Part shown: in pieces, positions 1 to 64,000 of the stretch | How the letters are laid out: each line of letters begins with the position of its first letter | Position numbering within the stretch: the first letter of the stretch is position 1 | Assembly: GCA_030038175.1 (NCBI GenBank) | Contig: JASHPN010000372.1 | Span: forward strand, 2,169 to 66,168 | Source: Verrucomicrobiia bacterium | Lineage (GTDB): Bacteria > Verrucomicrobiota > Verrucomicrobiia > Limisphaerales > UBA11358 | Direction of reading: 5' to 3' | DNA length: 64,000 nucleotides | Notes under the pieces: generated by a model | The model's database searches: none | What the model saw: the letters and a program-made list of their open reading frames with translations, nothing else | What the model was told of the DNA's origin: nothing | Translations under genes and position numbers: made by a program

Positions 1-2500
1 CGTTGTTGATCTTTACCCATGCCGTTATGGTAAATTCGCCGTTGACGCCCGAGGGCTCGGCAAAATCCACATTGGTTCCGATTTGGCTGGCGTAACTGGG
101 AGTCGTGGCGGAGCCGACCTCGACTGAGAAGTCGGAGGGATCGGAGTTGGGATTGTAACCCTGATCGTGCAAGTCAACGTTGGTGTAAATGGCATTATTG
201 CCGCCGGCGTAATCAAGCGCGACAACTCCAATATCGCCATTGCCCTGCTCCGCTTCGTTCAAACGCCAATACCCAATCGGATTCAGTGAGAGGGTGTTGG
301 TGGGATAGGGAGAATCCGGATTGCCGGCAACATTGTTATTCACCGGATCAGCCACCACGGAAGCATTCCAAACAATACTGGTCACTGCGCCCAGTATGTT
401 GCTGACAACGCAATAGTTTGTGATGGGCTGGGCCGCCTGGACATTGGGCATGATAAAGCCGGCGTTGGTGGCCGCGCTATCCGCCACGCCGTTGGTAAAC
501 CATTGGTAAAAGAGCGGCGTTGCCCCGCTCACGGCGACCGAAAAGGTCGGACTGGCGCCGGCATACAGGGTAAACACGTTCGTGTAGGTGACCGGATACT
601 GGCCGACCAGCATCGGAGCCGTATTGACCGACAGGCTTACGACCGCGCTGGTGGCCGAGCCATAACTGTTCGTCACGACGACATAATAATTGGTCCCGGC
701 ATTGGCGGGCTGCACCGGATTCAGAACCAGCGCGGCATTGGTTTGGCCGGACAACGGCACTCCGTTGGCAAACCATTGATACGTCAACGAGGCGGCGCCG
801 GCAGCCGTCACCGTGTTAGTGAACGCCGTTCCCTGGTTGACGGTGGCAGACACCGGTTGGGCGCTGACGAACGGCGGCATTTCGCCGGCATTATAAAGGC
901 TCATCACCTGGGCGGCGGTGAGCGCGCTGCCAAACATCGCCACTTCGCAAACGTTTCCTTCAAACTGCCGGCCCATGGCAAGGAGAGTCCCGGACGTATT
1001 GGTGAAAGAGGCATCGGCGCCGATCATCACATTGGTGTTGGCTCCCGGAATGCTGGCCGGCGAGTTGTTGTTGGCGACGGCTATACCATCCAGGTAAAGG
1101 GCATTGGCGGTCGAGCTGTGGGTTGCCACCACGTAATGCCAGAAACCGTCATTGTACTCGTTGGGCGACAGCAAATCGCTGGAAAGGGATCCGCTCCCTT
1201 CGTTGGCATTATTGGTTCCGGCGTCAAAGACGATATGGCCGGTCGTGTTCATCGTGATGCCCCAGGAACCGATGCCATGGCCAACAATGGTTTGCACTCG
1301 CGAATCGCAAGGATCTCCCTGAAACCAGGCGGCCACGCTGAAATTCGCGCTTGCGCCGGTGGGATTATACTGCGTGGAGTTGCCTGCATCCGCAAACGAA
1401 CTCATGCCGCTGCCCGGCATCGCATTGGTCCACGGACCAAATCCCTGCGCGAAGGCGGTTCCATTATTTGGACCGGACACTCCGGCAGGTAGCGTGCCCG
1501 CGGTATAGACGCCATTGACCCCGGAACTGCCGTAATTGGCCAGCGCCGGCAGGGTGACGAAGGCCGGCGACGTGTACGAGGGAGAATCAAACCGATAAAA
1601 GATTGTGGGCTGGTCATTGAAAACCAACGTCTCATAAGGAACGGTCGGAGAAGGATTAAGACCTGTGTAATAGTGATTGGTGATGTCGGCATATGCCAAC
1701 GCGTTTGTATAGATAGCAAACTCCTGCATGAATCCGGTGGCGTCACGGACAAATCCTTTGCCGGTGTCAACCTCGATGGGGTCCCAATAATTCGGCGCAT
1801 AATCGGCATTGGGCCAGTTCGAAATGACCAGGACCCCGTTCATGTATAAATCAATGTTGGTGCCGTCGTCGGTGGTGACCAGATGGTACCAGCCGCCGTT
1901 ATAGGACAGGCTTTGAGTGGAATTGGGGCTGGTCGAACCGCCGTTATTATTATAAGTATAGAAGTTAAAATTGTTGTTCAAATACAGGCGAATTCCGGAA
2001 TAGGTGGAAATGCCATTCAGGCCGAGTTCCGAGCCGTCGGCGTTCACGGTTGCAAAAATGTCGGATTGCTTGCCAGAACCGGAGTTGTTCGTATTCCAAT
2101 ACCATAGCTCGACCGTAAACGGTGGAATCAAGGTTGCGGCGGCCGAGCTGTGCGGGATAATCAGGCAGTTGGTTGTGGATCCCTTGTTGCCCGATCCGGA
2201 GAAGTAATAATTGAAATAGACGCAAGGATTGGGATCTCCGGCGATCGCACCGGCCGTGTAACGGTGATCGATGGTTCCAGGGTCGGACCAATCCCCATAA
2301 TAGCCGTTGGCGGCAGGGCCGGCGCTTCCATAATTTGTCTCAATGTCACCATGTGTCATGGCTTCATTTTCGTGCATGGGCCAATACCCAATGGGACTGA
2401 GACTGATGACGGCGTTGGAATAGGCCGATTGCGCCTGGACAACGGTCGCGGGAACTAAAACCGCGGCGGCCAGGAGGGTCACCAGTAATTTTGTTTGCAT
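1..2500 (-). CDS. Giant secreted LamG (Laminin_G_3-like)/Ig-like repeat surface protein, N-terminal ~833 codons (partial, continues beyond window start)
   Basis: Not in the supplied ORF track because there is no stop in the window. My own reverse-strand translation from the ATG at 2500-2498 stays open to position 1. It reads MQTKLLVTLLAAAVLVPATVVQAQSAYSNAVISLSPIGYWPMHE...GDIETNYGSAG... Two LamG-type modules end in FAIYTNALAYADITNHY and VAMFGSALTAAQVMSLYNAG. Two Ig-like modules follow (LTYQWFANG, LFYQWFTNG), then a new LNPIGYWRLNE module. It is collinear with roughly aa 790-1560 of the 55723-63162 product. Confidence 0.85.
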   Translation of the reverse strand, partial: MQTKLLVTLLAAAVLVPATVVQAQSAYSNAVISLSPIGYWPMHENEAMTHGDIETNYGSAGPAANGYYGDWSDPGTIDHRYTAGAIAGDPNPCVYFNYYFSGSGNKGSTTNCLIIPHSSAAATLIPPFTVELWYWNTNNSGSGKQSDIFATVNADGSELGLNGISTYSGIRLYLNNNFNFYTYNNNGGSTSPNSTQSLSYNGGWYHLVTTDDGTNIDLYMNGVLVISNWPNADYAPNYWDPIEVDTGKGFVRDATGFMQEFAIYTNALAYADITNHYYTGLNPSPTVPYETLVFNDQPTIFYRFDSPSYTSPAFVTLPALANYGSSGVNGVYTAGTLPAGVSGPNNGTAFAQGFGPWTNAMPGSGMSSFADAGNSTQYNPTGASANFSVAAWFQGDPCDSRVQTIVGHGIGSWGITMNTTGHIVFDAGTNNANEGSGSLSSDLLSPNEYNDGFWHYVVATHSSTANALYLDGIAVANNNSPASIPGANTNVMIGADASFTNTSGTLLAMGRQFEGNVCEVAMFGSALTAAQVMSLYNAGEMPPFVSAQPVSATVNQGTAFTNTVTAAGAASLTYQWFANGVPLSGQTNAALVLNPVQPANAGTNYYVVVTNSYGSATSAVVSLSVNTAPMLVGQYPVTYTNVFTLYAGASPTFSVAVSGATPLFYQWFTNGVADSAATNAGFIMPNVQAAQPITNYCVVSNILGAVTSIVWNASVVADPVNNNVAGNPDSPYPTNTLSLNPIGYWRLNEAEQGNGDIGVVALDYAGGNNAIYTNVDLHDQGYNPNSDPSDFSVEVGSATTPSYASQIGTNVDFAEPSGVNGEFTITAWVKINN

Positions 2501-2882
2501 GCCGCCCAGGCTGGTTGGCCGCTTGCTGACGCGCGCGGCTCGGCTGCCTGCATTCAATGATTTGGTTTTCATAATGATTAAGCCTTCGATGGTTTGGATT
2601 CTCAGTTCCTTTGACAAAAACCGCTTGTTAGAAATCTCAAGTTTCGGGCGGCTCCGACCGGATGCGTTTTCGACATGTCACAACGGCCCTGCTGCGGATG
2701 GTCCATGGTTTGGTAATTGAAATTCCCTCCAATATATGACGGCGCCGGCCGAAATTACTATGGCCCATTTAGACCGTTTTTGGGCGGGCGTTCGCGGGCG
2801 GGGATGGCCCAAACGGGCCATCCCCGCCCCTGGAACGCCTTTGACCCTTGAATGGCCGCGGGCCCTGGCGTAAGCTCAACTT

Positions 2883-5800
2883 GTGAATGTCACGGTAACT
2901 CGCCTGAACCCCGTGGTGCTTTTGGCAGGATTGATTTGGATCTTCACTTTTTTTTCCTCGCAGGCGTCCACAAATACCGAATGGTTTACGCGCGTTTGGC
3001 AAACGGACGACGGCCTGCTCAATAACAATATCAGTGCGATTGCCCAGGGCCGTGACGGTTACCTTTGGATCGTCACGCCGGTGAGCCTCATGCGTTTTGA
3101 CGGGATTCGCTTCAGCCCATTCCCGGTCAAAGATTTTACCGGATCGATCGAGCCGCATAATATTCGCACACTCGTTTGCACCAGCACCGGCGCGCTTTTG
3201 ATCGTTCCGAATCTCGGACAAATGGCGGGTTTGAATCCGGATTTTTCATTGTTTCCCCTGCCGAATGGGAAACTGCCGAAAGGCTCGCCATGGGCGCTCG
3301 CCGAAACCCGCGATGGATCATTATGGCTTGGATATGCCAGCGCCATTTATCGGTTCAAAGATGGCCGGTTGACGAAATATACAGAAACCGACGGGGTGCC
3401 GGGGGCTGGCCCTCCTTTGTTGGCCAGCGATGGCGCCGGCAATCTCTGGATGGCCAAGGACAATAGAATTTGCGTTTTTCGGTCGGAGCGATTTGAGCCC
3501 ATCGCTCCGATGCGCGATGTGCAATGCCTGGCTGCCAGTCATACGAATGCGGTTTGGTTTGTCGCGCATGGGCATCTTTATAGCTGCGATGCCGAAGGCG
3601 CGCAGGACCGGGGCTCATTCGAAAATTCTCCCACAGCGATCGCAGAGGCGTTGCTGGAAGACCGCAAGGGCGCCATTTGGATTGGCACCGACGGACAAGG
3701 ATTGTTTCGCTTCAGCGATTCCGGGTTTCAAAGAGTGGAAACGTCTCATTCCTGCATCCTGAGCCTGGCCGAGGACGACGAAGGCGACATCTGGGTTGGG
3801 ACCGGGGGCGGAGGACTGGACCGGATTTCGCTGACTTCGGTTCGTCTTGAGGCCATGGAAAACAACGGCATTTTGTCTCAATTGCAGTCGGTTTGCCAAA
3901 GCGCCGACGGGAGGTTATGGGGAGCGACGCTGGACCAGATGCTTGCCTGCCGGATCAACGGCAAGTGGACGCCCGTTTTCACCAACGCCGCTTTTGCCGG
4001 AAACGTGCGATGCGTTGCGACCGCCCCGGATGAAGGGATTTGGATCGGGATGCGAGGAGGGCAGTTGTTGAGGCTGGCCAACACGAACGTGTTTGATTGC
4101 ACTCAAGGAAGCGACCCGGCCGGCGGCCCAATTTATGCCTTGTGTCCGACTCCATCGGGGGGCCTTTGGATTCTGCACCGCAACGTCCTGCGGTATTTGC
4201 AAGGCGGGCTTGGTCATCTCGTCGCTTTGCCGCCGCACGTGCCCCGAATTTCTGCCATTGCCGCGGATACGACTGGAAATCTTTGGCTGGGAGCAAAAGG
4301 GATGGTCCTGCGGTTTGATGGCACGAACTTCACGGATGAATCGGCGCTTCTGTCAATTTCAAATCACACGGTTTCCTGCCTCTATGGCGCATCCGACGGC
4401 AGTCTTTGGATCGGTTGCGGGGGACTGGGTTTGTTGCGGTTCAAAGACGGGCGGGTTGGGCGGATCGGGGTTCAGCAGGGTTTATTCTGCGATTATATTT
4501 CGGAAATCCAGGAAGATCGGAAAGGCTGGCTTTGGTTTGGCTCGGACCTGGGCATATTCAAAATCAGGCAGGCGAAATTGGAGGAGGCCATGGCGAACTC
4601 CCGCCTTCGGTTGCATCCCATCGTCTATGGACGAAATGAAGGCCTGTCGAGCCTGGAAGCCATCTTCAGCACCGCTTCGCCCTTTGTCATTCCTCGCGCG
4701 ATCCGGACACGCGATGGCAAAATATGGCTGCTGACCCACACTGGCGTCGTTGTGGCCGATCCCGATGTGCTGCCGGAAAATTCCGCGGCCCCGGCGGTAC
4801 GATTGACCCAGATCGCCATGGACGGACAAATCATTGCGTCCTATGGCGGTGTCGTTCCGACGCAAACGGTCGCTGATCCGGAAGAGTTGAACGCGCCTTT
4901 GCGTTTGCCGCCCGGGTTTCACCATTTGGAATTTGATTTCACGGCGTTTCAGTTCAGCGAACCGGAGAATATTCATTTTCGTTACCGGCTTGCGGGTTTC
5001 GACAATGGCTGGATAGACGCGGATACCGGACGGGCGGCCAATTATTCGCGCTTTGCGGCGGGAGACTACCAGTTTGAAGTCCAGGCCAGTGTCGGTGACG
5101 GGCCATGGAGCGACACTCCGGCCGCGCTGGCCTTCACGGTGACCCCGTTCTTCTGGCAGACCTGGTGGTTTCGCCTCGGCGCCGCGGTCTTTTTGGCTTC
5201 GCTCCTGGCGACAATCGTGCGTTTGATATCGTACCGGCAATTGCGCCTGAAATTGCGGGCGGTCGAACAACAGGCCGCGATCGAAAGGGAACGCGGGCGC
5301 ATTGCGCGGGACATCCACGATGACCTTGGAAACCGCCTGACTAAAATTGAATTACTAACCGGCCTGGCGCATCTGGATCGCGAAGCTCCGGGCAAGGCGG
5401 CCGGCCATATCCAGCAAATCTCAACGACGGCCCGGCAGGCGACCGATGCGCTGGATGAAATTGTCTGGGCGATCAATCCGCGCAACGACACCTTGCCGCA
5501 TCTGATCGGTTATATCGGACAATTCACGGTGGAATTTCTGCGCACGGCCGGTATTGGTTATCATGTTGATTTGCCGGATTTTCCGCCCGAGGAGCCGGTC
5601 TCCGCCGAAGTGCGCCACAACCTCTTTCTGGTCGTGAAAGAATCCCTCAACAATATCGTCTGCCACGCCGGCGCAACGGAGGTCTCCATGGTCATTGTTA
5701 TCGCTGATCATTCCTTTATCAACGTTACGGTTGAAGATAATGGGCGCGGTTTCAATGGCGAGGTCCTGAATGGCGGCGGAAACGGTTTGAAGAACATGCG

Positions 5801-5900
5801 GCAACGGATGGGTGAAATTGGCGGTTTCTTTGAAATCAAAACGACGCCCGGCGCCGGCACTCGGGTCTTGCTAAAAAGCCCCTGTCAGATAAAAAAATAA
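2883..5900 (+). CDS. Sensor histidine kinase with periplasmic two-component-regulator propeller repeats, Y_Y_Y-like domain, HisKA_3 and HATPase_c
   Basis: 1005-aa ORF with a GTG start and an N-terminal hydrophobic segment. About 12 reiterations of the DGxLWIGTxxGLxRF-type motif (RKGAIWIGTDGQGLFRF, DEGDIWVGTGGGGLDRI, SDGSLWIGCGGLGLLRFKDG and others). Also FRYRLAGFDNGW...GDYQFEVQA, a TM segment (WWFRLGAAVFLASLLATIV), the H-box RIARDIHDDLGNRL, and ATPase boxes (VKESLNNIVCHA, DNGRGF, GNGLKNMRQR). Confidence 0.9.
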   Translation: MNVTVTRLNPVVLLAGLIWIFTFFSSQASTNTEWFTRVWQTDDGLLNNNISAIAQGRDGYLWIVTPVSLMRFDGIRFSPFPVKDFTGSIEPHNIRTLVCTSTGALLIVPNLGQMAGLNPDFSLFPLPNGKLPKGSPWALAETRDGSLWLGYASAIYRFKDGRLTKYTETDGVPGAGPPLLASDGAGNLWMAKDNRICVFRSERFEPIAPMRDVQCLAASHTNAVWFVAHGHLYSCDAEGAQDRGSFENSPTAIAEALLEDRKGAIWIGTDGQGLFRFSDSGFQRVETSHSCILSLAEDDEGDIWVGTGGGGLDRISLTSVRLEAMENNGILSQLQSVCQSADGRLWGATLDQMLACRINGKWTPVFTNAAFAGNVRCVATAPDEGIWIGMRGGQLLRLANTNVFDCTQGSDPAGGPIYALCPTPSGGLWILHRNVLRYLQGGLGHLVALPPHVPRISAIAADTTGNLWLGAKGMVLRFDGTNFTDESALLSISNHTVSCLYGASDGSLWIGCGGLGLLRFKDGRVGRIGVQQGLFCDYISEIQEDRKGWLWFGSDLGIFKIRQAKLEEAMANSRLRLHPIVYGRNEGLSSLEAIFSTASPFVIPRAIRTRDGKIWLLTHTGVVVADPDVLPENSAAPAVRLTQIAMDGQIIASYGGVVPTQTVADPEELNAPLRLPPGFHHLEFDFTAFQFSEPENIHFRYRLAGFDNGWIDADTGRAANYSRFAAGDYQFEVQASVGDGPWSDTPAALAFTVTPFFWQTWWFRLGAAVFLASLLATIVRLISYRQLRLKLRAVEQQAAIERERGRIARDIHDDLGNRLTKIELLTGLAHLDREAPGKAAGHIQQISTTARQATDALDEIVWAINPRNDTLPHLIGYIGQFTVEFLRTAGIGYHVDLPDFPPEEPVSAEVRHNLFLVVKESLNNIVCHAGATEVSMVIVIADHSFINVTVEDNGRGFNGEVLNGGGNGLKNMRQRMGEIGGFFEIKTTPGAGTRVLLKSPCQIKK

Positions 5901-5904
5901 CCTT

Positions 5905-6573
5905 ATGGAAACACCAGCCGGCGTGCAGCCGATTACGATTGCCATTGTTGAAGACGACATTGAAACCCGCGCGTGTCTGGTTGAATTATTAAGACGAGAA
6001 CCGCGCGTCCTGTGCGTCGGCATTTATCCCACCGGGGAAGGGGCCGTGCGGGACATGCCGCTTATAAAACCGGAAGTGGCCCTGGTGGACATCAACCTGC
6101 CGGGGATGAGCGGCATTGAATGCGTGGGCCTGCTGAAAAAGCAACTTCCGAAATTGCAGGTGCTGGTCCTCACCAAATATGAAGAAAGCGATTTGATCTT
6201 CAACTCGCTGCGGGCCGGCGCGAGCGGCTATCTCCTCAAAAAGAGGTTTACCGTTGAATTGATTTCGGCCATTGAACAGGTGTATGCGGGCGGTTCGCCC
6301 ATGTCCATGCAGATCGCCCGCAAAGTCGTGGATCATTTTCGCGAGGCCAAACAGCCGGTGTCGGATTTGGACAAATTGACGACGCGGGAGCAGGAGGTCC
6401 TGGCTTTGCTCGCGAAAGGGCTTTTTTATAAGGAAATCAGCGTTCGGCTGGGGATCAGTTTCCACACGTTCCGCAACCATCAGCGGGCCATCTACGAAAA
6501 ACTGCATGTCCGTTCACGCACCGAGGCGGCGTTAAAATATCTCGCCGAAGAACAACGTGAAAATCAGACATAA
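5905..6573 (+). CDS. Response regulator, NarL/LuxR family (REC + LuxR-type HTH)
   Basis: 222 aa. Receiver motifs (IAIVEDD, VDINLPGMSG, LVLTK). C-terminal HTH LTTREQEVLALLAKGLFYKEISVRLGISFHTFRNHQRAIYEKL. Starts 4 nt after the kinase stop. Confidence 0.93.
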   Translation: METPAGVQPITIAIVEDDIETRACLVELLRREPRVLCVGIYPTGEGAVRDMPLIKPEVALVDINLPGMSGIECVGLLKKQLPKLQVLVLTKYEESDLIFNSLRAGASGYLLKKRFTVELISAIEQVYAGGSPMSMQIARKVVDHFREAKQPVSDLDKLTTREQEVLALLAKGLFYKEISVRLGISFHTFRNHQRAIYEKLHVRSRTEAALKYLAEEQRENQT

Positions 6574-6674
6574 TCGAAAAGAGAATTTGACTCGATATTA
6601 AAGTGAAGTTGCCCGACTCTGTGCCGATGGCAGAGAACTTGCGCATGAACGAGCGAAGGCCCGGAACGCCGGCA

Positions 6675-7094
6675 ATGAAGTCGCTGACCGAGTATCTCGA
6701 ATTTGAACTGCCCAACCGCCGGGGCTTCGTCAACATCACGGACGTGGTCGAGCGGCTCGTGGCCAAGAGCGGGGTCAAAGAAGGCCTTTGTCTCGTCAAT
6801 GCCATGCACATTACCGCGTCGGTCTTCATCAATGACGCGGAGGAAGGGCTGTTGCAGGATTACGAGGAATGGCTGGAACGCCTCGCGCCGCATGAGCCGA
6901 CCTCGCAATACCGGCACAATCGCACGGGCGAGGACAACGCCGATGCGCATTTAAAACGCCAGGTCATGGGCCGCGAAGTAGTGGTGGCCATTACCAAAGG
7001 CAAATTGGATTTCGGGCCGTGGGAACAAATCTTCTACGGCGAGTTTGACGGGCGCCGTCGCAAGCGCGCCCTGGTCAAAATCATCGGGGAATGA
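6675..7094 (+). CDS. yjbQ: YjbQ/UPF0047 family protein (secondary thiamine-phosphate synthase-like)
   Basis: The ORF track begins at a GTG at 6603. The ATG at 6675 ([10 protein letters not shown]...) gives the family-typical ~139 aa. Conserved stretches: [57 protein letters not shown]. Confidence 0.8.
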
Positions 7095-7281
7095 CGTTGC
7101 CCATGTGTGGGTCGTAGGCGTATGCCATTATTGCAGAAATTTCAAGTATGAGCGCGTTTGGACCCAATATTTCTATTCCGGAGCTCATTTTAAAACTGGT
7201 GGGAGAGAATCACAACGTGGCTGTGGGGCAGGGCACCTTGTGATTGCGCCCCAGTTGTAGTAGAAATCACCCTGGTGAAGG

Positions 7282-7650
7282 CTAAAGCCAACGTAGCGCG
7301 TAGTAGTTACAGATGAGGTGGATGGTGTTGTCGGCGACAATAAACAGCCAGGACGACATCCACACCGGCAAGTTGGTGTAGCCGGTTTCAGAGCATTCCT
7401 TCCACGGGTGGTAGCCCGGACCAAGCCAGTTCTTCGCCCAGACCACGTAACGCGCAAGTCGGAAACGATCCACAAAAAAATGGCTGACCAAAATCGCCAG
7501 CACCGCCCAGACCGAGCCGATGAGCAGGAAGGGCAGGCTGTAAACCACCACGTGGCACAGCGCCGGCCAGGTGCGCCGGGCCTTGTTTTGTGCCATCCAA
7601 TCGCTTTGGGTCAGGTAATCGCCGACAAGGTGCAGGATGAGTTGTAACAT
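7282..7650 (-). CDS. Small integral membrane protein, DUF3307-like
   Basis: 122 aa. N-terminal HLVGDYLTQSDWMA motif typical of DUF3307 and several hydrophobic helices. Starts 4 nt after the NHL gene stop, so it is the last gene of the porin-cytochrome operon. Confidence 0.6.
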   Translation of the reverse strand: MLQLILHLVGDYLTQSDWMAQNKARRTWPALCHVVVYSLPFLLIGSVWAVLAILVSHFFVDRFRLARYVVWAKNWLGPGYHPWKECSETGYTNLPVWMSSWLFIVADNTIHLICNYYALRWL

Positions 7651-7654
7651 AGGT

Positions 7655-8923
7655 CTAGGGGAGAAGGAGGACCCGATAAAATCGTTGCGGCGCAGCCCCG
7701 GCTGAGTTGTCGTCCACGCTCACAACAAAATTCGTCGCCGCCACCGGCGCGCCGAGATTTGACCATGCGGGACTTGCCGAACTTTGAAATTGCGGCTGGT
7801 AGGTTTTGCCCATCACGGCATTCCAGGAAAGGGCCACGATCGTGTTTCCACCGGACGATTGCAGTGTTACACTAAACGGAACAATCACATCCCGAATCAA
7901 CTCGTTGTAAGTGTCCGCCACGGCGAGCGAACCGTCCGCGCCGAACGCCAAGCCATAAGGATTGTAAAAACGTCCCTGGCCGTTGACGCCGTTGGCGCTG
8001 CCGGAAATCCCCACCGCGCCGCTCACCGTGCTCACGACGCCGTTGGTGGATATTTCGCGGATGGTTTGATTGAACGAATCCGCCACGAACAGGTTTCTGT
8101 TCCGGTCAAAAACAATTTCCGCCGGACTGCGGAACCGCGCTGAACTCAAACCGCCGTCCGCGGATCCATCCGCCCCGGCCAGTCCGGCAAAGGTGGTCAC
8201 GACGCCGGCCGGGGTGATTTTGCGGATAGTGTCGTTGTTTGCATCGCTGACGAAAAGATTGCCGGCGGCGTCGAAGGCCAGCCCAAGGGGGCCATTGAAC
8301 TGCGCGTTTGTGCCGGTGGCGTCGGTGGCTCCCCAGACTTGCGGCTCACCGGCAAACGTTGAAACCCCGCCGTTGGAGATTTCGCGGATGCAATGGTTAC
8401 GGCTGTCGGCGACGAAGATGGTCCCGTTCGTCGCCACGACGATTCCCAGCGGTGCGCTGAACAGCGCGCTGCCGGCGGCGCCATCGGCAAATCCGCCCGA
8501 ACCGGGAACGCCGGCAATGGTGGAAACCGCGCCGGCTGGCGTAATTTCGCGGATAATGTTGTTGCCGGTGTCGCTGACATACAAATTTCCACTTGCGTCA
8601 AACGCCAGTCCGCTTGGGGCGTCGAACTGCGCGTTCGTGCCAGTGCCGTTCATGCTGCCGGGCACTCCCAGTTGGCCGGCGAAGGTTGTGACCCAGCCGT
8701 TCGCCATGACTTCACGGACGGCGTCATTTTCCGAATCGGCAACGAAGAAATTTCCATTCGTGTCCGTGACGATGGCCGCCGGATCGCTGAACAGCGCGTT
8801 TGTGCCTGTGCCGTTCGTCGCGCCGCTCACCACCGCCTGCCCGGCGAGCGTGGCCACGGAATCCTGCGCCCGCAGCCCGGCGGCGAGCGAAAGCAGCAAC
8901 ATTATGACGATGGGTCTCTTCAT
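7655..8923 (-). CDS. Secreted NHL-repeat beta-propeller protein with C-terminal FYR-type beta-sandwich module
   Basis: 422 aa with signal peptide MKRPIVIMLLLSLAAGLRAQ. Six or more reiterations of FxxPxGLAFDAAGNLFVSDxxNxxIRKITPAGVVTTFAG. Its start overlaps the cytochrome stop as ATGA (8920-8923). Confidence 0.85.
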   Translation of the reverse strand: MKRPIVIMLLLSLAAGLRAQDSVATLAGQAVVSGATNGTGTNALFSDPAAIVTDTNGNFFVADSENDAVREVMANGWVTTFAGQLGVPGSMNGTGTNAQFDAPSGLAFDASGNLYVSDTGNNIIREITPAGAVSTIAGVPGSGGFADGAAGSALFSAPLGIVVATNGTIFVADSRNHCIREISNGGVSTFAGEPQVWGATDATGTNAQFNGPLGLAFDAAGNLFVSDANNDTIRKITPAGVVTTFAGLAGADGSADGGLSSARFRSPAEIVFDRNRNLFVADSFNQTIREISTNGVVSTVSGAVGISGSANGVNGQGRFYNPYGLAFGADGSLAVADTYNELIRDVIVPFSVTLQSSGGNTIVALSWNAVMGKTYQPQFQSSASPAWSNLGAPVAATNFVVSVDDNSAGAAPQRFYRVLLLP

Positions 8924-11900
8924 TCGCCACGGCGCATCAGGCGTTCGGTTTCAGTCGGCGGCGGTGAACTTTGGTTCTCCTCCACCGGGGATTGGAAGGT
9001 CTCAGTCGGTTTCAATTCCCCTCCGGCGCGCGTCATCAACTCGCCGCCGCGGACCGAAACATTTTCGACCGTATAAAGCGCCCCATCGCGCTCGTAGAAT
9101 TTTTCCATCTCGTCTAAATCGAATGGCCGCGAGCCGCGGCGGCCAAAAACCACCGTTTGATTGCCGCTTTCGTCCACCACGCGGTCCCGGTCCAACCCGC
9201 GCGAAACGGCCACCGCCGGCTCGCGCGTCGGGAAGGTGGCAATGAGTATCGGGTTCGGCGCCGGGCTGAAGCCCGCCGCCCCGGGAACATTTTGCGGCGA
9301 AATCAACTGAATGACGCGCAGGCCATTTTTGCCGTCGGCCACGAGCGCATATTCCGACGCGCTCACCGAGCCGACCTGCACGGCGCGCGTGTCGGTCAGT
9401 TGGCCGCCAGCCGTGTAAAGCCGTTCGAGCCGCGGCTTTTCGGGGTCCGTGATGTCAATGAACGCGACGCCGTCCGCGCCGTCGGCCACGTAGGCGTAAG
9501 TCCGCGCGAGATAAAACCGCTGCGCGTGTTTCAGGGGCACGAATGCGCCGGGAACCAGTTTGGGTTCCGTCGGGACGGTGATATCGAAGACCTTCAAGCC
9601 GTCATCGTCGGTCACAAACAGGTAGCGAAATTGCGCGCGGACGGCGCGCGGATTTTTCAGGCCGGCGGTGACTTCGCCGACAATTCCCGGCGCGGCCAGC
9701 GAATCGTTGTGCAGGCCCACGACGAACAGCCCGTTTTGTCCCACGACGTAAAGGTTTGTTCCAGCCATGAACGAACCCATCGCGCCGGTCAATTTTCCGT
9801 CGGGATTGAAGCGGATGATTTTCTCTCGTCCGAAAAAGTTATTGTTCGGGTCGCCGTCGAGCAACGTGCCGACCGTCACCATCACCAAACCTTCCTCGCG
9901 GTCGGTGACAAACACCCAGGCATAAATGGGGCTGACTTTTTGCTCCTCGTTCTCCGTCCGATGCGTGCGCAGTGGATCATCGGCGAGCGTGCTCGGCAGC
10001 GTGACGCTGGTGGCGAATGGGGTGGGAACATAGGTTCGCTGGCCGAGCGGCGACACCGGCGCGGTGGTGATGCGCTCAGAAAACCCTTTGTTGTCAATGT
10101 CCGCGACGTCGAAGACGCGGAAACCGCCCGCGCCATTGGCGGTGTAGAGATATTCGCCGCGCAACTGCAAATCGAGAATGTTATCGGCCTCGTGGTGATA
10201 CGCCTCCTTGAGTTCACGGTGATCGTCTTCGGTGAATCTCCGGTAGTCATCCGGATAAGCGAGCCGCTGCAAATGGCTGCCGCAGGCGGCCTGCGGTTCC
10301 TCCGGTTCCGTCCACGCGACGGCGTCGAAGCCGCCCTTGCCCTCGCCCACCCAGGCAAAGCGTCCGAAGAAATTGACCGTGCCGGTGCCGAAGCCAAGCA
10401 GCGAAGCCATCCACGCATTATTGTCATTCGCCCTGGAAAGGTGGCAATCCTCGCAATTCTTCGTCGTGCCAACGCCGCTGGTTGTGTGCATAAAAGCCGG
10501 ATTGAAAGCCTGGCCGCTGAATCCCTCGGCGCTGACGGTCTGCTGCTGCGAATAAACCCATTCGCGGTCCGCGTTTTGCGAGCTGACGAGCACGGCGGAC
10601 GACGAGCGAATCACCGCCATCCGGTGGCCCTTGTAAGTCGCGTCAATGCCGAGTTGGAACACATCGTCGCGGATGACCTGCGGATTGTAGCTCGTGAAAT
10701 TGCGCGTGTTGATGCCTTCGTATTTGTTCAGCGCCACGCGTTCGTTCGCTTTCATGGGCAGGTGGCAGCCGAAACACGACGTCGCCCACGAGGTATGGCA
10801 GACTTCGCAACTGACGTTCGAGTTGTCGTGCGCCAGTTTGCGCGGGCACTCGGATGGCGGGAGCACCGCGCCCCAGTTGATGCCGTCACGCCGGAGCGTT
10901 TTTGCGTAGGCGGACGCCGGGTCGTAATCCGGCGACTTGGGATCTATCGTGTCAATCGTTTGTGGGATTTCCCAGACCAAATCCGGCGTCATCTCCGAAC
11001 GCTGATACAGTTTCGTGCCGATGCGGAAGAAGCGCGGCCCCCACGGCGTGTTGTCGGCGCGCAGATCAACGTTGGCAACGGTCGAGCCGTTCCAGAGGCC
11101 GCCGTTTCCGCTGGTGATAAGTGTCGGACGCTGGTTAATGGTGCCATGGCAGTCAATGCACTCGACGGTCGTCGCGGCCCGTGACTCGCCGTAGAGCAGG
11201 CCGTTGCCGTGAACGTCCACGTCGAAATGGCAGTCCACGCACTGCATCCCGTGGCGGAGGTGCTCGTCTTCCAGGTGAACCGCTTTGGCGAACTTGTCCG
11301 GGTCGCTGAACGGAATCATTTTGCCGTCGCGGTCCAGCAAACGTCCCTGGCGGTCGTGCAAAAAGACGGCGCGGAACATCCAGCCGTGCCCGTGGTAATC
11401 GGCGAATTGCGTGTCTTTCAGCTTCGGGTTCAATTCGGCGGTCTTTTCAAGAAAATCCAGATTGCCCCAAAGCCCGCGCGCCGCGGCGGCTTCGGGATTA
11501 TCTTCCACCGCGCGGGTCAATTCCGCCGGCGTCGGATCTTTTTGCTTCTTCGGATACATCATTTCACCGTCGGTTTCCTCGTCCCACCAGGTGTAACCGA
11601 GGTATGTATTCACGAACAGATCGCCCTGGTGCATGTGGCAGGTCATGCACTGGGAGGAGGGGATGGCGCGCGTGAATTGGTGGACGATCGCATGGCCGCG
11701 CTCGTCCTTGCGGATGGCCTTGTCGCCGGAAAAGCTCAGGCCCTGGTTGCCGTATTTGTAATACCAGCCCGAATCCGTCGGCGAGCGATCGTTCGCATAG
11801 ACGACATGGCACGCCGAACAGCCGCTGCTGCGGTAATCGCCCGGATGATTGTTCGAGCCGAGAAAGTCGAGCAACGGATCGTTCAGCCGCATTTTCTGCA

Positions 11901-12762
11901 AATTCAAAAACACCGGATCGGTCCGGTTCAACGTGCCGAGGCCACGGTCGCTCAACCGGTGCGCCGGTTTGCCGGGCTCTTCGAACGGGTTCGGGCTGCC
12001 GGTCGGCAACGGCTTTTCCTGGCCCCGCTCGAAAATCCGGAGAACGTTTCCCGGCTGGCTGACTTCAAACCGCGGCAACGGGTCAATGAAGGGCAAAAGG
12101 CCGTGAAGCCGGGTCATTTCGGGCGTGACGGGAATCGGACTTTCCAGCCGCAGCGGCACGCCGTCCGCGCCGTAAGCCTGGCCGAAGCGGTAATTTTTCT
12201 CCGGGAACGCGCCGTTGTTGTAAAGCGCGGCGCCCCAGAGCATCGCGCCGTGCCGCATGATGCTGTGGCCGACTTCCTGGACGATTTGGCCGTGGCACAG
12301 GCCGCAGGCTTTCTGCGCCACGCGCAAATCGCCGGGATTGACGAACTGGATGAATTCCGGCGACTCATGGTTGAGCAACGTGGCCGAGTCGTTCGGCAGC
12401 GCGGAGCTTTGCCAGAAAATTGGGTTGCGGGGCGCCACATGCGCCTCGCGCTCGGTGAGGCCCGGCGCGGAGTTGCCACCATGGCAGTCGGTGCAACCCA
12501 GGATGACGCTGGGCGAATGATGCATGGATTCAATGCCCGCGTGGCATTCCAGGCAACCGCGCGATTTCCAGTCGGCGTCCGCCTGCGACTGGTCAATTCG
12601 ATTTGGCGGCGGCAGTTCAACGGCGGCATTGGGCGGCGGTTCTTTTGGCACGGAAATCACCGGACCCGAACCGTCGCTTTGGGCGAACAGCGCGAGGCAG
12701 GCGGCGAACCATCCCGCCGCCGCCAGGGCGGCGAATCTCCGCCAGTTGGAATTTTCTTTCAT
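8920..12762 (-). CDS. Secreted decahaem c-type cytochrome fused to a C-terminal LVIVD-repeat beta-propeller
   Basis: 1280 aa with a signal peptide (FAALAAAGWFAACLALFAQS). Ten CxxCH motifs: CLECH, CTDCH, CGLCH, CSACH, CMTCH, CVDCH, CIDCH, CEVCH, CFGCH, CEDCH. The C-terminal third carries LVIVD-type repeats (LYTANGAGGFRVFDVADI, LFVTDDDGLKVFDIT, AYVADGADGVAFIDITDP, ALVADGKNGLRVIQL). Confidence 0.9.
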   Translation of the reverse strand: MKENSNWRRFAALAAAGWFAACLALFAQSDGSGPVISVPKEPPPNAAVELPPPNRIDQSQADADWKSRGCLECHAGIESMHHSPSVILGCTDCHGGNSAPGLTEREAHVAPRNPIFWQSSALPNDSATLLNHESPEFIQFVNPGDLRVAQKACGLCHGQIVQEVGHSIMRHGAMLWGAALYNNGAFPEKNYRFGQAYGADGVPLRLESPIPVTPEMTRLHGLLPFIDPLPRFEVSQPGNVLRIFERGQEKPLPTGSPNPFEEPGKPAHRLSDRGLGTLNRTDPVFLNLQKMRLNDPLLDFLGSNNHPGDYRSSGCSACHVVYANDRSPTDSGWYYKYGNQGLSFSGDKAIRKDERGHAIVHQFTRAIPSSQCMTCHMHQGDLFVNTYLGYTWWDEETDGEMMYPKKQKDPTPAELTRAVEDNPEAAAARGLWGNLDFLEKTAELNPKLKDTQFADYHGHGWMFRAVFLHDRQGRLLDRDGKMIPFSDPDKFAKAVHLEDEHLRHGMQCVDCHFDVDVHGNGLLYGESRAATTVECIDCHGTINQRPTLITSGNGGLWNGSTVANVDLRADNTPWGPRFFRIGTKLYQRSEMTPDLVWEIPQTIDTIDPKSPDYDPASAYAKTLRRDGINWGAVLPPSECPRKLAHDNSNVSCEVCHTSWATSCFGCHLPMKANERVALNKYEGINTRNFTSYNPQVIRDDVFQLGIDATYKGHRMAVIRSSSAVLVSSQNADREWVYSQQQTVSAEGFSGQAFNPAFMHTTSGVGTTKNCEDCHLSRANDNNAWMASLLGFGTGTVNFFGRFAWVGEGKGGFDAVAWTEPEEPQAACGSHLQRLAYPDDYRRFTEDDHRELKEAYHHEADNILDLQLRGEYLYTANGAGGFRVFDVADIDNKGFSERITTAPVSPLGQRTYVPTPFATSVTLPSTLADDPLRTHRTENEEQKVSPIYAWVFVTDREEGLVMVTVGTLLDGDPNNNFFGREKIIRFNPDGKLTGAMGSFMAGTNLYVVGQNGLFVVGLHNDSLAAPGIVGEVTAGLKNPRAVRAQFRYLFVTDDDGLKVFDITVPTEPKLVPGAFVPLKHAQRFYLARTYAYVADGADGVAFIDITDPEKPRLERLYTAGGQLTDTRAVQVGSVSASEYALVADGKNGLRVIQLISPQNVPGAAGFSPAPNPILIATFPTREPAVAVSRGLDRDRVVDESGNQTVVFGRRGSRPFDLDEMEKFYERDGALYTVENVSVRGGELMTRAGGELKPTETFQSPVEENQSSPPPTETERLMRRGE

Positions 12763-12763
12763 A

Positions 12764-15121
12764 CTAATAGGTAAAAGTCACGGCAATCAAACCGCTGTAC
12801 GGAAACGCGCTGGAATTGGCCGCCGGACCGCTGGCATCGAAACCGGGAATGGGATTGGGATTCGTGTCATAAATATCGCGGTAACCCTGCCCCGGAATCA
12901 GTACGCCGAAGCCGGCGGAAATAATGATGTTGTCCGTCAGCAGCGGCCGATACTGGAAGCCGAGGCTCAAGTCCCAGCCCACCTGGTTGCTGATGTTGGG
13001 CGTCATCAGCGCGGTTTCGATGGGGTCGGTATCCGCGAACAAAATGTAATTCGCGTTGAGAAACGAACGGAGTTTCGGCGTCAGGTCAAACTCGGCGCCG
13101 AGGCCAAAAATATAAACGCCGGGATTCACGAAATTGGCCTGGCCTTCGGTTTTGCTCGTGCGCAAATCCGGCACGAGACTGTCCGGGTCCTTCAAATTGA
13201 CCATCGTTCCGCCCAGATTGAAGCCCTGGCGCGTCCAGAAACTAAACGGGCCGCCGGTGAAATTCGGATTGTCCACGATGGTGTCGAATCCGCCCGCCGT
13301 GTTGCCGGTCGCGTTGCCGTCGCCGGACGCGTAGAAAAACGACGCTTTGTAGCGCGCCCAGTCGAAGTCGCAGGAAAGTTCCAGCGCGGCCATTTGCGCG
13401 TTAATGTCCACCGGGTGGCCGGCGAGACCGTTGAAGTCGTCGTGGCCGAGCGCCTCGTAAAACTGGTGCGACAAATTCAGCCGGCCGATGTGGCCGTCGC
13501 CGCCCCAGCCGAGGTAAGACACGGTCACGTCATGGGGTTGCACCGTGCCGAGCGGTTCCGGCCGGACCAGGACGCCGTTTTCATCGTAATGCTCGCCGCC
13601 GTGGTCAATGTTCTCCACAAAACTCCATTCCGCCGTATAGCCCGGCCAGATGAAATCCTGCCGGTAAAGGTTCGCGATGGCCACATCCTGGCGGCGGCTG
13701 GCGAGGGTATTCAACTCCGAATCGGTGTCTTTTTCCCGCATGTCGAAGACCGCGAGATTGTATTGATAAAGATTGTTGTCGAGATTTCCAAACAGCCGCG
13801 CGCCGAGGTTCACGTCGTTGAAGAGGAAGCCGCGAAAGTCCGCGTTGAACGGCTGGTTGCCAATGCGGAGCGACATGAAATCGTAGTTGTCCGACAAATC
13901 CAGCAGGTGAATTTCCAGGAACGCCTGCTGAAGCGAGAAAAACGTCCTGAGCCGCACGGTGGACTGCGTCCAGCGATAATTGTTCGCCGGGCCGACCTGG
14001 CCGTTGAGCAGTGTGCCGATGTCGCCGGGATTTTGCACGAAACCGTTTTTCGGCGGGGGAGTGTTGTTGCCGGCGAGCGCGCCCGTGGGCGAAGGCGAAA
14101 CCACGCCGGTCTCCTGTGTCTCGAGATAATTCACATTAAACACCGGCTGAATGTCCAGGTCCCACGTCACCGGTCGGAACGCCGTGTCGCCCTGGAATAA
14201 AATCGTCTCGAACGCCAGATAATTCTGGATGCTCAATTCCTGGCCGTCGCCGTAAAATTCGTATTCGCCCGGCACCGCGCCGCTCACCTGGCTCGGCGTC
14301 GGCAGGCGCCGAAATTCCGTGTCCGTCTCCGCCGAGGCCGTGAGATCGAGGAATATGTCCTGCCCAATGACCGGCACATCGCCTTTGAGCACACTCTGGC
14401 GGTAGGGCGCCCAGAGCGCCGGTTCCGGCGTTTCATAGGGCTGCTCGATCACGCCGCCGGTGTAGCGTTCCCAAGGCACGAAGCCGAGGCGCCAGCGGTC
14501 GGGCCGCGGCGCGGTGTTGGTCGGATAATCCGACGGGCCTGGTGAGTACTTCGGATAGCCGAAGTCCGGATAAATTTTCAATTCGCGCCGGGTGTCCCGC
14601 CGCGGCAAGGCCAGTCCATTGGTGAGCGGTTCGGTGCCATAACCGCCCGGTACCGGAGGGGGTGGTGGAAGAAATTCGCCGAGCCGCACGTCTGCGCGCG
14701 GCAACGCGAGGTCCGGCGGAATCGGAGGCGGCGTGAAGATCGGCGGCGCGGTCGGCTCGATGAATAGCGCGGCCGGCGGGTTTGTCGGCGGAAGCAGGCC
14801 GGCGCCGGGGTCAGGATTGAAAATATTCGGCGAGAGCGGCGGCGTGTTGGTGCTGACGAGCACGCGGAGGCGCCAGCGGAAATCCGTCTGGGGCAACCCC
14901 GGCAATTCCAGCACGCCCGGGTCCGGGTTGAAAATATCCGGCGAGAGCGGCGGCGTGTTGGTCGTGACCGCCTGATACGGCTTGAGCCGGTCCACGTCAT
15001 TCGTGGCCGTCGTTCCGCCACCATAGCTTTTCAGTGGAAGCGACAACATGGCGATCCAACCGAGCAAGACCGGTTTTCCAAGGGTTTCAAGCCGACGTAA
15101 TTTCGCCGACATCTTCGCCAT
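12764..15121 (-). CDS. Putative outer-membrane beta-barrel (porin-like) protein with Pro-rich N-terminal extension
   Basis: 785 aa with an N-terminal signal-like segment. Pro-rich region with a duplicated TNTPPLSP(D/N)IFNPDPG unit. Long alternating-hydrophobicity region rich in aromatic/Gly/Asn, with terminal aromatic residues (...GLIAVTFTY). Its stop is 1 nt before the cytochrome start. Confidence 0.6.
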   Translation of the reverse strand: MAKMSAKLRRLETLGKPVLLGWIAMLSLPLKSYGGGTTATNDVDRLKPYQAVTTNTPPLSPDIFNPDPGVLELPGLPQTDFRWRLRVLVSTNTPPLSPNIFNPDPGAGLLPPTNPPAALFIEPTAPPIFTPPPIPPDLALPRADVRLGEFLPPPPPVPGGYGTEPLTNGLALPRRDTRRELKIYPDFGYPKYSPGPSDYPTNTAPRPDRWRLGFVPWERYTGGVIEQPYETPEPALWAPYRQSVLKGDVPVIGQDIFLDLTASAETDTEFRRLPTPSQVSGAVPGEYEFYGDGQELSIQNYLAFETILFQGDTAFRPVTWDLDIQPVFNVNYLETQETGVVSPSPTGALAGNNTPPPKNGFVQNPGDIGTLLNGQVGPANNYRWTQSTVRLRTFFSLQQAFLEIHLLDLSDNYDFMSLRIGNQPFNADFRGFLFNDVNLGARLFGNLDNNLYQYNLAVFDMREKDTDSELNTLASRRQDVAIANLYRQDFIWPGYTAEWSFVENIDHGGEHYDENGVLVRPEPLGTVQPHDVTVSYLGWGGDGHIGRLNLSHQFYEALGHDDFNGLAGHPVDINAQMAALELSCDFDWARYKASFFYASGDGNATGNTAGGFDTIVDNPNFTGGPFSFWTRQGFNLGGTMVNLKDPDSLVPDLRTSKTEGQANFVNPGVYIFGLGAEFDLTPKLRSFLNANYILFADTDPIETALMTPNISNQVGWDLSLGFQYRPLLTDNIIISAGFGVLIPGQGYRDIYDTNPNPIPGFDASGPAANSSAFPYSGLIAVTFTY

Positions 15122-15167
15122 AAGAAATTGTTTATTTTAAGAAAGCAAGCCTTTATCTTCGGCTGCG

Positions 15168-16748
15168 GTGAAACGAATTTGCGGAATTTTGTTGTTCGCC
15201 CTCCTGGCCGCGCGGCCCGCGTCTGCGCAACTCACGCTGGCCGACGTGCAGACGGTCATCGCGCAGGCCGTCAGCCGTGCCGTCATGCTCACCAACTCGC
15301 CCCTGGCCACCAACGCCGTTATTGCCGTCGCCGACCGGGAAGGCTGGGTGCTGGGCGTCTGGGCGCTGAACACCAATTCATCGTCCGCCGACCCGCTCGT
15401 CGCCGACGCCATCGCCAAGGCCGCCAGCGCGGCGTTTTTGAGCAGCGACCAAAACGCGTTTTCCTCGCGCACCGCCGGCGACATCGTGCAGCAGCATTTT
15501 CCGCCGGGGATTGCCGATACCGCGCCGGGCCCGCTCGTCGGGGTGAATTTTTCGCAATTGGCCTTTTCCGACATCAACAAGATGAAAGCGCCCGGCAGCG
15601 TCCTCACCGACAGCAATTCGCCCGGTTTCTCGCTCGTGCCGGCGCCGATTCCAATTACCGGCGGACTCGCCGGCACGCCCGGCGGTTTGCCACTTTACCT
15701 CAATGGCTCGCTCGTCGGCGCCATCGGCGTTTCCGGCGACGGTTTGCAACCAACGGACATTACCCCCGGCGTCATCGCCAGCCCGGACGCCAATGAGGAC
15801 GTGGCTCTCGCCGGACAAACCGGCTATCAGCCATCGGCGGCGATCGTTGCTTCGCAGGTGCTCCTGAACGGTCTCCGGTTCGAATACGTCGAGAGTTCCA
15901 CGGCCCTCGGCGCGGTGATTCCGTTCGCGAGCCTGCCGGGGACGAATATTTTGCCATTCGTACTCATGGCTTCTCCCCCGAGTTTCCCATATCCGGTCGC
16001 GACGATGGGCGGCGAGACCGGCCAGTTGCGGCAACCCATCATTGCCGATCCCTCGACCGTGCCGCTGCCGGGCGGCACGGCCCGGCTCTCGGCGCTGGAC
16101 GTTTCCAATATCATTACCGCCGCCGCGAACCGGGCGCGAACCACGCGCGCCGCTCTCCGCCTGCCGCGCGGCCAGCCGACGCAGATGTTCATCACGGTCG
16201 TCAACAACCCAAATTCCAACGGCGTGCCGCCAATGGTCCTGGGCACGTTCTGCACCTCGCCCGACGCCACGCGGTTCAGTTGGGACATTGCGGTGCAGAA
16301 GGCGCGCACCTGCGTTTTCGTTTCCGCCACCAATCGCGCCTATTCCGCGCGCACGGTCAACTTCCTGTCCCAAAGCACCTATCCACCGGGCATTGACGGC
16401 ACCGAGCCGGGGATCTTTTTTGGATTGCAGGAACGCTTTTCCATCATCACACCGGTTTCGATTCTCGCGACGAACCCGGTGGACGGCGCGGTGTTTATGA
16501 CTTCGACGAATGTCAATCCGAACCTGCCGAACGGCCTGACCATATTTCCCGGCGGCTTTCCACTTTACCGCAACGGCGTGCTCATCGGCGCGATTGCGGT
16601 GAGCGGCGATGGCGTGGACGAGGACGACTTGATTGCGGCCAGCGGCGCGGCGCTGTTCCTCGCGCCGGTGCCCATCCGCGCCGACCAGACGCAATACCGC
16701 GGCGCTTTGTTGCCGTTCGCCAAATTCCCGCGAAATCCGGCGCTTTAA
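15168..16748 (+). CDS. Secreted protein with two GlcG/HbpS-like (DUF336) domains
   Basis: 526 aa, GTG start, signal peptide MKRICGILLFALLAARPASAQ. Each half carries the DUF336 hallmark (GGLPLYLNGSLVGAIGVSGDG and GGFPLYRNGVLIGAIAVSGDGVDEDD). Divergent from the porin operon across only 46 nt. Confidence 0.75.
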   Translation: MKRICGILLFALLAARPASAQLTLADVQTVIAQAVSRAVMLTNSPLATNAVIAVADREGWVLGVWALNTNSSSADPLVADAIAKAASAAFLSSDQNAFSSRTAGDIVQQHFPPGIADTAPGPLVGVNFSQLAFSDINKMKAPGSVLTDSNSPGFSLVPAPIPITGGLAGTPGGLPLYLNGSLVGAIGVSGDGLQPTDITPGVIASPDANEDVALAGQTGYQPSAAIVASQVLLNGLRFEYVESSTALGAVIPFASLPGTNILPFVLMASPPSFPYPVATMGGETGQLRQPIIADPSTVPLPGGTARLSALDVSNIITAAANRARTTRAALRLPRGQPTQMFITVVNNPNSNGVPPMVLGTFCTSPDATRFSWDIAVQKARTCVFVSATNRAYSARTVNFLSQSTYPPGIDGTEPGIFFGLQERFSIITPVSILATNPVDGAVFMTSTNVNPNLPNGLTIFPGGFPLYRNGVLIGAIAVSGDGVDEDDLIAASGAALFLAPVPIRADQTQYRGALLPFAKFPRNPAL

Positions 16749-16750
16749 AA

Positions 16751-18859
16751 TCACTTTATCTCCATCTCCCAAATGCCGCTCCAATGGTCCGGCGGCCGGG
16801 CCGAAAGTTCGGCGCAGCGGGCGGCCAGCGCGCTGCCGGGGCCGTCGGAAAATTCCCGGGCGAGCTTTTCAAATTCCGTCCGCGCTTCGGCAAATTTTCC
16901 GGAAAAATATATTTCGTACGCCGCCGGGTAACGCGCGCAAAGCTCCGCGTAGTTTGCCGGGGTACAGGGATTTTCGTATTCGAACAATTCCACCGGTTCG
17001 GTTTTGCCCTTGACGATCACGCGGTCCACCAGCCGCCGGTTGCCTGGCACGTTGAATTGAGCCAGGGCTTCGCGCGTCACCAGCATCCGCACCCCGTAAA
17101 ATTTCGTGAGCAACTCCACGCGCGCCGCCTCGTTCACCGTGTCGCCGACCAGGCCGTAATCGAGCCGCAATGCCGAACCTTTGTTGCCGATCAGCACCGG
17201 GCCGCGGTGCAATGCGACGCCGTAGCCGAACAACTTCCGAACCTCGGCCGGCAGGGTTGCGCGCAAATCCTCCATCGCGCGGATGAGATTCATCGCCGCG
17301 CGTCCGGCGCGATCGGCGGCGTCCGGCTGCTCTTGCGGCGCGCCCCAGTAGCTTAAAAACTGGTCGCCGAGAAAATGCTCCAGATTCCCCTCCTCGCTCA
17401 TGACGGCGCTGGTCTGCGCGTCAAAGACGCGGTTGAGCAAATCGAACATGCCTTGCGGCCCGAGCATTTCGGCCAGGGGCGTCGAATTCCGCAAGTCCGT
17501 CAGCAGCACAGTCACTTCCGCCCGGCGCGGTTGCATCGAGCCGGGATCCGCCAGCACCTCATCCAGCACGCGGGGTGAGAAATAAAGTCCCATGGTGTGC
17601 CGCAGCTTCATCCGCTCCAGCCGTTCGGTGACGAAATCATATCCCAGCCCGCCCACGCCGGCGAAGGCCAGAACCAGCAGAGGACTGACCACCGGGAAAA
17701 TCGCGTTCACGTGATTGAAGAAAAATTCCGCGGCATAGAAAATACCCGCGCCGGCCACCAATATCACCAGCAGCCGTCGGACCGGCGCCCGGATGAAGAG
17801 ACATAACACAGCTGCGAACAGGCCGGTCAGCACGATGATGGCGCCGCTGGCGAACGGCGGCGTTTCGCCGATAAATTCGCCATGCAGCGCCGCATTGAGG
17901 ACGTTCAGGTGAATTTCCGGCCCGGCCATTTCCTGGCCGAACGGCGTGCGATGAAAGTCCTGGAAAATATTGGCCGTCGGACCAACCAGAATGAGCTTGC
18001 CCGCAAAAAACTTTCCACTGCCATAAGTGCGTTCCCAAAGTTCCGGCGTCAACACATCACCCAATGGGATCACCCGCCACGTTCCAGGCGGGCCGGTGAA
18101 ACGGATTCGTTGCGGTTTCCCGACGGCCGGCATTTTTTTCCCCGCGCCGAATTTCTCCAGCGCCCGGGCGGCGAAAGATTCGATAACAGCGCCGGGCGCG
18201 GCGTTCACCGCATCACCCAACTCATGGTTGGCGACGCAGAAATGCGCGTGGCGGAATACATCATCGCCGTCCGGCCAGAGGTTGACAAAGCCAACGCGCG
18301 AATCCAGGGCGGCAGGGCGGTCGGGCGTATCGGGAATCAAATCTGCGGTTGGCGCGGCGAATTGTGCCGGTTGACCGCGGTCCGTTTCTTCGAGATTAAA
18401 CACACCGCCGATGACAAGGTGGCTTGAATATTCGTTCAGGGCGAGGCGCAATTCGCGATCGCCGTTCGCTTCGCTGGCGAAAACCAAATCAATCGCAATC
18501 GTTTTGGCGCCGGCATCGGAAAGTTGCCGGATGAGCCGCGCCCAGACGATTCGCGACCATGGGAATTGGCCCCGCAGCGCGGCGAGTACCGGGTCATCGG
18601 CTGCCTCGGCGGGGGAAATGGCGTCGCTGCAGCTGGGCCGGTCAATTCCAATCAGAACGAGGTTGGTGTCGGCCGGCGTGAAACGCCCGTGGCGCGCAAA
18701 AAAATCCTGGACGAAATTTTCCGCGGCGTTTAACGGCGCGGCCAATGGCGGCGGGCCGCGAAAATCCACTGCCAGCACGGCGAGCGTGACCAATACGCAG
18801 AAGCAGCCGAGGACGGCCGTGCGGCGCGGCGGGCGGCGTCTATTGAATTGTTCGGGCAT
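16751..18859 (-). CDS. CHASE2-domain class III adenylate/guanylate cyclase (paralog 1)
   Basis: 702 aa. N-terminal TM, ~300-aa extracytoplasmic CHASE2-like region (VLIGIDRPS, IAIDLVFASE, WPDGDDVFRH), three TM helices. Cyclase core VTVLLTDLRNSTPLAE...FLGDQFLSYWGAP...YGLVGDTVNEAARVE. Helical, TPR-like tail. Confidence 0.85.
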   Translation of the reverse strand: MPEQFNRRRPPRRTAVLGCFCVLVTLAVLAVDFRGPPPLAAPLNAAENFVQDFFARHGRFTPADTNLVLIGIDRPSCSDAISPAEAADDPVLAALRGQFPWSRIVWARLIRQLSDAGAKTIAIDLVFASEANGDRELRLALNEYSSHLVIGGVFNLEETDRGQPAQFAAPTADLIPDTPDRPAALDSRVGFVNLWPDGDDVFRHAHFCVANHELGDAVNAAPGAVIESFAARALEKFGAGKKMPAVGKPQRIRFTGPPGTWRVIPLGDVLTPELWERTYGSGKFFAGKLILVGPTANIFQDFHRTPFGQEMAGPEIHLNVLNAALHGEFIGETPPFASGAIIVLTGLFAAVLCLFIRAPVRRLLVILVAGAGIFYAAEFFFNHVNAIFPVVSPLLVLAFAGVGGLGYDFVTERLERMKLRHTMGLYFSPRVLDEVLADPGSMQPRRAEVTVLLTDLRNSTPLAEMLGPQGMFDLLNRVFDAQTSAVMSEEGNLEHFLGDQFLSYWGAPQEQPDAADRAGRAAMNLIRAMEDLRATLPAEVRKLFGYGVALHRGPVLIGNKGSALRLDYGLVGDTVNEAARVELLTKFYGVRMLVTREALAQFNVPGNRRLVDRVIVKGKTEPVELFEYENPCTPANYAELCARYPAAYEIYFSGKFAEARTEFEKLAREFSDGPGSALAARCAELSARPPDHWSGIWEMEIK

Positions 18860-18926
18860 GGCTTCCGGCAGGTTGACAACTCCCGACCGGTGGTGTAAAG
18901 ATGATTGAAATTAGTCGGAGCGCCGG

Positions 18927-19778
18927 ATGAAAACAATACTTCTTATCATTGGCCTGGCGTTGCTTTGCCAGTTTTCCGGCAGAACGGCCCCGCTCACCGA
19001 GAGCACGTTCACCGAAATTATCAACGATGTTCACACCGTCTCCCTGTCCGGAAATTCCGCCCCCGCCAGGGTGAACGAGATCCTCCAGTCGCCCGAACGC
19101 GTCCGAACCGGCCCGCAATCGCGCGCGGAGTTGGTCGCACCGGACCGGACGATTACGCGCGTCGGAGCGGACACGATTTTTTCCTTCGCCGACGCTGGAC
19201 GCACGTTAAACCTGGAACAAGGCAACGTGCTGTTTCACCCTCCGAAAGGAATGGGCGGCGGCACTATCCAATCCGCCGGCGCGGCGGCCGCCGTGCTGGG
19301 CACGACGATCATCGTATCTGCCACCGCAAACGGGGGATTCAAGGTGATTTTGCTCGAAGGCAAGGGCACGGTGACCCTGCCAAACGGAACATCCGCCACA
19401 TTGAACGCCGGCCAGATTGTGTTCGTGCTGCCGGGCGGAACGTTGAGTCCTGTGCTGAACATTAATTTAGGCAAACTTGTTGATGGTTCGCTGTTGGTCA
19501 ATGGTTTTCCGGATAAGCTTTCCTCGCTGGCGCTCATCGAGACCGCCATTCGCGCGCAAAACAAGTTGTTGAAATCGGGCAGGGCGGTGGACACCGGCCG
19601 GCCGGTGGACGCTTTTTTATATCCGCCGGGCAACGGCCTGGACACGATTGACCACGGCACTTACCAAACGGCCGCTCCTTCGCCGGTCACGCCACAGATT
19701 TCCCCAAAGGGGCCCACCGTCTCCGGCGCTCCAGGTGGACGTGGTATTGCGCCGCTTTCCCCGGGTGCGCCAGGTTAA
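18927..19778 (+). CDS. Secreted FecR-domain protein
   Basis: 283 aa with a signal peptide (MKTILLIIGLALLCQFSG). FecR-like beta-rich core (RVRTGPQSRAELVAPDRTITRVGADTIFSF...LEQGNVLF...GTTIIVSA...ILLEGKGTVTLPNG). Divergent from cyclase 1. Confidence 0.75.
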   Translation: MKTILLIIGLALLCQFSGRTAPLTESTFTEIINDVHTVSLSGNSAPARVNEILQSPERVRTGPQSRAELVAPDRTITRVGADTIFSFADAGRTLNLEQGNVLFHPPKGMGGGTIQSAGAAAAVLGTTIIVSATANGGFKVILLEGKGTVTLPNGTSATLNAGQIVFVLPGGTLSPVLNINLGKLVDGSLLVNGFPDKLSSLALIETAIRAQNKLLKSGRAVDTGRPVDAFLYPPGNGLDTIDHGTYQTAAPSPVTPQISPKGPTVSGAPGGRGIAPLSPGAPG

Positions 19779-19789
19779 AAATCGATTCC

Positions 19790-20815
19790 ATGCGAACCCT
19801 TATCATGTTCCTGACCGCCGGGGCAGTTGCTTTCATATTACCCGCCGCGCGCGCCCAGTTGCCCAATGCCAGCCAGCAGATACAATCGTTCGAGCAGCAC
19901 AATCAGCTTGAACAATCGGCGCAATCGCTCCTGGTTACCAATATTCCGTCGCTTTACGAATCCGAGACCAGCGACGTCGGGCCGCAGTCCGTGGTCCAAA
20001 TCAAACCGCGCCGGACCTGGATCGAAGCTTACGGCGACGAGCAGTATTTTTACACTGACAATATGTTTCTCGCCGACCACAACAAGCAGGGCGCCGACGT
20101 GCTGGTGAGCACCGTACAGGCGGCGCTGGCGCCGACGCCGTTTCAAATCGGCAACGGCCAGCTCGCGCCGCGCGTTGGTTACCAGCAGCAATGGTTCAAT
20201 TACGACCTTGCCCGTTCGGACACGGCGGAGGTCTTTAATCTCAACACCGGCACATTTCAAACGGTGGGGTTGGATACGTTCGACTTCAACGCTTCCACCG
20301 TTTTTGGCGATTTGACCTGGCGGCAGAACAACTGGGTGTTGACCCTCGGAACGGATTTTCGCCGGTTGCTGGATTCCGGCAGTTACGCCGAATTTTACCG
20401 CGAATACGTTCCGCGCTGGTCCATCATGCGCGAATTGCCACTGACAAAAACCACCGGCCTTTCCCTGGGCTACGAAGGCGACTATCGCGCGACCGAAACC
20501 CAAAATCCGCCAACCGGCTTCGGCGAAAATTACAACGATCGAACCGATCACAGCCTCGTCATCGTCGGCAGTTGGCAGTTGTGCCGTTACGCGGTGCTTC
20601 AGCCGTTTTACCAATTTGAATACTCGCACTACACGGTTGTCAGGCGCGACGATTTCCTGAATTCCTTCGGTTTAACCCTGTATTGCCCCCTCACAAAAAA
20701 TGTTGCCTTGCGCGCCTTCGTCGGTTACGACGATTTGAATACCGACGGATTCTTCGCCCAGGATTACCAGCAACTCAACGCCGGCGGCGGATTGAATCTA
20801 TTTATCCGGTTTTAG
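19790..20815 (+). CDS. Putative outer-membrane beta-barrel protein
   Basis: 341 aa with a signal peptide (FLTAGAVAFILPAARAQ). Alternating beta-strand pattern rich in Y/G/N. C-terminal ...GGGLNLFIRF with a terminal Phe. Lies 11 nt after the FecR gene. Confidence 0.55.
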   Translation: MRTLIMFLTAGAVAFILPAARAQLPNASQQIQSFEQHNQLEQSAQSLLVTNIPSLYESETSDVGPQSVVQIKPRRTWIEAYGDEQYFYTDNMFLADHNKQGADVLVSTVQAALAPTPFQIGNGQLAPRVGYQQQWFNYDLARSDTAEVFNLNTGTFQTVGLDTFDFNASTVFGDLTWRQNNWVLTLGTDFRRLLDSGSYAEFYREYVPRWSIMRELPLTKTTGLSLGYEGDYRATETQNPPTGFGENYNDRTDHSLVIVGSWQLCRYAVLQPFYQFEYSHYTVVRRDDFLNSFGLTLYCPLTKNVALRAFVGYDDLNTDGFFAQDYQQLNAGGGLNLFIRF

Positions 20816-20831
20816 AACTCTTTCCCGTTTG

Positions 20832-21045
20832 GAGCGTGGCTGTGCTGAAAGCCAGCCGCAGCACGTTCACAACTCATTGAACGTGTGGTCATACGCCATG
20901 GTTGAGGCCGGCAATGTGCTGCCAAGGAACCATTCACGCAACTGCCCTGGATTCAATGTGATATCCGAATTAGGTTCCTTGGCAACCAAAACGAAATCTT
21001 AATTTCGTTGGAGTCTGCGGCTGGTCTTGAACACAGCCGCGCGCC
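20832..21045. repeat. MITE-like non-coding element with inverted termini (long variant of the GAGCGYGGCTGTG...CACAGYCGCGC family)
   Basis: Left end GAGCGTGGCTGTGCTGAAAGCCAGCCGCAGCAC. Right end CTGCGGCTGGTCTTGAACACAGCCGCGCGCC is its imperfect reverse complement. Internal 12-bp inverted repeat TGCCAAGGAACC...GGTTCCTTGGCA. Sits between convergent gene ends. Confidence 0.7.
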
Positions 21046-21059
21046 GGATTAGCACCGCG

Positions 21060-22625
21060 CTACCGCTCCGCAACCTGCGGGTGATGGTAGATGTGGCATT
21101 CGGCGCAGGAACTGGCCACGCCGCCGCGCGGGCTGTGGCATTGCGCGCAGGTTTCTTTCGGCGGCAAAAGGATGTCCGCGTTGTCCTGGCTGTGGACCGC
21201 GTCGTGGCATTGTGCGCAGGCGATGTTCGCGTGCGCGGCGTGGCTGAAGTTTGCCTCCGGCAGCCAGCGCTCGCGCATCACCGGCGGGGTGACTTCCGGC
21301 AAGCCGGCGCCCGGCGCTTTTACCTCATGGCAATACGCACAGCCGGGAAATACCGCCCGCGTCGCGCCACTCAACGTTCCGATTTGCGCCGCCGGCCCGA
21401 ACGTCGCGGTGCTGAAGAAAACGCGCTGTTCCAATTCCTCGCCGCTGCCGAACTGCGACCGCAGGCCGGCCAGCTTTTGCCGGACGAAATCATTTTCATC
21501 GGCCACGTTCTCCGCCGCGGCGAGTTTTGTGTATTGCTCCGGCAGGCTGTGCAAAAACGCCGATACAAAATCCGCGCTGCCGTGCGGGAGCCGCAACTCC
21601 GGCGTCTGCGGATCGAATTGCAGCGAATGGCAGATGCGGCAATCTTTCTCAAACGAAACCGGTTGCATGTAAGCGCCCGCGGCGTCCGGCTGATGGCAAA
21701 AGGCGCAATCCAATTTTTTACCGCCGGGCAGCGTCGGAATCGTCGCGCCCGTGAGGTGTAATTGGTGGTTGAATTTCAGCGTGTCCGGATTGCGCCATTT
21801 TTCCGTGATGAAAGCGAATTGCGGATGGTCCGTGGCAAAATGATGGACGAGCGGAACGGTCCCCGACCCCGCCATTTTTGCCGCGTCGCCGTGGCAGAAA
21901 TCGCAATTCGCGTCGGTCGTTGCCGCTATTTTGATTCCCTGGTGCTCGGCATGGCAAAACGCGCAGGAAATTTGCGGCGCACCCGGTTGATGAAAATTTT
22001 GCCCGGCGTGGCATTTCAGGCACGCGGCATCCAGGACCGTCGGCATCGCCCGTTGGGCCGTCACGAGTTTTTTGAACCCGAGGATTCCCGGGTCGGCGCG
22101 CAACGCGGCGGTGACGATTCCGTTGGGCCCGGAATTGCCGGCCGCGTGGCAGGCGTTGCAATTTGGCGCCAGGTGATTCGCCGCCGCCAGCGCCATAAAG
22201 GCCGCCCCGGAGTGCGCCAGTGAAAGCCGGCCGGGATTGATAAATTTGTCGCGCCACGGCGGATTGCCCAGTAAAACCAAAAGCGCGGCGCAGGAAATCG
22301 CGACGACCGCAAGGGTTATTCTTTGGCGAACCAGACGCAGCGTCGGCGTCGGCGAACATTTTGCAATCGGGCGGCAGCAGCTTCCGTCCGGCAACGGACC
22401 GGATTCACACGCGCCACCGGAGCGGGTACAGCGCCACCGGCCTTTCGTCTCGCCCGGTTTTGTCTCAAGCGCCGGCCGGCATTCCGCCGTGGCGCGGCAG
22501 CGGCCTCTTTCATCCGGACCGAGCCGGCACGGATTGCCTTCGCCGGCATGGCCGCAGATCCAGTTTTGATTCGGCCGCGCATAATTTTGCCCTTCAAAAT
22601 CCGGTGCTGGCGGCCGCTCGCTCAT
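21060..22625 (-). CDS. Membrane-anchored decahaem c-type cytochrome with Cys-rich N-terminal domain
   Basis: Ten CxxCH motifs: CNACH, CLKCH, CAFCH, CDFCH, CAFCH, CRICH, CAYCH, CAQCH, CAQCH, CAECH. The preferred start is the ATG at 22625 (MSERPP...), which forms an ATGA overlap with the upstream stop; the track start at 22718 would overlap the upstream gene by 97 nt. Nine Cys precede a single TM (ITLAVVAISCAALLVLLG). Confidence 0.88.
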   Translation of the reverse strand: MSERPPAPDFEGQNYARPNQNWICGHAGEGNPCRLGPDERGRCRATAECRPALETKPGETKGRWRCTRSGGACESGPLPDGSCCRPIAKCSPTPTLRLVRQRITLAVVAISCAALLVLLGNPPWRDKFINPGRLSLAHSGAAFMALAAANHLAPNCNACHAAGNSGPNGIVTAALRADPGILGFKKLVTAQRAMPTVLDAACLKCHAGQNFHQPGAPQISCAFCHAEHQGIKIAATTDANCDFCHGDAAKMAGSGTVPLVHHFATDHPQFAFITEKWRNPDTLKFNHQLHLTGATIPTLPGGKKLDCAFCHQPDAAGAYMQPVSFEKDCRICHSLQFDPQTPELRLPHGSADFVSAFLHSLPEQYTKLAAAENVADENDFVRQKLAGLRSQFGSGEELEQRVFFSTATFGPAAQIGTLSGATRAVFPGCAYCHEVKAPGAGLPEVTPPVMRERWLPEANFSHAAHANIACAQCHDAVHSQDNADILLPPKETCAQCHSPRGGVASSCAECHIYHHPQVAER

Positions 22626-23440
22626 CGGGCGCCTCCCGAAAATCCAAAAACCAGGGCGATGTGCAACGCCGTGAAAATGAGCAGGCCGTAAGTGAGCGGG
22701 ATGTGGACGAACAGCCACAACTTGAGCGCAAGCTGGAGCGCGCGATGATAGTCGAGGTCGTCCTTTTGCCGGACGAGGGCGGCGACCTTTTCAAGCGTGG
22801 CGCGTTCGCCGTCGCTGCCGGTGCGCCGCAAATCGTCCAGGGTGGCGATCAGCGCGTTGAGCGGACGCCGCGATTCCGCCAGATGCAGCCAGGAATTCTT
22901 TGGTCCGTCGAAAAATCGGGCGAGCCGGCGCGCGTAAAATTCCGCGATGACAGGCGATTGCGCCTCCCCTCCGAGCGCCAGTTTTTCCGCCTCGGCCCGG
23001 AGCGCGTGGCGCAACGCCGGGATTTTTTCGTAAATCACCTCGCCGCCGCGCGTCGCGAGCCGGCCGGGGAGGATGCGGCTGAAAATCAAACCGACCACGC
23101 CGCTGCCGGCCACAAGCACGAACAGCCACGCCAGCGTGACTTCAAACCATCCGCGTGGCAGGCGAAAATTCAGGTGAATCAAAAACAGCAACACGGTGAA
23201 AAAGCCGAGGTAGATGTGAATTTGCAGCCACGTTTCAGAATTTCCCAGCGGCAAAAATGGCAGCTTTTTCCGCGCGTTATACAGTGCCAGCAGCAACATC
23301 GCCGCGAGCAGGATCCAGCCCGTGAGAAACGCGTAATCCGGAAGCGCGCGGTTGAATTTCGCGTGCAGCCACAACGTCGCCGCCGTTGCGACCAGCAACG
23401 CGAACAGGCCGGAGAAAAATTGCCGCCGGAAGCGTTTCAT
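22622..23440 (-). CDS. 5-TM membrane protein, candidate di-haem b-type transmembrane electron carrier
   Basis: Preferred start is the ATG at 23440 (MKRFRRQFFSGLF...), ATGA-overlapping the upstream stop. About five hydrophobic helices. Two of them carry H-x13-H: HIYLGFFTVLLFLIH and HIPLTYGLLIFTALH. A ~110-aa helical soluble insert lies between TM4 and TM5. I do not recognise a family. Confidence 0.6.
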   Translation of the reverse strand: MKRFRRQFFSGLFALLVATAATLWLHAKFNRALPDYAFLTGWILLAAMLLLALYNARKKLPFLPLGNSETWLQIHIYLGFFTVLLFLIHLNFRLPRGWFEVTLAWLFVLVAGSGVVGLIFSRILPGRLATRGGEVIYEKIPALRHALRAEAEKLALGGEAQSPVIAEFYARRLARFFDGPKNSWLHLAESRRPLNALIATLDDLRRTGSDGERATLEKVAALVRQKDDLDYHRALQLALKLWLFVHIPLTYGLLIFTALHIALVFGFSGGAR

Positions 23441-25161
23441 TTTTGCAGCCAGCGCGTGAGCGCGTCCAGGTTGTTCAAGTTGGTCCGCGCGAGCGCGCCG
23501 TGCGGGCAGGCGCGCTGGCAGGCCGGACCGCTCCAATTTTCCACGCACAAATCGCATTTCGTCGCCTTCACAATCGGCTTCGATTCCTTGTCCACCAGGA
23601 TCTCGCCATCACCGTCGCGGATTTCCACCATCCGGATGGCATCGTAGGGACAATTGTTGGCGCACGACTTGCACCCGATGCACGTCGCGGGATTGACGAC
23701 TACCTGGCCGCCGAACGACTCGCGATGGATCGCGCCGGTCGGGCAGCCAATCATGCAGACCGGGTCGGCGCAGTGCATGCAGGCATTCGCAATCATCAGC
23801 CGCCCGGCGCTCGGGCCGTGCCGCAGGAAACGTGGATTGTTGTCGTGCGTCGAGGCGCAGGCACGAACGCAATCGTCACAGCGTGTGCAGCGATCAAGGT
23901 CAATCACCATCGTGGCCGTGCCGTTGAAAAAGCGGTTCTCGGTCAGAAATTCCAGGACTTCCGCGCCGATTTTTTCGCGCACCGCGGTTCCCGGCGCGCT
24001 CGAATCCAAATCTTCCGCCGCCGTTTCGGCCAAAGGCGGCAGCTCGTTTTTTGGCAGCGACGGCAAAACGATTTCCTCCATCACGCGCGTCGGCACGATG
24101 AGCAAATGCGTGTAACCGATGGCGCGGAGGGAAAATTGAAAATTCACCGGTGCTTCTTTGCATCGCCAGTTGTGGGCAATTTCGTTCAGGCCGAAAATCC
24201 GGCCGGCGCCGAGGTAATTCAGCGTGCGCTCACCGCCCCCGGTTTTCTGGCTCACGCGCGCGAAGCCGGCCCGCAACAGCACGATGCCGTTCGGGTAATC
24301 GCCTTCCGTGAGGATGGCGGGTTCCTTTTCCGGACGGACGCCGCCGGCTTGCACGAGACGTTTGTATTCGCCGGACCAGTCATAGTCGCCAAACGTCGCA
24401 AACTCGACGGCCTCGGCAACGCGATCGAGTTGCTCCTTGCCCAAATTTTTGAATATCGGCGTCGCGCGGAGATACGATGCCAGCGCGCGTTCGCGGTAAA
24501 TGCGGTTGATGTGCGTACGCAACGCGTCGTCGTTCTTCATCAAATCCCGCAGGCCCTGCCAGCGGATTTCGAGCAATTCCGCGTCGTCGCTGTCGGCGAA
24601 AATGGTCGAAGTGCGCGGCATCCGGCTCAGCGCGGCAATCTCGCCAAAAAAATCGCCCGCCGTCATCTGTTCCGTGCGGTGCTGGTTCAAAACGCGCGGC
24701 AAATCTTGAAGAAAGACGTGAACTTCGTTTTCATCCTGTCGCGAGCCGACGCCGGCATCTTGTTTCAACTGGGCGGGGGAGAAGCTTTCCGGCGGACGTG
24801 AACCGTTCCAAAACTGGGCAAGCGTGCGCCAAATTCCCTTTTTGCCGGGCGAATGCCGGCCAAGCAGCGACGGTGGCAAATCCGGTTGCAACACGACGCT
24901 CGCGGCGCCGTTCAAAATCAGAAATGCCGACGTGCCGTAATCGCCCTGGCGCACAATGATTTCACCTTTGCGGAACCGGAGCAGGCGCGTGTCGTGGCGC
25001 AGAATTCCGCGGAGCGGTATGCGTTTGGGAAACCTCTCCGCGCTCATGTCGCAAAACGGCGGGATGGCGAGCAGCCGGTCCGCGTCGGCGTCCGTCATTT
25101 CCGGGTCGAAGGCGGCGTCCCAGCGCTGCGGTCGTTCGAGGATGGTCGGGGCGGCGGACAT
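23437..25161 (-). CDS. Cyclic-nucleotide-binding domain protein fused to a DmsB/NrfC-like 4x[4Fe-4S] ferredoxin module
   Basis: 574 aa. cNMP-binding-type segments (LRFRKGEIIVRQGDYGTSAFLILNG; GDFFGEIAALSRMPRTSTI; LGAGRIFGLNEIA). C-terminal Cys clusters CTRCDDCVRAC, CMHCADPVCMIGCP, CIGCKSCANNCP, CDLCVENWSGPACQRACP. No twin-arginine signal at the N-terminus. Confidence 0.85.
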   Translation of the reverse strand: MSAAPTILERPQRWDAAFDPEMTDADADRLLAIPPFCDMSAERFPKRIPLRGILRHDTRLLRFRKGEIIVRQGDYGTSAFLILNGAASVVLQPDLPPSLLGRHSPGKKGIWRTLAQFWNGSRPPESFSPAQLKQDAGVGSRQDENEVHVFLQDLPRVLNQHRTEQMTAGDFFGEIAALSRMPRTSTIFADSDDAELLEIRWQGLRDLMKNDDALRTHINRIYRERALASYLRATPIFKNLGKEQLDRVAEAVEFATFGDYDWSGEYKRLVQAGGVRPEKEPAILTEGDYPNGIVLLRAGFARVSQKTGGGERTLNYLGAGRIFGLNEIAHNWRCKEAPVNFQFSLRAIGYTHLLIVPTRVMEEIVLPSLPKNELPPLAETAAEDLDSSAPGTAVREKIGAEVLEFLTENRFFNGTATMVIDLDRCTRCDDCVRACASTHDNNPRFLRHGPSAGRLMIANACMHCADPVCMIGCPTGAIHRESFGGQVVVNPATCIGCKSCANNCPYDAIRMVEIRDGDGEILVDKESKPIVKATKCDLCVENWSGPACQRACPHGALARTNLNNLDALTRWLQK

Positions 25162-25163
25162 TT

Positions 25164-26471
25164 TCAGGCGTCAAGGACCAAATCGCTTTTCGGCCGGCAA
25201 ATGCAGGTGAGGCACGAGCCGGCGTCCGGTTCGGCGTCCGGGCGCTTCAGATAATTCACCTCGCCGGACTTTATGGCGACGACGCACGTGCCGCAGCCGC
25301 CGGCGCAGCAGCCGGAATCAATTTTTATTCCTTCCGCCGCCGCAAACTCCAGCAAATTGCCGGCGGAGGGCTCCCAGCGGACCGTTTTGTTTGAGCGCGA
25401 AAACGTGACGAGGATTTTTGCCAGATGCGCAGTTTCGTCGAGCGTCGGCACGGCGGCTTTTTTCTTGACCGTCGCCGGCCCAAACGCTTCGAAATGGACG
25501 GCTGAGTCCGGCACGCCCCAGGATTCAAGGCCGTCGGTGATGCCTTTCATAAACGCGCCGGGGCCGCAGAGATAAAAATCAAAATTGTTCGACGGCAGCA
25601 ATTCCTTGAACAACTCAACGCTGACGCGGCCTTCGTGTTGGTAATCGCGGTCCTTCACATCGTCCGGCCCGGGTTTGCTGTAGCAAACGTGCAGCCGGAT
25701 GTTCTCGTTCTTCGCCGCAAGCTTTTCCAATTCAGCCTTGTGGATGTGCTCGCGCCAATTCCGGGCGCCCAGGAAAAACCACACCTCGCGTTTCGAGCCG
25801 CCGGCGACGATCGCGTTGGCCATGCTCAACATTGGCGTAATGCCGACTCCGCCGGCGATGAGCACTATGGGGTTTGTTTTCGTCAGGTCGAGGAAGAATT
25901 GGCCGGCGGGCGCTTTGACATTGAGGATGTCACCCTCCTTGACCACGTCGCAAAAATAACTCGAGGCCGCGCCCGGCGGCAAATCCGGCCGGTCCGGCGG
26001 CGCTTTTTCCTTCTTAATCGTGACGCGGTAATAATCCTTCTGGTGCGGACAATCGGACAGCGAATAGCAACGGACCAGCGGCTTGTCGCGGCCCGGCAGG
26101 TCGAGCTGGAAGGTCAGGTATTGCCCCGGTTTGAACGCCGGCAGCGCCCGCCCATCGTGCGGCTTTAAGTAAAACGCACAAACGTCATCACACTCGATGA
26201 CTTTTTTTGCGACGGCGAATTTGCGGAGGCCGTTCCAGCCCGCTTGCGCCGGCCCGGCTTCGCGGCAACGCAGGCGGACCTCGTCCACTTGCGCGCGGAG
26301 CTTTTCCCGCGCCAGCCGCGCTTGCACGCGCTCGGCGTTCACCCGCAGCCCGGACCGGATTGCTTCCAAAATCAGCCAGGCCGCGAGCGCGGCGAGCAGC
26401 AGCAGTCCGGCGGCAAAGCTCAGGTCGCCGCCGGCGAGGGCATGCAAGGACGCGATTAAGGTTGCAATCAT
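25164..26471 (-). CDS. Membrane-anchored ferredoxin-NAD(P) reductase-type flavoprotein with C-terminal plant-type 2Fe-2S domain
   Basis: 435 aa. N-terminal TM (FAAGLLLLAALAAWLIL). FAD motif RCYSLSD. NAD(P) motif LIAGGVGITPMLSM. 2Fe-2S pattern C-x4-C-x2-C...C (GCCAGGCGTCVV...SCLTCICRP). Its stop is 2 nt from the next start. Confidence 0.88.
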   Translation of the reverse strand: MIATLIASLHALAGGDLSFAAGLLLLAALAAWLILEAIRSGLRVNAERVQARLAREKLRAQVDEVRLRCREAGPAQAGWNGLRKFAVAKKVIECDDVCAFYLKPHDGRALPAFKPGQYLTFQLDLPGRDKPLVRCYSLSDCPHQKDYYRVTIKKEKAPPDRPDLPPGAASSYFCDVVKEGDILNVKAPAGQFFLDLTKTNPIVLIAGGVGITPMLSMANAIVAGGSKREVWFFLGARNWREHIHKAELEKLAAKNENIRLHVCYSKPGPDDVKDRDYQHEGRVSVELFKELLPSNNFDFYLCGPGAFMKGITDGLESWGVPDSAVHFEAFGPATVKKKAAVPTLDETAHLAKILVTFSRSNKTVRWEPSAGNLLEFAAAEGIKIDSGCCAGGCGTCVVAIKSGEVNYLKRPDAEPDAGSCLTCICRPKSDLVLDA

Positions 26472-26500
26472 GCCGCCACTCCATTAACGAATTTATCGTC

Positions 26501-27715
26501 GTGAGTAAAACAATTTATGGTTCCCTGACCGCCGGCCTGATTTTCTGCCTGGCGGCGCGCGCGGCGGACACGCCGGGGAAATTTCTCGGCGCCAATTCCT
26601 GCGCCAGCTCCAGTTGTCACGGCGGCGGTGGCGCGAATCAGAACCAGTTCCTCATCTGGTCGCTCAAAGATTTTCACTCGCAGCGGCCGTTCGCCACGCT
26701 GGCGACCGCGCGCGCCAAACAAATCGCCGTTGCGGCCGGCATCATGGATCCGATCACGGACGAACGCTGCACGGCCTGTCACACACCGTTGCGGGACGTG
26801 CCGGAGGATTTGCGCGGCAGCGATTTTAGGATTAGCGAAGGTGTTTCCTGCGAAAGCTGTCATGGCCCGGCGGGAAGTTGGATTCGGTCACATACGCGGA
26901 CCGATTATACGCGCGCCGAGCGCACGGCGGCCGGAATGCGCGCCCTGGAAAATCTTTACGTCCGCGCCAACGCGTGCGTCGCGTGCCACCAGGTCGTCGC
27001 CGAACCATTGCTGAAGGCCGGCCACCCGGAATTGATTTTTGAATTGGACGGCCAGAGCGTGGCCGAACCGAAACATTGGACCGTGGCCAGAAACGGCATC
27101 GGCCCCCAGGCGTGGTTCGTCGGCCAGGCGGTCGCATTGCGGGAAACAAGCTGGGAACTGGCACGCGAAAAATCACCGTCGGAAAATGAAATGAACCGTT
27201 GGGGCGGCCTGGTTTGGCTGTTGATCCGCGCGGACAAAGTTGACCCTGATTTGCCGAAGCCGCCGGACGTCACATTCCGTCCAAACCCGGAAAACTTTGA
27301 ACTGGTCCAAAAATGGAGCGACGGTCTGGCCCGCGCCGCGGCGGAGATTTCATGGACGAACACGATGACCCAAACCGCCCTGCTGGCGCTGTCTGGCACG
27401 GCGGCTGATTTCAGGGAGGCGGTCCCGCAAGCAGTCAAGGCTCGCCGCGCCGAACGCCTGGTGCTGGCGCTGGACCGGCTCGTCATGTCGCTGCCGCAAA
27501 TCCGGCGGAGCGCGCCGCTTAATGGCGCGCTGGACAGGTTGTTCAGCGACGCACAGTCGCTGCCGGATTTCAAACCGGCTGATTTTGCCGCGCATCTTGA
27601 AGAGTTTCAGAAACAGGTACAATTGGCGGCGGTGGACAACCGACCAGCCCGCACCACGCATTTGCCATGGTGTCAAACCGCTGTCCGGCAGGATCGGAAA
27701 ACTATTTTTCAGTAA
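26501..27715 (+). CDS. Secreted multihaem (about four haems) c-type cytochrome with C-terminal non-haem domain
   Basis: The track ORF starts at 26207, but that stretch overlaps the divergent reductase gene. The in-frame GTG at 26501 gives a signal peptide, (V/M)SKTIYGSLTAGLIFCLAARAADTPG. Haem motifs CTACH, CESCH, CVACH plus an atypical CASSSCH (CX4CH). The exact start is uncertain. Confidence 0.72.
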   Translation: MSKTIYGSLTAGLIFCLAARAADTPGKFLGANSCASSSCHGGGGANQNQFLIWSLKDFHSQRPFATLATARAKQIAVAAGIMDPITDERCTACHTPLRDVPEDLRGSDFRISEGVSCESCHGPAGSWIRSHTRTDYTRAERTAAGMRALENLYVRANACVACHQVVAEPLLKAGHPELIFELDGQSVAEPKHWTVARNGIGPQAWFVGQAVALRETSWELAREKSPSENEMNRWGGLVWLLIRADKVDPDLPKPPDVTFRPNPENFELVQKWSDGLARAAAEISWTNTMTQTALLALSGTAADFREAVPQAVKARRAERLVLALDRLVMSLPQIRRSAPLNGALDRLFSDAQSLPDFKPADFAAHLEEFQKQVQLAAVDNRPARTTHLPWCQTAVRQDRKTIFQ

Positions 27716-29711
27716 GGTCAATTTCACCCATCCACTCGGCATTGGGCGGGTGAATGGCGAATTGCCGAATTTGCTCCAGATAAAATTTGCTGGGACCGTC
27801 GTTGGGCCGGAGTTCAAGAACTTTCGTGAAAGCCGCTCGCGCTTCGTCAAATTCCTTGTGCATAAATCTGCTCAACCCGGTGATGAAGGTTTTCCTCCAT
27901 TCGGCGGTGGCCTGTTCCTCCTCCGGCAGGCCGACCATCTCATGCACCTCGACCACCTGGTTAAACCCCTTAAACTTGAAATAGCCGGCCAACCGGGAAA
28001 CGATCTTGCCCTCGCTGGATTTCTGGATCTCGCGCGTGGCCAGAATGTTTGTGCCAAGTTGTTTGTTCAAGCCTTCCAGGCGGGAAGCCAGATTGACGCT
28101 TTCGCCGATTGCGGTGTAGTCAAAATGGGTTGAGCTTCCGATATTGCCCACGCACACCGCGCCGGTATGCAGACCCACGCGAGTATATAACGGAAGATGC
28201 CAACTGGCCTCTTCAAATCTTATCAACGCCCGGTTTAGCAGGATGGCAGCCTTGCAGGCGCGATACTGGTGGTCGGGCTGCTCTTGCGGGGCGTTCCAGA
28301 TCGCAAAAATCGCATCGCCAATCAGGTTCATCACCGTTCCGCGCGTTTCATGCACGCAACCGATGGCCGTTTCGTAGTAGGCATTCATCAGCTTGACGAG
28401 ATCCTCGGTAATCATACGTTCGGATATTTTTGAAAAGCCCGCGATATCGCTGAACAGGATGCTGACGGTTTTCAATTCGGCGCCCGGTTTCAATAAGTCA
28501 GGTTGCCTCAGGATTTGTTTCACCGACTCCGGCGAGAGATACAATGCCAATGAGGTTTCCAGCACCTGGGTCTGGACATAGGACTTGACGGAACTGAAAA
28601 GATAGGCCCAGCTCAGCCCGATCGGGATTTGGATTGCGACAATGATCATCCACGACATCCAGACATGAAATCGGTCGGCCATGATGATGGCCAGGGTCGT
28701 CACGATCACGGCGGCCGCGGCGGCCAGTCCGGTGGCCGCGACCGGACGGTAACAACTCAAGCCATAACCAAGAAGAATCCCGGCAAAAATAAAAAGCATG
28801 GTTTGCAGACCGTCGGGCAGCCGGGTCATCCAGTCCTGGCGGACAAGGTTGGCAAAGGTGAGGGCGTGGATTTCCACACCGCAAGGAAAATACCCCGTCA
28901 GCCACGTCCATGGACTGCGGAATTGCTCTTTTTCCTGGCCGCTATAACCGGCCACCTCGCCGGAACCGACGAAAACCACCTTGTCTTTAAGTGAAATATC
29001 CGCGGGCAATTGTTTTCCGGAAATGACGTCGCAATACGAAATAGCCGGAAACGGCGCGCTGGAATAATAATTCAGCCAACGCTCGCGCAGGCGGGTCTCC
29101 GGCCGTTGCGTGACCTCGGCTCCGGAAATTTCCGCGGCCTTCCAGGCCAGGCTGGGAACCTGGCCGGTGCCCGGATATTGAATGCGCGCGGCGAAATCTG
29201 TGTCCCGGTTAACCAGCGCCAATCCCCAGCCCGCCGCCACATTTCGAAATAGATCAATCGGGGGCCAGACAGTCGCGCTGTTGTATCCCAGGTGAGTGTC
29301 CTGGTAAAACTGCGCGCCTAATACCACGCGGCCTTGATTTTGAATCGCCCGGGCAAATTCCTGGTCGGCGGCGGTTATCGGGCCGGAATCGTCAATGAAC
29401 AGAATGTCAAAAACAATCAATTTGACTCCGGCCTGCTTGAGCCGGTTCACCAGTTGGGCGTGCAGCCCCCGGTCGAAGGACGCCGGATCCTGATTCAGTT
29501 GGCGATATGACTTCTCGTCCAGATAAATAATCACCACGTCATTGATTTTGGCTTCGGGGCGGAAGAGGAAGGGAAGGTCAAAACTCCAATCGCGCAGTCC
29601 CTTGCCGAAGGGAAACCAGAATAAGGCCAGCCCGGTGAGCGTCGCCAGCAACGCCCCCACGCCGCCGCCAAACCACGGCTGATGCAAACGTTTTTTGAAG
29701 CCGGCGTCCAC
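27702..29711 (-). CDS. CHASE2-domain class III adenylate/guanylate cyclase (paralog 2)
   Basis: 669 aa with the same architecture as 16751-18859: N-terminal TM, CHASE2-like region (VVIIYLDEKSY, IVFDILFIDDSG), three TM helices. Cyclase core VSILFSDIAGFSKISE...LIGDAIFAIWNAP...YTAIGESVNLASRLE. TPR-like tail (ARAAFTKVLELRPNDGPSKFY). Confidence 0.85.
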   Translation of the reverse strand: MDAGFKKRLHQPWFGGGVGALLATLTGLALFWFPFGKGLRDWSFDLPFLFRPEAKINDVVIIYLDEKSYRQLNQDPASFDRGLHAQLVNRLKQAGVKLIVFDILFIDDSGPITAADQEFARAIQNQGRVVLGAQFYQDTHLGYNSATVWPPIDLFRNVAAGWGLALVNRDTDFAARIQYPGTGQVPSLAWKAAEISGAEVTQRPETRLRERWLNYYSSAPFPAISYCDVISGKQLPADISLKDKVVFVGSGEVAGYSGQEKEQFRSPWTWLTGYFPCGVEIHALTFANLVRQDWMTRLPDGLQTMLFIFAGILLGYGLSCYRPVAATGLAAAAAVIVTTLAIIMADRFHVWMSWMIIVAIQIPIGLSWAYLFSSVKSYVQTQVLETSLALYLSPESVKQILRQPDLLKPGAELKTVSILFSDIAGFSKISERMITEDLVKLMNAYYETAIGCVHETRGTVMNLIGDAIFAIWNAPQEQPDHQYRACKAAILLNRALIRFEEASWHLPLYTRVGLHTGAVCVGNIGSSTHFDYTAIGESVNLASRLEGLNKQLGTNILATREIQKSSEGKIVSRLAGYFKFKGFNQVVEVHEMVGLPEEEQATAEWRKTFITGLSRFMHKEFDEARAAFTKVLELRPNDGPSKFYLEQIRQFAIHPPNAEWMGEIDLTEK

Positions 29712-29886
29712 CGGGCGAAGTTACGGCATCAGACACGCGGTGTGAAGCAAAACCCGTTTGCTGAGGCTGGGAGCCGCTGGCCGGCCCCGAACCATTGTTC
29801 TTGCTTTAGTTTCAAAATTACATATAGGTGTTCCCGTAATTCCCTTGCGGCCAACCCGGCTATATCCAGGCGTATGGCTTCCGCCC

Positions 29887-32800
29887 TTGAATGCGAAAAC
29901 AATTTTCGCCGCCGGCCTGTTTTGCCTGCTGGCCTGCCGGCTGCCGGCTCAAACGGCTTCACCGGCCCCTGGCCCCATGACCAATTATCTGGCCGTGATC
30001 CAGGGCGATGTGGAAGTCAGCCTCGCCGGATCGGGGCCCTGGGTTCCCGCCAAATTGAACCAGACGTTGCGGCCGGGCGACCGCGTGCGAACCGGCGAGC
30101 GCAGCCGGGCCGATATTTATCTGGCCGGCGGGATGGTCATCCAAAAGAGCGAGTTTTCTGAAATTGAAATCCCGCCAACCGGCAACGTTGTTTTCCGGCG
30201 GGGCATTTTCAAAATCTTCGACCGGGAGCGGGACCATCGTTTGGAGTTGCGCATGCCCACGGCCACGGCCGCGATCCGCGGCACCGATTTTCTCGTGCGC
30301 GTGGGGGACGATGGCACTTCTGAAATCATCGTTTTGGATGGCAGCGTCGCGCTCAAAAACGCCCACGGTGAAGTGCTTTTGGCCAATAACGAACGCGGCC
30401 TGGCCGAACCCGGACAACCGCCGCGGAAATCTGCCGTCATTGAAGCGGTTAATGATTTGATTCAATGGAATCTTTACTACCCGGCCGTGGTGGACGTGGA
30501 CACGCTTGGCTTTACCGCCGCGGAGCAACAGGCCCTGGCCCCGTCCCTGGATGAATATCGCGCCGGCGATCTGGTTCGTGCGTCCGATGCCTACGACTGG
30601 AAGCGCGCCAACCTTTCCGATGCCGAAACCATTTACCGCGCCGAACTTCTGTTAAGCCTGGGCCAGGTGGACGAAGCCAAAAAACGGCTCGACACGGCGC
30701 CTTCCCTGCCCGCGGCGTCCGCCTTGTTGAAATTGATCAAGGCGGTCAAGTTCGAACGGACCACCGACACACACCCCAATGCCACTGCGGCGGAATGGCT
30801 TGCGGAATCGTATTATCAGCAATCGCTCGCCAATCTTCCGGCGGCCCGATTGGCAGCGCGGCGGGCGGCCGACCTGGCGCCTGGCTTTGGTTTCGCGTGG
30901 GAGCGGGTCGCGGAATTGGAGTTCTGTTTTGGCCGATCGCATGAAGCGTTGATCGCGCTGGACAAGAGCCTGGAATTGTCGCCGCGAAATGCGCAGGCGC
31001 TTGCGCTCAAAGGATTTCTGCTGGCAGCGCAAAATAACATCCGGGATGCCACCCGGTGGTTTGATCGCGCCATTGCCACCGACGGGGCGCTGGGAAACGC
31101 ATGGCTCGGCCGCGGTTTGTGCCGCATCCACACGGGCCGCCGCTCCGAAGGGCTGCGCGATTTGCTGATGGCGGCGGCGCTTGAGCCGCAGCGTTCGCTC
31201 CTGCGGAGTTATCTGGCTAAAGGATTTTCTGACGCGGGAGAAAACGTTTTGGCCGACAAGGAAATCAGACTCGCTTTGCAGCTTGACCCCGGCGACCCGA
31301 CGGGCTGGCTTTATTCTGCCTTGATTGAGCAACAGCAAAATCAGGTGAATCCAGCCATCACCGACATGGAAAAGTCCGAATCGCTCAACGACAACCGGCA
31401 GATATTTCGCTCGAAGATGCTGCTGGACCAGGACAATGCCGTTCGCAGCGTCAATCTGGCCACAATGTATGACGATGCCGACATGTATGATGTGGGGGTG
31501 CGGGAGGCAGCCAGGGCCGTGACTTACGATTATGACAACGCTTCCGCGCATTTGTTTCTTTCCGACAGCTACAACGCCTTACGCGACCCGACGGGGTTTA
31601 ATCTGCGCTACGATACAGCCTGGTTCAACGAATTGCTGCTGGCCAATCTGCTGGCCCCCGTCGGCGCGGACCGGCTCTCTCAGACTCTTTCCTACCAGGA
31701 ATATTCCAAATTATTCGAGTCGGACGGACCAGGGTTTGCCGATGAAATTTCCTGGCGCAGCGACGGCGAGCTTAACGAAATGGCCGGGCAATACGGGACT
31801 TACAAAAACACGTCGTGGGCGGCGGATTTGGACTACCAGCACAACAACGGCGTGCGCGCAAACAACCAGCTCGACGACACTTCCGGGGATGTAACGGTCA
31901 AGCAACAACTCACTCCGTCGGACACCGTCCTGGGGATCGCGCAATTTGAAAATTATCATTCGGGCGACAATTTCCAATACTACAATTTCTACACTGCCTA
32001 CCGGACAAATTATGAATATGGGGAACATCAGGATCCGACGTTCGTTGGGGGATACCAGCACGAATGGTCGCCCGGCAACCGCACATTGGTGCTGGGAGGA
32101 CGACTGGAGGACGAGCAACACTTTTCACAGAGTCAGGCGCCGCAACTGGCGGTGTACCTGAATCCGTCAGGCACAATTGCCGACGTCTTTAATCAACCTT
32201 TTGATGTCGCGCTTCAGGACGAACTGCTCATTTATACCGCTGAATTTTGCCAAATTGTTCAGCAGGATAGATATACGCTGATTGTCGGCGGGCGCTGGCA
32301 AGGCGGGCAATTTACGTATTCCGATTCATTAACCCCCAACCCGCCGTCACCGCCCCTTTTTGACCCGGCTTCGGGGTCGTTTTCCGCGCCGTTCCAACGG
32401 CTCGATGGTTACGGTTATCTCACGGTCAAGCCAGTTGACAAACTGTGGCTTACCGGCGGCTTCGCGTACGATGCCATGACCTATCCCGCCAACTTCCGCA
32501 ATGTGCCTGACAGCGGAGGCACGGACGAGCGGCAACTGCCGGAACCCAAAGCCGCCATTGTCTGGAGTCCGCTCAAACAGGTGACGCTGCGTGGCGTCTA
32601 TGCGCGTTCGCTGGGCGGCGTAAGCCTGGATGACAGTTACCGGCTCGAACCGACGGAACTCGCCGGTTTTGTGCAGACTTTTCGTTCCGTGATTCCCGAA
32701 TCCATCGTCGGCAGCGTTTCGGCGGAGGACGTGCAATTGGAGGGCCTGGCGCTGGACCTCAAATTCAATCACGGCACGTTTGCCGGCCTCGAGGCGCAAA

Positions 32801-33345
32801 ACCTGGATTCGACGGTTCGGCAAACCATTGGCGATTTCCTGTTCCCTAATACACCGGTGTTCCAACCGTTCGCGCCGTCCACGACACCCCAAAGTTTTAA
32901 CTACTATGAGCAATCCTTTTCCGCCAGCATCAATCAATTGCTGCCGGACGGATTTGTGGCGGGCCTCAGTTACAATTTTACCCATTCAGAACTCAAAACC
33001 ACCTATCCGCAAATTCCCGCTGCCTTCCTGCCCTCGCAGGACCAATGGGCCTGCCTGCACCAGATTGGCGCCTACCTGCTTTTCAACCATCCTTCCGGGT
33101 TGTTTGCCCAATTCGACGCGCACGGCTACTTGCAACAAAACTATGGTTACTCACCCGCGGAGCCAGGCAACGATTTTGTCCAGTTGGATTTAGAGGGTGG
33201 CTGGCGGTTTTTTCAAAGGCGCGCCGAATTGCTTGTGGGAATCCTGAATCTCACCGGCCAAAATTACAGCCTCAATCCGCTGAATGTGTACTCTGAACTG
33301 CCGCGCAAATGTGTGTTCTATGGACAATTTAGTTTTGAGTTTTGA
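29887..33345 (+). CDS. Fusion protein: FecR domain + TPR repeats + C-terminal outer-membrane beta-barrel-like domain
   Basis: The track ORF begins at 29758. The in-frame TTG at 29887 gives a clean signal peptide, (M)NAKTIFAAGLFCLLACRLPAQ; the start remains uncertain. FecR-like core (RPGDRVRTGERSRADIYL...AAIRGTDFLVRV...IVLDGSVALKN). TPR-like segment (ALDKSLELSPRNAQALALKGFLL, RLALQLDPGDPTGWLYSAL). ~600-aa Y/G/N-rich C-terminal region ending ...VFYGQFSFEF. Confidence 0.75.
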   Translation: MNAKTIFAAGLFCLLACRLPAQTASPAPGPMTNYLAVIQGDVEVSLAGSGPWVPAKLNQTLRPGDRVRTGERSRADIYLAGGMVIQKSEFSEIEIPPTGNVVFRRGIFKIFDRERDHRLELRMPTATAAIRGTDFLVRVGDDGTSEIIVLDGSVALKNAHGEVLLANNERGLAEPGQPPRKSAVIEAVNDLIQWNLYYPAVVDVDTLGFTAAEQQALAPSLDEYRAGDLVRASDAYDWKRANLSDAETIYRAELLLSLGQVDEAKKRLDTAPSLPAASALLKLIKAVKFERTTDTHPNATAAEWLAESYYQQSLANLPAARLAARRAADLAPGFGFAWERVAELEFCFGRSHEALIALDKSLELSPRNAQALALKGFLLAAQNNIRDATRWFDRAIATDGALGNAWLGRGLCRIHTGRRSEGLRDLLMAAALEPQRSLLRSYLAKGFSDAGENVLADKEIRLALQLDPGDPTGWLYSALIEQQQNQVNPAITDMEKSESLNDNRQIFRSKMLLDQDNAVRSVNLATMYDDADMYDVGVREAARAVTYDYDNASAHLFLSDSYNALRDPTGFNLRYDTAWFNELLLANLLAPVGADRLSQTLSYQEYSKLFESDGPGFADEISWRSDGELNEMAGQYGTYKNTSWAADLDYQHNNGVRANNQLDDTSGDVTVKQQLTPSDTVLGIAQFENYHSGDNFQYYNFYTAYRTNYEYGEHQDPTFVGGYQHEWSPGNRTLVLGGRLEDEQHFSQSQAPQLAVYLNPSGTIADVFNQPFDVALQDELLIYTAEFCQIVQQDRYTLIVGGRWQGGQFTYSDSLTPNPPSPPLFDPASGSFSAPFQRLDGYGYLTVKPVDKLWLTGGFAYDAMTYPANFRNVPDSGGTDERQLPEPKAAIVWSPLKQVTLRGVYARSLGGVSLDDSYRLEPTELAGFVQTFRSVIPESIVGSVSAEDVQLEGLALDLKFNHGTFAGLEAQNLDSTVRQTIGDFLFPNTPVFQPFAPSTTPQSFNYYEQSFSASINQLLPDGFVAGLSYNFTHSELKTTYPQIPAAFLPSQDQWACLHQIGAYLLFNHPSGLFAQFDAHGYLQQNYGYSPAEPGNDFVQLDLEGGWRFFQRRAELLVGILNLTGQNYSLNPLNVYSELPRKCVFYGQFSFEF

Positions 33346-33369
33346 AGGTGCATCTTGACACTGTTCTTG

Positions 33370-33472
33370 GGTAGGGACGGCGCGCTGCGCCGTCCGCGCC
33401 GCGTTCAGCGGCGCAACGGTTACGCGAGCCTGCTCCCGAATGGACAATTCCTTCCGCCCGCTTTACGGGCGG
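33370..33472. repeat. Three-hairpin repeat element, intergenic copy
   Basis: 48-nt core GGTAGGGACGGCGCGCTGCGCCGTCCGCGCCGCGTTCAGCGGCGCAAC with hairpins GACGGCGC/GCGCCGTC and GCGCCGC/GCGGCGC, plus a distal hairpin CCGCCCG-CTTTA-CGGGCGG. A second copy lies at 53093-53196, inside the PKS gene. Confidence 0.8.
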
Positions 33473-33624
33473 AGATCCCGCAATGCGAAATCGCGTTTCC
33501 TTTTTTGCACTTTTGACTTGCATTCGCCGCCAAAAGTTGTCTTATACACAATATAACCATTGCCATAATCAGTCGGGAACGCCGTCCGAGTTCGATAACA
33601 AAACTGCGAACGGCTGCGTTTTTG

Positions 33625-35337
33625 ATGAAGCCATTAAGTAACAATACATGGGGGTTCGGGACTTCCTTGAAAAAATGGATTGCGGGAGACCGTCTAAAAC
33701 TCACCGGAGACCGGCGTCTGCTGTGCGGGTTTGCTTTGGTTTTTTGCGTTGCGGGCTTTTCAGCCCTGCCTTGTTTCGCCCAGGAAGGTCAGACGAATTT
33801 CTTCACTTTTTTCTCGCTGGCAGGATCCGGTGATAATCCCGGCAGCGCCGATGGCCTGGGCACCAATGCGCAGTTCAACAACCCTAATGGCACGGCGGTA
33901 GATGCCAACTTCAATATTTTTGTGGCGGACACCGGCAACAATACGATTCGCAAGATCATCACGGTTGAAACCAACTGGGCGGTGAGTACCCTGGCCGGAT
34001 TGGCCGCAATGACTGGCACCAACGATGGGTCAAACAGCGTGGCACGGTTCAATAGTCCTGAAAGCCTCACGGTTGACAGCACCGACAATGTGTTCGTGGC
34101 GGATACCAGCAATAACGTGATCCGAAAGGTCTTTTCCCTGGGGACCAATTGGGTGGTGAAGACCATCGCCGGTTCGGCCGGAACTCCAGGAAGCTCTGAC
34201 GGCACGAACAGCCGCGCGCAATTCAACGGCCCTCAAGGCATCACGGTGGGCGGCAACGACACTCTTTATGTGTCTGATACCGGCAACGACACGATCAGAA
34301 AGCTCATTTCCCAGGGGACCAATTGGGTGGTAACCACGATTGCCGGCACGGCCGGAACTAATGGCGGCGCCGACGGCACGAACGGTCTCGCGCAGTTCAA
34401 CGCCCCTGAAGGCATTGCCATGGACGGCGCCGGAAATCTTTACGTAGCCGATTCCGGAAATAACACGATTCGCAAGATATCTCCGCTGGGGACCAACTGG
34501 ATCGTGACCACCATTGCTGGTTTGGCCGGAGTCCGTGGAAGCAATGACGGCTCGAACAGCGGCGCGCTGTTTTTTTCTCCCGGCGGTATTACTGTGGATA
34601 GTGCGACTAATCTTTACGTGACGGATAGTGGGAATGATACGATTCGAGAGATCGTTCCCTCCGGCCCCTTAGGAACCAACTGGGTGGTGACGACCATCGG
34701 CGGCATTGCGGGAGAGCCGGGCTACGCGGGGGGCTCGGGCACTAACGCTCTGTTTACTGATCCCAAAGGCATCGCCGTCAACTCATTTGGCAATCTCTTC
34801 GTGGACGGCCCTCTGACCGGCGGGGTTATTACTTTGACCGAGATAGGGGGGGGCCAAACACCCGTCCTTGTCGAAGTCCCTCTGGATCCGCCGACGGCAG
34901 TAACCGCTGGCGCCGCCTGGAAACAGTTTGGCGTCAATGAATCTTTCGCGGTCAAGGATCAAACGCAGCTGATCTCGGTTTTTCCCGCTATTTTGCAATT
35001 CTCGAACCTCATCGGATGGAATGCGCCAGTCGCTCCGCCGCTTCCGATCACCCTCTCTCTCGGACTTAATGTTGTTCCTCCCCTTTCTTACACCGTGGTG
35101 CCTCCGGTGATGAGCGCGAGCAGGACAATCGGCCTGGGAATTGCCGGAACAACTAACACCACCTATGCAATCCAATATTGCACCAACCTTTTGCAGGGAT
35201 CATGGCAAACGTTGACGACCGTCAGCCTGCCAAACGGAACCAATAATCTCGAGCCCTGGCCGCCGCCCTGGCCATTCGTAACTGCCCAAAGCGGCTCGAA
35301 CGCAACCTTTTTTCGAGCACAGTGGACTGGCAACTAA
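33625..35337 (+). CDS. Secreted NHL-repeat beta-propeller protein (paralog 2) with C-terminal beta-sandwich module
   Basis: ~570 aa (ATG at 33625; TTG at 33622 in the track). Signal/TM segment LLCGFALVFCVAGFSALPCFAQ. Repeats of FNxPxGxxVDxxxNxFVADTGNNTIRKIxxxGTNWVVTTIAG. The C-terminal ~70 aa resemble the tails of the 7655-8923 and 55723-63162 products. Confidence 0.85.
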   Translation: MKPLSNNTWGFGTSLKKWIAGDRLKLTGDRRLLCGFALVFCVAGFSALPCFAQEGQTNFFTFFSLAGSGDNPGSADGLGTNAQFNNPNGTAVDANFNIFVADTGNNTIRKIITVETNWAVSTLAGLAAMTGTNDGSNSVARFNSPESLTVDSTDNVFVADTSNNVIRKVFSLGTNWVVKTIAGSAGTPGSSDGTNSRAQFNGPQGITVGGNDTLYVSDTGNDTIRKLISQGTNWVVTTIAGTAGTNGGADGTNGLAQFNAPEGIAMDGAGNLYVADSGNNTIRKISPLGTNWIVTTIAGLAGVRGSNDGSNSGALFFSPGGITVDSATNLYVTDSGNDTIREIVPSGPLGTNWVVTTIGGIAGEPGYAGGSGTNALFTDPKGIAVNSFGNLFVDGPLTGGVITLTEIGGGQTPVLVEVPLDPPTAVTAGAAWKQFGVNESFAVKDQTQLISVFPAILQFSNLIGWNAPVAPPLPITLSLGLNVVPPLSYTVVPPVMSASRTIGLGIAGTTNTTYAIQYCTNLLQGSWQTLTTVSLPNGTNNLEPWPPPWPFVTAQSGSNATFFRAQWTGN

Positions 35338-35518
35338 CGATGCCGGTATCCACTTCGGGAAAGCGGACGATTCGGGATGTGAGTTTGATGAAGGGCAGGC
35401 GACATGCGAAGGCTCATACATTCCGCGTTCCCCGTTCTTCCTCAATTTTGGCCAAAATGATTTTTGAATCCAAAACGATATTCCAATGCATCTCACTCAT
35501 TAGGAAATCAAAGACGTT

Positions 35519-36208
35519 TTGAACAAGGCGAAAAACATAACGAAATTATTGACGGCGCTGTTTATAAGTGCGGTTGTGCTTTCTTTCTTCGAACCCGGGC
35601 CGATATCCCATGAGTCATTGCGCGCGCAAGCTGCGAAGACATCAATCACTGGTTTAATCGTTACCGGCTGCTGGCTCGTCTTTCTCGTGTATTGGCTCGT
35701 CAGCGCTTTTACCGTCAAACCAATGGCGGACGAATACGGCCGCGCTTCGTCCCTTTCGTATCGGATCCTGCAATTATCCGGTTTCTGCCTGTTATTGACC
35801 ATGAAATCGAGCTTTCCTCCGCCGTTAGACTTTCCTCTGACCCCGCAAAATATTGTCGCCGGCGCGACGGCTGCGGCCGTTTGCGTTCTGGGCCTGGCGA
35901 TCGCCCTATGGGCGCGCTGGATGCTCGCCGACAACTGGAGCAGTGGCGTCGAGTTTAAACAGGGACATCGGCTGATGAAAACCGGCCCTTATCGTTTCGT
36001 GCGTCACCCGATTTACACAGGCATTCTTTTGATGTGCGCCGCGCTGGCCATGGAATCGGGCCGGCTCCATTGCTGGCTCGGCCTCGCCCTGATCTGCATT
36101 GGCCAATGGGTCAAAATCAGGCAGGAGGAATCTCTCATGCTGCGCCATTTTCCGGGGTACGCGGATTATCGCCGGGCGGTTAAAGCCCTTGTGCCTTTTG
36201 TGATTTAA
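35519..36208 (+). CDS. Isoprenylcysteine carboxyl methyltransferase (ICMT)/phospholipid methyltransferase-family membrane protein
   Basis: 229 aa, TTG start in the track. Multiple TM helices. C-terminal family motif GPYRFVRHPIYTGILLMCAALAMESG ... EESLMLRHFPGYADYRR. Confidence 0.75.
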   Translation: MNKAKNITKLLTALFISAVVLSFFEPGPISHESLRAQAAKTSITGLIVTGCWLVFLVYWLVSAFTVKPMADEYGRASSLSYRILQLSGFCLLLTMKSSFPPPLDFPLTPQNIVAGATAAAVCVLGLAIALWARWMLADNWSSGVEFKQGHRLMKTGPYRFVRHPIYTGILLMCAALAMESGRLHCWLGLALICIGQWVKIRQEESLMLRHFPGYADYRRAVKALVPFVI

Positions 36209-36218
36209 TGAACGGAGC

Positions 36219-36773
36219 CTACGGTGAAGACGCGGCTTCAAGTGATTGCAGGTCCGGCCCAACCATTGCGCCGAGGTGGCAGCCGGCGATGTACAGAACG
36301 ACTCCGAAACTGACGGTGAAAATCAGCATCGCGGCAAATTCCCAAAAGTGTTCCGCCTCAAATTTTTTCAGGTTTGGGGCAAAGGCCACCATCGCAAATA
36401 GCGCGGCCAAAACGATGACCGCGTCCACGCTGGCCCGTTGCCAATAGCTGCCGCCCAGGTGCAGCCACATTCCAAATTCATCGAAGGTCAGGCCCATGGC
36501 CACGCCATAGAGCAGGGCCGTGATTTCCGCCCGCCGGCCCACCGGCCGCCGGAAAACGCTGTAACCGCACACCGCCGCCAGCAGGAAAATGCCGTAGTTC
36601 AAGTGATGAACATGCGTGCCCTTCAGAAAAAAATAAAGGTTCGGCATTTCCTTCGACATGATGAGGAAAACGCACACGCGCGAGAGCACAAACGTCACGA
36701 TAAAACCAAACAGCGTCCGCCGCGCCAGCTTGTGCGCGGTTTCACGCGGAATGGAATGCCCGTTTGCGGCCAT
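36219..36773 (-). CDS. Hypothetical integral membrane protein
   Basis: 184 aa with about five hydrophobic helices and conserved-looking HVHHLNYG and FDEFGMWLH segments. I do not recognise a family. Confidence 0.5.
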   Translation of the reverse strand: MAANGHSIPRETAHKLARRTLFGFIVTFVLSRVCVFLIMSKEMPNLYFFLKGTHVHHLNYGIFLLAAVCGYSVFRRPVGRRAEITALLYGVAMGLTFDEFGMWLHLGGSYWQRASVDAVIVLAALFAMVAFAPNLKKFEAEHFWEFAAMLIFTVSFGVVLYIAGCHLGAMVGPDLQSLEAASSP

Positions 36774-36859
36774 ATCAGCAGCTTCACGCGCATTTTATAA
36801 CCATTGGCCGGGGCGAAAAAGCGGAATTTGAACCTCTGTGAAAAAATTTATTTTTCCAA

Positions 36860-36888
36860 TTGACATACATTGTGTCTCAATGTATCGT
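36860..36888 (+). promoter_or_regulatory. Sigma70-like promoter with overlapping palindromic operator upstream of padR
   Basis: TTGACA (36860-36865), 17-nt spacer, TATCGT (36883-36888). Perfect 8-bp inverted repeat ATACATTG-TGTCT-CAATGTAT (36865-36885) spans the spacer. The PadR ATG at 36895 is only ~7 nt past the -10, which suggests a leaderless or very short-leader mRNA. Confidence 0.5.
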
Positions 36889-36894
36889 GCCTCT

Positions 36895-37227
36895 ATGATT
36901 CGCAAAGAACTCGTGGCAGCCTCCGCGGAACCGCTGATTTTATCGCTCTTGGCAAAAGGTGAGAGTTACGGTTATGCCATTATTCAGGAGGTCAAAGCGC
37001 GGTCCGGCGGGAAACTGCAATGGACCGACGGCATGTTGTATCCGGTCCTGCACCGAATGGAACAGCGCGGCCTGCTCAAATCGCGCTGGGGCCAGAGCGA
37101 AACCGGACGCAAACGCAAATATTACTCGCTCAAAAAAGACGGCAAAACCGCGATGGCCAAACATCACGAGCAGTGGTCGCTGATCCATTCGGTTTTGGCC
37201 GGATTACAAAAGGAACAATATGTTTGA
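36895..37227 (+). CDS. PadR-family transcriptional regulator
   Basis: The track ORF starts at a GTG at 36838. The ATG at 36895 (MIRKELVAASAEPLILSLLAKGESYGYAIIQEV...WTDGMLYPVLHRMEQRGLLKSRW...RKYYSLKKDG) gives the typical ~110-aa PadR winged helix. Confidence 0.88.
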   Translation: MIRKELVAASAEPLILSLLAKGESYGYAIIQEVKARSGGKLQWTDGMLYPVLHRMEQRGLLKSRWGQSETGRKRKYYSLKKDGKTAMAKHHEQWSLIHSVLAGLQKEQYV

Positions 37228-37846
37228 CCTGGCGCAATCCATTGCGGAATGGCGGCGGCAAATGCTGGCCGCCGGAGTTAAAACGCCCGTGCCGCTGGAG
37301 GAATTGGAAGGCCATTTGCGCGAGGAAATTGAAAGACAGATGCGCGCGGGAATGGACGCGGCGTTTGCGTTCGACGCGGCGGTGAGGCAGATCGGCGAGC
37401 CGCCATTTATCAAAACGGAGTTCACGAAACTGCAACGGCAAGCGAATATAAAAACTATGAGAAAAATGCTTGTCGGCGTCGCCGCGCTGGCGGTTGTCTT
37501 TGCGGTCGGACTGGCTGGACTCTTTGTTTGGGCGCAGTGGCCGGTTTTGGCGCGCCAGCCAACCCGGTTCACGATAGCCGTGTCGGGTCAATCAGGATTG
37601 CCCTTTACCGGGGTTATCAAAGTGGACGCCAGCGCGATGTCAGTGTCCGGCGTTGCGCCGACGAACTATGTTGTCATCGGACGCGCGGTTGATTGCCGTT
37701 TCCAGAAGCAGCAAGCCGACGGCGTGCTGGGTGTTTGTTTGAGGATGAATTACTTAAACGGCACGGACTCGGTCACAAGTTCGAAGTCAGGCCGGGGAGT
37801 TGGCGCCTCAATGAGCCTTCATAATGGGAGTTGTTATTCATTTTGA
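37220..37846 (+). CDS. Membrane protein with PadR-associated N-terminal helical domain (paralog 1 of 3)
   Basis: 208 aa. N-terminus MFDLAQSIAEWRRQMLAAGVKTPVPLEELEGHLREEIERQM... is shared with the next two genes. One TM (LVGVAALAVVFAVGLAGLFVWA), then a distinct C-terminal domain. Overlaps the padR stop by 8 nt. Confidence 0.7.
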   Translation: MFDLAQSIAEWRRQMLAAGVKTPVPLEELEGHLREEIERQMRAGMDAAFAFDAAVRQIGEPPFIKTEFTKLQRQANIKTMRKMLVGVAALAVVFAVGLAGLFVWAQWPVLARQPTRFTIAVSGQSGLPFTGVIKVDASAMSVSGVAPTNYVVIGRAVDCRFQKQQADGVLGVCLRMNYLNGTDSVTSSKSGRGVGASMSLHNGSCYSF

Positions 37847-37881
37847 AATGTTCAAACCCAAAGATCGTGAAAAGGAACAAT

Positions 37882-38529
37882 ATGTTTGACCTCGAAACAT
37901 CTATTGCGCAGTGGCGGCGGCAAATGCTCGCCGCCGGAATCAAAACCTCGGCGCTCGACGAATTGGAAAGCCATTTGCGCGAAGAAATCGAACGCCAAAT
38001 GAAAGCAGAACAAAGTCAACCGGCGGCGTTCGAAATGGCTGTTGAAATCGTCGGCCGCGGCCGCGAACTCGGAAAGGAGTTTAAAAAGGCGGAGCCGATC
38101 AGCGCCCGGTTTACCAGACTATTGGGGATTGCCTGTGGCACAGTCGCCTTCCTGTTTTTGCTCTGGCTGTTTCCATTTTTGTTTGTGAATCAAACCGATT
38201 GGACGGCCAAAGCGCTGGGACTGGCTGCGATCGCCACTTCAGTGCTGGCGTGGAAATACAACTATAAGCTGCTCCCGGCCATTCCCAGCCAACTGGCGAG
38301 AACGGTGATTGGTTTTTTGTGCTGCGTGGGAGGCGTCGTTGGCATTCAAATATTTATCAAAGACGCTTATCCCGACCTGATGGCGCACCCGGCGGGAACG
38401 GACTTCCCGTTTAGCCGGCTCTTCATGGCATTCTTTTGGGCGTGGGCCGCAATGGCTTGTCTGGCGAGTATCGGCCGGGGACTGGAGAAGGCGGCGAATG
38501 ACCAACAGCCCGTGGTCAATTCACACTGA
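37882..38529 (+). CDS. Membrane protein with PadR-associated N-terminal helical domain (paralog 2 of 3)
   Basis: ATG at 37882 (MFDLETSIAQWRRQMLAAGIKTSALDELESHLREEIERQM...). The upstream 20 nt (AAAGGAACAATATGTTTGACCT) are identical to those of paralog 1. Four or more TM helices in the C-terminal part. Confidence 0.7.
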   Translation: MFDLETSIAQWRRQMLAAGIKTSALDELESHLREEIERQMKAEQSQPAAFEMAVEIVGRGRELGKEFKKAEPISARFTRLLGIACGTVAFLFLLWLFPFLFVNQTDWTAKALGLAAIATSVLAWKYNYKLLPAIPSQLARTVIGFLCCVGGVVGIQIFIKDAYPDLMAHPAGTDFPFSRLFMAFFWAWAAMACLASIGRGLEKAANDQQPVVNSH

Positions 38530-38537
38530 TACCATAT

Positions 38538-39089
38538 ATGTTTGACCTTGAATCAGCTATTTTAGAATGGCGACGGCAGATGTTCGCCGCTGGAATTAAA
38601 ACGCCTGTGCCGCTCGAGGAATTGGAGGGCCATTTGCGGGAAGAGATTGAGGAGTTGGTAAAATCGGGCATGGACCAGCAGAAGGCATTCGAAGCAGCCG
38701 TCGGCCAAATGGCGCCGGCCGAGGCGCTCAAAAAGGAATTTCGACGCACCGATTTTCTGAGCCGGCTGGGCGACGGCCGACAGACGCGCATCAACCGCAT
38801 TTTCGCATCGCTTTGGCTGGCCTGCCTTTCGTGGGAAGGCATCTACATTGCCTGGCAATTTTCCCGACTTGTATTTGGAGATCAACATTTCCTGGTCTCG
38901 CCCGGATTGTTCATGGCGTTCTTTTTCGAGATCATTTTTCTCTGGGGAATCGTTGCGAGTATCCGAATTTTAGGCGGAAACTATAAGGGTATTCGTCTTA
39001 GGGAGCCGGAAATTGAGTGGTTTCCTCCCTGCCCGTGCGGCCTGGAGTTTTGCGGTTGCCGTAACGGAATGAATGGCCCATGGCGATGA
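38538..39089 (+). CDS. Membrane protein with PadR-associated N-terminal helical domain (paralog 3 of 3)
   Basis: 183 aa. MFDLESAILEWRRQMFAAGIKTPVPLEELEGHLREEIEELV..., followed by two or three TM helices. The 3' end overlaps the convergent acyltransferase gene, so the C-terminus is uncertain. Confidence 0.6.
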   Translation: MFDLESAILEWRRQMFAAGIKTPVPLEELEGHLREEIEELVKSGMDQQKAFEAAVGQMAPAEALKKEFRRTDFLSRLGDGRQTRINRIFASLWLACLSWEGIYIAWQFSRLVFGDQHFLVSPGLFMAFFFEIIFLWGIVASIRILGGNYKGIRLREPEIEWFPPCPCGLEFCGCRNGMNGPWR

Positions 39090-40227
39090 TTGGCTTTTCG
39101 AAAAATCGCCAGGATAGCGATGCGAGAACCAATGTTATCGCCACGGCCAGCAGTTCGATGATGACATCCCCGAAACTTTCCAGGAGAGGCGGCTCACCCA
39201 GAACCAGGCCGTGCAACAGATCATTGACCGGCATATGCAAAAGATAAACGCCGTAGGAAATGATGCCCAGCAGCCGCAACGGCCTAAAGCGCATCACGCG
39301 TGCCACTGCTCCATCGCGATAGGCAACGCTTAAAAGAAGTAAAAGCGCGTAAAAGATTCCGAGAGCCGGAAAAAAGAAAAGATCGCGGGCCACCACATAG
39401 CGAGGGGAATTAATGAGCGGAGTCAGGCAAGCCGCCCCAAAGAGAAACAACAAAAACAAGGCGTACAGAGCCTGGCGGCTGGTCCTCAGCCGTTCCTGGA
39501 ACCAGTCCTTCCGAATCAACCAGGCGCAAATGATCCCGAGCACGAGAGCGTCTGCCTGCGTGGGCGCCACAAGAACTGCGAGCCAATACGCGCTCGGATG
39601 ATCGAGCCAAAGAAAGCAGTAGAACAGCGGATGGACGAAAACCACCGCAACGCACATTCCCAGAAGCCAATCCGGGCGAACCAGGCGCACGGCCAGAGGC
39701 AGGATCAGATAAAATTGTTCTTCGAGAGCCAGCGTCCACGTAACAATCAGCCAATTGGCCAAAATTTCCCCGGTTCCATGCGTCGTCACCTGAAAAATGG
39801 TTTGCAAAAAAATGAAATGGGTCCATAGGGGCACGCCGGAGGTAAACAGATTCTGATACCAAAACTGCGAAGTATGAGAGGATAATAACCGGCTGGCCGC
39901 CATGTACGCGAGGAGAATCAAATAATACAACGGCAGGATTCGGCAAATCCGGCGCACGTAGAAGGATTTGAAATAATGCGGGGCCTTGCGATGATCCAGC
40001 AAAATGCCGCCAATGAGAAAGCCGGACAAAACAAAGAACAAATCCACACCAGTGCTTCCCAAAGAAACCGTCTTTTTTATCACGTTGCCAAACTCCATTG
40101 TGTTCGGCATTAATTCAGCCGGGCTGTAAATAAAATGCTGGCAAAGAACGAGGGCGATGGCCAAACCTCTCACTCCATCCAATTCAGGGATTCGGGAATC
40201 ACTTTGTGCCTTATCCGGCATTTCCAT
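38998..40227 (-). CDS. Acyltransferase family 3 (OafA-like) integral membrane protein
   Basis: Preferred start is the ATG at 40227 (MEMPDKAQSDSRIPELDGVRGLAIALVLCQHF...), because the track start at 40344 would overlap the upstream GH76 gene. About ten TM helices, typical of acyltransferase_3. Confidence 0.8.
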   Translation of the reverse strand: MEMPDKAQSDSRIPELDGVRGLAIALVLCQHFIYSPAELMPNTMEFGNVIKKTVSLGSTGVDLFFVLSGFLIGGILLDHRKAPHYFKSFYVRRICRILPLYYLILLAYMAASRLLSSHTSQFWYQNLFTSGVPLWTHFIFLQTIFQVTTHGTGEILANWLIVTWTLALEEQFYLILPLAVRLVRPDWLLGMCVAVVFVHPLFYCFLWLDHPSAYWLAVLVAPTQADALVLGIICAWLIRKDWFQERLRTSRQALYALFLLFLFGAACLTPLINSPRYVVARDLFFFPALGIFYALLLLLSVAYRDGAVARVMRFRPLRLLGIISYGVYLLHMPVNDLLHGLVLGEPPLLESFGDVIIELLAVAITLVLASLSWRFFEKPIIAMGHSFRYGNRKTPGRTGREETTQFPAP

Positions 40228-40235
40228 TACCGGCT

Positions 40236-41300
40236 TCACTGTGCAGGCCGCTCCGCCGGCACAACCTGCAGGATGACGACCGTATCCGAACAATTCCAGG
40301 AGTCCAATATTCCGCCCGGCGTCTGCCAATTCCAGTCCTGCCACGATAGATCATCCGCGCGCCGGACGTGCCAGGCGGCATTGGCGTTATACGACATCCA
40401 ACGGTAAAACTGGGGCCAAAGATGGGCGTCGTTAAGAAACCGCGCCATCCAGCGCGCAAATATGCCGTTGAAACCGGCGGCGTCCCCGGACCCATAAGCC
40501 GGCAAGGTTCCGTCGCGAGAGAGCCTGTGGCAGGTAAAATTGGCCGCGAGCAACGCGTCATTGAAATAGTTGGTATCGCCCGTGAGTTTCCAGAGCAAAT
40601 CCGCCGCGCCGATGAAGGTGCCCTCATTGTAAGTGTAGGTCTTGTGGCCGACGTGGCCGCTGACGCGCATGTTGTCATAAATCGCGCCGGTATTGGTGTT
40701 AAACAGCGAACTTCGTTCCCAGGCGAACATGGCTTTCGCTTTCTCCAGATAGGAGTCGTCGTTGCAAATCCGGCAGAGCAGGCAGGCGGCGATGGCGCCC
40801 GGGCCGTTCACGCAGGCGTTTTTGCTTCGGTTATCGGTCGTCCAGTATAATCCGCCGCCCAGGACATTATCATCGCCGCGCATATAGACGGCGTCGAAAC
40901 TGTGCCGGGCCAAAGTACGATAAAGGTTATTGCCGGTGATTTGCCAGCCGCGCGCGCAGGCAATGGTCATCCACATAATATCGTCGTTGAACCTGTTTGT
41001 CGTCCAATCCGAGCCATGGCCGTGAATGAAACCGTTGATGGCCTGCTGAACCCTTTGGCGGGCGCCGTCGCTGTGGGTGCGGCCCCAGGCATCTTCGATC
41101 ATTTCAATTTGCTCGGCGCGAATCCAAAAATGAGAATGGCCGCCCTCGGTGTTCTCCTTGAAATACGCAAAGCCATTGTTGCCGATGGCGTAGAAATGCG
41201 CGTTGTAGGCGTTGAACGCGATGTCGGCATCACGCGACTCGAAGGCGCGCGCTAACAGTGCCTGGCTCAAAAGAACCGCAAGCACACAAAAAATTTTCAT
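40236..41300 (-). CDS. Secreted glycoside hydrolase, GH76-like (alpha-1,6-mannanase family)
   Basis: 354 aa with signal peptide MKIFCVLAVLLSQALLARA. (alpha/alpha)6-type repeats with GH76-like segments (FWIRAEQIEMIEDAW, NDDIMWMTIACARGW, GGGLYWTTDNRSKNACVNGP, YTYNEGTFIGAADLLW). The family call is from memory of motifs, not a search. Confidence 0.65.
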   Translation of the reverse strand: MKIFCVLAVLLSQALLARAFESRDADIAFNAYNAHFYAIGNNGFAYFKENTEGGHSHFWIRAEQIEMIEDAWGRTHSDGARQRVQQAINGFIHGHGSDWTTNRFNDDIMWMTIACARGWQITGNNLYRTLARHSFDAVYMRGDDNVLGGGLYWTTDNRSKNACVNGPGAIAACLLCRICNDDSYLEKAKAMFAWERSSLFNTNTGAIYDNMRVSGHVGHKTYTYNEGTFIGAADLLWKLTGDTNYFNDALLAANFTCHRLSRDGTLPAYGSGDAAGFNGIFARWMARFLNDAHLWPQFYRWMSYNANAAWHVRRADDLSWQDWNWQTPGGILDSWNCSDTVVILQVVPAERPAQ

Positions 41301-41412
41301 TTAACGGCGGCAAGAATGGCATTTTATCGGGAGACATTGAACCGTTTTCTTCCTATGATTCAATTGACCGGATATTCGAAATGTTCAAAATGTTGACGCG
41401 CCCGGCGATTCT

Positions 41413-42156
41413 ATGCTCCGGTTTTTGGTTATCACTTTTTTGCTGCTTTTGTGCTTGAGAGCGTTTGCAGACACAAATGAAACGCTGGTTTCAGATTACG
41501 CGCCGTATTGGCATGGCAAGCCATGGCCGCGTTGGCCTGTGGTTGCCTATGTTGAAACCGCGTCGAATCTTTGGGTCCATCCTGTTGATCCAACGCATTT
41601 TCCAACGATACAGGAAACTTGCGAGCCCGATTCGGATTTCACCACCGTTACTTTGAGGCTTCCGAATGGAACCCTATACAAAACGTATAATGATTTTGTC
41701 CTTGGGCCGGGACTGACGGCGGTCTATTCGGGTGATCTTAATAATGATGGCAAGCCGGATTTCATTGTCGTCAAATATGATGGGGGTTGTGGTCTGGCGG
41801 CTGAGTACGAAACCGGCCTATTTGCATTTTCCGACGGAAACGATTATCGGCTCACACGCGTCCGAACAATGGATCTCAGCCCGGATGATCTAGTGATTGA
41901 TCCCAAAACCAAACAATTTCGATTTATCCAGACCTCGTTCCGGCAGGGGAAAGCGTTAGATGGCGAATATCATAGTTTTTGGATTCACCGATTTTATATG
42001 TGGCAAGGAGTACATTTTCAAGAGGATTCAGCGACCCTCCCGGTTTGGATTCAGTATTTGGATCGGCCCAATCATGAGCCAACAAAGTTGCTGACGCCGG
42101 CGCTCAAGCAAAAAGCATGGGATGAAGACCCGGATTTTAATAACATAGAATGGTGA
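41413..42156 (+). CDS. Hypothetical secreted protein (FG-GAP/VCBS-like DLNNDGKPDF motif)
   Basis: 247 aa with signal peptide MLRFLVITFLLLLCLRAFA. Single DLNNDGKPDFIVV motif. Lower GC than its surroundings. Confidence 0.55.
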   Translation: MLRFLVITFLLLLCLRAFADTNETLVSDYAPYWHGKPWPRWPVVAYVETASNLWVHPVDPTHFPTIQETCEPDSDFTTVTLRLPNGTLYKTYNDFVLGPGLTAVYSGDLNNDGKPDFIVVKYDGGCGLAAEYETGLFAFSDGNDYRLTRVRTMDLSPDDLVIDPKTKQFRFIQTSFRQGKALDGEYHSFWIHRFYMWQGVHFQEDSATLPVWIQYLDRPNHEPTKLLTPALKQKAWDEDPDFNNIEW

Positions 42157-42223
42157 CGGCGGTTTTTAATTGCTTTGGAAACCGCAGCCAGGACGGCGCG
42201 CGTCTCTCTCTGTGATTCAGGGT

Positions 42224-42417
42224 CAGAATATGTCGCCCCCCAACGGGGGCTCCGTTCTTTTTTTGGAAGTTTTCTACAAATATGCCGCCCCTGAACGGGG
42301 CTTGTACTCGCGCCAAAGGACCGTCAATAGCAAGTTTCAAGCGCCGTAGGTGCGATATATTTGTAGTATAAAAACAGCAAAACCCGCAGCCCCGTTAGGG
42401 GCGGCATCTTCTGTAAA
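42224..42417. repeat. Cluster of four ~28-nt hairpin-containing repeat units, two direct then two inverted
   Basis: Units: CAGAATATGTCGCCCCCAACGGGGGC (42224-42250) and CTACAAATATGCCGCCCCTGAACGGGGC (42273-42300) on the top strand. On the bottom strand, 42339-42366 reads CTACAAATATATCGCACCTACGGCGC and 42387-42417 reads TTTACAGAAGATGCCGCCCCTAACGGGGC. Each unit contains a GCCCC-N5-GGGGC-type hairpin. Confidence 0.7.
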
Positions 42418-42516
42418 CAAAAATCAAGATGCTTTACAGGGAAGCGGATAATGTTCAATTAGTGGCGCGACGAATGGCATTTTTTAATTGCATTGCCCCG
42501 CTTTCTTCCGGCACGT

Positions 42517-43290
42517 TTATTTCACCGCATATGTCACATTCTCGGGGCCAACCGCGAGCTTGATATTTTTGTCGCTGACCTTCATCAACCGCACCGGAAC
42601 AACGTCGTTATCTATGGAAAGGACGACGCCTTCGTCCGGAGAGAGCGTGTAATCCTTCGCGTGGTATTGAATGGTCACTAACGAACCGTTTGCGGCTTGA
42701 ATGACGCCTTTGATGGAAATTGCCGTCCACACTTTGTTTGCCAATTTCTTCTCCTGAGGATCCGGTTGCGCCGTGTCATTTGTATGTTGGACTGGACGCG
42801 GCGCCTGCGCGTGTGCCATCGGCGGGGAATTGGTGTTATCGTTAAAATTAAAATCGTACGGGTCCGGCGAAGCCTTCGGGTGAAAATTGAACGGTATGTA
42901 AGCGGCGATAATCCAGCTCAGGCACCGTACCAGAGCGTAAGAGATTCCGACCGTGAAGGTCGCGTCCGGATACAAGGAACTGCGCGTGATTTTCCAGACA
43001 CAAAGATATAGCGCCGGCACGGCGATGAAATGGCCGACCAGCGGGACAGTATCAATGGCCCCGCCCAGAAATGCCGCGCCGACGAGCGGCCATTTTTGGT
43101 AATAAAGCTTCTGGACATGGATCAATCCCCACATACAACCCAGAAGCACAAGCGAGCGAAAAACAAAGCTGACGGCAAGGGCGGCAACCACGAGTGTGCC
43201 ATGGCTCATGTGCAGATGTTGTAACAGGGTGTTCATTTTCACCTGATATTCCCCGCAAACACCATATCGCAGGGGATTCCACGTCAGCAA
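42517..43290 (-). CDS. Hypothetical membrane protein
   Basis: 257 aa; an alternative ATG at 43236 is possible. Four hydrophobic helices in the N-terminal half, a Pro/Asn/Asp-rich linker, and a ~90-aa C-terminal beta-rich domain. I do not recognise a family. Confidence 0.5.
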   Translation of the reverse strand: MLTWNPLRYGVCGEYQVKMNTLLQHLHMSHGTLVVAALAVSFVFRSLVLLGCMWGLIHVQKLYYQKWPLVGAAFLGGAIDTVPLVGHFIAVPALYLCVWKITRSSLYPDATFTVGISYALVRCLSWIIAAYIPFNFHPKASPDPYDFNFNDNTNSPPMAHAQAPRPVQHTNDTAQPDPQEKKLANKVWTAISIKGVIQAANGSLVTIQYHAKDYTLSPDEGVVLSIDNDVVPVRLMKVSDKNIKLAVGPENVTYAVK

Positions 43291-43500
43291 GTTACATGCC
43301 TTTAAAGCCCCTCGGACAAACCGCTGAAGCGGTTGCGAACACAGGCGGTTGGCAAAACACCCCGCTGACGAGGTGTGTCAATGGTATCGCCGGCCAGGCT
43401 GCTCGCGTGTAGATGCGCCGCTCCCCGAAAACTCTATTTGACAGGCATTCCGGGAATGTTTCATTCTATGCCTGTAACTTAAACCAAAGACCAAAAAATT

Positions 43501-43980
43501 ATGGCTATCAAGGCAGGTTCCAAGGCTCCGGATTTCACGCTTAAATCCAAACAGGCGTCGGGCCTGGTGGATGTGAGGCTGAGCAATAACTTCGGCAAAA
43601 AGAACACCGTGCTGCTGTTTTTTCCGGCGGCGTTTACGAGCGTTTGCACAAAGGAAATGTGCGATATCAGCGCCGGCCTGAATGCCTTTACGGGCAGCGG
43701 CGCGGAGGTCATCGGCATCAGCATAGACACGCCCTTTGCGCAGGAGGCCTGGGCGCAAAAGGAAAAAATCAGCATCACCCTCGCCAGCGATTTGAACAAG
43801 GAAGTCATCAAACACTACGATGTGGTGTTTCCCATGCTGGCCGGCGTGGGCGATACGGCGGCGCGCGCGGCATTCGTGATTGATAAGAACGGCGTCGTGC
43901 AATACAGCGAACAAACACCCACGCCCAAGGATTTGCCGAACTTCGACGCCGTGAGGGCCACGCTCGCGAAGCTAAAGTGA
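43501..43980 (+). CDS. Peroxiredoxin (AhpC/TSA family, AhpE/PrxQ-like)
   Basis: 159 aa. Peroxidatic Cys context FFPAAFTSVCTKEMC. Downstream VIGISIDTPFAQEAWA ... FVIDKNGVV. Confidence 0.88.
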   Translation: MAIKAGSKAPDFTLKSKQASGLVDVRLSNNFGKKNTVLLFFPAAFTSVCTKEMCDISAGLNAFTGSGAEVIGISIDTPFAQEAWAQKEKISITLASDLNKEVIKHYDVVFPMLAGVGDTAARAAFVIDKNGVVQYSEQTPTPKDLPNFDAVRATLAKLK

Positions 43981-43987
43981 GTTTTCG

Positions 43988-44114
43988 GAGCGCGGCTGTG
44001 TGCGAAAGCACCAGCCGCAGCAGCCCGACAAAGCCTAAACCACCGTGCTTCGTGCAGGCATCCCGGACGTGCGCGCTGCGACTGATCCCCCCGTGCGGGA
44101 CACAGTCGCGCTCC
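43988..44114. repeat. MITE-like non-coding element with inverted termini (short variant)
   Basis: Termini GAGCGCGGCTGTGT...ACACAGTCGCGCTC match 13/14 as an inverted repeat. Shares the left arm (…CCAGCCGCAGCA…) and right arm (GCTGCGACTGATCCC…GGGACACAGTCGCGCTCC) with 54769-54898. Lies between convergent gene ends. Confidence 0.75.
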
Positions 44115-44126
44115 CATTCTGCGGTC

Positions 44127-44969
44127 TTACGATTTAATATCCCGAAACTGGAACCAGGCCACGCCGCCGATGAGAAAGGTCAGGCTGGCGCCGGTCAATA
44201 TTCCCAGCGACTCGCCAATTTGCCACCAGGGAATGTGCGGTTGCAGCACCCTCTGCCAAACATTCAGGTGATAGCCGATAAAACACGATTGCAGGTCGTG
44301 GAAATAGGGGATTTCCATCAGGATCCGATCAATCAGGAACAGGGACAGCGCCAGGATGGCGGCGGCGGCCGGCTTCATGTTCCAACATGAAAACATAAAG
44401 GCCAGGCTCATAATCGTAATCGCCTTGATTACCAGAAACGCATGCGCCAGCACAAAATGATTCAGGCCGTCTCCAAAGGTGAAAATGCCAAGGTCCTGGT
44501 CCGGCACCTGGGTGAATAACCCGCCGGTCACCGGAAAAAACAGGCCGCAAACCATCAGGCCCCCCGTCATCAGCAGGAACACCAACACCCCGGAAAAAAT
44601 GCAGCCGGCCAGCCATTTTAAAATCAACAACCGCAGCCGCGAAACGGGGCGGGACAAAATCATCCGCAGCGTTCCATCTTCCTCTTCCTTGCTCACCAAA
44701 TCCCCGCCAATCAGGGCCACGTAAAGCGGCAGCATCGTATAAGCCAGGATCACGACGATGACCGAGTCCACCGTGAGCATGGACAGATAATTGGAAGCCG
44801 CAAACCCCTCGCGTTCCACCACGCGGCTCAGCGACCGGTGCGCCGGCGTATAAAACCGCAGGAGCACAACAATCAGGACCTGCGCCAGCAGCAACATCGA
44901 AAAGCCAATGTACGTCCGCTGCTTGCCGAACAGTTTCCAGAGTTCATTTTTGAGCTGGAAAAAAAACAT
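44127..44969 (-). CDS. ABC-2 type transporter permease
   Basis: 280 aa with six hydrophobic helices. Starts 1 nt after the ATPase gene stop. Confidence 0.75.
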   Translation of the reverse strand: MFFFQLKNELWKLFGKQRTYIGFSMLLLAQVLIVVLLRFYTPAHRSLSRVVEREGFAASNYLSMLTVDSVIVVILAYTMLPLYVALIGGDLVSKEEEDGTLRMILSRPVSRLRLLILKWLAGCIFSGVLVFLLMTGGLMVCGLFFPVTGGLFTQVPDQDLGIFTFGDGLNHFVLAHAFLVIKAITIMSLAFMFSCWNMKPAAAAILALSLFLIDRILMEIPYFHDLQSCFIGYHLNVWQRVLQPHIPWWQIGESLGILTGASLTFLIGGVAWFQFRDIKS

Positions 44970-44970
44970 T

Positions 44971-45867
44971 TCAGTTGTTGGCAGGTTTCATCAAGCCGAG
45001 ATAAAAGTCCTCGAGGGTCTGCTCATGCGGCGCGATTTCAAAAATCGAAATGTTCCGGCCCACGAGAAACCGCACCACTTCATCCGGACCCACCCGGTCG
45101 GCCAGGGAGATCAACCGCCCGTCGCGATGGCCGTTGATCAGTTTCGCCTCGCGCAATTGCGCCACCGCCGCCGCGAAATCTCCGGCGCGCAGGCGCATCC
45201 AGCTTTGTGTGCGCGTGGCCGCGGTCACCGTCCCCTCAAAAATCTTTTCTCCGCGGTTCAGCACGGCGATGCGCGTGCACAGTTGTTCCACTTCCGTCAG
45301 CAAATGAGACGAAAAAAGGATGGTCAGCCCCAGGTCCCGGTGCAGCCGCAGAATGGTTTGCCGCATGTCATGAATGCCTTCGGGATCGAGCCCGTCGCCC
45401 GGCTCATCGAGGATCAGCAGTTCCGGCTGCGGCAACAGGGCTTGCGCCAGGGCCAGGCGCGCGCGCATCCCATGCGAATAGGTTTTGACCCGGGATTTTT
45501 CCCGGCCGCTCAAGCCTACCCAATCAATCACTTCGCGAATGCGCCCGGCGCTGGTCGGCGCGGAATAGTGGCTCAGGATTTCCAGGTTTCGCCAGCCGCT
45601 CAGATAATCGTAGAAGGCGGGGGATTCGAAGATCGCGCCAACTCTGGCCAGGGCTGGTCCGCGCGCCGCCGTGACATCGTGTCCGCAGACGCGCACTTCG
45701 CCACTGGTGGGCCAGACCTGGCCGAGCATCATCCCAATGGTCGTGCTTTTGCCCGCGCCATTGTGGCCAAGCAATCCAAAAATCTCGCCCCGGCCGACTT
45801 CGAGATCAAGGTTTCGTACGGCCGGTTGCGCGCCAAAATGTTTGCTGAGCTTGCGCAGCGAGATCAT
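44971..45867 (-). CDS. ABC transporter ATP-binding protein
   Basis: 298 aa. Walker [10 protein letters not shown], a signature-like YSHGMRARL, Walker [13 protein letters not shown], and an H-loop (SSHLL). Its start forms an ATGA overlap with the upstream stop (45864-45867). Confidence 0.92.
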
Positions 45868-46382
45868 GGAAGTTCAATGAAATTTTTGACGTGCTCGTCG
45901 GCGTAGAGGTAATTGATCGCATGGGGCGAGCCGGGGGGGCCATGAAAGCTTTGCTTGTCGAAAAAGACCGGGATTTGATCCAGCGAATAGGTCGTTCCCA
46001 AAAGTTCGAGATGAGGAGTGCTGGCATTCGCGCCGTTGAGAAGAAAATTCCAGGAATAACTTGAGCCGGTCAATTCAAAAATCTTTTGGTTGTCCGAGGG
46101 GCAGCGCAACACGTTCGTCGTGCTGAGCTGGTTCATCAGCACCTTGTTGACGGAGTTGGTGGGCGGCCCATTGGTGGCCTGGTCCCACATCACCGGCAGG
46201 TAGTTGTTGTTTTCGTCAATATAGGTTTCCAGGGCCATGCCGATCTGGTGCAGGTTGTTGCGGCAGGAAGTGCTGCGGCCGCGTTCGGTGGCCTGGGAAA
46301 GCACCGGCAACAGGATGGCCGCCAGGATGGCCATGATCGCGATGACGACCAGCATTTCGATCAAGGTGAAGGCGCGTTTCAT
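45864..46382 (-). CDS. Prepilin-type N-terminal cleavage/methylation domain protein (pseudopilin-like, H-X9-DG-type tail)
   Basis: ATG at 46382 gives [28 protein letters not shown] (class III signal). The C-terminus [12 protein letters not shown] resembles the H-X9-DG motif common in PVC genomes. Confidence 0.85.
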
Positions 46383-46408
46383 GGCGATCCTGAAAAATTG
46401 CGGCGCAT

Positions 46409-47026
46409 TCAATGAATTCTTCCCTGCCGGATTTCCGTTTGCATTTGTTCCAGCAACGGCGCCAGCTCCGCCTTGGTCTCGGCGCTGCTGTTGGCGTAAA
46501 ATTGATTCAGGCCGATTTGCCGGACCTGTTGTTCCAATTCCGGACTGAGCGGCGGCGGGCCATTCGGGCCATAATTGCCCATGCTGCCGTCCGCTCCCGC
46601 CGCGCCCTGGGCCTGCAGCTTTTTGAGGGCGTCATCAATCATTTTTTTTCGCTGGCCGGCCGGCAACTGGCTGAAGGTATCCATCATTTGTTTGACTCCG
46701 CTCGGCAGCGTTGCATTGATAAATTTCGCCTTTTCCCCCTCGCTCATTTCGGCGAACCATTTTTTCCAACCGTTGTCCAGCCGCCATTTCATCCGCTCTT
46801 CCGGCGAGAGGGCATTGACTTCCCGGGCCAGTTCTTCGATGGCTTTTTCGCGTTCATCGGCGGACATTCCGGACAAGTCCGTGCCCGCAACGAATTGTTC
46901 AACGCGGTCGGCCGTCATTTTTGCCCGGGCGGAAAAGTGAAAAATCGCCAGCGCCACGGCCCACACTGCCGCCAGCGCGACCGCGGTCTGGACGAGCAAA
47001 CGAACTCGGCGGTCCTTGTTTGTCAT
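46409..47026 (-). CDS. Hypothetical single-pass membrane protein
   Basis: 205 aa. N-terminal TM ([20 protein letters not shown]) followed by a charged helical domain. Lies 74 nt downstream of the PKS stop on the same strand. Confidence 0.55.
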
Positions 47027-47100
47027 GAAACGAATATAGTCAATCCGAAAGATTCCGGCAAAAATAAAACGGGCGGCTGAAAGTGGCGTCCCATAAATAA

Positions 47101-50100
47101 CTAGCCGCTCGCGGCAAGGGATTTTTGACGCACGCGAGGCGCGAGCAGGCTGCCCATGCGCGCCGCCAGCGCTTCCACGCGCGCGGCGTCCAGCATTTCA
47201 AAATGCCGGCCCTCGAGGATTTCCTCGGCGCAGGCGCCCCGCGTAATTTGCCGGGCGGTGGCGGCCGCCAGCCCCGAACCGCTCAATTGCGAGTCGCGCG
47301 CGCGCCACAGGTGGACCGGCGCGTTCACCGGCTCCAATTTCAGGCTGCGAACCATATTGAGGTGGCGCATATATAATTGGAAATAGGATTTGACGCTCGA
47401 GTCCGCTTCTTTGGCCAGATCAAATCCGCGCCGGGCCAGCCAGGCGGAAAGTTCTTTCATTTGCCCCGGCTCATCGCGCGCGGCGATCAACTTTTTCGCG
47501 AGCTGCCCCATGGACGCCTCCAGGCCGTTCTTCCCGTTGGCTTTAAACAGGCCCAGTTGCGTGGAATAATCATAGAGTTCGGCGATCAGAGTTTTCAGCA
47601 CGACGTCGCGCGGGTAATCCGGTTCCAGGACCGCCAGGGGCGAATCCAACATCCCGGCAAAAGAAACAATGCGCCCGCGCCGTTCCAGTTCCCGGGCAAT
47701 CGCGACGGCGAACAAACCGCCGACGGAAAAGCCCGCCAGGCGCACCGGGCCTTCCGGCTGCCTCTGGGTTACAATGTCCGCGTATTGGTTCACCAGAGGT
47801 TCCAGCGCCTGCCATTCCTCGGACGCGCCCGCGACCACCCGCGATTGAATGGCATAAACCGGAAATTCATCCGGCAGTTTCCGGGCGAGTTCATCGTATA
47901 TGTTCGTAAGTCCTCCCGCCGGGTGGACGAAGAAAACCGGGGTCCCCGACGTGCCGGACCGCAAGGTGAGCAACTGTTCCGCGAAAACGTCCGCGACCGG
48001 GGCGGCCGGGGCATGTTCCGGCGCGGGCTTTGGCTTTTCGTCCGCGTCGCCCTTGCTCGATGCGAGTGACTGGTTGCAAATCTCCAGGATCACTGCGGCG
48101 AGATGATTGACCGACGTATTGGCCCCAAACTTTCCCGGCGGCAGCGAGATGCCAAACTGCATTTCCAGCCGGTTCATTAGTTCAAAAGCCATTAACGAAT
48201 CCACTCCCAGCTCTTTCAACGGCCGGGCCGGATCCAGTTTGGCCGGATTCATTCGCAGCACCTTGGCCGCCGACTCGGTGACCCGGGAAACCACCAGGGA
48301 CATTCGGTTCTCCGGCGGCGTGGAGGACAGAAGTTCCCGGATGTCCCCGTCGGCCCCGGAGTTTCCCGGGTCCATGGCCTGATGGATTTCCGAGTAACGC
48401 GGCGACCGGAACGGGGCCGACGCGAATAGTTTTCGCCAATCCACGTGCATGAAAGCGATTTGCTCCGCGTCGCTTTGCATCAGCCGGCCGAGCATGTCCG
48501 TGGCCTGGATTGGCGGCAGGCCATAGACGCCGTGCGCGGTCATATTTTCCGCCGCCCGTTTGTTTCGCGCCAGCATGCCCACGTCGGCCAGGGCGCCCCA
48601 ATTGACGGACAAGGCCGGCAGGCCGATCGCCCGCCGGTAATGCGCCATGCCATCCAGGAAACTATTGGCCGCGGCATAGTTCGCCTGCCCTGCGGCGCCA
48701 CAAAGCGCGCTGAGGGATGAAAACATCACGAAATGGTCCAGGCGCATTCCCCGGGTGGCGCGATGCAAATTCCACGTGCCCGTGACTTTGGGCGCCATCA
48801 CTCGTGAAAACCGTTCCGGCGTGAGCTGCAAAAGGAGTCCGTCATCCAACCCCGCCGCCGCATGGAAAACCCCGCGCAAAGGCGGAAATTTTTCCTTCGC
48901 CAATTTAAACAGCCGCTTCACGTCCCGTTCATTCACGATGTCCGCTTTGACCGCCAGCACCTTTGCCCCGGATGCGCGAAGCGCCGCCATCGCCTCCCTG
49001 GCCTCCGGCAGGACCGTTCCACGACGACCTGCCAAAATCAAATGCCGCGCCCCGCGGTCCGCCAGCCACCGGCCCACGGCCAGGCCAAAGCCGCCTAATC
49101 CGCCGGTAATCAGGTAGGAAGCGCGAGTGGGAAATTCTATCTTCTCCCGCGGCGGAATCCGCTTCGGAACCACCGGCACGCCATCCATTTTGAGGACAAT
49201 TTTGCCAATATGTTTGGTTTGCGCCATGAGGCGAAATGCCTCCGCCGCTTCCGTAACGGGCATCGTCTGGTGCGGCAGGGCTTTGAGTTTTCCGGTGCGG
49301 ATCAATTGTATGACCGTTTGCAACAGGTTCCGGGCCGTTTCCTGCTGTTCGGCCAGCACCTGGCCCATGTCAATCGCAAACAACGATAGATTGTTTCGGA
49401 AGGGGCGCAGTCCGATGGCGCTGTCGGCGTAGATATCACGCTTTCCGATTTCCAGAAATCGCCCGCCCGGCGCCAGCGTGGACAGTCCCTTGGCAATGCC
49501 ATCGCCGGAAAGCGAATTCAGGACCAGATTCACCCCCGCGCCGCCCGTCAGCTTTCGGATTTCGCCGGCAAACGCCGTTGACCGCGAATCCATGACGTGC
49601 CGGATGCCGAGCCGCCGGAGATAAGCCCTCTTTTTACCGGTGCCGGCCGTGGCAAAAATTTCGGCCCCCGCCAGTTTTGCGATTTGAATGGCCGCCAGCC
49701 CGACGCCGCCCGTGGCCGCGTGGATGAGGATTTTTTCCCCCCGCTGGATCCGTCCCAGGTGATGCAGCGCATACCAGGCCGTCATAAAGGCGACCGGAAT
49801 CGTGGCCGCCTCGGGGGCGGTGAGGCCGGGCGGTTTGTGAACCGCGAACGCGGCCGGCACAGTGGTGTGCGAGGCAAAGCACCCGGCGCTGTTCGCAATG
49901 ACTTCGTCACCGGTGTGAAACTCTTTAACTCCTTTGCCCACCCGCACGACCCGGCCCGAACATTCATCGCCCAGCAACAAATCCAGGTCGCTGTTCACGG
50001 GATAAATGCCCAGCGATTTCATGACGTCGCGGAAATTCAGCGATGCCGCGCTAATCTCAATTTCGATTTCATTGCGTCCAGGCTCGCGCCGCGGCACTTC

Positions 50101-53100
50101 CACAAGGGCCAGTGCGTCCAGGACGCCGGAGGCCGGAAGGCAGAGTTGGTAACCGGATTGTTCCGAAACCGGATTTGCCGGCGGATGGCGCTCCAGCGTC
50201 GTGTTCGAAAGGCGTCCGGCGAACCGTTCGTTTTTTCGCCAGGCCACTTCCGTTTCGCCGTCGCTGCCCGCAAGCTCCCGCAGCAAATGCGCGGCATTTT
50301 CTTTTGGATTTGTCCCGCCGAGGTCCACCAGGCGCGACGGCCATTTTGCAAATTCGTTGATGACCGTGCGCCCCAGGCCAATGACCGGCGATTGTGCGAC
50401 GGAAACGTTTTCGCCGGCCTGCACCGGCTGCGCGCGCCGCGTCACCATCCAAAGTTTCAAGGCAGCGTGCTCGGGCGCCAGGACCTGCGCCAATTGCATC
50501 AAACTGTGGCAACCGGCGATTTCGGCGCGCCGGAGCGCCGCCGAATCCAGGCTCGCCGGTTCGGCCCCGTCCAATGCCCAGAGATGAACAATGCCTGCGA
50601 GGGAATGGCCGTTGGTGGCGTTGATCTGCGAGAGCAATCGCGGCCAATCAGGTGATGCCGCGCACAATTCAAACGAGTCCGCGCCGAGGCGCTGGAGTTT
50701 GTCGCCGGCAAAAACAAGGACCGGCCGGACTCCCCGCTTCTTGAGCAGGCCGGCCAGTTCGAGCGCCACTCCGGAATGGTCCGCGCACAGCACCCACGTG
50801 CCCCGGGCCAGCCGTTTTCCAGTGCCTAACGGTTTTGGTATCCACGTATTTTCATACAGCCAGTTGTCCGGATTGTTGGCCCGGCTCGAAGACATGCCCC
50901 GGACGGCCTGGGCGCGAAAGCCCTGGATTTCCATCAGCACGTTGCCCGACGCATCGGTCACTTGAAAATTCGACGCCGTGGCGTGTGTCCCCGCCGCGAT
51001 GACTTGCGAGTGGCAATACATTTCCCGGGTCGCGGGCGCGAACACCGTGATCCGGTCAATATGCGCCGGCAACAGTGTTCCGGTGCTGATGACCGACCGC
51101 GGAACGGCAAATAACGATGTTTGGAAACACGAATCCAGCTGCGCCGGATGGAAGACATAATTTTTGGCGCCGCGCCGGAGTTGCTTCGGCAGGCGCACCC
51201 GTCCCAGCGCTTCGCCGTCGCGGCGCCAAAGCGCGTCCACGCCCTGGAACGACGGCCCGAACAGATATCCAGAGTGTTCGCAGGCAGCGTAGATCTGCGC
51301 GGAAGTCAGCTCCACGGCCATGCGTTTCCGCACCGCTTGCAAGTTCACCGGCGCGGGACGGCTGGCCGCCAGGGGCCGCAATTTTGCCGCGGCGTTCAGG
51401 GTCCACTCGCCCTCGGTATCCGAAGCCCGGCTCAAGAATTTCAAACGCCCGTCCGCCGGCGTGTATTCCGTCTGCAATTGCATCGGCTCCTTGTTGTCCG
51501 AAAGGAATAGAACTTTCTGAAACTCCATGTCCTCGACCTCGATGGCCCGGCGGGAATGCAAGGCGTGACCGGCTCCCAGGGCCGCTTCGATGTACGCCGC
51601 GCCGGGAAAGACGATGTGGTCCTGGACGCGATGTTCCTTGAGATACGGAAACATTTCCAGATCCAGCCAGGTGTTCCAGGTCGGCTTGGCCGTGCGCAGT
51701 TGCGCCATTAAAAGCGGATGCGCGGGCCGCGCCATCCGCGCCGCATGCATCGCGGCCGTTTCGCGCCAGTACTTTTCCCGTTGCCACGGATACGACGGCA
51801 GCGCCGTTTCGGCGTTGGCCTGCGGGTAAAACCGGCTCCAATCCACGGCCGCGCCGGCCGTGTGCATCGCCGCCAGGTTGGAAAGCATCGAGAATACCTC
51901 AGGCTCCTTGCGGCGCAATGAAACGAAAACTTTTCCCGGCGCGGAACGCCGCGCCAGCGTTTCAGAAATGGATACGGCCAAAACCGGATGCGGGCTTAAT
52001 TCCAGGAAATAGCGGTGTCCCTCGGCAACCAGCGCCGAGATGGCCTGGGCGAATTGCACGGGCTGGCGCACGTTATGCCACCAGTAATCGGCTCGAAAAT
52101 CGCCGTTCCCGGCCGCGCGCCCGGTGACCGTGGAGAAAATCTTCAGCGTCGGCGGAGAGGCCGCCACCTCTCCCAGCGCCCGCAGCAGCGGCTTTTGCAC
52201 GCCGTCCATGTGGTGGCTGTGGAAGGCATAATTCACGTGCAGGAAACGGTTGAAGGTTCCCTGGTGATCGAGGGTCCGCGCAATGGTTTTAAGCACATCG
52301 CCTTCGCCTGAAAAAGTGACGGATTGCGGACTGTTGATCGCCGCGACGGCGGCCTGGCCGTTAAATTTCGCGGCCATTTCCTTGGCGGCATTTTCATCCA
52401 ATCCCGCCGCGAGCATGCGCCCGGCATCCGAGGCGGCGTCCATGCAATGCCCGCGAATGAAGATGACCCGCGCCGCTTCGCGCAGCTCCAGGACGCCCGC
52501 GACGTGCGCCGCCGCGGCCTCGCCCACGCTGTGCCCCACCACCGCCGCCGGCCGCACGCCCCACGACTGCCACAATTCCGAAAGCGCCACTTGCAAGGCA
52601 AAAATCGCAGGCTGCGCAATGGCGGTCTGCTGGAGCCGGGAGCTTCTCTCGCTGCGGCTCAGTTCTTCCAGCAAAGACCAGCCGCCAAACTCGCGAAACA
52701 GCTCGTCGCACTCTTCAATCTTCTTCCGAAATAGTGTGTTGGTCTTTAACAACTCGCGTCCCATGCCCCGCCATTGAGGCCCCTGGCCGGAAAAAACGAA
52801 GACCGGGCCGGCGCCGGCGGCTGCTTCGCCGGCAATAATCGCCGGCGCGGTCCGTCCGGCGGCGAAATCAGCCAGCCGCGACGCCAGGTCGCCGCGGGAA
52901 TCACCGATGACACAAAGCCGGTTTGAGAAATGCGAACGTCGCGCCGCCGCCGCGGCGCACACGGCGCCGGCATCGGTTGTCTTCTTTGTCAGCAACTTCC
53001 GATAGTTTTTCGCCACCGCCTTCAGCGCCTCGGGCCCCTGCGCGGAAATGGTTAGGACCAATGGCCTGCCTGCAAAATCTTTCCGTATATCCTGGTAGGG

Positions 53101-54525
53101 ACGCCGCGCTGCGGCGTCAGCGCCGCGTTCAGCGGCGCAACCATGTGGCGCGCCGTTTCCTGGCGGGAGATTCTCCTTCGCCCGCTCCGCGCGGGCGGGG
53201 ACATCGCAACTCGACCTCCCGCCCATGGAATCCGGCGCCGATTCCAAAATCGCGTGTGCATTCGCGCCGCCGAAACCGAAGGAATTGACCCCCGCTAACA
53301 ATCGTCCGGAGTCCGCCGGAAATTTCCGGCGGCGATTGACCACGCGGAGTTTCAGTTTTGCAAAGTCAATGTTTGGATTGGGTTTTTTGAAATGGAGGCT
53401 CGGCGGAATTTCCCGATGCTTCAAAACCAGCGCCGCTTTGATGAGACTGGCAATCCCCGCGGCCGCTTCCGTATGGCCGATATTGGTTTTGACCGAGCCG
53501 ATGAGGCACGGTTTTGCGCGACCCTCGCCCAGCGCCATCCCCAGGGCATTCGCTTCGATCGGATCGCCCACCGGCGTCCCGGTGCCGTGCGCCTCAATGT
53601 AATCAATCTCCGCCGGGGAAATGTCCGCCGCCGCGCACGCTTCGCGCACCAGCGCCGCCTGCGCATTGAGGCTGGGAACCGTAATGCCGTTGGTTCGCCC
53701 GTCCTGGTTCGCCGCCGTGCTGCGGATCACCGCGTAGATTTTGTCTCCCGCTGCCTGGGCCGCCGATAGCGGTTTGAGGACAATGGCGCCCACGCCTTCC
53801 GCCCGGGCAAACCCGTCCGCGCTCGCGTCGAAGGCCTTGCACCGGCCCTCCGGCGACAGCATCGCCATGCGGCTGAACGCCACAAAGTTGGCGTGGCTGA
53901 GCAAGGCATTGACGCCTCCGACGATCGCCATGCGGCATTCGCCCGCCCATAGGCTTTGGCAGGCCACGTGGCAGGCGTTCAGCGCCGAGGAGCACGCCGT
54001 GTCAATGGCCAGGCTTGGTCCGGCCAAATCAAAACAATACGAAATGCGGTTGGCCGCAATGCTGCCCCCCACGCCGGTGGGCGAATAAATGTCCAGGTTC
54101 GCCCATTCACCGCCGGGATTTTGCATCGTCGCATAATCCGTCGTGGATATGCCCACAAACACTCCCGTGCGTGAGCCGCGCAATTTTTCCAAAATCTGGC
54201 CCGCGTCTTCCAAAGCTTCCAAACTGGCCTCCAGCAACAATCGCTGCTGGGGATCAATGCAATCCGCTTCACGGGCCGAGATGCCGAAGAATGCCGGGTC
54301 AAACAAATCAATTCCTTCGATAAATCCCCCGCGTTTGGTCACCGATTTCCCGCAGCGGCCGGGCGCCGGATCATAATACGCCGCGACACTCCAGCGGTCC
54401 GGCGGGATTTCCCGCGTCGCATCGGCGCCCGCGATGAGCATGTCCCAGAACTGTTGCGGGGAATTTGCGCCGCCAGGGAAACGGCATCCCATTCCGATGA
54501 TGGCAAGAGGTTCTTTTACCGGCAT
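47101..54525 (-). CDS. Type I polyketide synthase, single fully reducing module with thioesterase (KS-AT-DH-psiKR-ER-KR-ACP-TE)
   Basis: 2474 aa. Positions below are approximate and counted by hand.
KS: DTACSSAL (Cys ~178), EAHGTGT, NIGHTEAAAG.
AT: GQGPQW, GHSVGE (Ser ~666), YAFHS.
DH: LKEHRVQDHIVFPGAAY (~aa 960).
ER: LIHAATGGVGLAAIQIAK (~aa 1600).
KR: YLITGGLGGFGLAVGRWL (~aa 1800), with YAAAN further downstream.
ACP: LGVDSLMAFEL (Ser ~2110).
TE: GFSVGG (Ser ~2267). Confidence 0.93.
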   Translation of the reverse strand: MPVKEPLAIIGMGCRFPGGANSPQQFWDMLIAGADATREIPPDRWSVAAYYDPAPGRCGKSVTKRGGFIEGIDLFDPAFFGISAREADCIDPQQRLLLEASLEALEDAGQILEKLRGSRTGVFVGISTTDYATMQNPGGEWANLDIYSPTGVGGSIAANRISYCFDLAGPSLAIDTACSSALNACHVACQSLWAGECRMAIVGGVNALLSHANFVAFSRMAMLSPEGRCKAFDASADGFARAEGVGAIVLKPLSAAQAAGDKIYAVIRSTAANQDGRTNGITVPSLNAQAALVREACAAADISPAEIDYIEAHGTGTPVGDPIEANALGMALGEGRAKPCLIGSVKTNIGHTEAAAGIASLIKAALVLKHREIPPSLHFKKPNPNIDFAKLKLRVVNRRRKFPADSGRLLAGVNSFGFGGANAHAILESAPDSMGGRSSCDVPARAERAKENLPPGNGAPHGCAAERGADAAARRPYQDIRKDFAGRPLVLTISAQGPEALKAVAKNYRKLLTKKTTDAGAVCAAAAARRSHFSNRLCVIGDSRGDLASRLADFAAGRTAPAIIAGEAAAGAGPVFVFSGQGPQWRGMGRELLKTNTLFRKKIEECDELFREFGGWSLLEELSRSERSSRLQQTAIAQPAIFALQVALSELWQSWGVRPAAVVGHSVGEAAAAHVAGVLELREAARVIFIRGHCMDAASDAGRMLAAGLDENAAKEMAAKFNGQAAVAAINSPQSVTFSGEGDVLKTIARTLDHQGTFNRFLHVNYAFHSHHMDGVQKPLLRALGEVAASPPTLKIFSTVTGRAAGNGDFRADYWWHNVRQPVQFAQAISALVAEGHRYFLELSPHPVLAVSISETLARRSAPGKVFVSLRRKEPEVFSMLSNLAAMHTAGAAVDWSRFYPQANAETALPSYPWQREKYWRETAAMHAARMARPAHPLLMAQLRTAKPTWNTWLDLEMFPYLKEHRVQDHIVFPGAAYIEAALGAGHALHSRRAIEVEDMEFQKVLFLSDNKEPMQLQTEYTPADGRLKFLSRASDTEGEWTLNAAAKLRPLAASRPAPVNLQAVRKRMAVELTSAQIYAACEHSGYLFGPSFQGVDALWRRDGEALGRVRLPKQLRRGAKNYVFHPAQLDSCFQTSLFAVPRSVISTGTLLPAHIDRITVFAPATREMYCHSQVIAAGTHATASNFQVTDASGNVLMEIQGFRAQAVRGMSSSRANNPDNWLYENTWIPKPLGTGKRLARGTWVLCADHSGVALELAGLLKKRGVRPVLVFAGDKLQRLGADSFELCAASPDWPRLLSQINATNGHSLAGIVHLWALDGAEPASLDSAALRRAEIAGCHSLMQLAQVLAPEHAALKLWMVTRRAQPVQAGENVSVAQSPVIGLGRTVINEFAKWPSRLVDLGGTNPKENAAHLLRELAGSDGETEVAWRKNERFAGRLSNTTLERHPPANPVSEQSGYQLCLPASGVLDALALVEVPRREPGRNEIEIEISAASLNFRDVMKSLGIYPVNSDLDLLLGDECSGRVVRVGKGVKEFHTGDEVIANSAGCFASHTTVPAAFAVHKPPGLTAPEAATIPVAFMTAWYALHHLGRIQRGEKILIHAATGGVGLAAIQIAKLAGAEIFATAGTGKKRAYLRRLGIRHVMDSRSTAFAGEIRKLTGGAGVNLVLNSLSGDGIAKGLSTLAPGGRFLEIGKRDIYADSAIGLRPFRNNLSLFAIDMGQVLAEQQETARNLLQTVIQLIRTGKLKALPHQTMPVTEAAEAFRLMAQTKHIGKIVLKMDGVPVVPKRIPPREKIEFPTRASYLITGGLGGFGLAVGRWLADRGARHLILAGRRGTVLPEAREAMAALRASGAKVLAVKADIVNERDVKRLFKLAKEKFPPLRGVFHAAAGLDDGLLLQLTPERFSRVMAPKVTGTWNLHRATRGMRLDHFVMFSSLSALCGAAGQANYAAANSFLDGMAHYRRAIGLPALSVNWGALADVGMLARNKRAAENMTAHGVYGLPPIQATDMLGRLMQSDAEQIAFMHVDWRKLFASAPFRSPRYSEIHQAMDPGNSGADGDIRELLSSTPPENRMSLVVSRVTESAAKVLRMNPAKLDPARPLKELGVDSLMAFELMNRLEMQFGISLPPGKFGANTSVNHLAAVILEICNQSLASSKGDADEKPKPAPEHAPAAPVADVFAEQLLTLRSGTSGTPVFFVHPAGGLTNIYDELARKLPDEFPVYAIQSRVVAGASEEWQALEPLVNQYADIVTQRQPEGPVRLAGFSVGGLFAVAIARELERRGRIVSFAGMLDSPLAVLEPDYPRDVVLKTLIAELYDYSTQLGLFKANGKNGLEASMGQLAKKLIAARDEPGQMKELSAWLARRGFDLAKEADSSVKSYFQLYMRHLNMVRSLKLEPVNAPVHLWRARDSQLSGSGLAAATARQITRGACAEEILEGRHFEMLDAARVEALAARMGSLLAPRVRQKSLAASG
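53093..53196. repeat. Three-hairpin repeat element, copy embedded in frame in the PKS KS-AT linker
   Basis: The 48-nt core at 53093-53140 matches 33370-33417 at 45 of 48 positions (hand-aligned). The distal hairpin CGCCCG-N7-CGGGCG sits at the same offset. On the coding strand it is translated as ...NGAPHGCAAERGADAAARRPYQD... Confidence 0.8.
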
Positions 54526-54768
54526 ACGGTTATGGAAAAAGTGATCGTGGGACGGAAAGCGGCTAAAACCAGCATGTTCAATCGCCGTAATAACATTTTA
54601 TCCATGATTCGTTCCTTCAGGGACTGTATTTTACCGAATCAGAATAAAAAATGCACGGAAAAATATCCGGTAATCGCCAAAATTTTAACGAATATCTGGC
54701 GCTGTGTGGTAAGCCGAATCCGGGGTGGCAATCCCGCCGTCTTCCACGGCAAACGCGCCCCCATTCCA

Positions 54769-54898
54769 GAGCGCGGCTGTGTGCGGCAGCGCCAGCCGCA
54801 GCACGTTGCCAGCCGGAAGCCTTGCGCATACGGCACGGTTCAATGCTTGCGGACGTGCTGCGACTGATCCCGCTCGGAGCGGGACACAGTCGCGCTCC
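54769..54898. repeat. MITE-like non-coding element with inverted termini (short variant), followed by a degenerate partial copy at about 54902-54990
   Basis: GAGCGCGGCTGTGTGCGGCAGCGCCAGCCGCAGCACG ... GCTGCGACTGATCCCGCTCGGAGCGGGACACAGTCGCGCTCC, with the same arms and length class as 43988-44114. The adjacent GGAGCGCGGCTGCC... and ...GTCCAGCCGCAGCACGCT fragments suggest a second, decayed copy. Confidence 0.75.
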
Positions 54899-55304
54899 GG
54901 CGGAGCGCGGCTGCCTGCGCCGCCGCTGCAAGTCCCGATGCTTTTTATCGGGATCGCCTTTGGCGAAGGAGGGTGTCGGAGTCCAGCCGCAGCACGCTCG
55001 AATCCACGATGCCTGATCCGGACGACACATCCGCGCCTCCGGCATTTGCCCCGTTCCCAAACGAACCGGCCATTCGCCAATGGGTCGCCGACGCGCTGAA
55101 TTTGCCGCTCGAAGAGATCACCGCTGAATCCGAAGCCCACAATGGGTCTGCATCCCGCGGTGTCCCGCCATTCCGGCATCGGTATAGTTAATATTAGTAT
55201 AAGTTCAGCCTTTCCCGTCGGCAGACTCTATGATTATAATTCCTTTATGATCTAATTAGTACAATGCGGCGCGTTTTGAAAATCCAAAAAAAGTAAAAAA
55301 TCGC

Positions 55305-55333
55305 TTGACGCCTATACTCATGCAGGTGATATT
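55305..55333 (+). promoter_or_regulatory. Sigma70-like promoter candidate far upstream of the giant LamG gene
   Basis: TTGACG (55305-55310), 17-nt spacer, GATATT (55328-55333), within an AT-rich stretch. It would give a ~390-nt leader. No experimental support. Confidence 0.3.
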
Positions 55334-55722
55334 GAGCGGCATTCGTCCATAGTATGTGCGTAACTTTAAGCCTCGATTCAATTTACTTGGAAAATATTTT
55401 TCGTTTAAAAAATTTTAGAGGCTGGCACAAAGAAAGCGTTATGAAATCGGTCTGGTTCATTTGAGGATTCGGCAGACGGGTGGCGACTGGTGGCGTTTTT
55501 CTTGGGGACGCAGACAGGGACTTCTCAATTGCTCATACAACGGCATTCGTGCAATGGCATTTAATGCTTCGTTCGTAATTCTTCAGATCCAATGGCCCGG
55601 ACAAAAACCGGACGCCATAGGAAGCGCTCTGGCGCTCTATGGCGGCGGGAAGAATTTTATTGGTAATAATAACTAAAAGAAAATTTTAAACCAATCCCTA
55701 AGTCGGACCAATCCCGGAATTT

Positions 55723-58700
55723 ATGAAAAAATACTCCCTGCGTGCCTTCACGATCACAATGATGCTCATGTTTGCGGCGGCTGCCGTCCATGCGCAATCG
55801 GCCCAATCGGCCTTTACCAACGCCCTGATGCAACTGAACCCCGTGGCATATTGGCCGTTGCAGGAATCGGCCCAGCCGCCGGTTGCCGACGTCGAGACCA
55901 ATTATGGCTCGCTCGGATCGGCCGCCAACGCTTATTATTCCAGCACCAATCTGCTCCCCGACCAGCCGGGAGCTTTGCCTGGCGACTCGGACACCTCGGT
56001 GATGCTCAACGGCGGCAACGGCTCATTTTTGGCCGTGCCTAACAGCGATCCCCGGACCGCCGTGCTCTCGGCGCCGTTCACCGTGGAGGCGTGGGTCTAT
56101 CCAATGAATTACTCCGGTGATATCGCCATCATTTCCAAGGCTGCGGCCAATCCCGGCGGGTTGAACGGAAGCACTTATCGCGGCGGCTGGGTCTTGAGCC
56201 AAAATTACCTGGCCTATCAGGACGGCAACAAATTGCAGGGCTGGAGTTTTCACGTGTACAACGGGCAGGGATCGGCCACTAACGGCGGCCCCGAGGGCGG
56301 CGCCGAGGCCGGAGTGTTTTATAGCTATAACACCAACGCGAGCTGGTATTATCTGGCGGCCGTCTTTGACGGCGTCAATTGCACTTTCTATGTAAATGGC
56401 ACCAACGTCAATTCGATCAATTCCGGGTACAGCATTCCAATGTCCGGTTCTTATGTGCCTGATACGTGGGATCAATTGTGCATTGGCTGCGGTCGCGGCA
56501 TCAATGACAACCGGTTTGATGGCGGCATTGATGAAGTGGCCATTTATACGAACGCGCTCTCGGCCGCAACTATTCAGGCCCACTACAACGCCGCCGGCGG
56601 CTCGGGTTATTCCGGCACGGTTTTGGGAAACAACCCGCTGATGTATTGGCGAATGGATGACAATAGTTACACTCCGCCGCCCGCCACCAGCGCCTATCCC
56701 GTCGCCGCCAATTACGGGTCCGTTGCGGGCCTGGAAGGATTGTATCTTTCCGGAGATGTTCCCGGCGTGGCCGGCCCGTCGTTCCCTGGCCTTGGCAGCC
56801 TGACCAATGCCTGCGCCTTTAACGGCATCGGCACGGATAACACCAATCAAATGGCGGTGTTTACCAACGGCGTGGCCATGGCCACCAATGTCGCCGCTTC
56901 CGGCCTGGTCATCACCAATCGCGATCCCTCGTTGATGGTGGCGTCGAACAGTTTTTCGATGGTTTGCTGGTTCAAATGCAATCCGGCGGATAATCGGTTT
57001 CAGGGTCTGGTGGGCCAGGGCGATCATTCCTGGCGGCTGGCCCTGGGCAACGGCGGCAATGCCGGCCATCTCCAATTCAATTCCGGCTTGACCAACAATC
57101 CCAGCGTTGGCGACCTCGTGTCTCCAAACGTCTTCAACGATGGTAATTGGCATTTTGCGGCATGTGTCGCAAGCGTGACCACGAACAGTCTCGGCACTTT
57201 GCTGGTGACCAATATTCTTTATGTGGACGGCGTGGAACAAGTGATTCAGGTCAACTCCAATTCTTTGCCGCAGCCGGGCCAGGTGCAATTGATTCCTTTG
57301 TTGGGCGGCTCGCCGGATTATTTGCTTTCAGGAGGCACGACTTACAATCAGAGATTTCTTGATGGCGACCTGGCTCATGTCGCCTTCTTCACCAACGCAT
57401 TGACCGCGGCGCAGGTCATCAACCTGTACACGAACGCCAATGGCGGTATTATGCCGGGGCCGGAAATCTCCTCGCAACCGTATCCGTATCCCTCGGTCCG
57501 AACGGTGACCGGCGGCCCGGGCGCCTATATCTTTGAAGCCGTGGTTGCCAATGGCAATGGCCCGCTGACGTATCAATGGTATTTCAACCAAACGGGTTCC
57601 AACTATTTGGGTGCAACCGCTCTGGTGGATAATCTCTCGAATATTGTCGAGTCTCAAACGTCGCAATTGACGGTCACCAACCTCACGCAGAACAACAGCG
57701 GCTATTATTTCTGCGTGGTCAGCGATGCGTTCGGCCAGTCTGTCACCAGCGCCATTGTGGACGTTCAAATCCAGGCCGATCCCGTGATTCTGTCGCAAAC
57801 CCCGGTTGGCAACTTCAGCCTTTATCAAAACCAGACTGCCTCGCTGTCCGTGACCGCCGGCGGAGCGACCAACGGTTTGGGTTATCAATGGTACACCAAC
57901 GGTGTGGCCGATACCTCGGCAGGCGGCGGGGCCGCTTATAATTTCCCGGACGTTCCGGTTCCGGCGAATGAGACTTTTCAGGTTGTGGTGACCAATGATT
58001 TCGGCGCGGTCACCGGCGCGCTCGCGACCGCGACCTCCGTGCAGTCGTTGCCCGCGGCGTTGACCGGCAGTGCTTATGGCGCGGGCATTCTGGCCCTGAA
58101 TCCGACGGTCTATTTCCCAATGCACGAAACCGGAGCGCCGGCGCCGGGTGACATTGAAACCAATTACGGAACTTTGGGCTCATTGGGGACTGGATATTAT
58201 GCCGATTGGGACGTGAACAATGGCGCGCCCGACAGCACCTGGGTGCTGCATCAAATCCGCGGCGCAATCTCGGGCGATTTGGATGGCGCAGCGGACCTGG
58301 AAGGGAACAACGGCAACAATGCCATGAGCCACTTGTTTGTCCCGCATACGTCGCCCCTCACCACGCTCAGGCCGCCGTTTAGCGTCGAGTTCTGGGTCTA
58401 TCCCGATAATAACGGCTTTGGTGACATTATCACCCAGGATGGAACCTGGACCAATGCCGGCGCCGCCAATCACCAAAACACGGACGGCATCCGCATCGTA
58501 TGGAACCGGAGCAATATTCAGCTTTACGGAGATGCCACGATTAACACCACGACCGCTACCGTATCGTTGAACCAATGGCACCATGTGGTGCTGACTTACG
58601 ATGGGACCAACATGATCTATTATTTGGACGGAGGCCAGAAGGCCTCCGGAACCACCACCAGCTTCATCCCTGATACCTGGGATCCGCTAATGGTGGGTTG

Positions 58701-61700
58701 CGGCTTTTGGACCTACAATTCCGGAGGAAATTACAACATCCAGTTTGGAATTGACGAATTGGCCGTCTACACCAACGTGCTGCAGGCTTCCGATGTCAGC
58801 ACGCACTATAATGATGGCGTGAGCGGAGCGGCCGGCACTTATTTTGCCGCTGTCACCAACGACAATCCGCTGCTCTATTACCGCATGGATTCTCCCACCT
58901 TCACCGCCCCGCCGATGAGCACCTGGCCCGTGATGACCAATTATGGCGCCGCCATGCTCAACGGCGTCTATAGTCCGGGCACCACGCCGGGCATCGTCAG
59001 CGGCCCGAACAACGGGTTCGTTTCAGCCGGCGGCCTGGTCGCCACCAACGCAATGGCTGCCAATGGCCTGAGCACGTTTGCCGAAGCCACCGACCCGGAC
59101 GCCTTTGACCCAGCCGGCCCGGACACGCCATTCACTGTTTCATTGTGGTTTAAGGGCAACCCTGCCGATTCCTCCCGATATCAATCCATGGTCAGCGAAG
59201 GCACCGGCTGGCAAATCAACCAGGGCCAGACCGGCGGCCTGGATATTTGGCTCGTGAACGACTTTAGCAGCAAGGGAATCTATAACGACGGCCTCTGGCA
59301 CCAGGCCGTGCTCACGTACTCAACGAATGTGCTGGCGCTCTATGTGGACGGAGTCCTGGACAATATCAGCACCAACAGCGGTTACACCAATCCGCCGCCC
59401 GACACCGTTGATTTCACCGGCTTCGGTTGTGATGCCCGGTATCTCAACAGCAACGGCGGTTCGGGACGGCAATACAGTGGCGACCTGTGCGAATTCGCCT
59501 TCTGGAACGGTACGGCCCTGACGCCCGCTCAAATCCACTCCCTTTACGCCAGCGCGGCTATGGCGCCCGAAATCACGAAACAGCCGATTTCCGGAACCGT
59601 CAACGCCGGAACTTCCTTCACCAACACCGTGACGGCGCTTGGCGCCAACCTGACCTATCAGTGGTACCGGGATGGCCAGCCGCTCCCCATCGGCGCCCAG
59701 ACCAACCTGGCCGACGGCGCAACCAATGCGGCTTTGATTCTTAGCCCGGTCCTGGCTTCCGATGCCAGCACCGATTATTACGTGGTAGTTGCCAATGGCG
59801 GCGGTTCCGTCACCAGCGCGGTCGCCACCCTGACTGTGAATACGCTTCCCATCATTACCACTTCAACGCCCACGCCTTATACCAACCTGTTCGCGGTGTA
59901 TGCCGGCGCCAACCCGGCGTTTGCCGTCGCGGCCAGGGGCGCGACTCCACTCGCCTATTATTGGTTCACCAACGGCGTCGCCGTCGGCAATGATAACACG
60001 GCGGCGTTCGCCATGAGCAACGTCCTGCAGGGCTTCACCAATTTCTGTGTCGTCAGCAATTACCTCGGCGTGGCCAGCAATGTCTGGAGCGCCCAGGTGC
60101 TTCCGGTTCCAGCCGCGCCGTATCCGCAGTCCGTCATGGCCCTCAACCCCATTGGCTATTGGCGCATGAATGACACCAACCTCGATGGCGTGGATTATGC
60201 AAACGGCGGCTCGAGTTTTCTCGGCGGCGGCGATTTCGGCTGGGTTTGCCACGACTACGCCGGCGGCAACGACGGCCTCTATACCAATTGTTACCTGGGC
60301 TGGCCCGGTTACAATCCAACCGAAGATCCGTCCGATTCTTCCGCGCAGTTTGGCCAGACGGATGGTCTGGGCAACGACTACGGCGACAGTTTGGCCTTTG
60401 GCATTGCGGGCATTAACTTCGCCTCGCCCGCCGGGACGAGCCAATCGTTCACCGTGGAAGCCTGGGTCAACGGCTATCAGCAGTCCTACGATGCCGGCAT
60501 CGTCACCCTGGGCTGGGGCGGCGGCGGCGAGCAGTTCGATTTGGACACGGGCGCCGACCCGGGCCACAACTTCCGTTTCTTCTTCCGTGACGCCTCGGAC
60601 GCGGTTCACGCGGTCAACAGTTCGATTGCCACCTCGGGCTTCGGCACGTGGTATCATCTGGCCGGCGTCGTGGACGAAACGAACGGCGCCATGTCGCTTT
60701 ACGTCAATGGTCTGCCCGTCGGGACCACGACCTACTCGCCCGGCCTGGGCATCTTGTCCTCCACCAATCTGATGGGCATCGGGTCCAGGTTGGGTTCGGC
60801 CACAACGAATTACAACTACCAGTTCGAGGGCAACATCAACGACGTGGCGATTTATAATTATGCCCTGACCGCGAACCAGATCCTGAACCAATATGTGGCC
60901 TCGGGAGTGCCGCCCTTCCTGGCGCCGGCGCCCGTGTCTGCCACCAACGCCAGCGGCAACAGTACTTTAGTCATCCCCGCGGCCGCGGCCGGAACCGCCC
61001 CGCTGACGGCGTGGTGGAAGGATGTCAGCGCAGGAACAAACATCCTGAGCGCGACCACCAACGGCAACTATCTCAATGCGAACCTCACGGTAAGCAACGT
61101 GCCCGCTGGTTGGAACAATGATCAACTCGAGCTCATCGTGAGCAATGCCATTGGCGGGACGAATGTGTTCGTGAACCTGACCATCTATACCAATGCACCC
61201 CAGGTGACTGCCCCTCTGCCCGCGGCCATCACGCTGCCGGTCGGCAAGAGCTACGCGTATTCAGTTCAGGCTCAGGGAGAGCAGCCTCTGGCCTATCAAT
61301 GGTATCTCAACGGCACGGGCATCAGCGGCGCGACGGCCTCGGCCTACACGTTTACGGCGGCAAACAACGCTGTCTATAGCCTCATCGTGACCAACAGTTA
61401 TGGCGCGGCGACCAACTTCTCCACCGTCACCGTCGTCGCTGCTCCGACTGACACGTTCAGCACGAACATCCTGAATCTGAGCCCCGTGGGTTATTGGCCG
61501 TTGCAGGAGACCAATGCGCAGGCCGCGACGACCATGGAGACCAACTACGGCACCCTGGGCGCGTTGGGGAACGCTTATTACGCGGGCACCAATTCCGCGG
61601 CGCCCGGCGTCGGCGGCATCACCTTCGGCCAAACCCCCGGCGCATTGACCGGATCAGGCGACAACGATCCCGCTATTGTCATTGGCGGCCAAAACACCAA

Positions 61701-63162
61701 CAGCTACCTCTTTGTCCCCATCCGGACGCCGGCGCTGCTCATCAAGGCGCCGATGACCTTTGAATGCTGGTTCAATCCGGCCTCGAGTTCAGCCTTCGGC
61801 GACATCATGGGCGACGGCGGCGCCAACGGCGATGGCAGCGGCAACTGGGGTGGCTTCCGGATCTCCTATCAGGTCGGCGGCTCTCTGCAGACCTACAACT
61901 ATACCGGCGTGGGCGCTAATTATGACTCCACGTCCACGGCCGGCGGATTGCTCACCTCGGGCGCATGGCATCAATGTGTCATGACCTATGACGGCTCCAA
62001 TCTTGACGTCTATGTGGACGGCACGCTGCAAGTCAATACGACGGACACCAATATCGTCCCCAGTCGCTATGTTCCGCTGACGATTGGCACGAGCCGCTGG
62101 GACCAGGGTCCCACGCGCACGCCCACGGGCGAGATCGATGAAGTGGCGGTCTATACCAACGCCCTGACCGCAACGCAGGTCAGCAACCATTATTTGTCCG
62201 CCATTACGTCTGGCTCCAATTACATGCAGACGATCGTAAACGACAAGCCGCTGCTGTATTATCGCATGGATGCTTCCTTCATCGCTCCAAACCCGGCGGC
62301 GTATCCGCAGGCCATCAATTACGGTTCGGCGCCCGTCAACGGCGCCTATCAGGCGGGCGTCGCGCCCGGCGAAGTCGCCGGCCCGCCCATCACCTCCCTG
62401 AGTTCGAACTCGGTGGCTGCGCCCATCAATGGCATCTTCGGTTGCGTGGACGCTGGCTATGATCCCTCGTTCAATCCCACCGGCGCCCAGCCGTTCACAG
62501 CCATGTGCTGGTTCCGGGGCAACCCATGGGATGAACGCATCCAGACGATCATGGGCCAGGGCGCAAACTGGGCGATGACCATTAGCAACACCACCGGCCT
62601 GATTACCTTGAATCTCAATTCCGCCGGACAAGTGACCACAACCAATGTGCTCAACGACGGCAACTGGCATCAATTGGCCGGCGTCTATAACGGCACCAAC
62701 TGTTATCTGTATGTGGATGGCGCCTTGAACAATTCCGCTGCGGCGATCGGCGGCATGGTCGGGGATGCCAATGCCAACTTGTATCTCGGCGGCGACGTGA
62801 ATTATCCCTTCAACGGGGCCGCGAATCAGGCCACTGAGCAATACTTTGCCGGTGACCTCGCCCAGGTGGCCTTGTTTACCAACGCCCTTACGGCGGCTGA
62901 AATCCAGGCGGTTTATAACGACGCCGTTCCTGCAACCGTCAGTCTGAACCCGACGAACATCGTGTTCTCCGTATCGGGTAATCAGTTGAACCTGAGCTGG
63001 CCCGCCGATCACCTCGGCTGGACCTTGCAGGCGCAGACCAACCGCCTGTCCGTGGGCATCAGCACCAACTGGGCGAACGTGGCCGGCTCGACCACCGTCA
63101 CCAACGTCGTCATCCCGATCAACCTGACCAACGGCTCCGTATTCTATCGGCTGGTCTATTAA
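55723..63162 (+). CDS. Giant secreted LamG (Laminin_G_3-like)/Ig-like repeat surface protein
   Basis: 2479 aa with signal peptide MKKYSLRAFTITMMLMFAAAAVHAQS. Seven LamG-type modules, each ending in a (D/G)(E/D)(V/L)A(I/V/F)(Y/F)TNAL(S/T)A...(H/L)Y-type motif. Six Ig-like modules with (L)xYQWY/YYWF motifs. Four reiterations of the LNP(V/T/I)xYWP(L/M)xE...ETNYG(S/T)LG module starter. C-terminal ~75-aa module ending SVFYRLVY. Confidence 0.92.
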   Translation: MKKYSLRAFTITMMLMFAAAAVHAQSAQSAFTNALMQLNPVAYWPLQESAQPPVADVETNYGSLGSAANAYYSSTNLLPDQPGALPGDSDTSVMLNGGNGSFLAVPNSDPRTAVLSAPFTVEAWVYPMNYSGDIAIISKAAANPGGLNGSTYRGGWVLSQNYLAYQDGNKLQGWSFHVYNGQGSATNGGPEGGAEAGVFYSYNTNASWYYLAAVFDGVNCTFYVNGTNVNSINSGYSIPMSGSYVPDTWDQLCIGCGRGINDNRFDGGIDEVAIYTNALSAATIQAHYNAAGGSGYSGTVLGNNPLMYWRMDDNSYTPPPATSAYPVAANYGSVAGLEGLYLSGDVPGVAGPSFPGLGSLTNACAFNGIGTDNTNQMAVFTNGVAMATNVAASGLVITNRDPSLMVASNSFSMVCWFKCNPADNRFQGLVGQGDHSWRLALGNGGNAGHLQFNSGLTNNPSVGDLVSPNVFNDGNWHFAACVASVTTNSLGTLLVTNILYVDGVEQVIQVNSNSLPQPGQVQLIPLLGGSPDYLLSGGTTYNQRFLDGDLAHVAFFTNALTAAQVINLYTNANGGIMPGPEISSQPYPYPSVRTVTGGPGAYIFEAVVANGNGPLTYQWYFNQTGSNYLGATALVDNLSNIVESQTSQLTVTNLTQNNSGYYFCVVSDAFGQSVTSAIVDVQIQADPVILSQTPVGNFSLYQNQTASLSVTAGGATNGLGYQWYTNGVADTSAGGGAAYNFPDVPVPANETFQVVVTNDFGAVTGALATATSVQSLPAALTGSAYGAGILALNPTVYFPMHETGAPAPGDIETNYGTLGSLGTGYYADWDVNNGAPDSTWVLHQIRGAISGDLDGAADLEGNNGNNAMSHLFVPHTSPLTTLRPPFSVEFWVYPDNNGFGDIITQDGTWTNAGAANHQNTDGIRIVWNRSNIQLYGDATINTTTATVSLNQWHHVVLTYDGTNMIYYLDGGQKASGTTTSFIPDTWDPLMVGCGFWTYNSGGNYNIQFGIDELAVYTNVLQASDVSTHYNDGVSGAAGTYFAAVTNDNPLLYYRMDSPTFTAPPMSTWPVMTNYGAAMLNGVYSPGTTPGIVSGPNNGFVSAGGLVATNAMAANGLSTFAEATDPDAFDPAGPDTPFTVSLWFKGNPADSSRYQSMVSEGTGWQINQGQTGGLDIWLVNDFSSKGIYNDGLWHQAVLTYSTNVLALYVDGVLDNISTNSGYTNPPPDTVDFTGFGCDARYLNSNGGSGRQYSGDLCEFAFWNGTALTPAQIHSLYASAAMAPEITKQPISGTVNAGTSFTNTVTALGANLTYQWYRDGQPLPIGAQTNLADGATNAALILSPVLASDASTDYYVVVANGGGSVTSAVATLTVNTLPIITTSTPTPYTNLFAVYAGANPAFAVAARGATPLAYYWFTNGVAVGNDNTAAFAMSNVLQGFTNFCVVSNYLGVASNVWSAQVLPVPAAPYPQSVMALNPIGYWRMNDTNLDGVDYANGGSSFLGGGDFGWVCHDYAGGNDGLYTNCYLGWPGYNPTEDPSDSSAQFGQTDGLGNDYGDSLAFGIAGINFASPAGTSQSFTVEAWVNGYQQSYDAGIVTLGWGGGGEQFDLDTGADPGHNFRFFFRDASDAVHAVNSSIATSGFGTWYHLAGVVDETNGAMSLYVNGLPVGTTTYSPGLGILSSTNLMGIGSRLGSATTNYNYQFEGNINDVAIYNYALTANQILNQYVASGVPPFLAPAPVSATNASGNSTLVIPAAAAGTAPLTAWWKDVSAGTNILSATTNGNYLNANLTVSNVPAGWNNDQLELIVSNAIGGTNVFVNLTIYTNAPQVTAPLPAAITLPVGKSYAYSVQAQGEQPLAYQWYLNGTGISGATASAYTFTAANNAVYSLIVTNSYGAATNFSTVTVVAAPTDTFSTNILNLSPVGYWPLQETNAQAATTMETNYGTLGALGNAYYAGTNSAAPGVGGITFGQTPGALTGSGDNDPAIVIGGQNTNSYLFVPIRTPALLIKAPMTFECWFNPASSSAFGDIMGDGGANGDGSGNWGGFRISYQVGGSLQTYNYTGVGANYDSTSTAGGLLTSGAWHQCVMTYDGSNLDVYVDGTLQVNTTDTNIVPSRYVPLTIGTSRWDQGPTRTPTGEIDEVAVYTNALTATQVSNHYLSAITSGSNYMQTIVNDKPLLYYRMDASFIAPNPAAYPQAINYGSAPVNGAYQAGVAPGEVAGPPITSLSSNSVAAPINGIFGCVDAGYDPSFNPTGAQPFTAMCWFRGNPWDERIQTIMGQGANWAMTISNTTGLITLNLNSAGQVTTTNVLNDGNWHQLAGVYNGTNCYLYVDGALNNSAAAIGGMVGDANANLYLGGDVNYPFNGAANQATEQYFAGDLAQVALFTNALTAAEIQAVYNDAVPATVSLNPTNIVFSVSGNQLNLSWPADHLGWTLQAQTNRLSVGISTNWANVAGSTTVTNVVIPINLTNGSVFYRLVY

Positions 63163-63183
63163 TTCCGCAATTTAACGATCCAG

Positions 63184-63220
63184 GCCGCCCGCGCTCCCGA
63201 GCGCGGGCGGCTCTTTTTTT
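63184..63220 (+). terminator. Rho-independent terminator of the giant LamG gene
   Basis: GCCGCCCGCGCTC (63184-63196) pairs with GAGCGCGGGCGGC (63199-63211), followed by TCTTTTTTT (63212-63220). It lies about 20 nt after the stop codon. Confidence 0.85.
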
Positions 63221-63638
63221 GGAACCTTCGCCATCGCGCTTGCGTTCGTTTATTGTGGAGCAGCCTGCCGGGGCATAGCCATGTGGCGGAGACCGGACGC
63301 CAGGAGGCTCTGAATGAGATTTTCATGGAGGGGCCCCCGTCTGATTTTTCGGACGCATTGGGACGATGAACCGCCGAGGCCTGCACATTTTTTTTGTGCT
63401 TAGGGAGCGCGCAGAGGAAACGAATGATAAGTAATTGATAATGAGTGATTTAACTCTAATTTGAAATTGGCGATTCGTTTGCTTTGCTCGTTTGCCTGAT
63501 TTTTTCATTATTTGCGTCCCGCGCCGTAGTCTCCCGCTGTGGGACGAAGGCGGGCCAATAAATGCCCGATTTTGGCCTTGATTTTCGGCGATCACGACCG
63601 TGGTCATCCGATCTGACTAGATTGCCTGTCGGCCGATC

Positions 63639-63875
63639 TTATTTCGCCACGGGAAGCGAGGAACTTTTCTCCGTATTTTCCTTTGAATCCCTTTGTTTTT
63701 CGTTGTTTGCCTCGATAATTAGCTCTCGGTCGCGACTTTTGAACCGTATTCGGAAACTACCTGCGCGCAAAGCGATGACGATAAGAAATGTCCCGAAAAT
63801 TGCTAAAATAATGAGCCAGAATATCAACGGCATGCCCCAAATTCTGTCCAAACAAGAATAAGAGTTTCCTTTCAT
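63639..63875 (-). CDS. Possible small single-pass membrane protein
   Basis: 78-aa ORF in an AT-richer region. One clear TM (MPLIFWLIILAIFGTFLIVIAL) and a charged tail. No homolog recognised, so it could be spurious. Confidence 0.3.
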   Translation of the reverse strand: MKGNSYSCLDRIWGMPLIFWLIILAIFGTFLIVIALRAGSFRIRFKSRDRELIIEANNEKQRDSKENTEKSSSLPVAK

Positions 63876-64000
63876 TTTTGGGATCCTTTCTCGGTTCGTG
63901 GTTTAATAAAACATATTCGTCAAATGCATTTTCACGCGTCCGGTGTAACCGCTCCGCATCGATTATAGAACGGCTAAAGTGCCTCAGGTGAGGGGGATTT

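Follow-up and report, generated by a model that had tools for sequence, protein, structure and literature searches.

A PtdE-family protein joining cyclic nucleotide-binding domains to a four-cluster ferredoxin in a verrucomicrobial operon: a candidate for second-messenger control of electron export

A 64,000-nucleotide stretch of DNA from a Verrucomicrobiia bacterium, referred to below as the window, encodes a protein in which tandem cyclic nucleotide-binding (CNB) domains are fused to a ferredoxin domain. Judged by its sequence the protein is a member of the PtdE family, which has been named in a single preprint, and the operon that carries its gene matches PtdC, PtdE, PtdF and PtdG. We propose, with moderate confidence, that these proteins constitute a quinone-independent module for the export of electrons from NAD(P)H, in which the iron-sulfur clusters of PtdE would serve as a wire and cyclic nucleotides would gate it through the CNB domains. 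The fusion had been described in an earlier note on this DNA and is confirmed by a domain search, in which one minus-strand reading frame matches both the cNMP_binding family and Fer4 families of Pfam (Table 1).

Table 1. Features of the ptd-like operon and its flanks, with positions counted from the first nucleotide of the window.
Feature	Position	Strand	Description and basis
PtdE-like gene	23437..25161	-	single ORF, 574 aa, ATG to TGA; tandem CNB and four-cluster ferredoxin
CNB domain 1 (CNB1)	24463..25044	-	residues ~40-233, B/C helices included; Pfam, AF2 secondary structure, Foldseek
Insert splitting CNB1	24712..24885	-	~55 aa, residues ~93-150; conserved in alignments
Phosphate-binding cassette of CNB1 (PBC1)	24604..24648	-	F172-G-E174-IAALSRMP-R183-T184-ST; read from sequence
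CNB domain 2 (CNB2)	24058..24462	-	residues ~234-368; Pfam stretch, AF2 secondary structure, conservation
Cassette of CNB2 (PBC2)	24121..24195	-	F323-G324-LN-E327...L345-R346-A347, atypical; sequence, alignment
Ferredoxin domain	23467..23913	-	residues 417-565, four Cys groups, predicted 4 x [4Fe-4S]; sequence, alignment
PtdC-like gene	25164..26471	-	stop 2 nt before PtdE start; Pfam, TM prediction
PtdF-like gene	22622..23440	-	272 aa; ATG overlaps PtdE stop (ATGA)
PtdG-like gene	21060..22625	-	decaheme cytochrome c; ATG overlaps PtdF stop (ATGA)
CHASE2 class III nucleotide cyclase	16751..18859	-	702 aa; Pfam CHASE2 1.3e-36, Guanylate_cyc 1.2e-10
CHASE2 class III nucleotide cyclase with TPR tail	27702..29711	-	669 aa; Pfam
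c554-like tetraheme cytochrome, PtdD-like	26501..27715	+	signal peptide; Pfam Cytochrome_C554 1e-9; divergent
Secreted FecR-domain protein	18927..19778	+	Pfam FecR 5.3e-9; divergent from 16751-18859 cyclase

A public protein collection contains an entry identical to the PtdE-like protein as well as over 100 full-length homologues of 80-85% identity, so the reading frame is a real gene, and proteins of this family are very widespread in bacteria. The cNMP_binding match (E 5.5e-24; 84.4 bits against a gathering cut-off of 27.5) falls in three stretches, and residues 456-557 match several 4Fe-4S dicluster families of Pfam. As neither a transmembrane helix nor a Tat or Sec signal peptide is predicted, we take PtdE to be cytoplasmic. 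No HTH family is found in the protein by Pfam, the C-terminal half being occupied by the ferredoxin domain, and a reading of PtdE as a CRP/FNR transcription factor was rejected because the C-terminal HTH DNA-binding domain is absent. The AF2 model is mediocre (pLDDT 64.5, with a poor ferredoxin half and values below 50 around PBC1) and provides no inter-domain geometry to back an allosteric mechanism.

Foldseek places the N-terminal half of PtdE with the tandem CNB-A/B domains of PKA-R and PKG, which rank first among the structural matches to the model (E ~1e-15 over ~350 aligned columns) although the identity is only 13-16% and the TM-scores are low (0.2-0.4). All of the CNB signatures quoted in the earlier note can be found, but the domains that they mark are two, consecutive as in PKA-R and PKG, and not three: RKGEIIVRQGD and FLILNG lie in the beta2-beta3 region of CNB1, FFGEIAAL belongs to PBC1 and RIFGLNEIA to PBC2. 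The motif G66-E-x-I-x-x-x-G73-D-x-G76...G85 of CNB1 is canonical and conserved in alignments. PBC1 shares the canonical F-G-E...R-T/A form with PKA-R and PKG, and the spacing of its Glu and Arg is the nine residues found in the PKA, PKG and MloK1 cassettes. In an alignment of 117 PtdE sequences (the window protein and 116 cluster representatives), G173 is kept in 115, E174 in 98 and R183 in 101. PBC2 retains G324 (114/117), E327 (96/117), R346 (80/117) and A347 (100/117), but must be considered atypical because E327 and R346 are ~18-19 residues apart, a longer loop than the canonical one. This 19-residue loop and the ~55-aa insert in CNB1 distinguish PtdE from PKA-R and PKG; the insert has a low pLDDT and contains the invariant residues L100-G101-R102, Q116, W118 and P124-E125. 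Among the representatives, 86 of the 116 keep both Glu and Arg of PBC1 and 30 (26%) lack Glu or Arg there, while the pair is found in at least one CNB domain in 101 (87%) and is absent from both in only 15. The earlier note had allowed for domains devoid of ligand-contact residues, with a structural role only; these residues are present, so the domains do not fit that description. It is reasonable to infer that PtdE would be gated post-translationally by cAMP or cGMP, as the earlier note suggested, and a control of electron flow through PtdE by these nucleotides is plausible. On this proposal the ligand would release or engage an effector, as it does in PKA-R and PKG, except that their effector is a kinase whereas that of PtdE would be the Fe-S ferredoxin domain of the same chain.

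The four Cys groups lie within the C-terminal ~150 aa (CX2CX2CX3C, CX2CX4CX3CP, CX2CX2CX3CP and CX2CX8CX3CP), and each of the 16 Cys is kept in 114-116 of the 117 aligned sequences. Their order and spacing are shared with the Fer4_11 four-cluster ferredoxins (DmsB, NrfC, HybA, HycB and HydN). The best sequence matches in the PDB are HycB3 and HycB4 of the hydrogen-dependent CO2 reductase (E 9e-17 and 8e-16), an ArrB-like protein, formate hydrogenlyase subunit 2 and NrfC, and the best NCBIfam matches are DmsB, HydN, DsrO, HycB and NrfC. This Cys layout and these matches are the grounds on which PtdE could be taken for a DmsB/NrfC-type subunit of a molybdoenzyme or Nrf complex to which regulatory domains have been added. 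We regard that as highly improbable, as every equivalog score is far under its cut-off (DmsB 63.7 vs 214.1; NrfC 39.9 vs 377.6; HybA 47.8 vs 263; DsrO 56 vs 200) and neither the operon nor any of 80 related loci has a molybdopterin, NrfA or NrfD-like gene. Subunits of this type are usually Tat-exported and partnered with a catalytic subunit and an NrfD/DmsC-type anchor, whereas PtdE is cytoplasmic, lacks the Tat signal, carries 400 aa of sensor domains and has neither a catalytic molybdo- or Ni-Fe partner nor an NrfD-type anchor. The DmsB/NrfC assignment of the earlier note thus holds for the four-cluster layout, which is also that of HycB, but as a statement about a molybdoenzyme or Nrf subunit it is contradicted already by gene context.

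The PtdE gene is the second in a translationally coupled four-gene operon of order C-E-F-G, the junctions of which consist of one 2-nt spacer (C/E) and two ATGA overlaps (E/F and F/G). PtdC has an N-terminal TM helix, a FAD/NAD(P)-binding FNR module and a C-terminal plant-type 2Fe-2S domain (Pfam NAD_binding_1 3.9e-21, Fer2 1.1e-11 and FAD_binding_6). It is similar to the reductase module of flavohemoglobin. PtdF, of which a database copy (P0395) has the same length, has five predicted TM helices and a cytoplasmic helical insert, and its TM helices contain two H-x13-H pairs (H75/H89 and H246/H260) that are invariant in sets of 74, 13 and 50 sequences. Matches to di-heme cytochrome b families are below threshold (DUF4405 9/13, Ni_hydr_CYTB 6/13, Ferric_reduct 3/13); there is no significant Pfam or PDB sequence match, and the AF2 model (pLDDT 84.5) finds no solved fold by Foldseek at better than E 0.36, so that it is the His spacing from which heme b binding is deduced and PtdF is best described as a putative di-heme membrane protein. 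Elsewhere PtdE and PtdF occur naturally as one fused protein (P0137, 4e-52; P0165, 1e-41), in keeping with an N-terminus of PtdF that is predicted to be cytoplasmic. In PtdG a single TM helix separates a Cys-rich N-terminus on the cytoplasmic side from a heme domain in the periplasm; the protein matches Pfam cytochrome families and has ten CXXCH motifs, as do 65/65 homologues.

The ptdABCDEFG cluster was named in bioRxiv 10.1101/2023.11.21.568154, where its function is given as "completely unknown", nitrogen-cycle roles are raised, and the hosts are marine Alphaproteobacteria UBA11136, Gammaproteobacteria, Nitrospirales and Planctomycetes from saline sources. PtdE is described there as a cNMP-binding domain protein with 4Fe-4S, and its neighbours as the FAD/NAD(P) oxidoreductase PtdC, the transmembrane PtdF and the periplasmic decaheme PtdG, together with a pentaheme PtdA, a porin PtdB and a tetraheme PtdD between C and E. 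The window resembles this cluster in joining both domain types in one protein and in the PtdC, PtdF and PtdG neighbours. It differs in that the window protein has four Cys groups where the preprint counts two clusters, in that the PtdD-like tetraheme gene is divergent and C and E are 2 nt apart, and in that the operon is flanked by CHASE2 cyclases; PtdA and PtdB have no match in the window by tblastn with queries from loci L078 and L071. The closest relatives of the window operon include peat, soil and freshwater MAGs, in contrast to the saline sources of the named cluster. For comparison we used locus L078, whose ORFs show the penta-, tetra- and decaheme A-G order given in the preprint; that order is what ties it to the named cluster. 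The window PtdE is 53% identical to its PtdE over residues 8-574, and the C, F and G proteins show 49%, 47% and 30% identity respectively (blastp 3e-139, 7e-77 and 2e-36). The window operon is a Verrucomicrobiota (Limisphaerales/Pedosphaera-like) variant of ptd C/E/F/G.

Synteny of the C-E-F-G core is kept across Verrucomicrobiota, Planctomycetota and Alphaproteobacteria, in essentially all of 80 genome loci, and the metagenome loci that were retrieved through PtdF have a CNB-ferredoxin gene upstream in 38/38 cases. The association with cyclases is looser. The two adenylate cyclases that the earlier note placed around the operon are indeed class III CHASE2 cyclases, one on either side, but they do not adjoin it: the tetraheme gene separates the operon from the 27702-29711 cyclase, and the FecR-like gene and an uncharacterised gene (together 18927-20815, +) separate it from the 16751-18859 cyclase. 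The catalytic Asp, Asn and Arg are present in the latter and the catalytic residues likewise in the former, but the adenine-specifying Lys is replaced by His (16751-18859) or Asn (27702-29711), and the product, cAMP or cGMP, is therefore uncertain. The 16751-18859 cyclase has a syntenic orthologue in 12/12 loci with at least 75% PtdE identity, and the FecR gene is co-conserved with it in relatives; the FecR protein is possibly a sensory partner of the cyclase. For the 27702-29711 cyclase no syntenic upstream orthologue was found even in close relatives, and its place beside the operon is peculiar to this genome. The tetraheme cytochrome has three CXXCH motifs and one CX4CH, and by blastp matches PtdD of L078 at 1e-9 and a syntenic gene of locus L025 at 1e-111. 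A 131-aa ORF at 26468-26863 on the minus strand was discarded as an antisense artefact of this gene. A likely outer-membrane barrel gene (12764-15121), distinct from PtdB, recurs beside the module in other Verrucomicrobia.

Among 38 loci with full flanks a cyclase lies within 8 kb in 18, comprising 12/12 close relatives but only 6/26 others, and is absent from 20, which include all Alphaproteobacteria and most Planctomycetota; nearby cyclases are clade-specific. A co-occurrence of fusion and cyclase holds, then, among close relatives, and while the fusion is widespread and often without a cyclase close by, its redox partners are always present. Separate lineages have cyclases of three architectures beside the module (CHASE2, Tll0287-like and FHA-linked). 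In two loci (L049 and L050) the ptdG stop is immediately followed by the start of the cyclase ORF, in the same orientation, and FHA domains have been added to PtdE or PtdC in other lineages. Such varied cyclases and FHA additions indicate that the complex is a recurrent target of signalling. Together with the intact cassettes they make a built-in second-messenger input the best reading of the CNB domains.

In NADPH oxidases, ferric reductases and MsrQ-Fre, electrons pass from cytoplasmic NAD(P)H through a flavin and two stacked bis-His hemes b to an acceptor outside, the His pairs being ~13 residues apart on two helices. PtdF has a similar His-pair spacing, but five helices are predicted for it and it does not significantly match the Ferric_reduct family or any solved fold. 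The ptd system differs further in being split into subunits, in a 2Fe-2S and a four-cluster wire that would sit between flavin and hemes, and in a multiheme cytochrome that would be the acceptor rather than O2 or MsrP. In NOX5 and DUOX, fused Ca2+ EF-hands act as a post-translational switch, and this fused second-messenger sensor comes closest to the cNMP control proposed here. MtrCAB and Pcc-type conduits receive their electrons from the quinone pool via proteins of the CymA, ImcH or CbcL type, whereas the ptd inner-membrane module would take them straight from NAD(P)H and would carry a nucleotide sensor. What these conduits and the verrucomicrobial 'EET3/EET4' clusters (bioRxiv 10.64898/2026.05.27.727921) have in common with the present locus is periplasmic or extracellular multihemes with a likely outer-membrane barrel nearby.

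We have observed the domain architecture, the conservation of ligand-contact and cluster residues, the operon coupling, the synteny and the fusions, and from these we infer a model for the cofactors, the direction of electron flow, the binding of cNMP and the gating. In this model, membrane-anchored PtdC would oxidise NAD(P)H and pass electrons through FAD to its 2Fe-2S cluster, and from there to the four [4Fe-4S] clusters of PtdE, which would hand them to two bis-His hemes b of PtdF for transfer across the membrane. The periplasmic heme domain of PtdG would collect the electrons and pass them on to further cytochromes, namely the c554-like tetraheme, and possibly to the outer-membrane barrel with a large multiheme protein. 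The CNB domains share their arrangement with the PKA regulatory subunit and with PKG. Their ligand is most likely cAMP or cGMP from class III cyclases, which here would be CHASE2-type envelope sensors, and its binding would turn the wire on or off by allostery, for example through an altered docking of PtdE to PtdC or PtdF.

The same wire could operate with CNB domains that are structural, serve in docking or bind another small molecule, and there would then be no second-messenger gating. Heme, 2-oxoglutarate and c-di-GMP are ligands of other CAP-fold proteins, and the elongated PBC2, the conserved insert, the loss of Glu or Arg from PBC1 in about a quarter of the representatives, the many invariant residues beyond the canonical CNB fold (R13-W14-D15, G101-R102 and W201 in the alignment) and the lack of a nearby cyclase in most loci outside one clade all point in this direction. 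CAP-fold proteins with other ligands usually lack the Glu/Arg pair, however, and PBC1 has the canonical sequence and spacing and is strongly conserved, most representatives retain the pair in one domain or the other, and the three cyclase architectures were recruited independently, twice directly after ptdG. We therefore consider an ungated wire a serious but distinctly less probable explanation.

Two other arrangements seem unlikely. Electrons from periplasmic or extracellular donors might flow inward from PtdG through PtdF and PtdE to NAD(P)+ or another cytoplasmic acceptor, or the module might supply periplasmic detoxification or repair instead of extracellular electron transfer, as MsrQ-Fre of E. 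coli does in passing electrons from NAD(P)H via heme b to a periplasmic repair enzyme, with cNMP control serving some other purpose. The sequences fix no direction, and the nitrogen-cycle proposals and the resemblance of PtdC to the flavohemoglobin module could be read in this way. Reduction of NAD(P)+ from c-type hemes is uphill, though, and would depend on energy coupling, and the module has no subunit for ion translocation or quinone binding. It co-occurs in Verrucomicrobia with a likely outer-membrane barrel and large multihemes and, where the ptd locus is canonical, with a porin and a pentaheme, which fits outward transfer. Less likely still, PtdE may be mainly a sensor, its Fe-S clusters reporting cytoplasmic redox state and altering cNMP affinity or sequestration, or passing a signal to partners, while electrons reach PtdF by another path; Fe-S clusters are sensors in FNR-type CAP-fold proteins, and the cytoplasmic Cys-rich domain of PtdG might itself accept electrons. 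Against this stand the four clusters in a DmsB/HycB layout, typical of wires and not of sensors, the absence from PtdE of an output domain such as HTH, the strict synteny and translational coupling of the sole plausible donor (PtdC) and acceptor (PtdF), and the PtdE-PtdF fusions.

If the proposed NAD(P)H export module with its cNMP-gated wire is correct, these bacteria would export reducing power, and so dissipate NAD(P)H and membrane potential, only upon a signal.

The gene at 23437-25161 translates as one 574-aa ORF on the minus strand (its plus-strand frame is closed, with no ORF), and the fusion of cNMP-binding (CNB) domains to a ferredoxin domain that the earlier note had read from the DNA is real and far beyond chance. 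The public protein collection holds an identical copy of this protein, PtdE, and more than 100 full-length homologues (573-583 aa, 80-85% identity), the organism-named entries among them being Verrucomicrobiae metagenome-assembled genomes (MAGs). Pfam places cNMP_binding in it at 5.5e-24 (84.4 bits against a cut-off of 27.5), along with several 4Fe-4S dicluster families at residues 456-557. The three CAP-type motifs quoted in the note are all present, but they mark two CNB domains rather than three. No helix-turn-helix was found in PtdE, which rules out a CRP/FNR-type transcription factor, and neither a signal peptide nor a transmembrane helix is predicted, so the protein is cytoplasmic.

Ligand binding by such domains depends on a Glu and an Arg in the phosphate-binding cassette, and both are present in the cassette of the first domain (PBC1) of the window protein. 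Across 117 aligned sequences, the window PtdE and 116 representatives of 50%-identity clusters, G173 of PBC1 is conserved in 115, E174 in 98 and R183 in 101, while each of the 16 cluster cysteines is kept in 114-116. The Glu and Arg pair occurs in PBC1 of 86 representatives, in the cassette of the second domain (PBC2) of 67, and in both in 52; only 15 of the 116 have it in neither. The loop of CNB2 between G324/E327 and R346-A347 is about twice the usual length, and a variable linker joins CNB2 to the ferredoxin domain. An AlphaFold (AF2) model from a 49-sequence alignment is mediocre (pLDDT 64.5) and poor in the ferredoxin half, and it gives no guide to an inter-domain mechanism. Foldseek is informative for the tandem-CNB half only, which resembles the tandem CNB-A/B domains of PKA regulatory subunits and PKG (E ~1e-15 over ~350 columns).

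The proposal that the C-terminal half is a DmsB/NrfC-type subunit of a molybdoenzyme or Nrf system is contradicted. Its sequence matches include HycB3/HycB4, an ArrB-like protein, formate hydrogenlyase subunit 2 and NrfC, every NCBIfam equivalog score lies far below its cut-off, and the gene context argues against the assignment: no such partners are present, and the assignment was rejected. PtdE instead stands second in a compact run of four minus-strand genes (see table). Two nucleotides separate the stop of the PtdC-like flavoprotein gene from the PtdE start, and the stops of PtdE and of the PtdF-like membrane protein gene each overlap the next start (ATGA), leading into a PtdG-like decaheme cytochrome.

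Coordinates of the ptd module, the domains of PtdE, and associated genes in the window and in related loci (L, related genome loci; P, related database proteins)
Feature	Position	Strand	Details
785-aa secreted protein	12764-15121	-	signal peptide, outer-membrane-type C-terminus (...IAVTFTY), no Pfam match
CHASE2 class III cyclase	16751-18859	-	
PtdG-like cytochrome, 521 aa	21060-22625	-	ten CXXCH motifs, single TM helix
PtdF-like membrane protein, 272 aa	22622-23440	-	
PtdC-like protein, 435 aa	25164-26471	-	N-terminal TM helix, FNR-type FAD/NAD(P) module, C-terminal plant-type 2Fe-2S domain
c554-like tetraheme cytochrome (PtdD-like)	26501-27715	+	signal peptide; divergent from operon
CHASE2 class III cyclase	27702-29711	-	
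CNB1	PtdE residues ~40-233		textbook beta2-beta3 signature KGEIIVRQGDYGTSAFLILNG
PBC1 of CNB1	F172-G-E174-IAALSRMP-R183-T184		Glu-to-Arg spacing of nine residues, canonical
Insert inside CNB1	PtdE residues ~93-150		~55 aa, conserved; invariant L100-G101-R102, Q116, W118, P124-E125
CNB2	PtdE residues ~234-368		G324, E327, R346-A347 kept
Ferredoxin domain	PtdE residues 417-565		Cys groups CX2CX2CX3C, CX2CX4CX3CP, CX2CX2CX3CP, CX2CX8CX3CP
Tll0287-like cyclase beside module	L049:12247-14250		
CHASE2 cyclase beside module	L050:12250-14367		
FHA cyclase beside module	L075:10308-11489		
FHA variants	L040:7683-9698, L071:5867-7909, L081:7873-9915		proteins P0124, P0130, P0146, P0205

Two further observations concern the ends of this operon. 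The N-terminus of PtdG before its TM helix is a Cys-rich segment of ~100 aa (window 22326-22625, -) that is probably cytoplasmic; it carries about eight conserved cysteines (C24, 33, 43, 49, 66, 73, 83, 90) and a conserved Y-x-RPNQ-x-W-x-CG motif, is found also in Planctomycetota and Alphaproteobacteria homologues, and may form a further metal or Fe-S site on the side of PtdE/PtdC. At the other end the c554-like gene starts only ~29 bp from the ptdC-like start codon, so that each promoter must sit inside the coding region of the other gene. A 131-aa ORF at 26468-26863 (-), which looks like the start of the operon and showed 'conservation' by tblastn, is antisense to the c554-like gene and was rejected as an artefact.

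The same genes have been described as a ptdABCDEFG operon from bacteria of marine oxygen-deficient zones, in which PtdA is a pentaheme, PtdB a porin, PtdC an FAD/NAD(P) oxidoreductase, PtdD a tetraheme, PtdF a transmembrane ferric-reductase-like protein and PtdG a periplasmic decaheme, and whose function, according to its authors, 'remains completely unknown' (bioRxiv 10.1101/2023.11.21.568154). A Planctomycetota locus (L078) reproduces this exact gene order, and its products are 49% (C), 53% (E), 47% (F) and 30% (G) identical to those of the window, which therefore carries a verrucomicrobial ptdC-E-F-G core. The window differs from the published cluster in that its PtdD-like tetraheme is transcribed divergently, and neither PtdA nor PtdB was found in it. 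PtdE of the window is thus a verrucomicrobial member of an uncharacterised kind that databases already annotate by domain ('Fe-S-cluster-containing dehydrogenase component/CRP-like cAMP-binding protein') and that one preprint has named. Our literature search found only that preprint for the CNB and ferredoxin fusion, and none proposing gating by cNMP. The present analysis adds the four-cluster count, the statistics of cassette conservation, the membrane partner with its H-x13-H pairs and no known fold match, the E-F fusions, the FHA variants and the independent cyclase associations.

In many Verrucomicrobia an unrelated 785-817-aa protein adjoins the module beside ptdC; the window's gene of this kind lies 6 kb from the module and adjoins that for a 1280-aa decaheme/LVIVD protein. 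Three co-oriented genes at 7655-15121 (-) encode the 785-aa protein, the 1280-aa protein (ten CXXCH motifs and LVIVD beta-propeller repeats) and an NHL-repeat protein; they could be the outer-membrane end of the ptd pathway, and possibly correspond to the 'EET4' cluster of Limisphaerales (bioRxiv 10.64898/2026.05.27.727921). The gene at 15168-16748 (+), which separates the putative outer-membrane gene from the cyclase at 16751-18859, encodes a secreted protein of 526 aa in which an HbpS-like (heme-degrading protein-like) domain occurs in tandem. Nearer the start of the window we see a Reg_prop/Y_Y_Y hybrid histidine kinase (2883-5900, +) and a step in GC content near position 8000, from ~0.56 (1-8000) to 0.60-0.63 (8000-30000).

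PtdF homologues in the database are all annotated 'hypothetical protein', with no precomputed Pfam domain. Four histidines are invariant, H75/H89 in the third predicted helix and H246/H260 in the last, each pair with a 13-residue spacing (H-x13-H) and, in the predicted topology, with one His near each membrane face. Ferric-reductase/NOX domains hold two stacked hemes b with this His spacing. Among 13 members, matches to DUF4405, Ni_hydr_CYTB and Ferric_reduct recur below the Pfam threshold, a profile search against PDB sequences returned nothing, and with a confident AlphaFold model (pLDDT 84.5, pTM 0.75; five TM helices and a cytoplasmic helical insert) the best Foldseek match is no better than E 0.36. 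For these reasons we infer heme binding by PtdF from the spacing of its histidines, and 'ferric-reductase-like' is used as an analogy and not as an established family membership; PtdF may represent an undescribed di-heme (heme-b) membrane fold. Natural PtdE-PtdF fusions occur among the representatives (P0137, 4e-52; P0165, 1e-41), and they fit a positive-inside topology with a cytoplasmic PtdF N-terminus.

The module is widespread. A word-free search of 1.84 billion cluster representatives yields 595 PtdE clusters at 50% identity (E<=1e-30), the best 150 of which are mostly full length, with identity down to ~31%, and a profile search yields 5,090 clusters at 90% identity (E<=1e-30). In one-genome-per-species data PtdE is matched in 211 species, mostly Verrucomicrobiota, the others including Planctomycetota (Ca. 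Uabimicrobium, Phycisphaerae, Tepidisphaeraceae) and Alphaproteobacteria (Hwanghaeella grinnelliae, Rhodospirillaceae). Flavoprotein, PtdE, membrane protein and decaheme are syntenic in the 80 loci kept, wherever the contig extends, and all 65 PtdG homologues have exactly ten CXXCH motifs. With PtdF as query, the CNB and ferredoxin gene lies upstream in 38/38 metagenome loci with enough upstream sequence, a scan that reaches fairly close relatives (52-83% identity) and not distant CNB-less versions.

The two cyclase genes that the earlier note had placed around the operon are confirmed by Pfam as CHASE2 class III genes, situated further out. Of 38 loci with complete flanks, 18 have a class III cyclase no more than 8 kb away, as judged by a locally built cyclase HMM. 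Sorted by PtdE identity to the window protein, the counts are 12/12 at >=75%, 1/5 at 58-75% and 5/21 at <58%, or all 12 close loci and 6 of the 26 others, so that the association is clade-specific. The neighbouring cyclase takes different forms: CHASE2 in Limisphaerales-like and Verrucomicrobiales MAGs, one with a Tll0287-like sensor in L049, and one linked to FHA in L075, a Tepidisphaeraceae MAG. The cyclase ORFs of L049 and L050 start directly 3' of the ptdG stop, on the same strand. No syntenic orthologue of the window's upstream cyclase (27702-29711) was found in relatives. Alignment to solved cyclases shows the catalytic residues (metal-binding Asp, Asn, Arg) in both window enzymes. The adenine-specifying Lys is replaced by His (16751-18859) or Asn (27702-29711), and hence we make no call between cAMP and cGMP (ATP and GTP); at the second specificity position one enzyme has Gly and the other Thr.

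Independently of the cyclases, Ca. Uabimicrobium, Hwanghaeella and several further clusters have gained FHA domains, which bind phospho-threonine; these sit on PtdE, N-terminally or between its two CNB domains, or on PtdC. PBC1 is kept in all nine FHA-bearing representatives. These fusions suggest a Ser/Thr-kinase input to the ptd complex. The complex is thus a repeated target of protein-level signalling. FecR-domain proteins adjoin both window CHASE2 cyclases: at 18927-20815 (+) a 283-aa secreted FecR protein is followed by an uncharacterised 341-aa protein, and at 29758-33345 (+) lies a 1195-aa FecR+TPR+TonB-barrel-like protein. Relatives conserve the pair at 18927-20815 along with its cyclase, a pattern that points to a sensory partnership.

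We propose tentatively, rating it a little short of an even chance, that PtdE is a second-messenger-gated redox wire, in which cAMP or cGMP at the CNB domains directly opens or closes NAD(P)H-driven transmembrane export, here wired to CHASE2 envelope-sensing cyclases. The proposal starts from the architecture, the conserved ligand-contact and cluster residues and the cytoplasmic location, together with the translational coupling, strict synteny, E-F fusions and recurrent cyclase and FHA association. Electrons would pass from NAD(P)H through FAD and the 2Fe-2S cluster of PtdC to four [4Fe-4S] clusters in PtdE, and then by way of two hemes b in PtdF to the decaheme PtdG and further cytochromes. 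Such a chain would be a quinone-independent export route, with a logic comparable to that of NOX enzymes and of E. coli MsrQ-Fre. Bound cNMP would alter the docking or geometry of the ferredoxin domain, a form of gating modelled on PKA-R, PKG and Ca2+-gated NOX5. An on/off switch at the wire would make physiological sense, since moving NAD(P)H electrons out of the cytoplasm would cost the cell reducing power and depolarise its membrane.

Other explanations have to be weighed against this. The role of the CNB domains may be structural, or their ligand may be another molecule; the atypical CNB2, the insert in CNB1 and the 26% of clusters without Glu or Arg in PBC1 speak for this, the canonical and conserved PBC1 and the repeated recruitment of cyclases against it. 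It may also be that the chain runs inward or feeds a periplasmic enzyme, or that PtdE is mainly a redox sensor.

The ptd module is abundant; it occurs in soil, peat, freshwater and marine Verrucomicrobiota, Planctomycetota and Alphaproteobacteria, and is reported also from Nitrospirales (bioRxiv 10.1101/2023.11.21.568154). Through it, multiheme cytochromes of the periplasm or the cell exterior would be fed from NAD(P)H independently of quinones, a route relevant to the ways in which uncultured bacteria get rid of reducing power or reduce acceptors outside the cell. Cultured carriers, Hwanghaeella grinnelliae and Candidatus Uabimicrobium amorphum, make the system open to direct test. If the Fe-S wire is indeed gated by the CNB domains, electron transport would be regulated in a new way, by a diffusible second messenger that targets the conduit and not transcription. 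It would be the first known post-translational control of an electron-transport chain by a cyclic nucleotide, a bacterial parallel to Ca2+-gated NOX5, and environmental PVC bacteria, proteobacteria and Nitrospirales would carry it in their thousands.

Follow-up and report, generated by a model that had tools for sequence, protein, structure and literature searches.

The closest described relatives of the element analysed here are the GTAG REPs of Di Nocera, De Gregorio and Rocco (2013, BMC Genomics 14:522; PMC3733652), in which a GTAG head lies beside a GC-rich stem of 6-10 bp, subfamilies carry alternative complementary stems with G.T pairs, and inverted dimers enclose a spacer of 20-100 bp. 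These repeats favour sites just 3′ of ORFs, flank RAYT genes and also occur in frame inside genes for known proteins, such intragenic copies being most numerous in Opitutus terrae. The REPIN-RAYT system, which includes the BIMEs of E. coli, is presented by Bertels and Rainey (2011; PMC3116915) as larger hairpin-capable units made of two inverted REPs, non-autonomous, accompanied by an HUH/Y1 transposase gene that is usually single-copy and has the repeats on both sides, and inherited mainly vertically within a lineage. The Rickettsia palindromic elements (RPEs) of Ogata et al., as outlined in PMC3733652 and PMC10969869, are palindromic repeats of ~100-150 bp found in frame in unrelated housekeeping genes, where the extra peptide segments are tolerated and fold-compatible. 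Finally, the enterobacterial MITEs (ERIC etc.; Delihas 2007, as cited in PMC10969869) are small, non-coding repeats whose frames are open and which now and then fuse in frame to host ORFs. The element described below resembles each of these systems in the traits just listed. We read it, with a probability of about 85%, as a GC-rich, GTAG-tagged REP dimer of the REPIN/BIME-like kind, non-autonomous and mobilised by a RAYT, whose in-frame copy in a PKS gene is tolerated as a passenger.

Two copies were present in the window, that is, the 64-kb stretch of DNA analysed. The PKS copy occupied 53092-53224 (+ strand, ~131-133 nt); the nhmmer match covered 53092-53220 (model positions 4-128, E 7.5e-21) and alignment of the 3′ module extended the end to 53224. 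Its 5′ REP (53094-53118, +) consisted of a GGTAGGG head, which contains GTAG, and hairpin 1 (GACGCCGC-GCT-GCGGCGTC, 53100-53118). Hairpin 2 (GCGCCGC-GTTCA-GCGGCGC, 53120-53138, +), whose sequence is conserved family-wide, and hairpin 3 (CGCCCGC-TCCGC-GCGGGCG, 53179-53197, +) followed, and the unit closed with an inverted, decayed 3′ REP (53198-53224, +) that read GGGACATCGCAACTCGACCTCCCGCCC against the consensus GGGACATCGCAGCGCGATGTCCCTACC and kept 6 of 9 stem pairs. The other copy was intergenic (33367-33501, +; nhmmer match 33367-33491, E 2.2e-21), starting 25 nt past the stop of a FecR/TPR/TonB-like ORF (29758-33345) and lying upstream of an NHL-repeat ORF (33622-35337). It comprised a GGTAGGG head at 33370, hairpin 1 (GGACGGCGC-GCT-GCGCCGTCC, 33375-33395, +), hairpin 2 of the same sequence (33396-33414, +), hairpin 3 (TCCGCCCG-CTTTA-CGGGCGGA, 33453-33473, +) and, again, a decayed 3′ REP. 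Since pairing of the 3′ REP was lost in both window copies, both are probably immobile relics. The intergenic copy had an additional outer flank (33340-33369, +) in common with the copy at L115 (92% over a stretch of 87 nt that takes in the start of the element); at L115 and L089 this flank had an inverted partner beyond the 3′ end, and the outer inverted flank of these three copies was looked for in the PKS copy and was absent there.

A sequence-only reading of the window had reported a 48-nt core shared at 45 positions, with two of the three differences forming a compensatory pair in hairpin 1, hairpin 2 identical and a third hairpin in both copies. Direct reading of GGTAGGGACGCCGCGCTGCGGCGTCAGCGCCGCGTTCAGCGGCGCAAC (53094-53141, PKS) and GGTAGGGACGGCGCGCTGCGCCGTCCGCGCCGCGTTCAGCGGCGCAAC (33370-33417, intergenic) bore this out: the pair was G-C versus C-G (GACGGCGC/GCGCCGTC versus GACGCCGC/GCGGCGTC in the PKS) and the third difference fell between the hairpins. 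The start of the PKS core had been placed at 53093, one base out of register, and the proposed span of ~104 nt corresponded to the real first part of the element, the full unit measuring ~131 nt and including a fourth, partly decayed hairpin. Folding, which had been suggested as a check, gave better values than shuffled sequences for both strands of both copies (z -3.6 to -4.2). Matches to hairpin 2 averaged 0.22 in the shuffled window, two or more occurring in 3 of 100 shuffles. The family profile recognised two copies in the 64 kb; a G-rich hairpin at 2783-2830, considered as a third one, was rejected because the profile does not recognise it. Rfam 15 gave no match at gathering thresholds across the window, and the two copies themselves (E up to 1) returned chance-level hits far below threshold. 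A terminator role of the intergenic copy was also considered and rejected; a single weak terminator-like site was found (33482-33497), shuffles yielding as many.

The family profile was based on 40 full-length copies from Verrucomicrobiota MAGs and matched both window copies end to end (E ~1e-21). The common layout began with a GGTAGGG-headed palindrome, followed by hairpin 2, a variable spacer and hairpin 3, and closed with a second, inverted palindrome ending in CCCTACC. In full-length copies the terminal palindromes were GGTAGGGAC-stem-GTCC at the 5′ end and the inverse, GGAC-stem-GTCCCTACC, at the 3′ end. Both window copies, and nearly all copies of the family, carry GGTAGGG ahead of hairpin 1; GGTGGGG and GGCAGGG occur as variants, of the sort known from other GTAG families. 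Further copies, which the sequence-only reading had proposed to count, were found in soil and freshwater Verrucomicrobiota, mostly Limisphaerales-type MAGs: an exact hairpin-2 scan identified at least ~60 copies of this architecture, spread over more than 30 Verrucomicrobiota MAGs, and the profile search of the collected loci gave 116 non-overlapping matches. Among the matches listed, SMAG_U10030, SMAG_U5876 and SRP257259_co1_135 had at least 4-7 loci each; the 64 kb of the window hold 2 copies.

Covariation was evident in the stems. In hairpin 1, changes on both sides occurred in 8 of 9 pairs and 99% of the cells were paired; none of 500 shuffles reached these values, and slid controls were 20-52% paired. 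Hairpins 3 and 4 together showed both-side changes in 9 of 17 pairs (6 of 9 for the 3′ REP alone). There was also a strand asymmetry: on the GTAG strand of hairpin 1, G.T cells numbered 18 and A.C cells 0. The stem version of the PKS copy (GACGCCGC/GCGG(C/T)GTC) recurred in L053; L043, L076, L105 and L109 have it in inverted form as their 3′ REP. As judged from these alignments, the compensatory difference between the window copies is one between alternative stem versions that appear to coexist in the family while selection maintains the hairpin, and not a change that followed insertion. The family differs from the GTAG REPs of PMC3733652. Its sequence is not the same, GTAGGGAC having no match in the text supplements of that paper; the spacer contains two strongly conserved extra hairpins, which makes a fixed four-hairpin unit across many species; and the inserted peptide has ~44 aa instead of the 20-30 aa usual for dimers.

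The link to a RAYT came from the collected loci. At L085, an ORF had 8 element copies around and inside it, and once these were spliced out it matched NF047646 (REP-associated tyrosine transposase) with 87.2 bits (cutoff 80); this is the one locus at which the composite element is tied directly to a RAYT. Three other loci (L198, L202 and L204) carried intact RAYT homologues of ~150 aa with GGTAGGGAC-stem-GTCC palindromes on both sides, REPs that correspond to the head and tail of the window element without the hairpin 2/3 spacer. No RAYT gene was found in the 64-kb window, and tblastn of the L085 RAYT against the window and the collected loci returned L085 only. Two features depart from the REPIN-RAYT system: classical REPINs are described as extragenic and mostly from Proteobacteria, whereas ~1 in 10 of the copies sampled here was intragenic, and one RAYT gene (L085) is itself invaded by copies.

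Among 29 full-length copies no target-site duplication was detected: the longest direct match between flanks averaged 1.2 nt, versus 0.9 nt in shuffled pairs. Its absence is expected for HUH/Y1 transposition, as in the IS200/IS605 and RAYT systems. This result also bears on whether the element could be a classical MITE moved by a DDE transposase and not a RAYT-dependent REP dimer, as its terminal inverted repeats, its size (~100-140 nt), its lack of coding capacity and the longer outer inverted flanks of some copies might suggest. We consider such an origin very unlikely: apart from the missing duplication, each terminus is a GTAG-headed palindrome with covarying stems, the same palindromes flank RAYT genes of one clade, and no IS with matching ends was found in the collected loci. 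The enterobacterial MITEs differ likewise, being of the TIR type without GTAG-headed terminal palindromes.

The gene that hosts the PKS copy (47101-54525, minus strand) encodes a type I PKS of 2474 aa with the organisation KS-AT-DH-ER-KR-ACP-TE. The ORF is uninterrupted, every domain was detected, and the catalytic motifs DTACSS, EAHGTGT, GHSVGE and GVDSL were all present. According to the domain search, KAsynt_C_assoc (aa 382-433) precedes the insert and CurL-like_PKS_C (aa 490-551) follows it; the site is a variable, flexible loop between the end of the KS and the strand that opens the KS-AT linker domain. As the sequence-only reading had stated, the minus-strand frame crosses the element without stops (...MGGRSSCDVPARAERAKENLPPGNGAPHGCAAERGADAAARRPYQ...). 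Residues ~434-478 are encoded by the element, a segment of ~44 aa rich in Ala, Gly, Arg and Pro that includes the predicted peptide ENLPPGNGAPHGCAAER; it ends in ...RRPY, much as the peptides of the GTAG REPs end in ...PPY in PMC3733652, a paper that does not list a PKS among the host genes (the word 'polyketide' does not occur in it).

Comparison with other PKSs showed how the gene acquired this segment. The closest relatives were P0001/L116, L118 and L119 (~70% aa identity), followed by L120 and L121 (60%); the metagenome scan contained no relative above 70% identity that would offer a clean empty site. Exactly 40 aa were absent at the insert site in every orthologue and homologue aligned, and blastn HSPs against the orthologues stopped at 53051 and restarted at 53231, so that 180 nt of the window corresponded to 60 nt of the orthologue. 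The net gain is thus 120 nt, which kept the reading frame, for an element of ~131 nt, with junctions uncertain by a few bases. Because the 40-aa segment was missing from all orthologues examined, it represents an insertion and not an ancestral linker. The sequence-only reading had named two findings that would overturn it, the segment in orthologous linkers and a lack of further copies, and neither the orthologue comparison nor the search for copies did so. The opposite view, in which the segment is ancestral KS-AT linker and the intergenic copy a fragment of a PKS gene, could appeal to the variable length of the post-KS loop among type I PKS homologues. It is almost certainly wrong: the 40 aa are missing from the five closest orthologues and from every other homologue aligned, the 131-nt architecture recurs at more than 100 places of unrelated context (among them MnmA, an oxidoreductase and a helicase, besides many intergenic sites), and the sequences on either side of the intergenic copy do not resemble PKS genes. 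A linker insert in P0003/L117 was considered as another case of the same element and rejected, since it is an unrelated tandem duplication of 2 x 57 nt.

The same comparison makes an assembly artefact extremely improbable. Repeats are a known cause of misassembly, the window most likely belongs to an uncultured member of the Verrucomicrobiota, and no entry for this exact PKS protein was found in other public assemblies, so a repeat-induced chimera in this metagenome-assembled contig had to be considered. However, both flanks of the insert are co-linear with orthologous PKS genes and the frame is kept over 2474 aa, while a chimera would join unrelated loci. In addition, an analogous insertion in MnmA was present in two independent assemblies (L011 and L058) that represent different species and of which one came from another sequencing project.

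In the AF2 model of PKS residues 1-930 (mean pLDDT 90.1), the sole internal stretch below 50 was 435-472, within the insert, and the model suggests that the insert is probably a disordered surface loop. A function acquired after insertion, either through mRNA hairpins that slow ribosomes between KS and AT and so assist co-translational folding or through a role of the loop itself, for example in docking or regulation, seems quite unlikely to us. The 5′ REP and hairpin 2 of the PKS copy are perfectly paired despite the decayed 3′ REP, the mRNA strand folds far better than shuffles (z -4.2), and a domain boundary would be an often-proposed place for translational pauses. Nevertheless, the intergenic copy has the same intact 5′ half and decayed 3′ REP, so the pattern is not specific to the coding copy; the insert is absent from the PKS orthologues, which do without it; it is predicted to be disordered; and the proteins with in-frame copies are unrelated to one another, as are the kinds of site at which the copies lie.

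The reading of the insert as a RAYT-mobilised passenger implies the following course of events. As suggested by the family as a whole, a RAYT (HUH/Y1) most likely mobilised the element in trans and may have recognised the GTAG head and hairpin on single-stranded DNA. One copy then landed in the PKS loop between the KS end and the KS-AT linker domain, as the orthologue comparison shows, and the ORF could stay open on the stop-free minus-strand reading of this copy. The insert would persist as a loop of ~44 residues, presumably neutral, a tolerated passenger and not a functional module.

The sequence-only reading had taken in-frame tolerance to be unreported for elements or hosts of this sort, a view that does not hold, because GTAG REPs in frame, including those of the verrucomicrobium Opitutus terrae, were already reported in PMC3733652. 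As these earlier cases include this phylum, the PKS insertion adds a member to a known kind and opens no new mechanism. RPEs behave in a comparable manner, with inserts here in the PKS linker, MnmA, Pyr_redox_2 and a helicase. For RPEs, however, the hosts are AT-rich, obligate intracellular alphaproteobacteria, composition and presumably sequence differ, RPE-1 has no known RAYT link, and the intragenic fraction is far higher. Since host phylum and base composition differ, the likeness is claimed for behaviour only and not for membership. A broader proposal, in which the four-hairpin REP dimer is a recurrent source of in-frame peptides in Limisphaerales-type Verrucomicrobiota, a second, GC-rich, free-living counterpart of the RPEs that is shaped for tolerance and some of whose inserts, such as the KS-AT linker loop, could have gained a function, is one that we hold to be unlikely.

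For annotation, Verrucomicrobiota proteins with a stretch of 40-45 aa rich in Ala, Gly, Arg and Pro may owe it to a repeat insertion and not to a true linker, and such stretches should be masked in analyses of PKS domain boundaries and linkers. The PKS gene can also be regarded as a natural tolerance experiment, in which the post-KS loop apparently takes ~44 extra residues; this may help PKS engineers to pick insertion or splice points. Beyond this gene, a widespread and conserved REP-dimer family and a RAYT clade are defined in an under-studied phylum, which could aid strain typing and studies of REPIN persistence.

Other in-frame copies were found among the collected loci. In L011 and L058 the element sits at the orthologous position of MnmA, within the HUP domain, for which protein residues 1-239 aligned with profile positions 3-201. 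L077 and L023 each carried a copy in frame as well, the former in a Pyr_redox_2 oxidoreductase and the latter in a DUF4011/AAA_11 helicase. Five of six intragenic copies were antisense to their host gene, and two of the three antisense frames of the element are free of stops. To date, copies have been seen in loops or linkers of conserved enzymes (a modular PKS, MnmA, a helicase and a flavoprotein oxidoreductase) and in the element's own RAYT.

The GC-rich palindromic element in the polyketide synthase (PKS) gene is an insertion into the linker between the KS and AT domains and belongs to a large family of dimers of REPs, the GTAG-headed palindromes. Direct reading showed that its core at 53094-53141 is identical at 45 of 48 positions to that of the intergenic copy at 33370-33417; the sequence-only reading had placed the intergenic start correctly and the PKS start one base off. 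As it had also described, two of the three differences pair with each other in the hairpin 1 stem, G-C in one copy and C-G in the other; the copies do not differ in hairpin 2 and have hairpin 3 at an equal offset. It had recognised the first three hairpins and missed the fourth, the inverted 3′ REP, which is recognisable in both copies but has lost some of its pairing. Each strand of each copy folds better than its shuffles (z -3.6 to -4.2). For the exact hairpin 2 19-mer, the two window occurrences compare with a shuffle expectation of 0.22, and a window-wide repeat search joined the 33-kb and 53-kb sites over 93 nt (repeat family D7). A profile of 40 full-length family copies matched 33367-33491 (E 2e-21) and 53092-53220 (E 7.5e-21), each over nearly the full model length, and nothing else in the window. 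The intergenic segment 2783-2830, in which G-rich sequence precedes an 11-bp hairpin (GGGGATGGCCC-AAAC-GGGCCATCCCC) and then GCCCC, was considered as a solo 3′ REP and rejected: it looks similar, yet the family profile did not detect it.

The host ORF (47101-54525, minus strand) encodes a 2474-aa KS-AT-DH-ER-KR-ACP-TE protein with intact KS, AT and ACP catalytic motifs, and it crosses the element without stops, as had been noted. No other record contains this exact protein. In the protein, the element has the KS C-terminal extension (aa 382-433) on one side and a CurL-like linker domain (aa 490-551) on the other. That this segment could be ancestral linker was weighed and is not favoured: the closest relatives (P0001 on L116, L118 and L119, about 70% amino acid identity; L120 and L121, 60%), among which the L116 contig is syntenic with the window over 44.3-54.5 kb, all lack exactly 40 aa at the insert site, and the segment is absent from every remaining aligned homologue. 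The window reads APDSM-GGRSSCDVPARAERAKENLPPGNGAPHGCAAERGADAAARRPYQ-DIRKDFAGRPLVL where L119 reads APEKAVPRKSAPAKSTRKPLLL. Blastn matches to the orthologues end at 53051 and restart at 53231, spanning 180 nt in the window versus 60 nt in the orthologues; an element of about 131 nt compares with a net gain of 120 nt. The residual linker has diverged, leaving no clean empty site and junctions uncertain by a few bases. The insertion thus preserves the frame. An AlphaFold2 model of residues 1-930, built from a 79-sequence alignment (mean pLDDT 90.1, pTM 0.87), has a single internal low-confidence stretch, 435-472, which is the insert, predicted as a disordered loop; it follows the final KS strand (421-429) and precedes the linker domain's initial helix and strand (477-495). 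A co-opted function of this loop was also considered and is not preferred. Among the PKS homologues, a tandem duplication (2 x 57 nt) lies in frame right before the AT GQG motif of P0003 (L117, ~1740-1860), encoding PVSASGFDAAREAAAPKRSA-like repeats unrelated to the REP element, and P0007 (JGI 3300047160) is longer at two places around its KS-AT linker, by segments (...PRAGIVGRMDPLPLRNPGV... and ...LPRSPLRSKSGVVKWPGA...) that, judged by the protein sequence alone, could be another repeat insertion.

Further copies were then found elsewhere. A scan for the exact hairpin 2 19-mer, with each species represented by a single genome, gave at least 115 loci; about 60 among those listed, from more than 30 Verrucomicrobiota MAGs, share one architecture: a 5′ REP (GGTAGGGAC-stem-GTCC), hairpin 2 (GCGCCGC GTTCA GCGGCGC), AAC with a 3-45 nt spacer, hairpin 3 (TTCCGCCCGC-loop-GCGGGCGG) and a 3′ REP (GGAC-stem-GTCCCTACC). 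The unit measures 100-140 nt, its terminal GTAG-headed palindromes being mutually inverted with two further hairpins between them, and no Rfam family matches it. The MAGs are labelled Verrucomicrobiia and Limisphaerales, with few exceptions. Typical copies in MAGs labelled Bifidobacteriaceae, Bifidobacterium or Sulfotelmatobacter (L001, L031, L035, L043, L056, L080, L103 and L098) suggest mislabelled or contaminated public bins. The outer flanks of many copies are mutual inverted complements, such as CCCCGAA...TTCGGGG (L050, L055, L070, L072, L089, L115 and window 33340-33369), reaching about 25 nt in L115 and L089; this points either to a preference for insertion at palindromes already present or to longer variants of the element.

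In the family alignment, both partners vary in 8 of the 9 hairpin 1 pairs and pairing holds in 99% of cells, covariation that no shuffle attained and that slid controls fell far below. Both partners likewise vary in 9 of 17 pairs of hairpins 3 and 4. Hairpin 2 is conserved in sequence, its variants differing mostly in the loop, a conservation biased by the choice of the sample through hairpin 2 itself. On the GTAG strand, hairpin 1 contains 18 G.T cells and 0 A.C cells, indicating that pairing is selected on that strand. The stem version of the PKS copy (GACGCCGC...) also occurs as the 5′ REP of L053 and, inverted, as the 3′ REP of L043, L076, L105 and L109; we therefore infer that the compensatory difference between the window copies reflects circulating stem versions rather than change after insertion.

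Several of the approximately 60 copies lie in frame within Pfam-recognised genes: MnmA (L011 and L058), a pyridine-nucleotide-disulphide oxidoreductase (L077) and a DUF4011/AAA_11 helicase (L023). An assembly artefact is not favoured either; two independent assemblies carry orthologous MnmA insertions, the HUP domain measuring 239 residues versus 199 profile positions. Five of six intragenic copies, including those in the PKS and L085, are antisense to the host gene, and two stop-free antisense frames encode recurring peptides (...APLNAARTAQRAVPT... and ...CAAERGADAAARRPYQ...). Long ORFs across copies in L050, L076, L082, L093 and L044 look upstream or spurious and were left out of this count.

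In L085 (460-1860, MAG MFD03044.bin.1.155), eight copies cluster round a gene for a REP-associated tyrosine transposase (RAYT; 798-1593, minus strand), which holds about 3.5 of them in frame and in tandem between the HUH motif and the Tyr helix, with further copies on both sides. Removing the copies leaves a 149-aa product that matched NF047646 (NCBIfam, REP-associated tyrosine transposase) at 87.2 bits (cutoff 80, E 9e-25); with them retained, the ORF had no Pfam match. The protein has 1829 relatives at E <=1e-10, the best 120 being mostly about 150 aa and many source-named RayT. In all three intact relatives checked (L198, L202 and L204), palindromes of the types GGTAGGGAC-stem-GTCC and GGAC-stem-GTCCCTACC stand upstream of the gene and directly after it. 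A DDE-type MITE is not the favoured reading: element copies show no target-site duplication, which fits HUH/Y1 transposition. The 64-kb window contains no RAYT. Judging from the family, a RAYT most probably mobilised the element through single-stranded hairpin recognition, and the insert probably persists because it is harmless at this linker position; both window copies are probably immobile relics now, because their 3′ REPs have decayed.

The sequence-only interpretation of a palindromic repeat inserted in frame is thus supported, and the phenomenon, which it had believed undescribed for this kind of element or host, is one already known. GTAG-tagged REPs were defined by Di Nocera et al. 2013 (PMC3733652), who covered stem subfamilies, G.T pairs, conserved-spacer dimers, RAYT flanking and in-frame intragenic copies, these being most numerous in the verrucomicrobium Opitutus terrae, with about 70 O. 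terrae entries in Additional file 3, including dimer peptides ending ...PPY. Rickettsia RPEs and intragenic ERIC-type MITEs (PMC10969869) are further precedents. What appears to be new is this four-hairpin family, its wide occurrence among Limisphaerales-type MAGs, the presence inside a RAYT gene of its own repeats, and a PKS KS-AT linker as a host site, for which neither PMC3733652 nor a literature search yielded a report.

A second, unrelated palindromic family of about 130 nt occurs at 43983-44115 and 54764-54900 (plus strand), in direct orientation flanking the PKS and ABC-transporter operon (44127-54525), with inverted ends (GGAGCGCGGCTGTGTGCG... and ...GGGACACAGTCGCGCTCC) and a nested inner palindrome (CAGCCGCAGCA/TGCTGCGACTG); a third copy adjoins the main element in L098 (~5890-6010). 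The region 37208-38660 holds a tandem array of three units, each about 660 nt long, whose starts are 68-86% identical (AAAAGGAACAATATGTTTGACCT...), suggesting tandemly duplicated small genes. Finally, 55723-63162 (plus strand), transcribed divergently from the PKS, encodes a secreted-looking 2479-aa protein with many internally repeated modules (repeat family D1) and the recurring motif IDEVAIYTNALTA.
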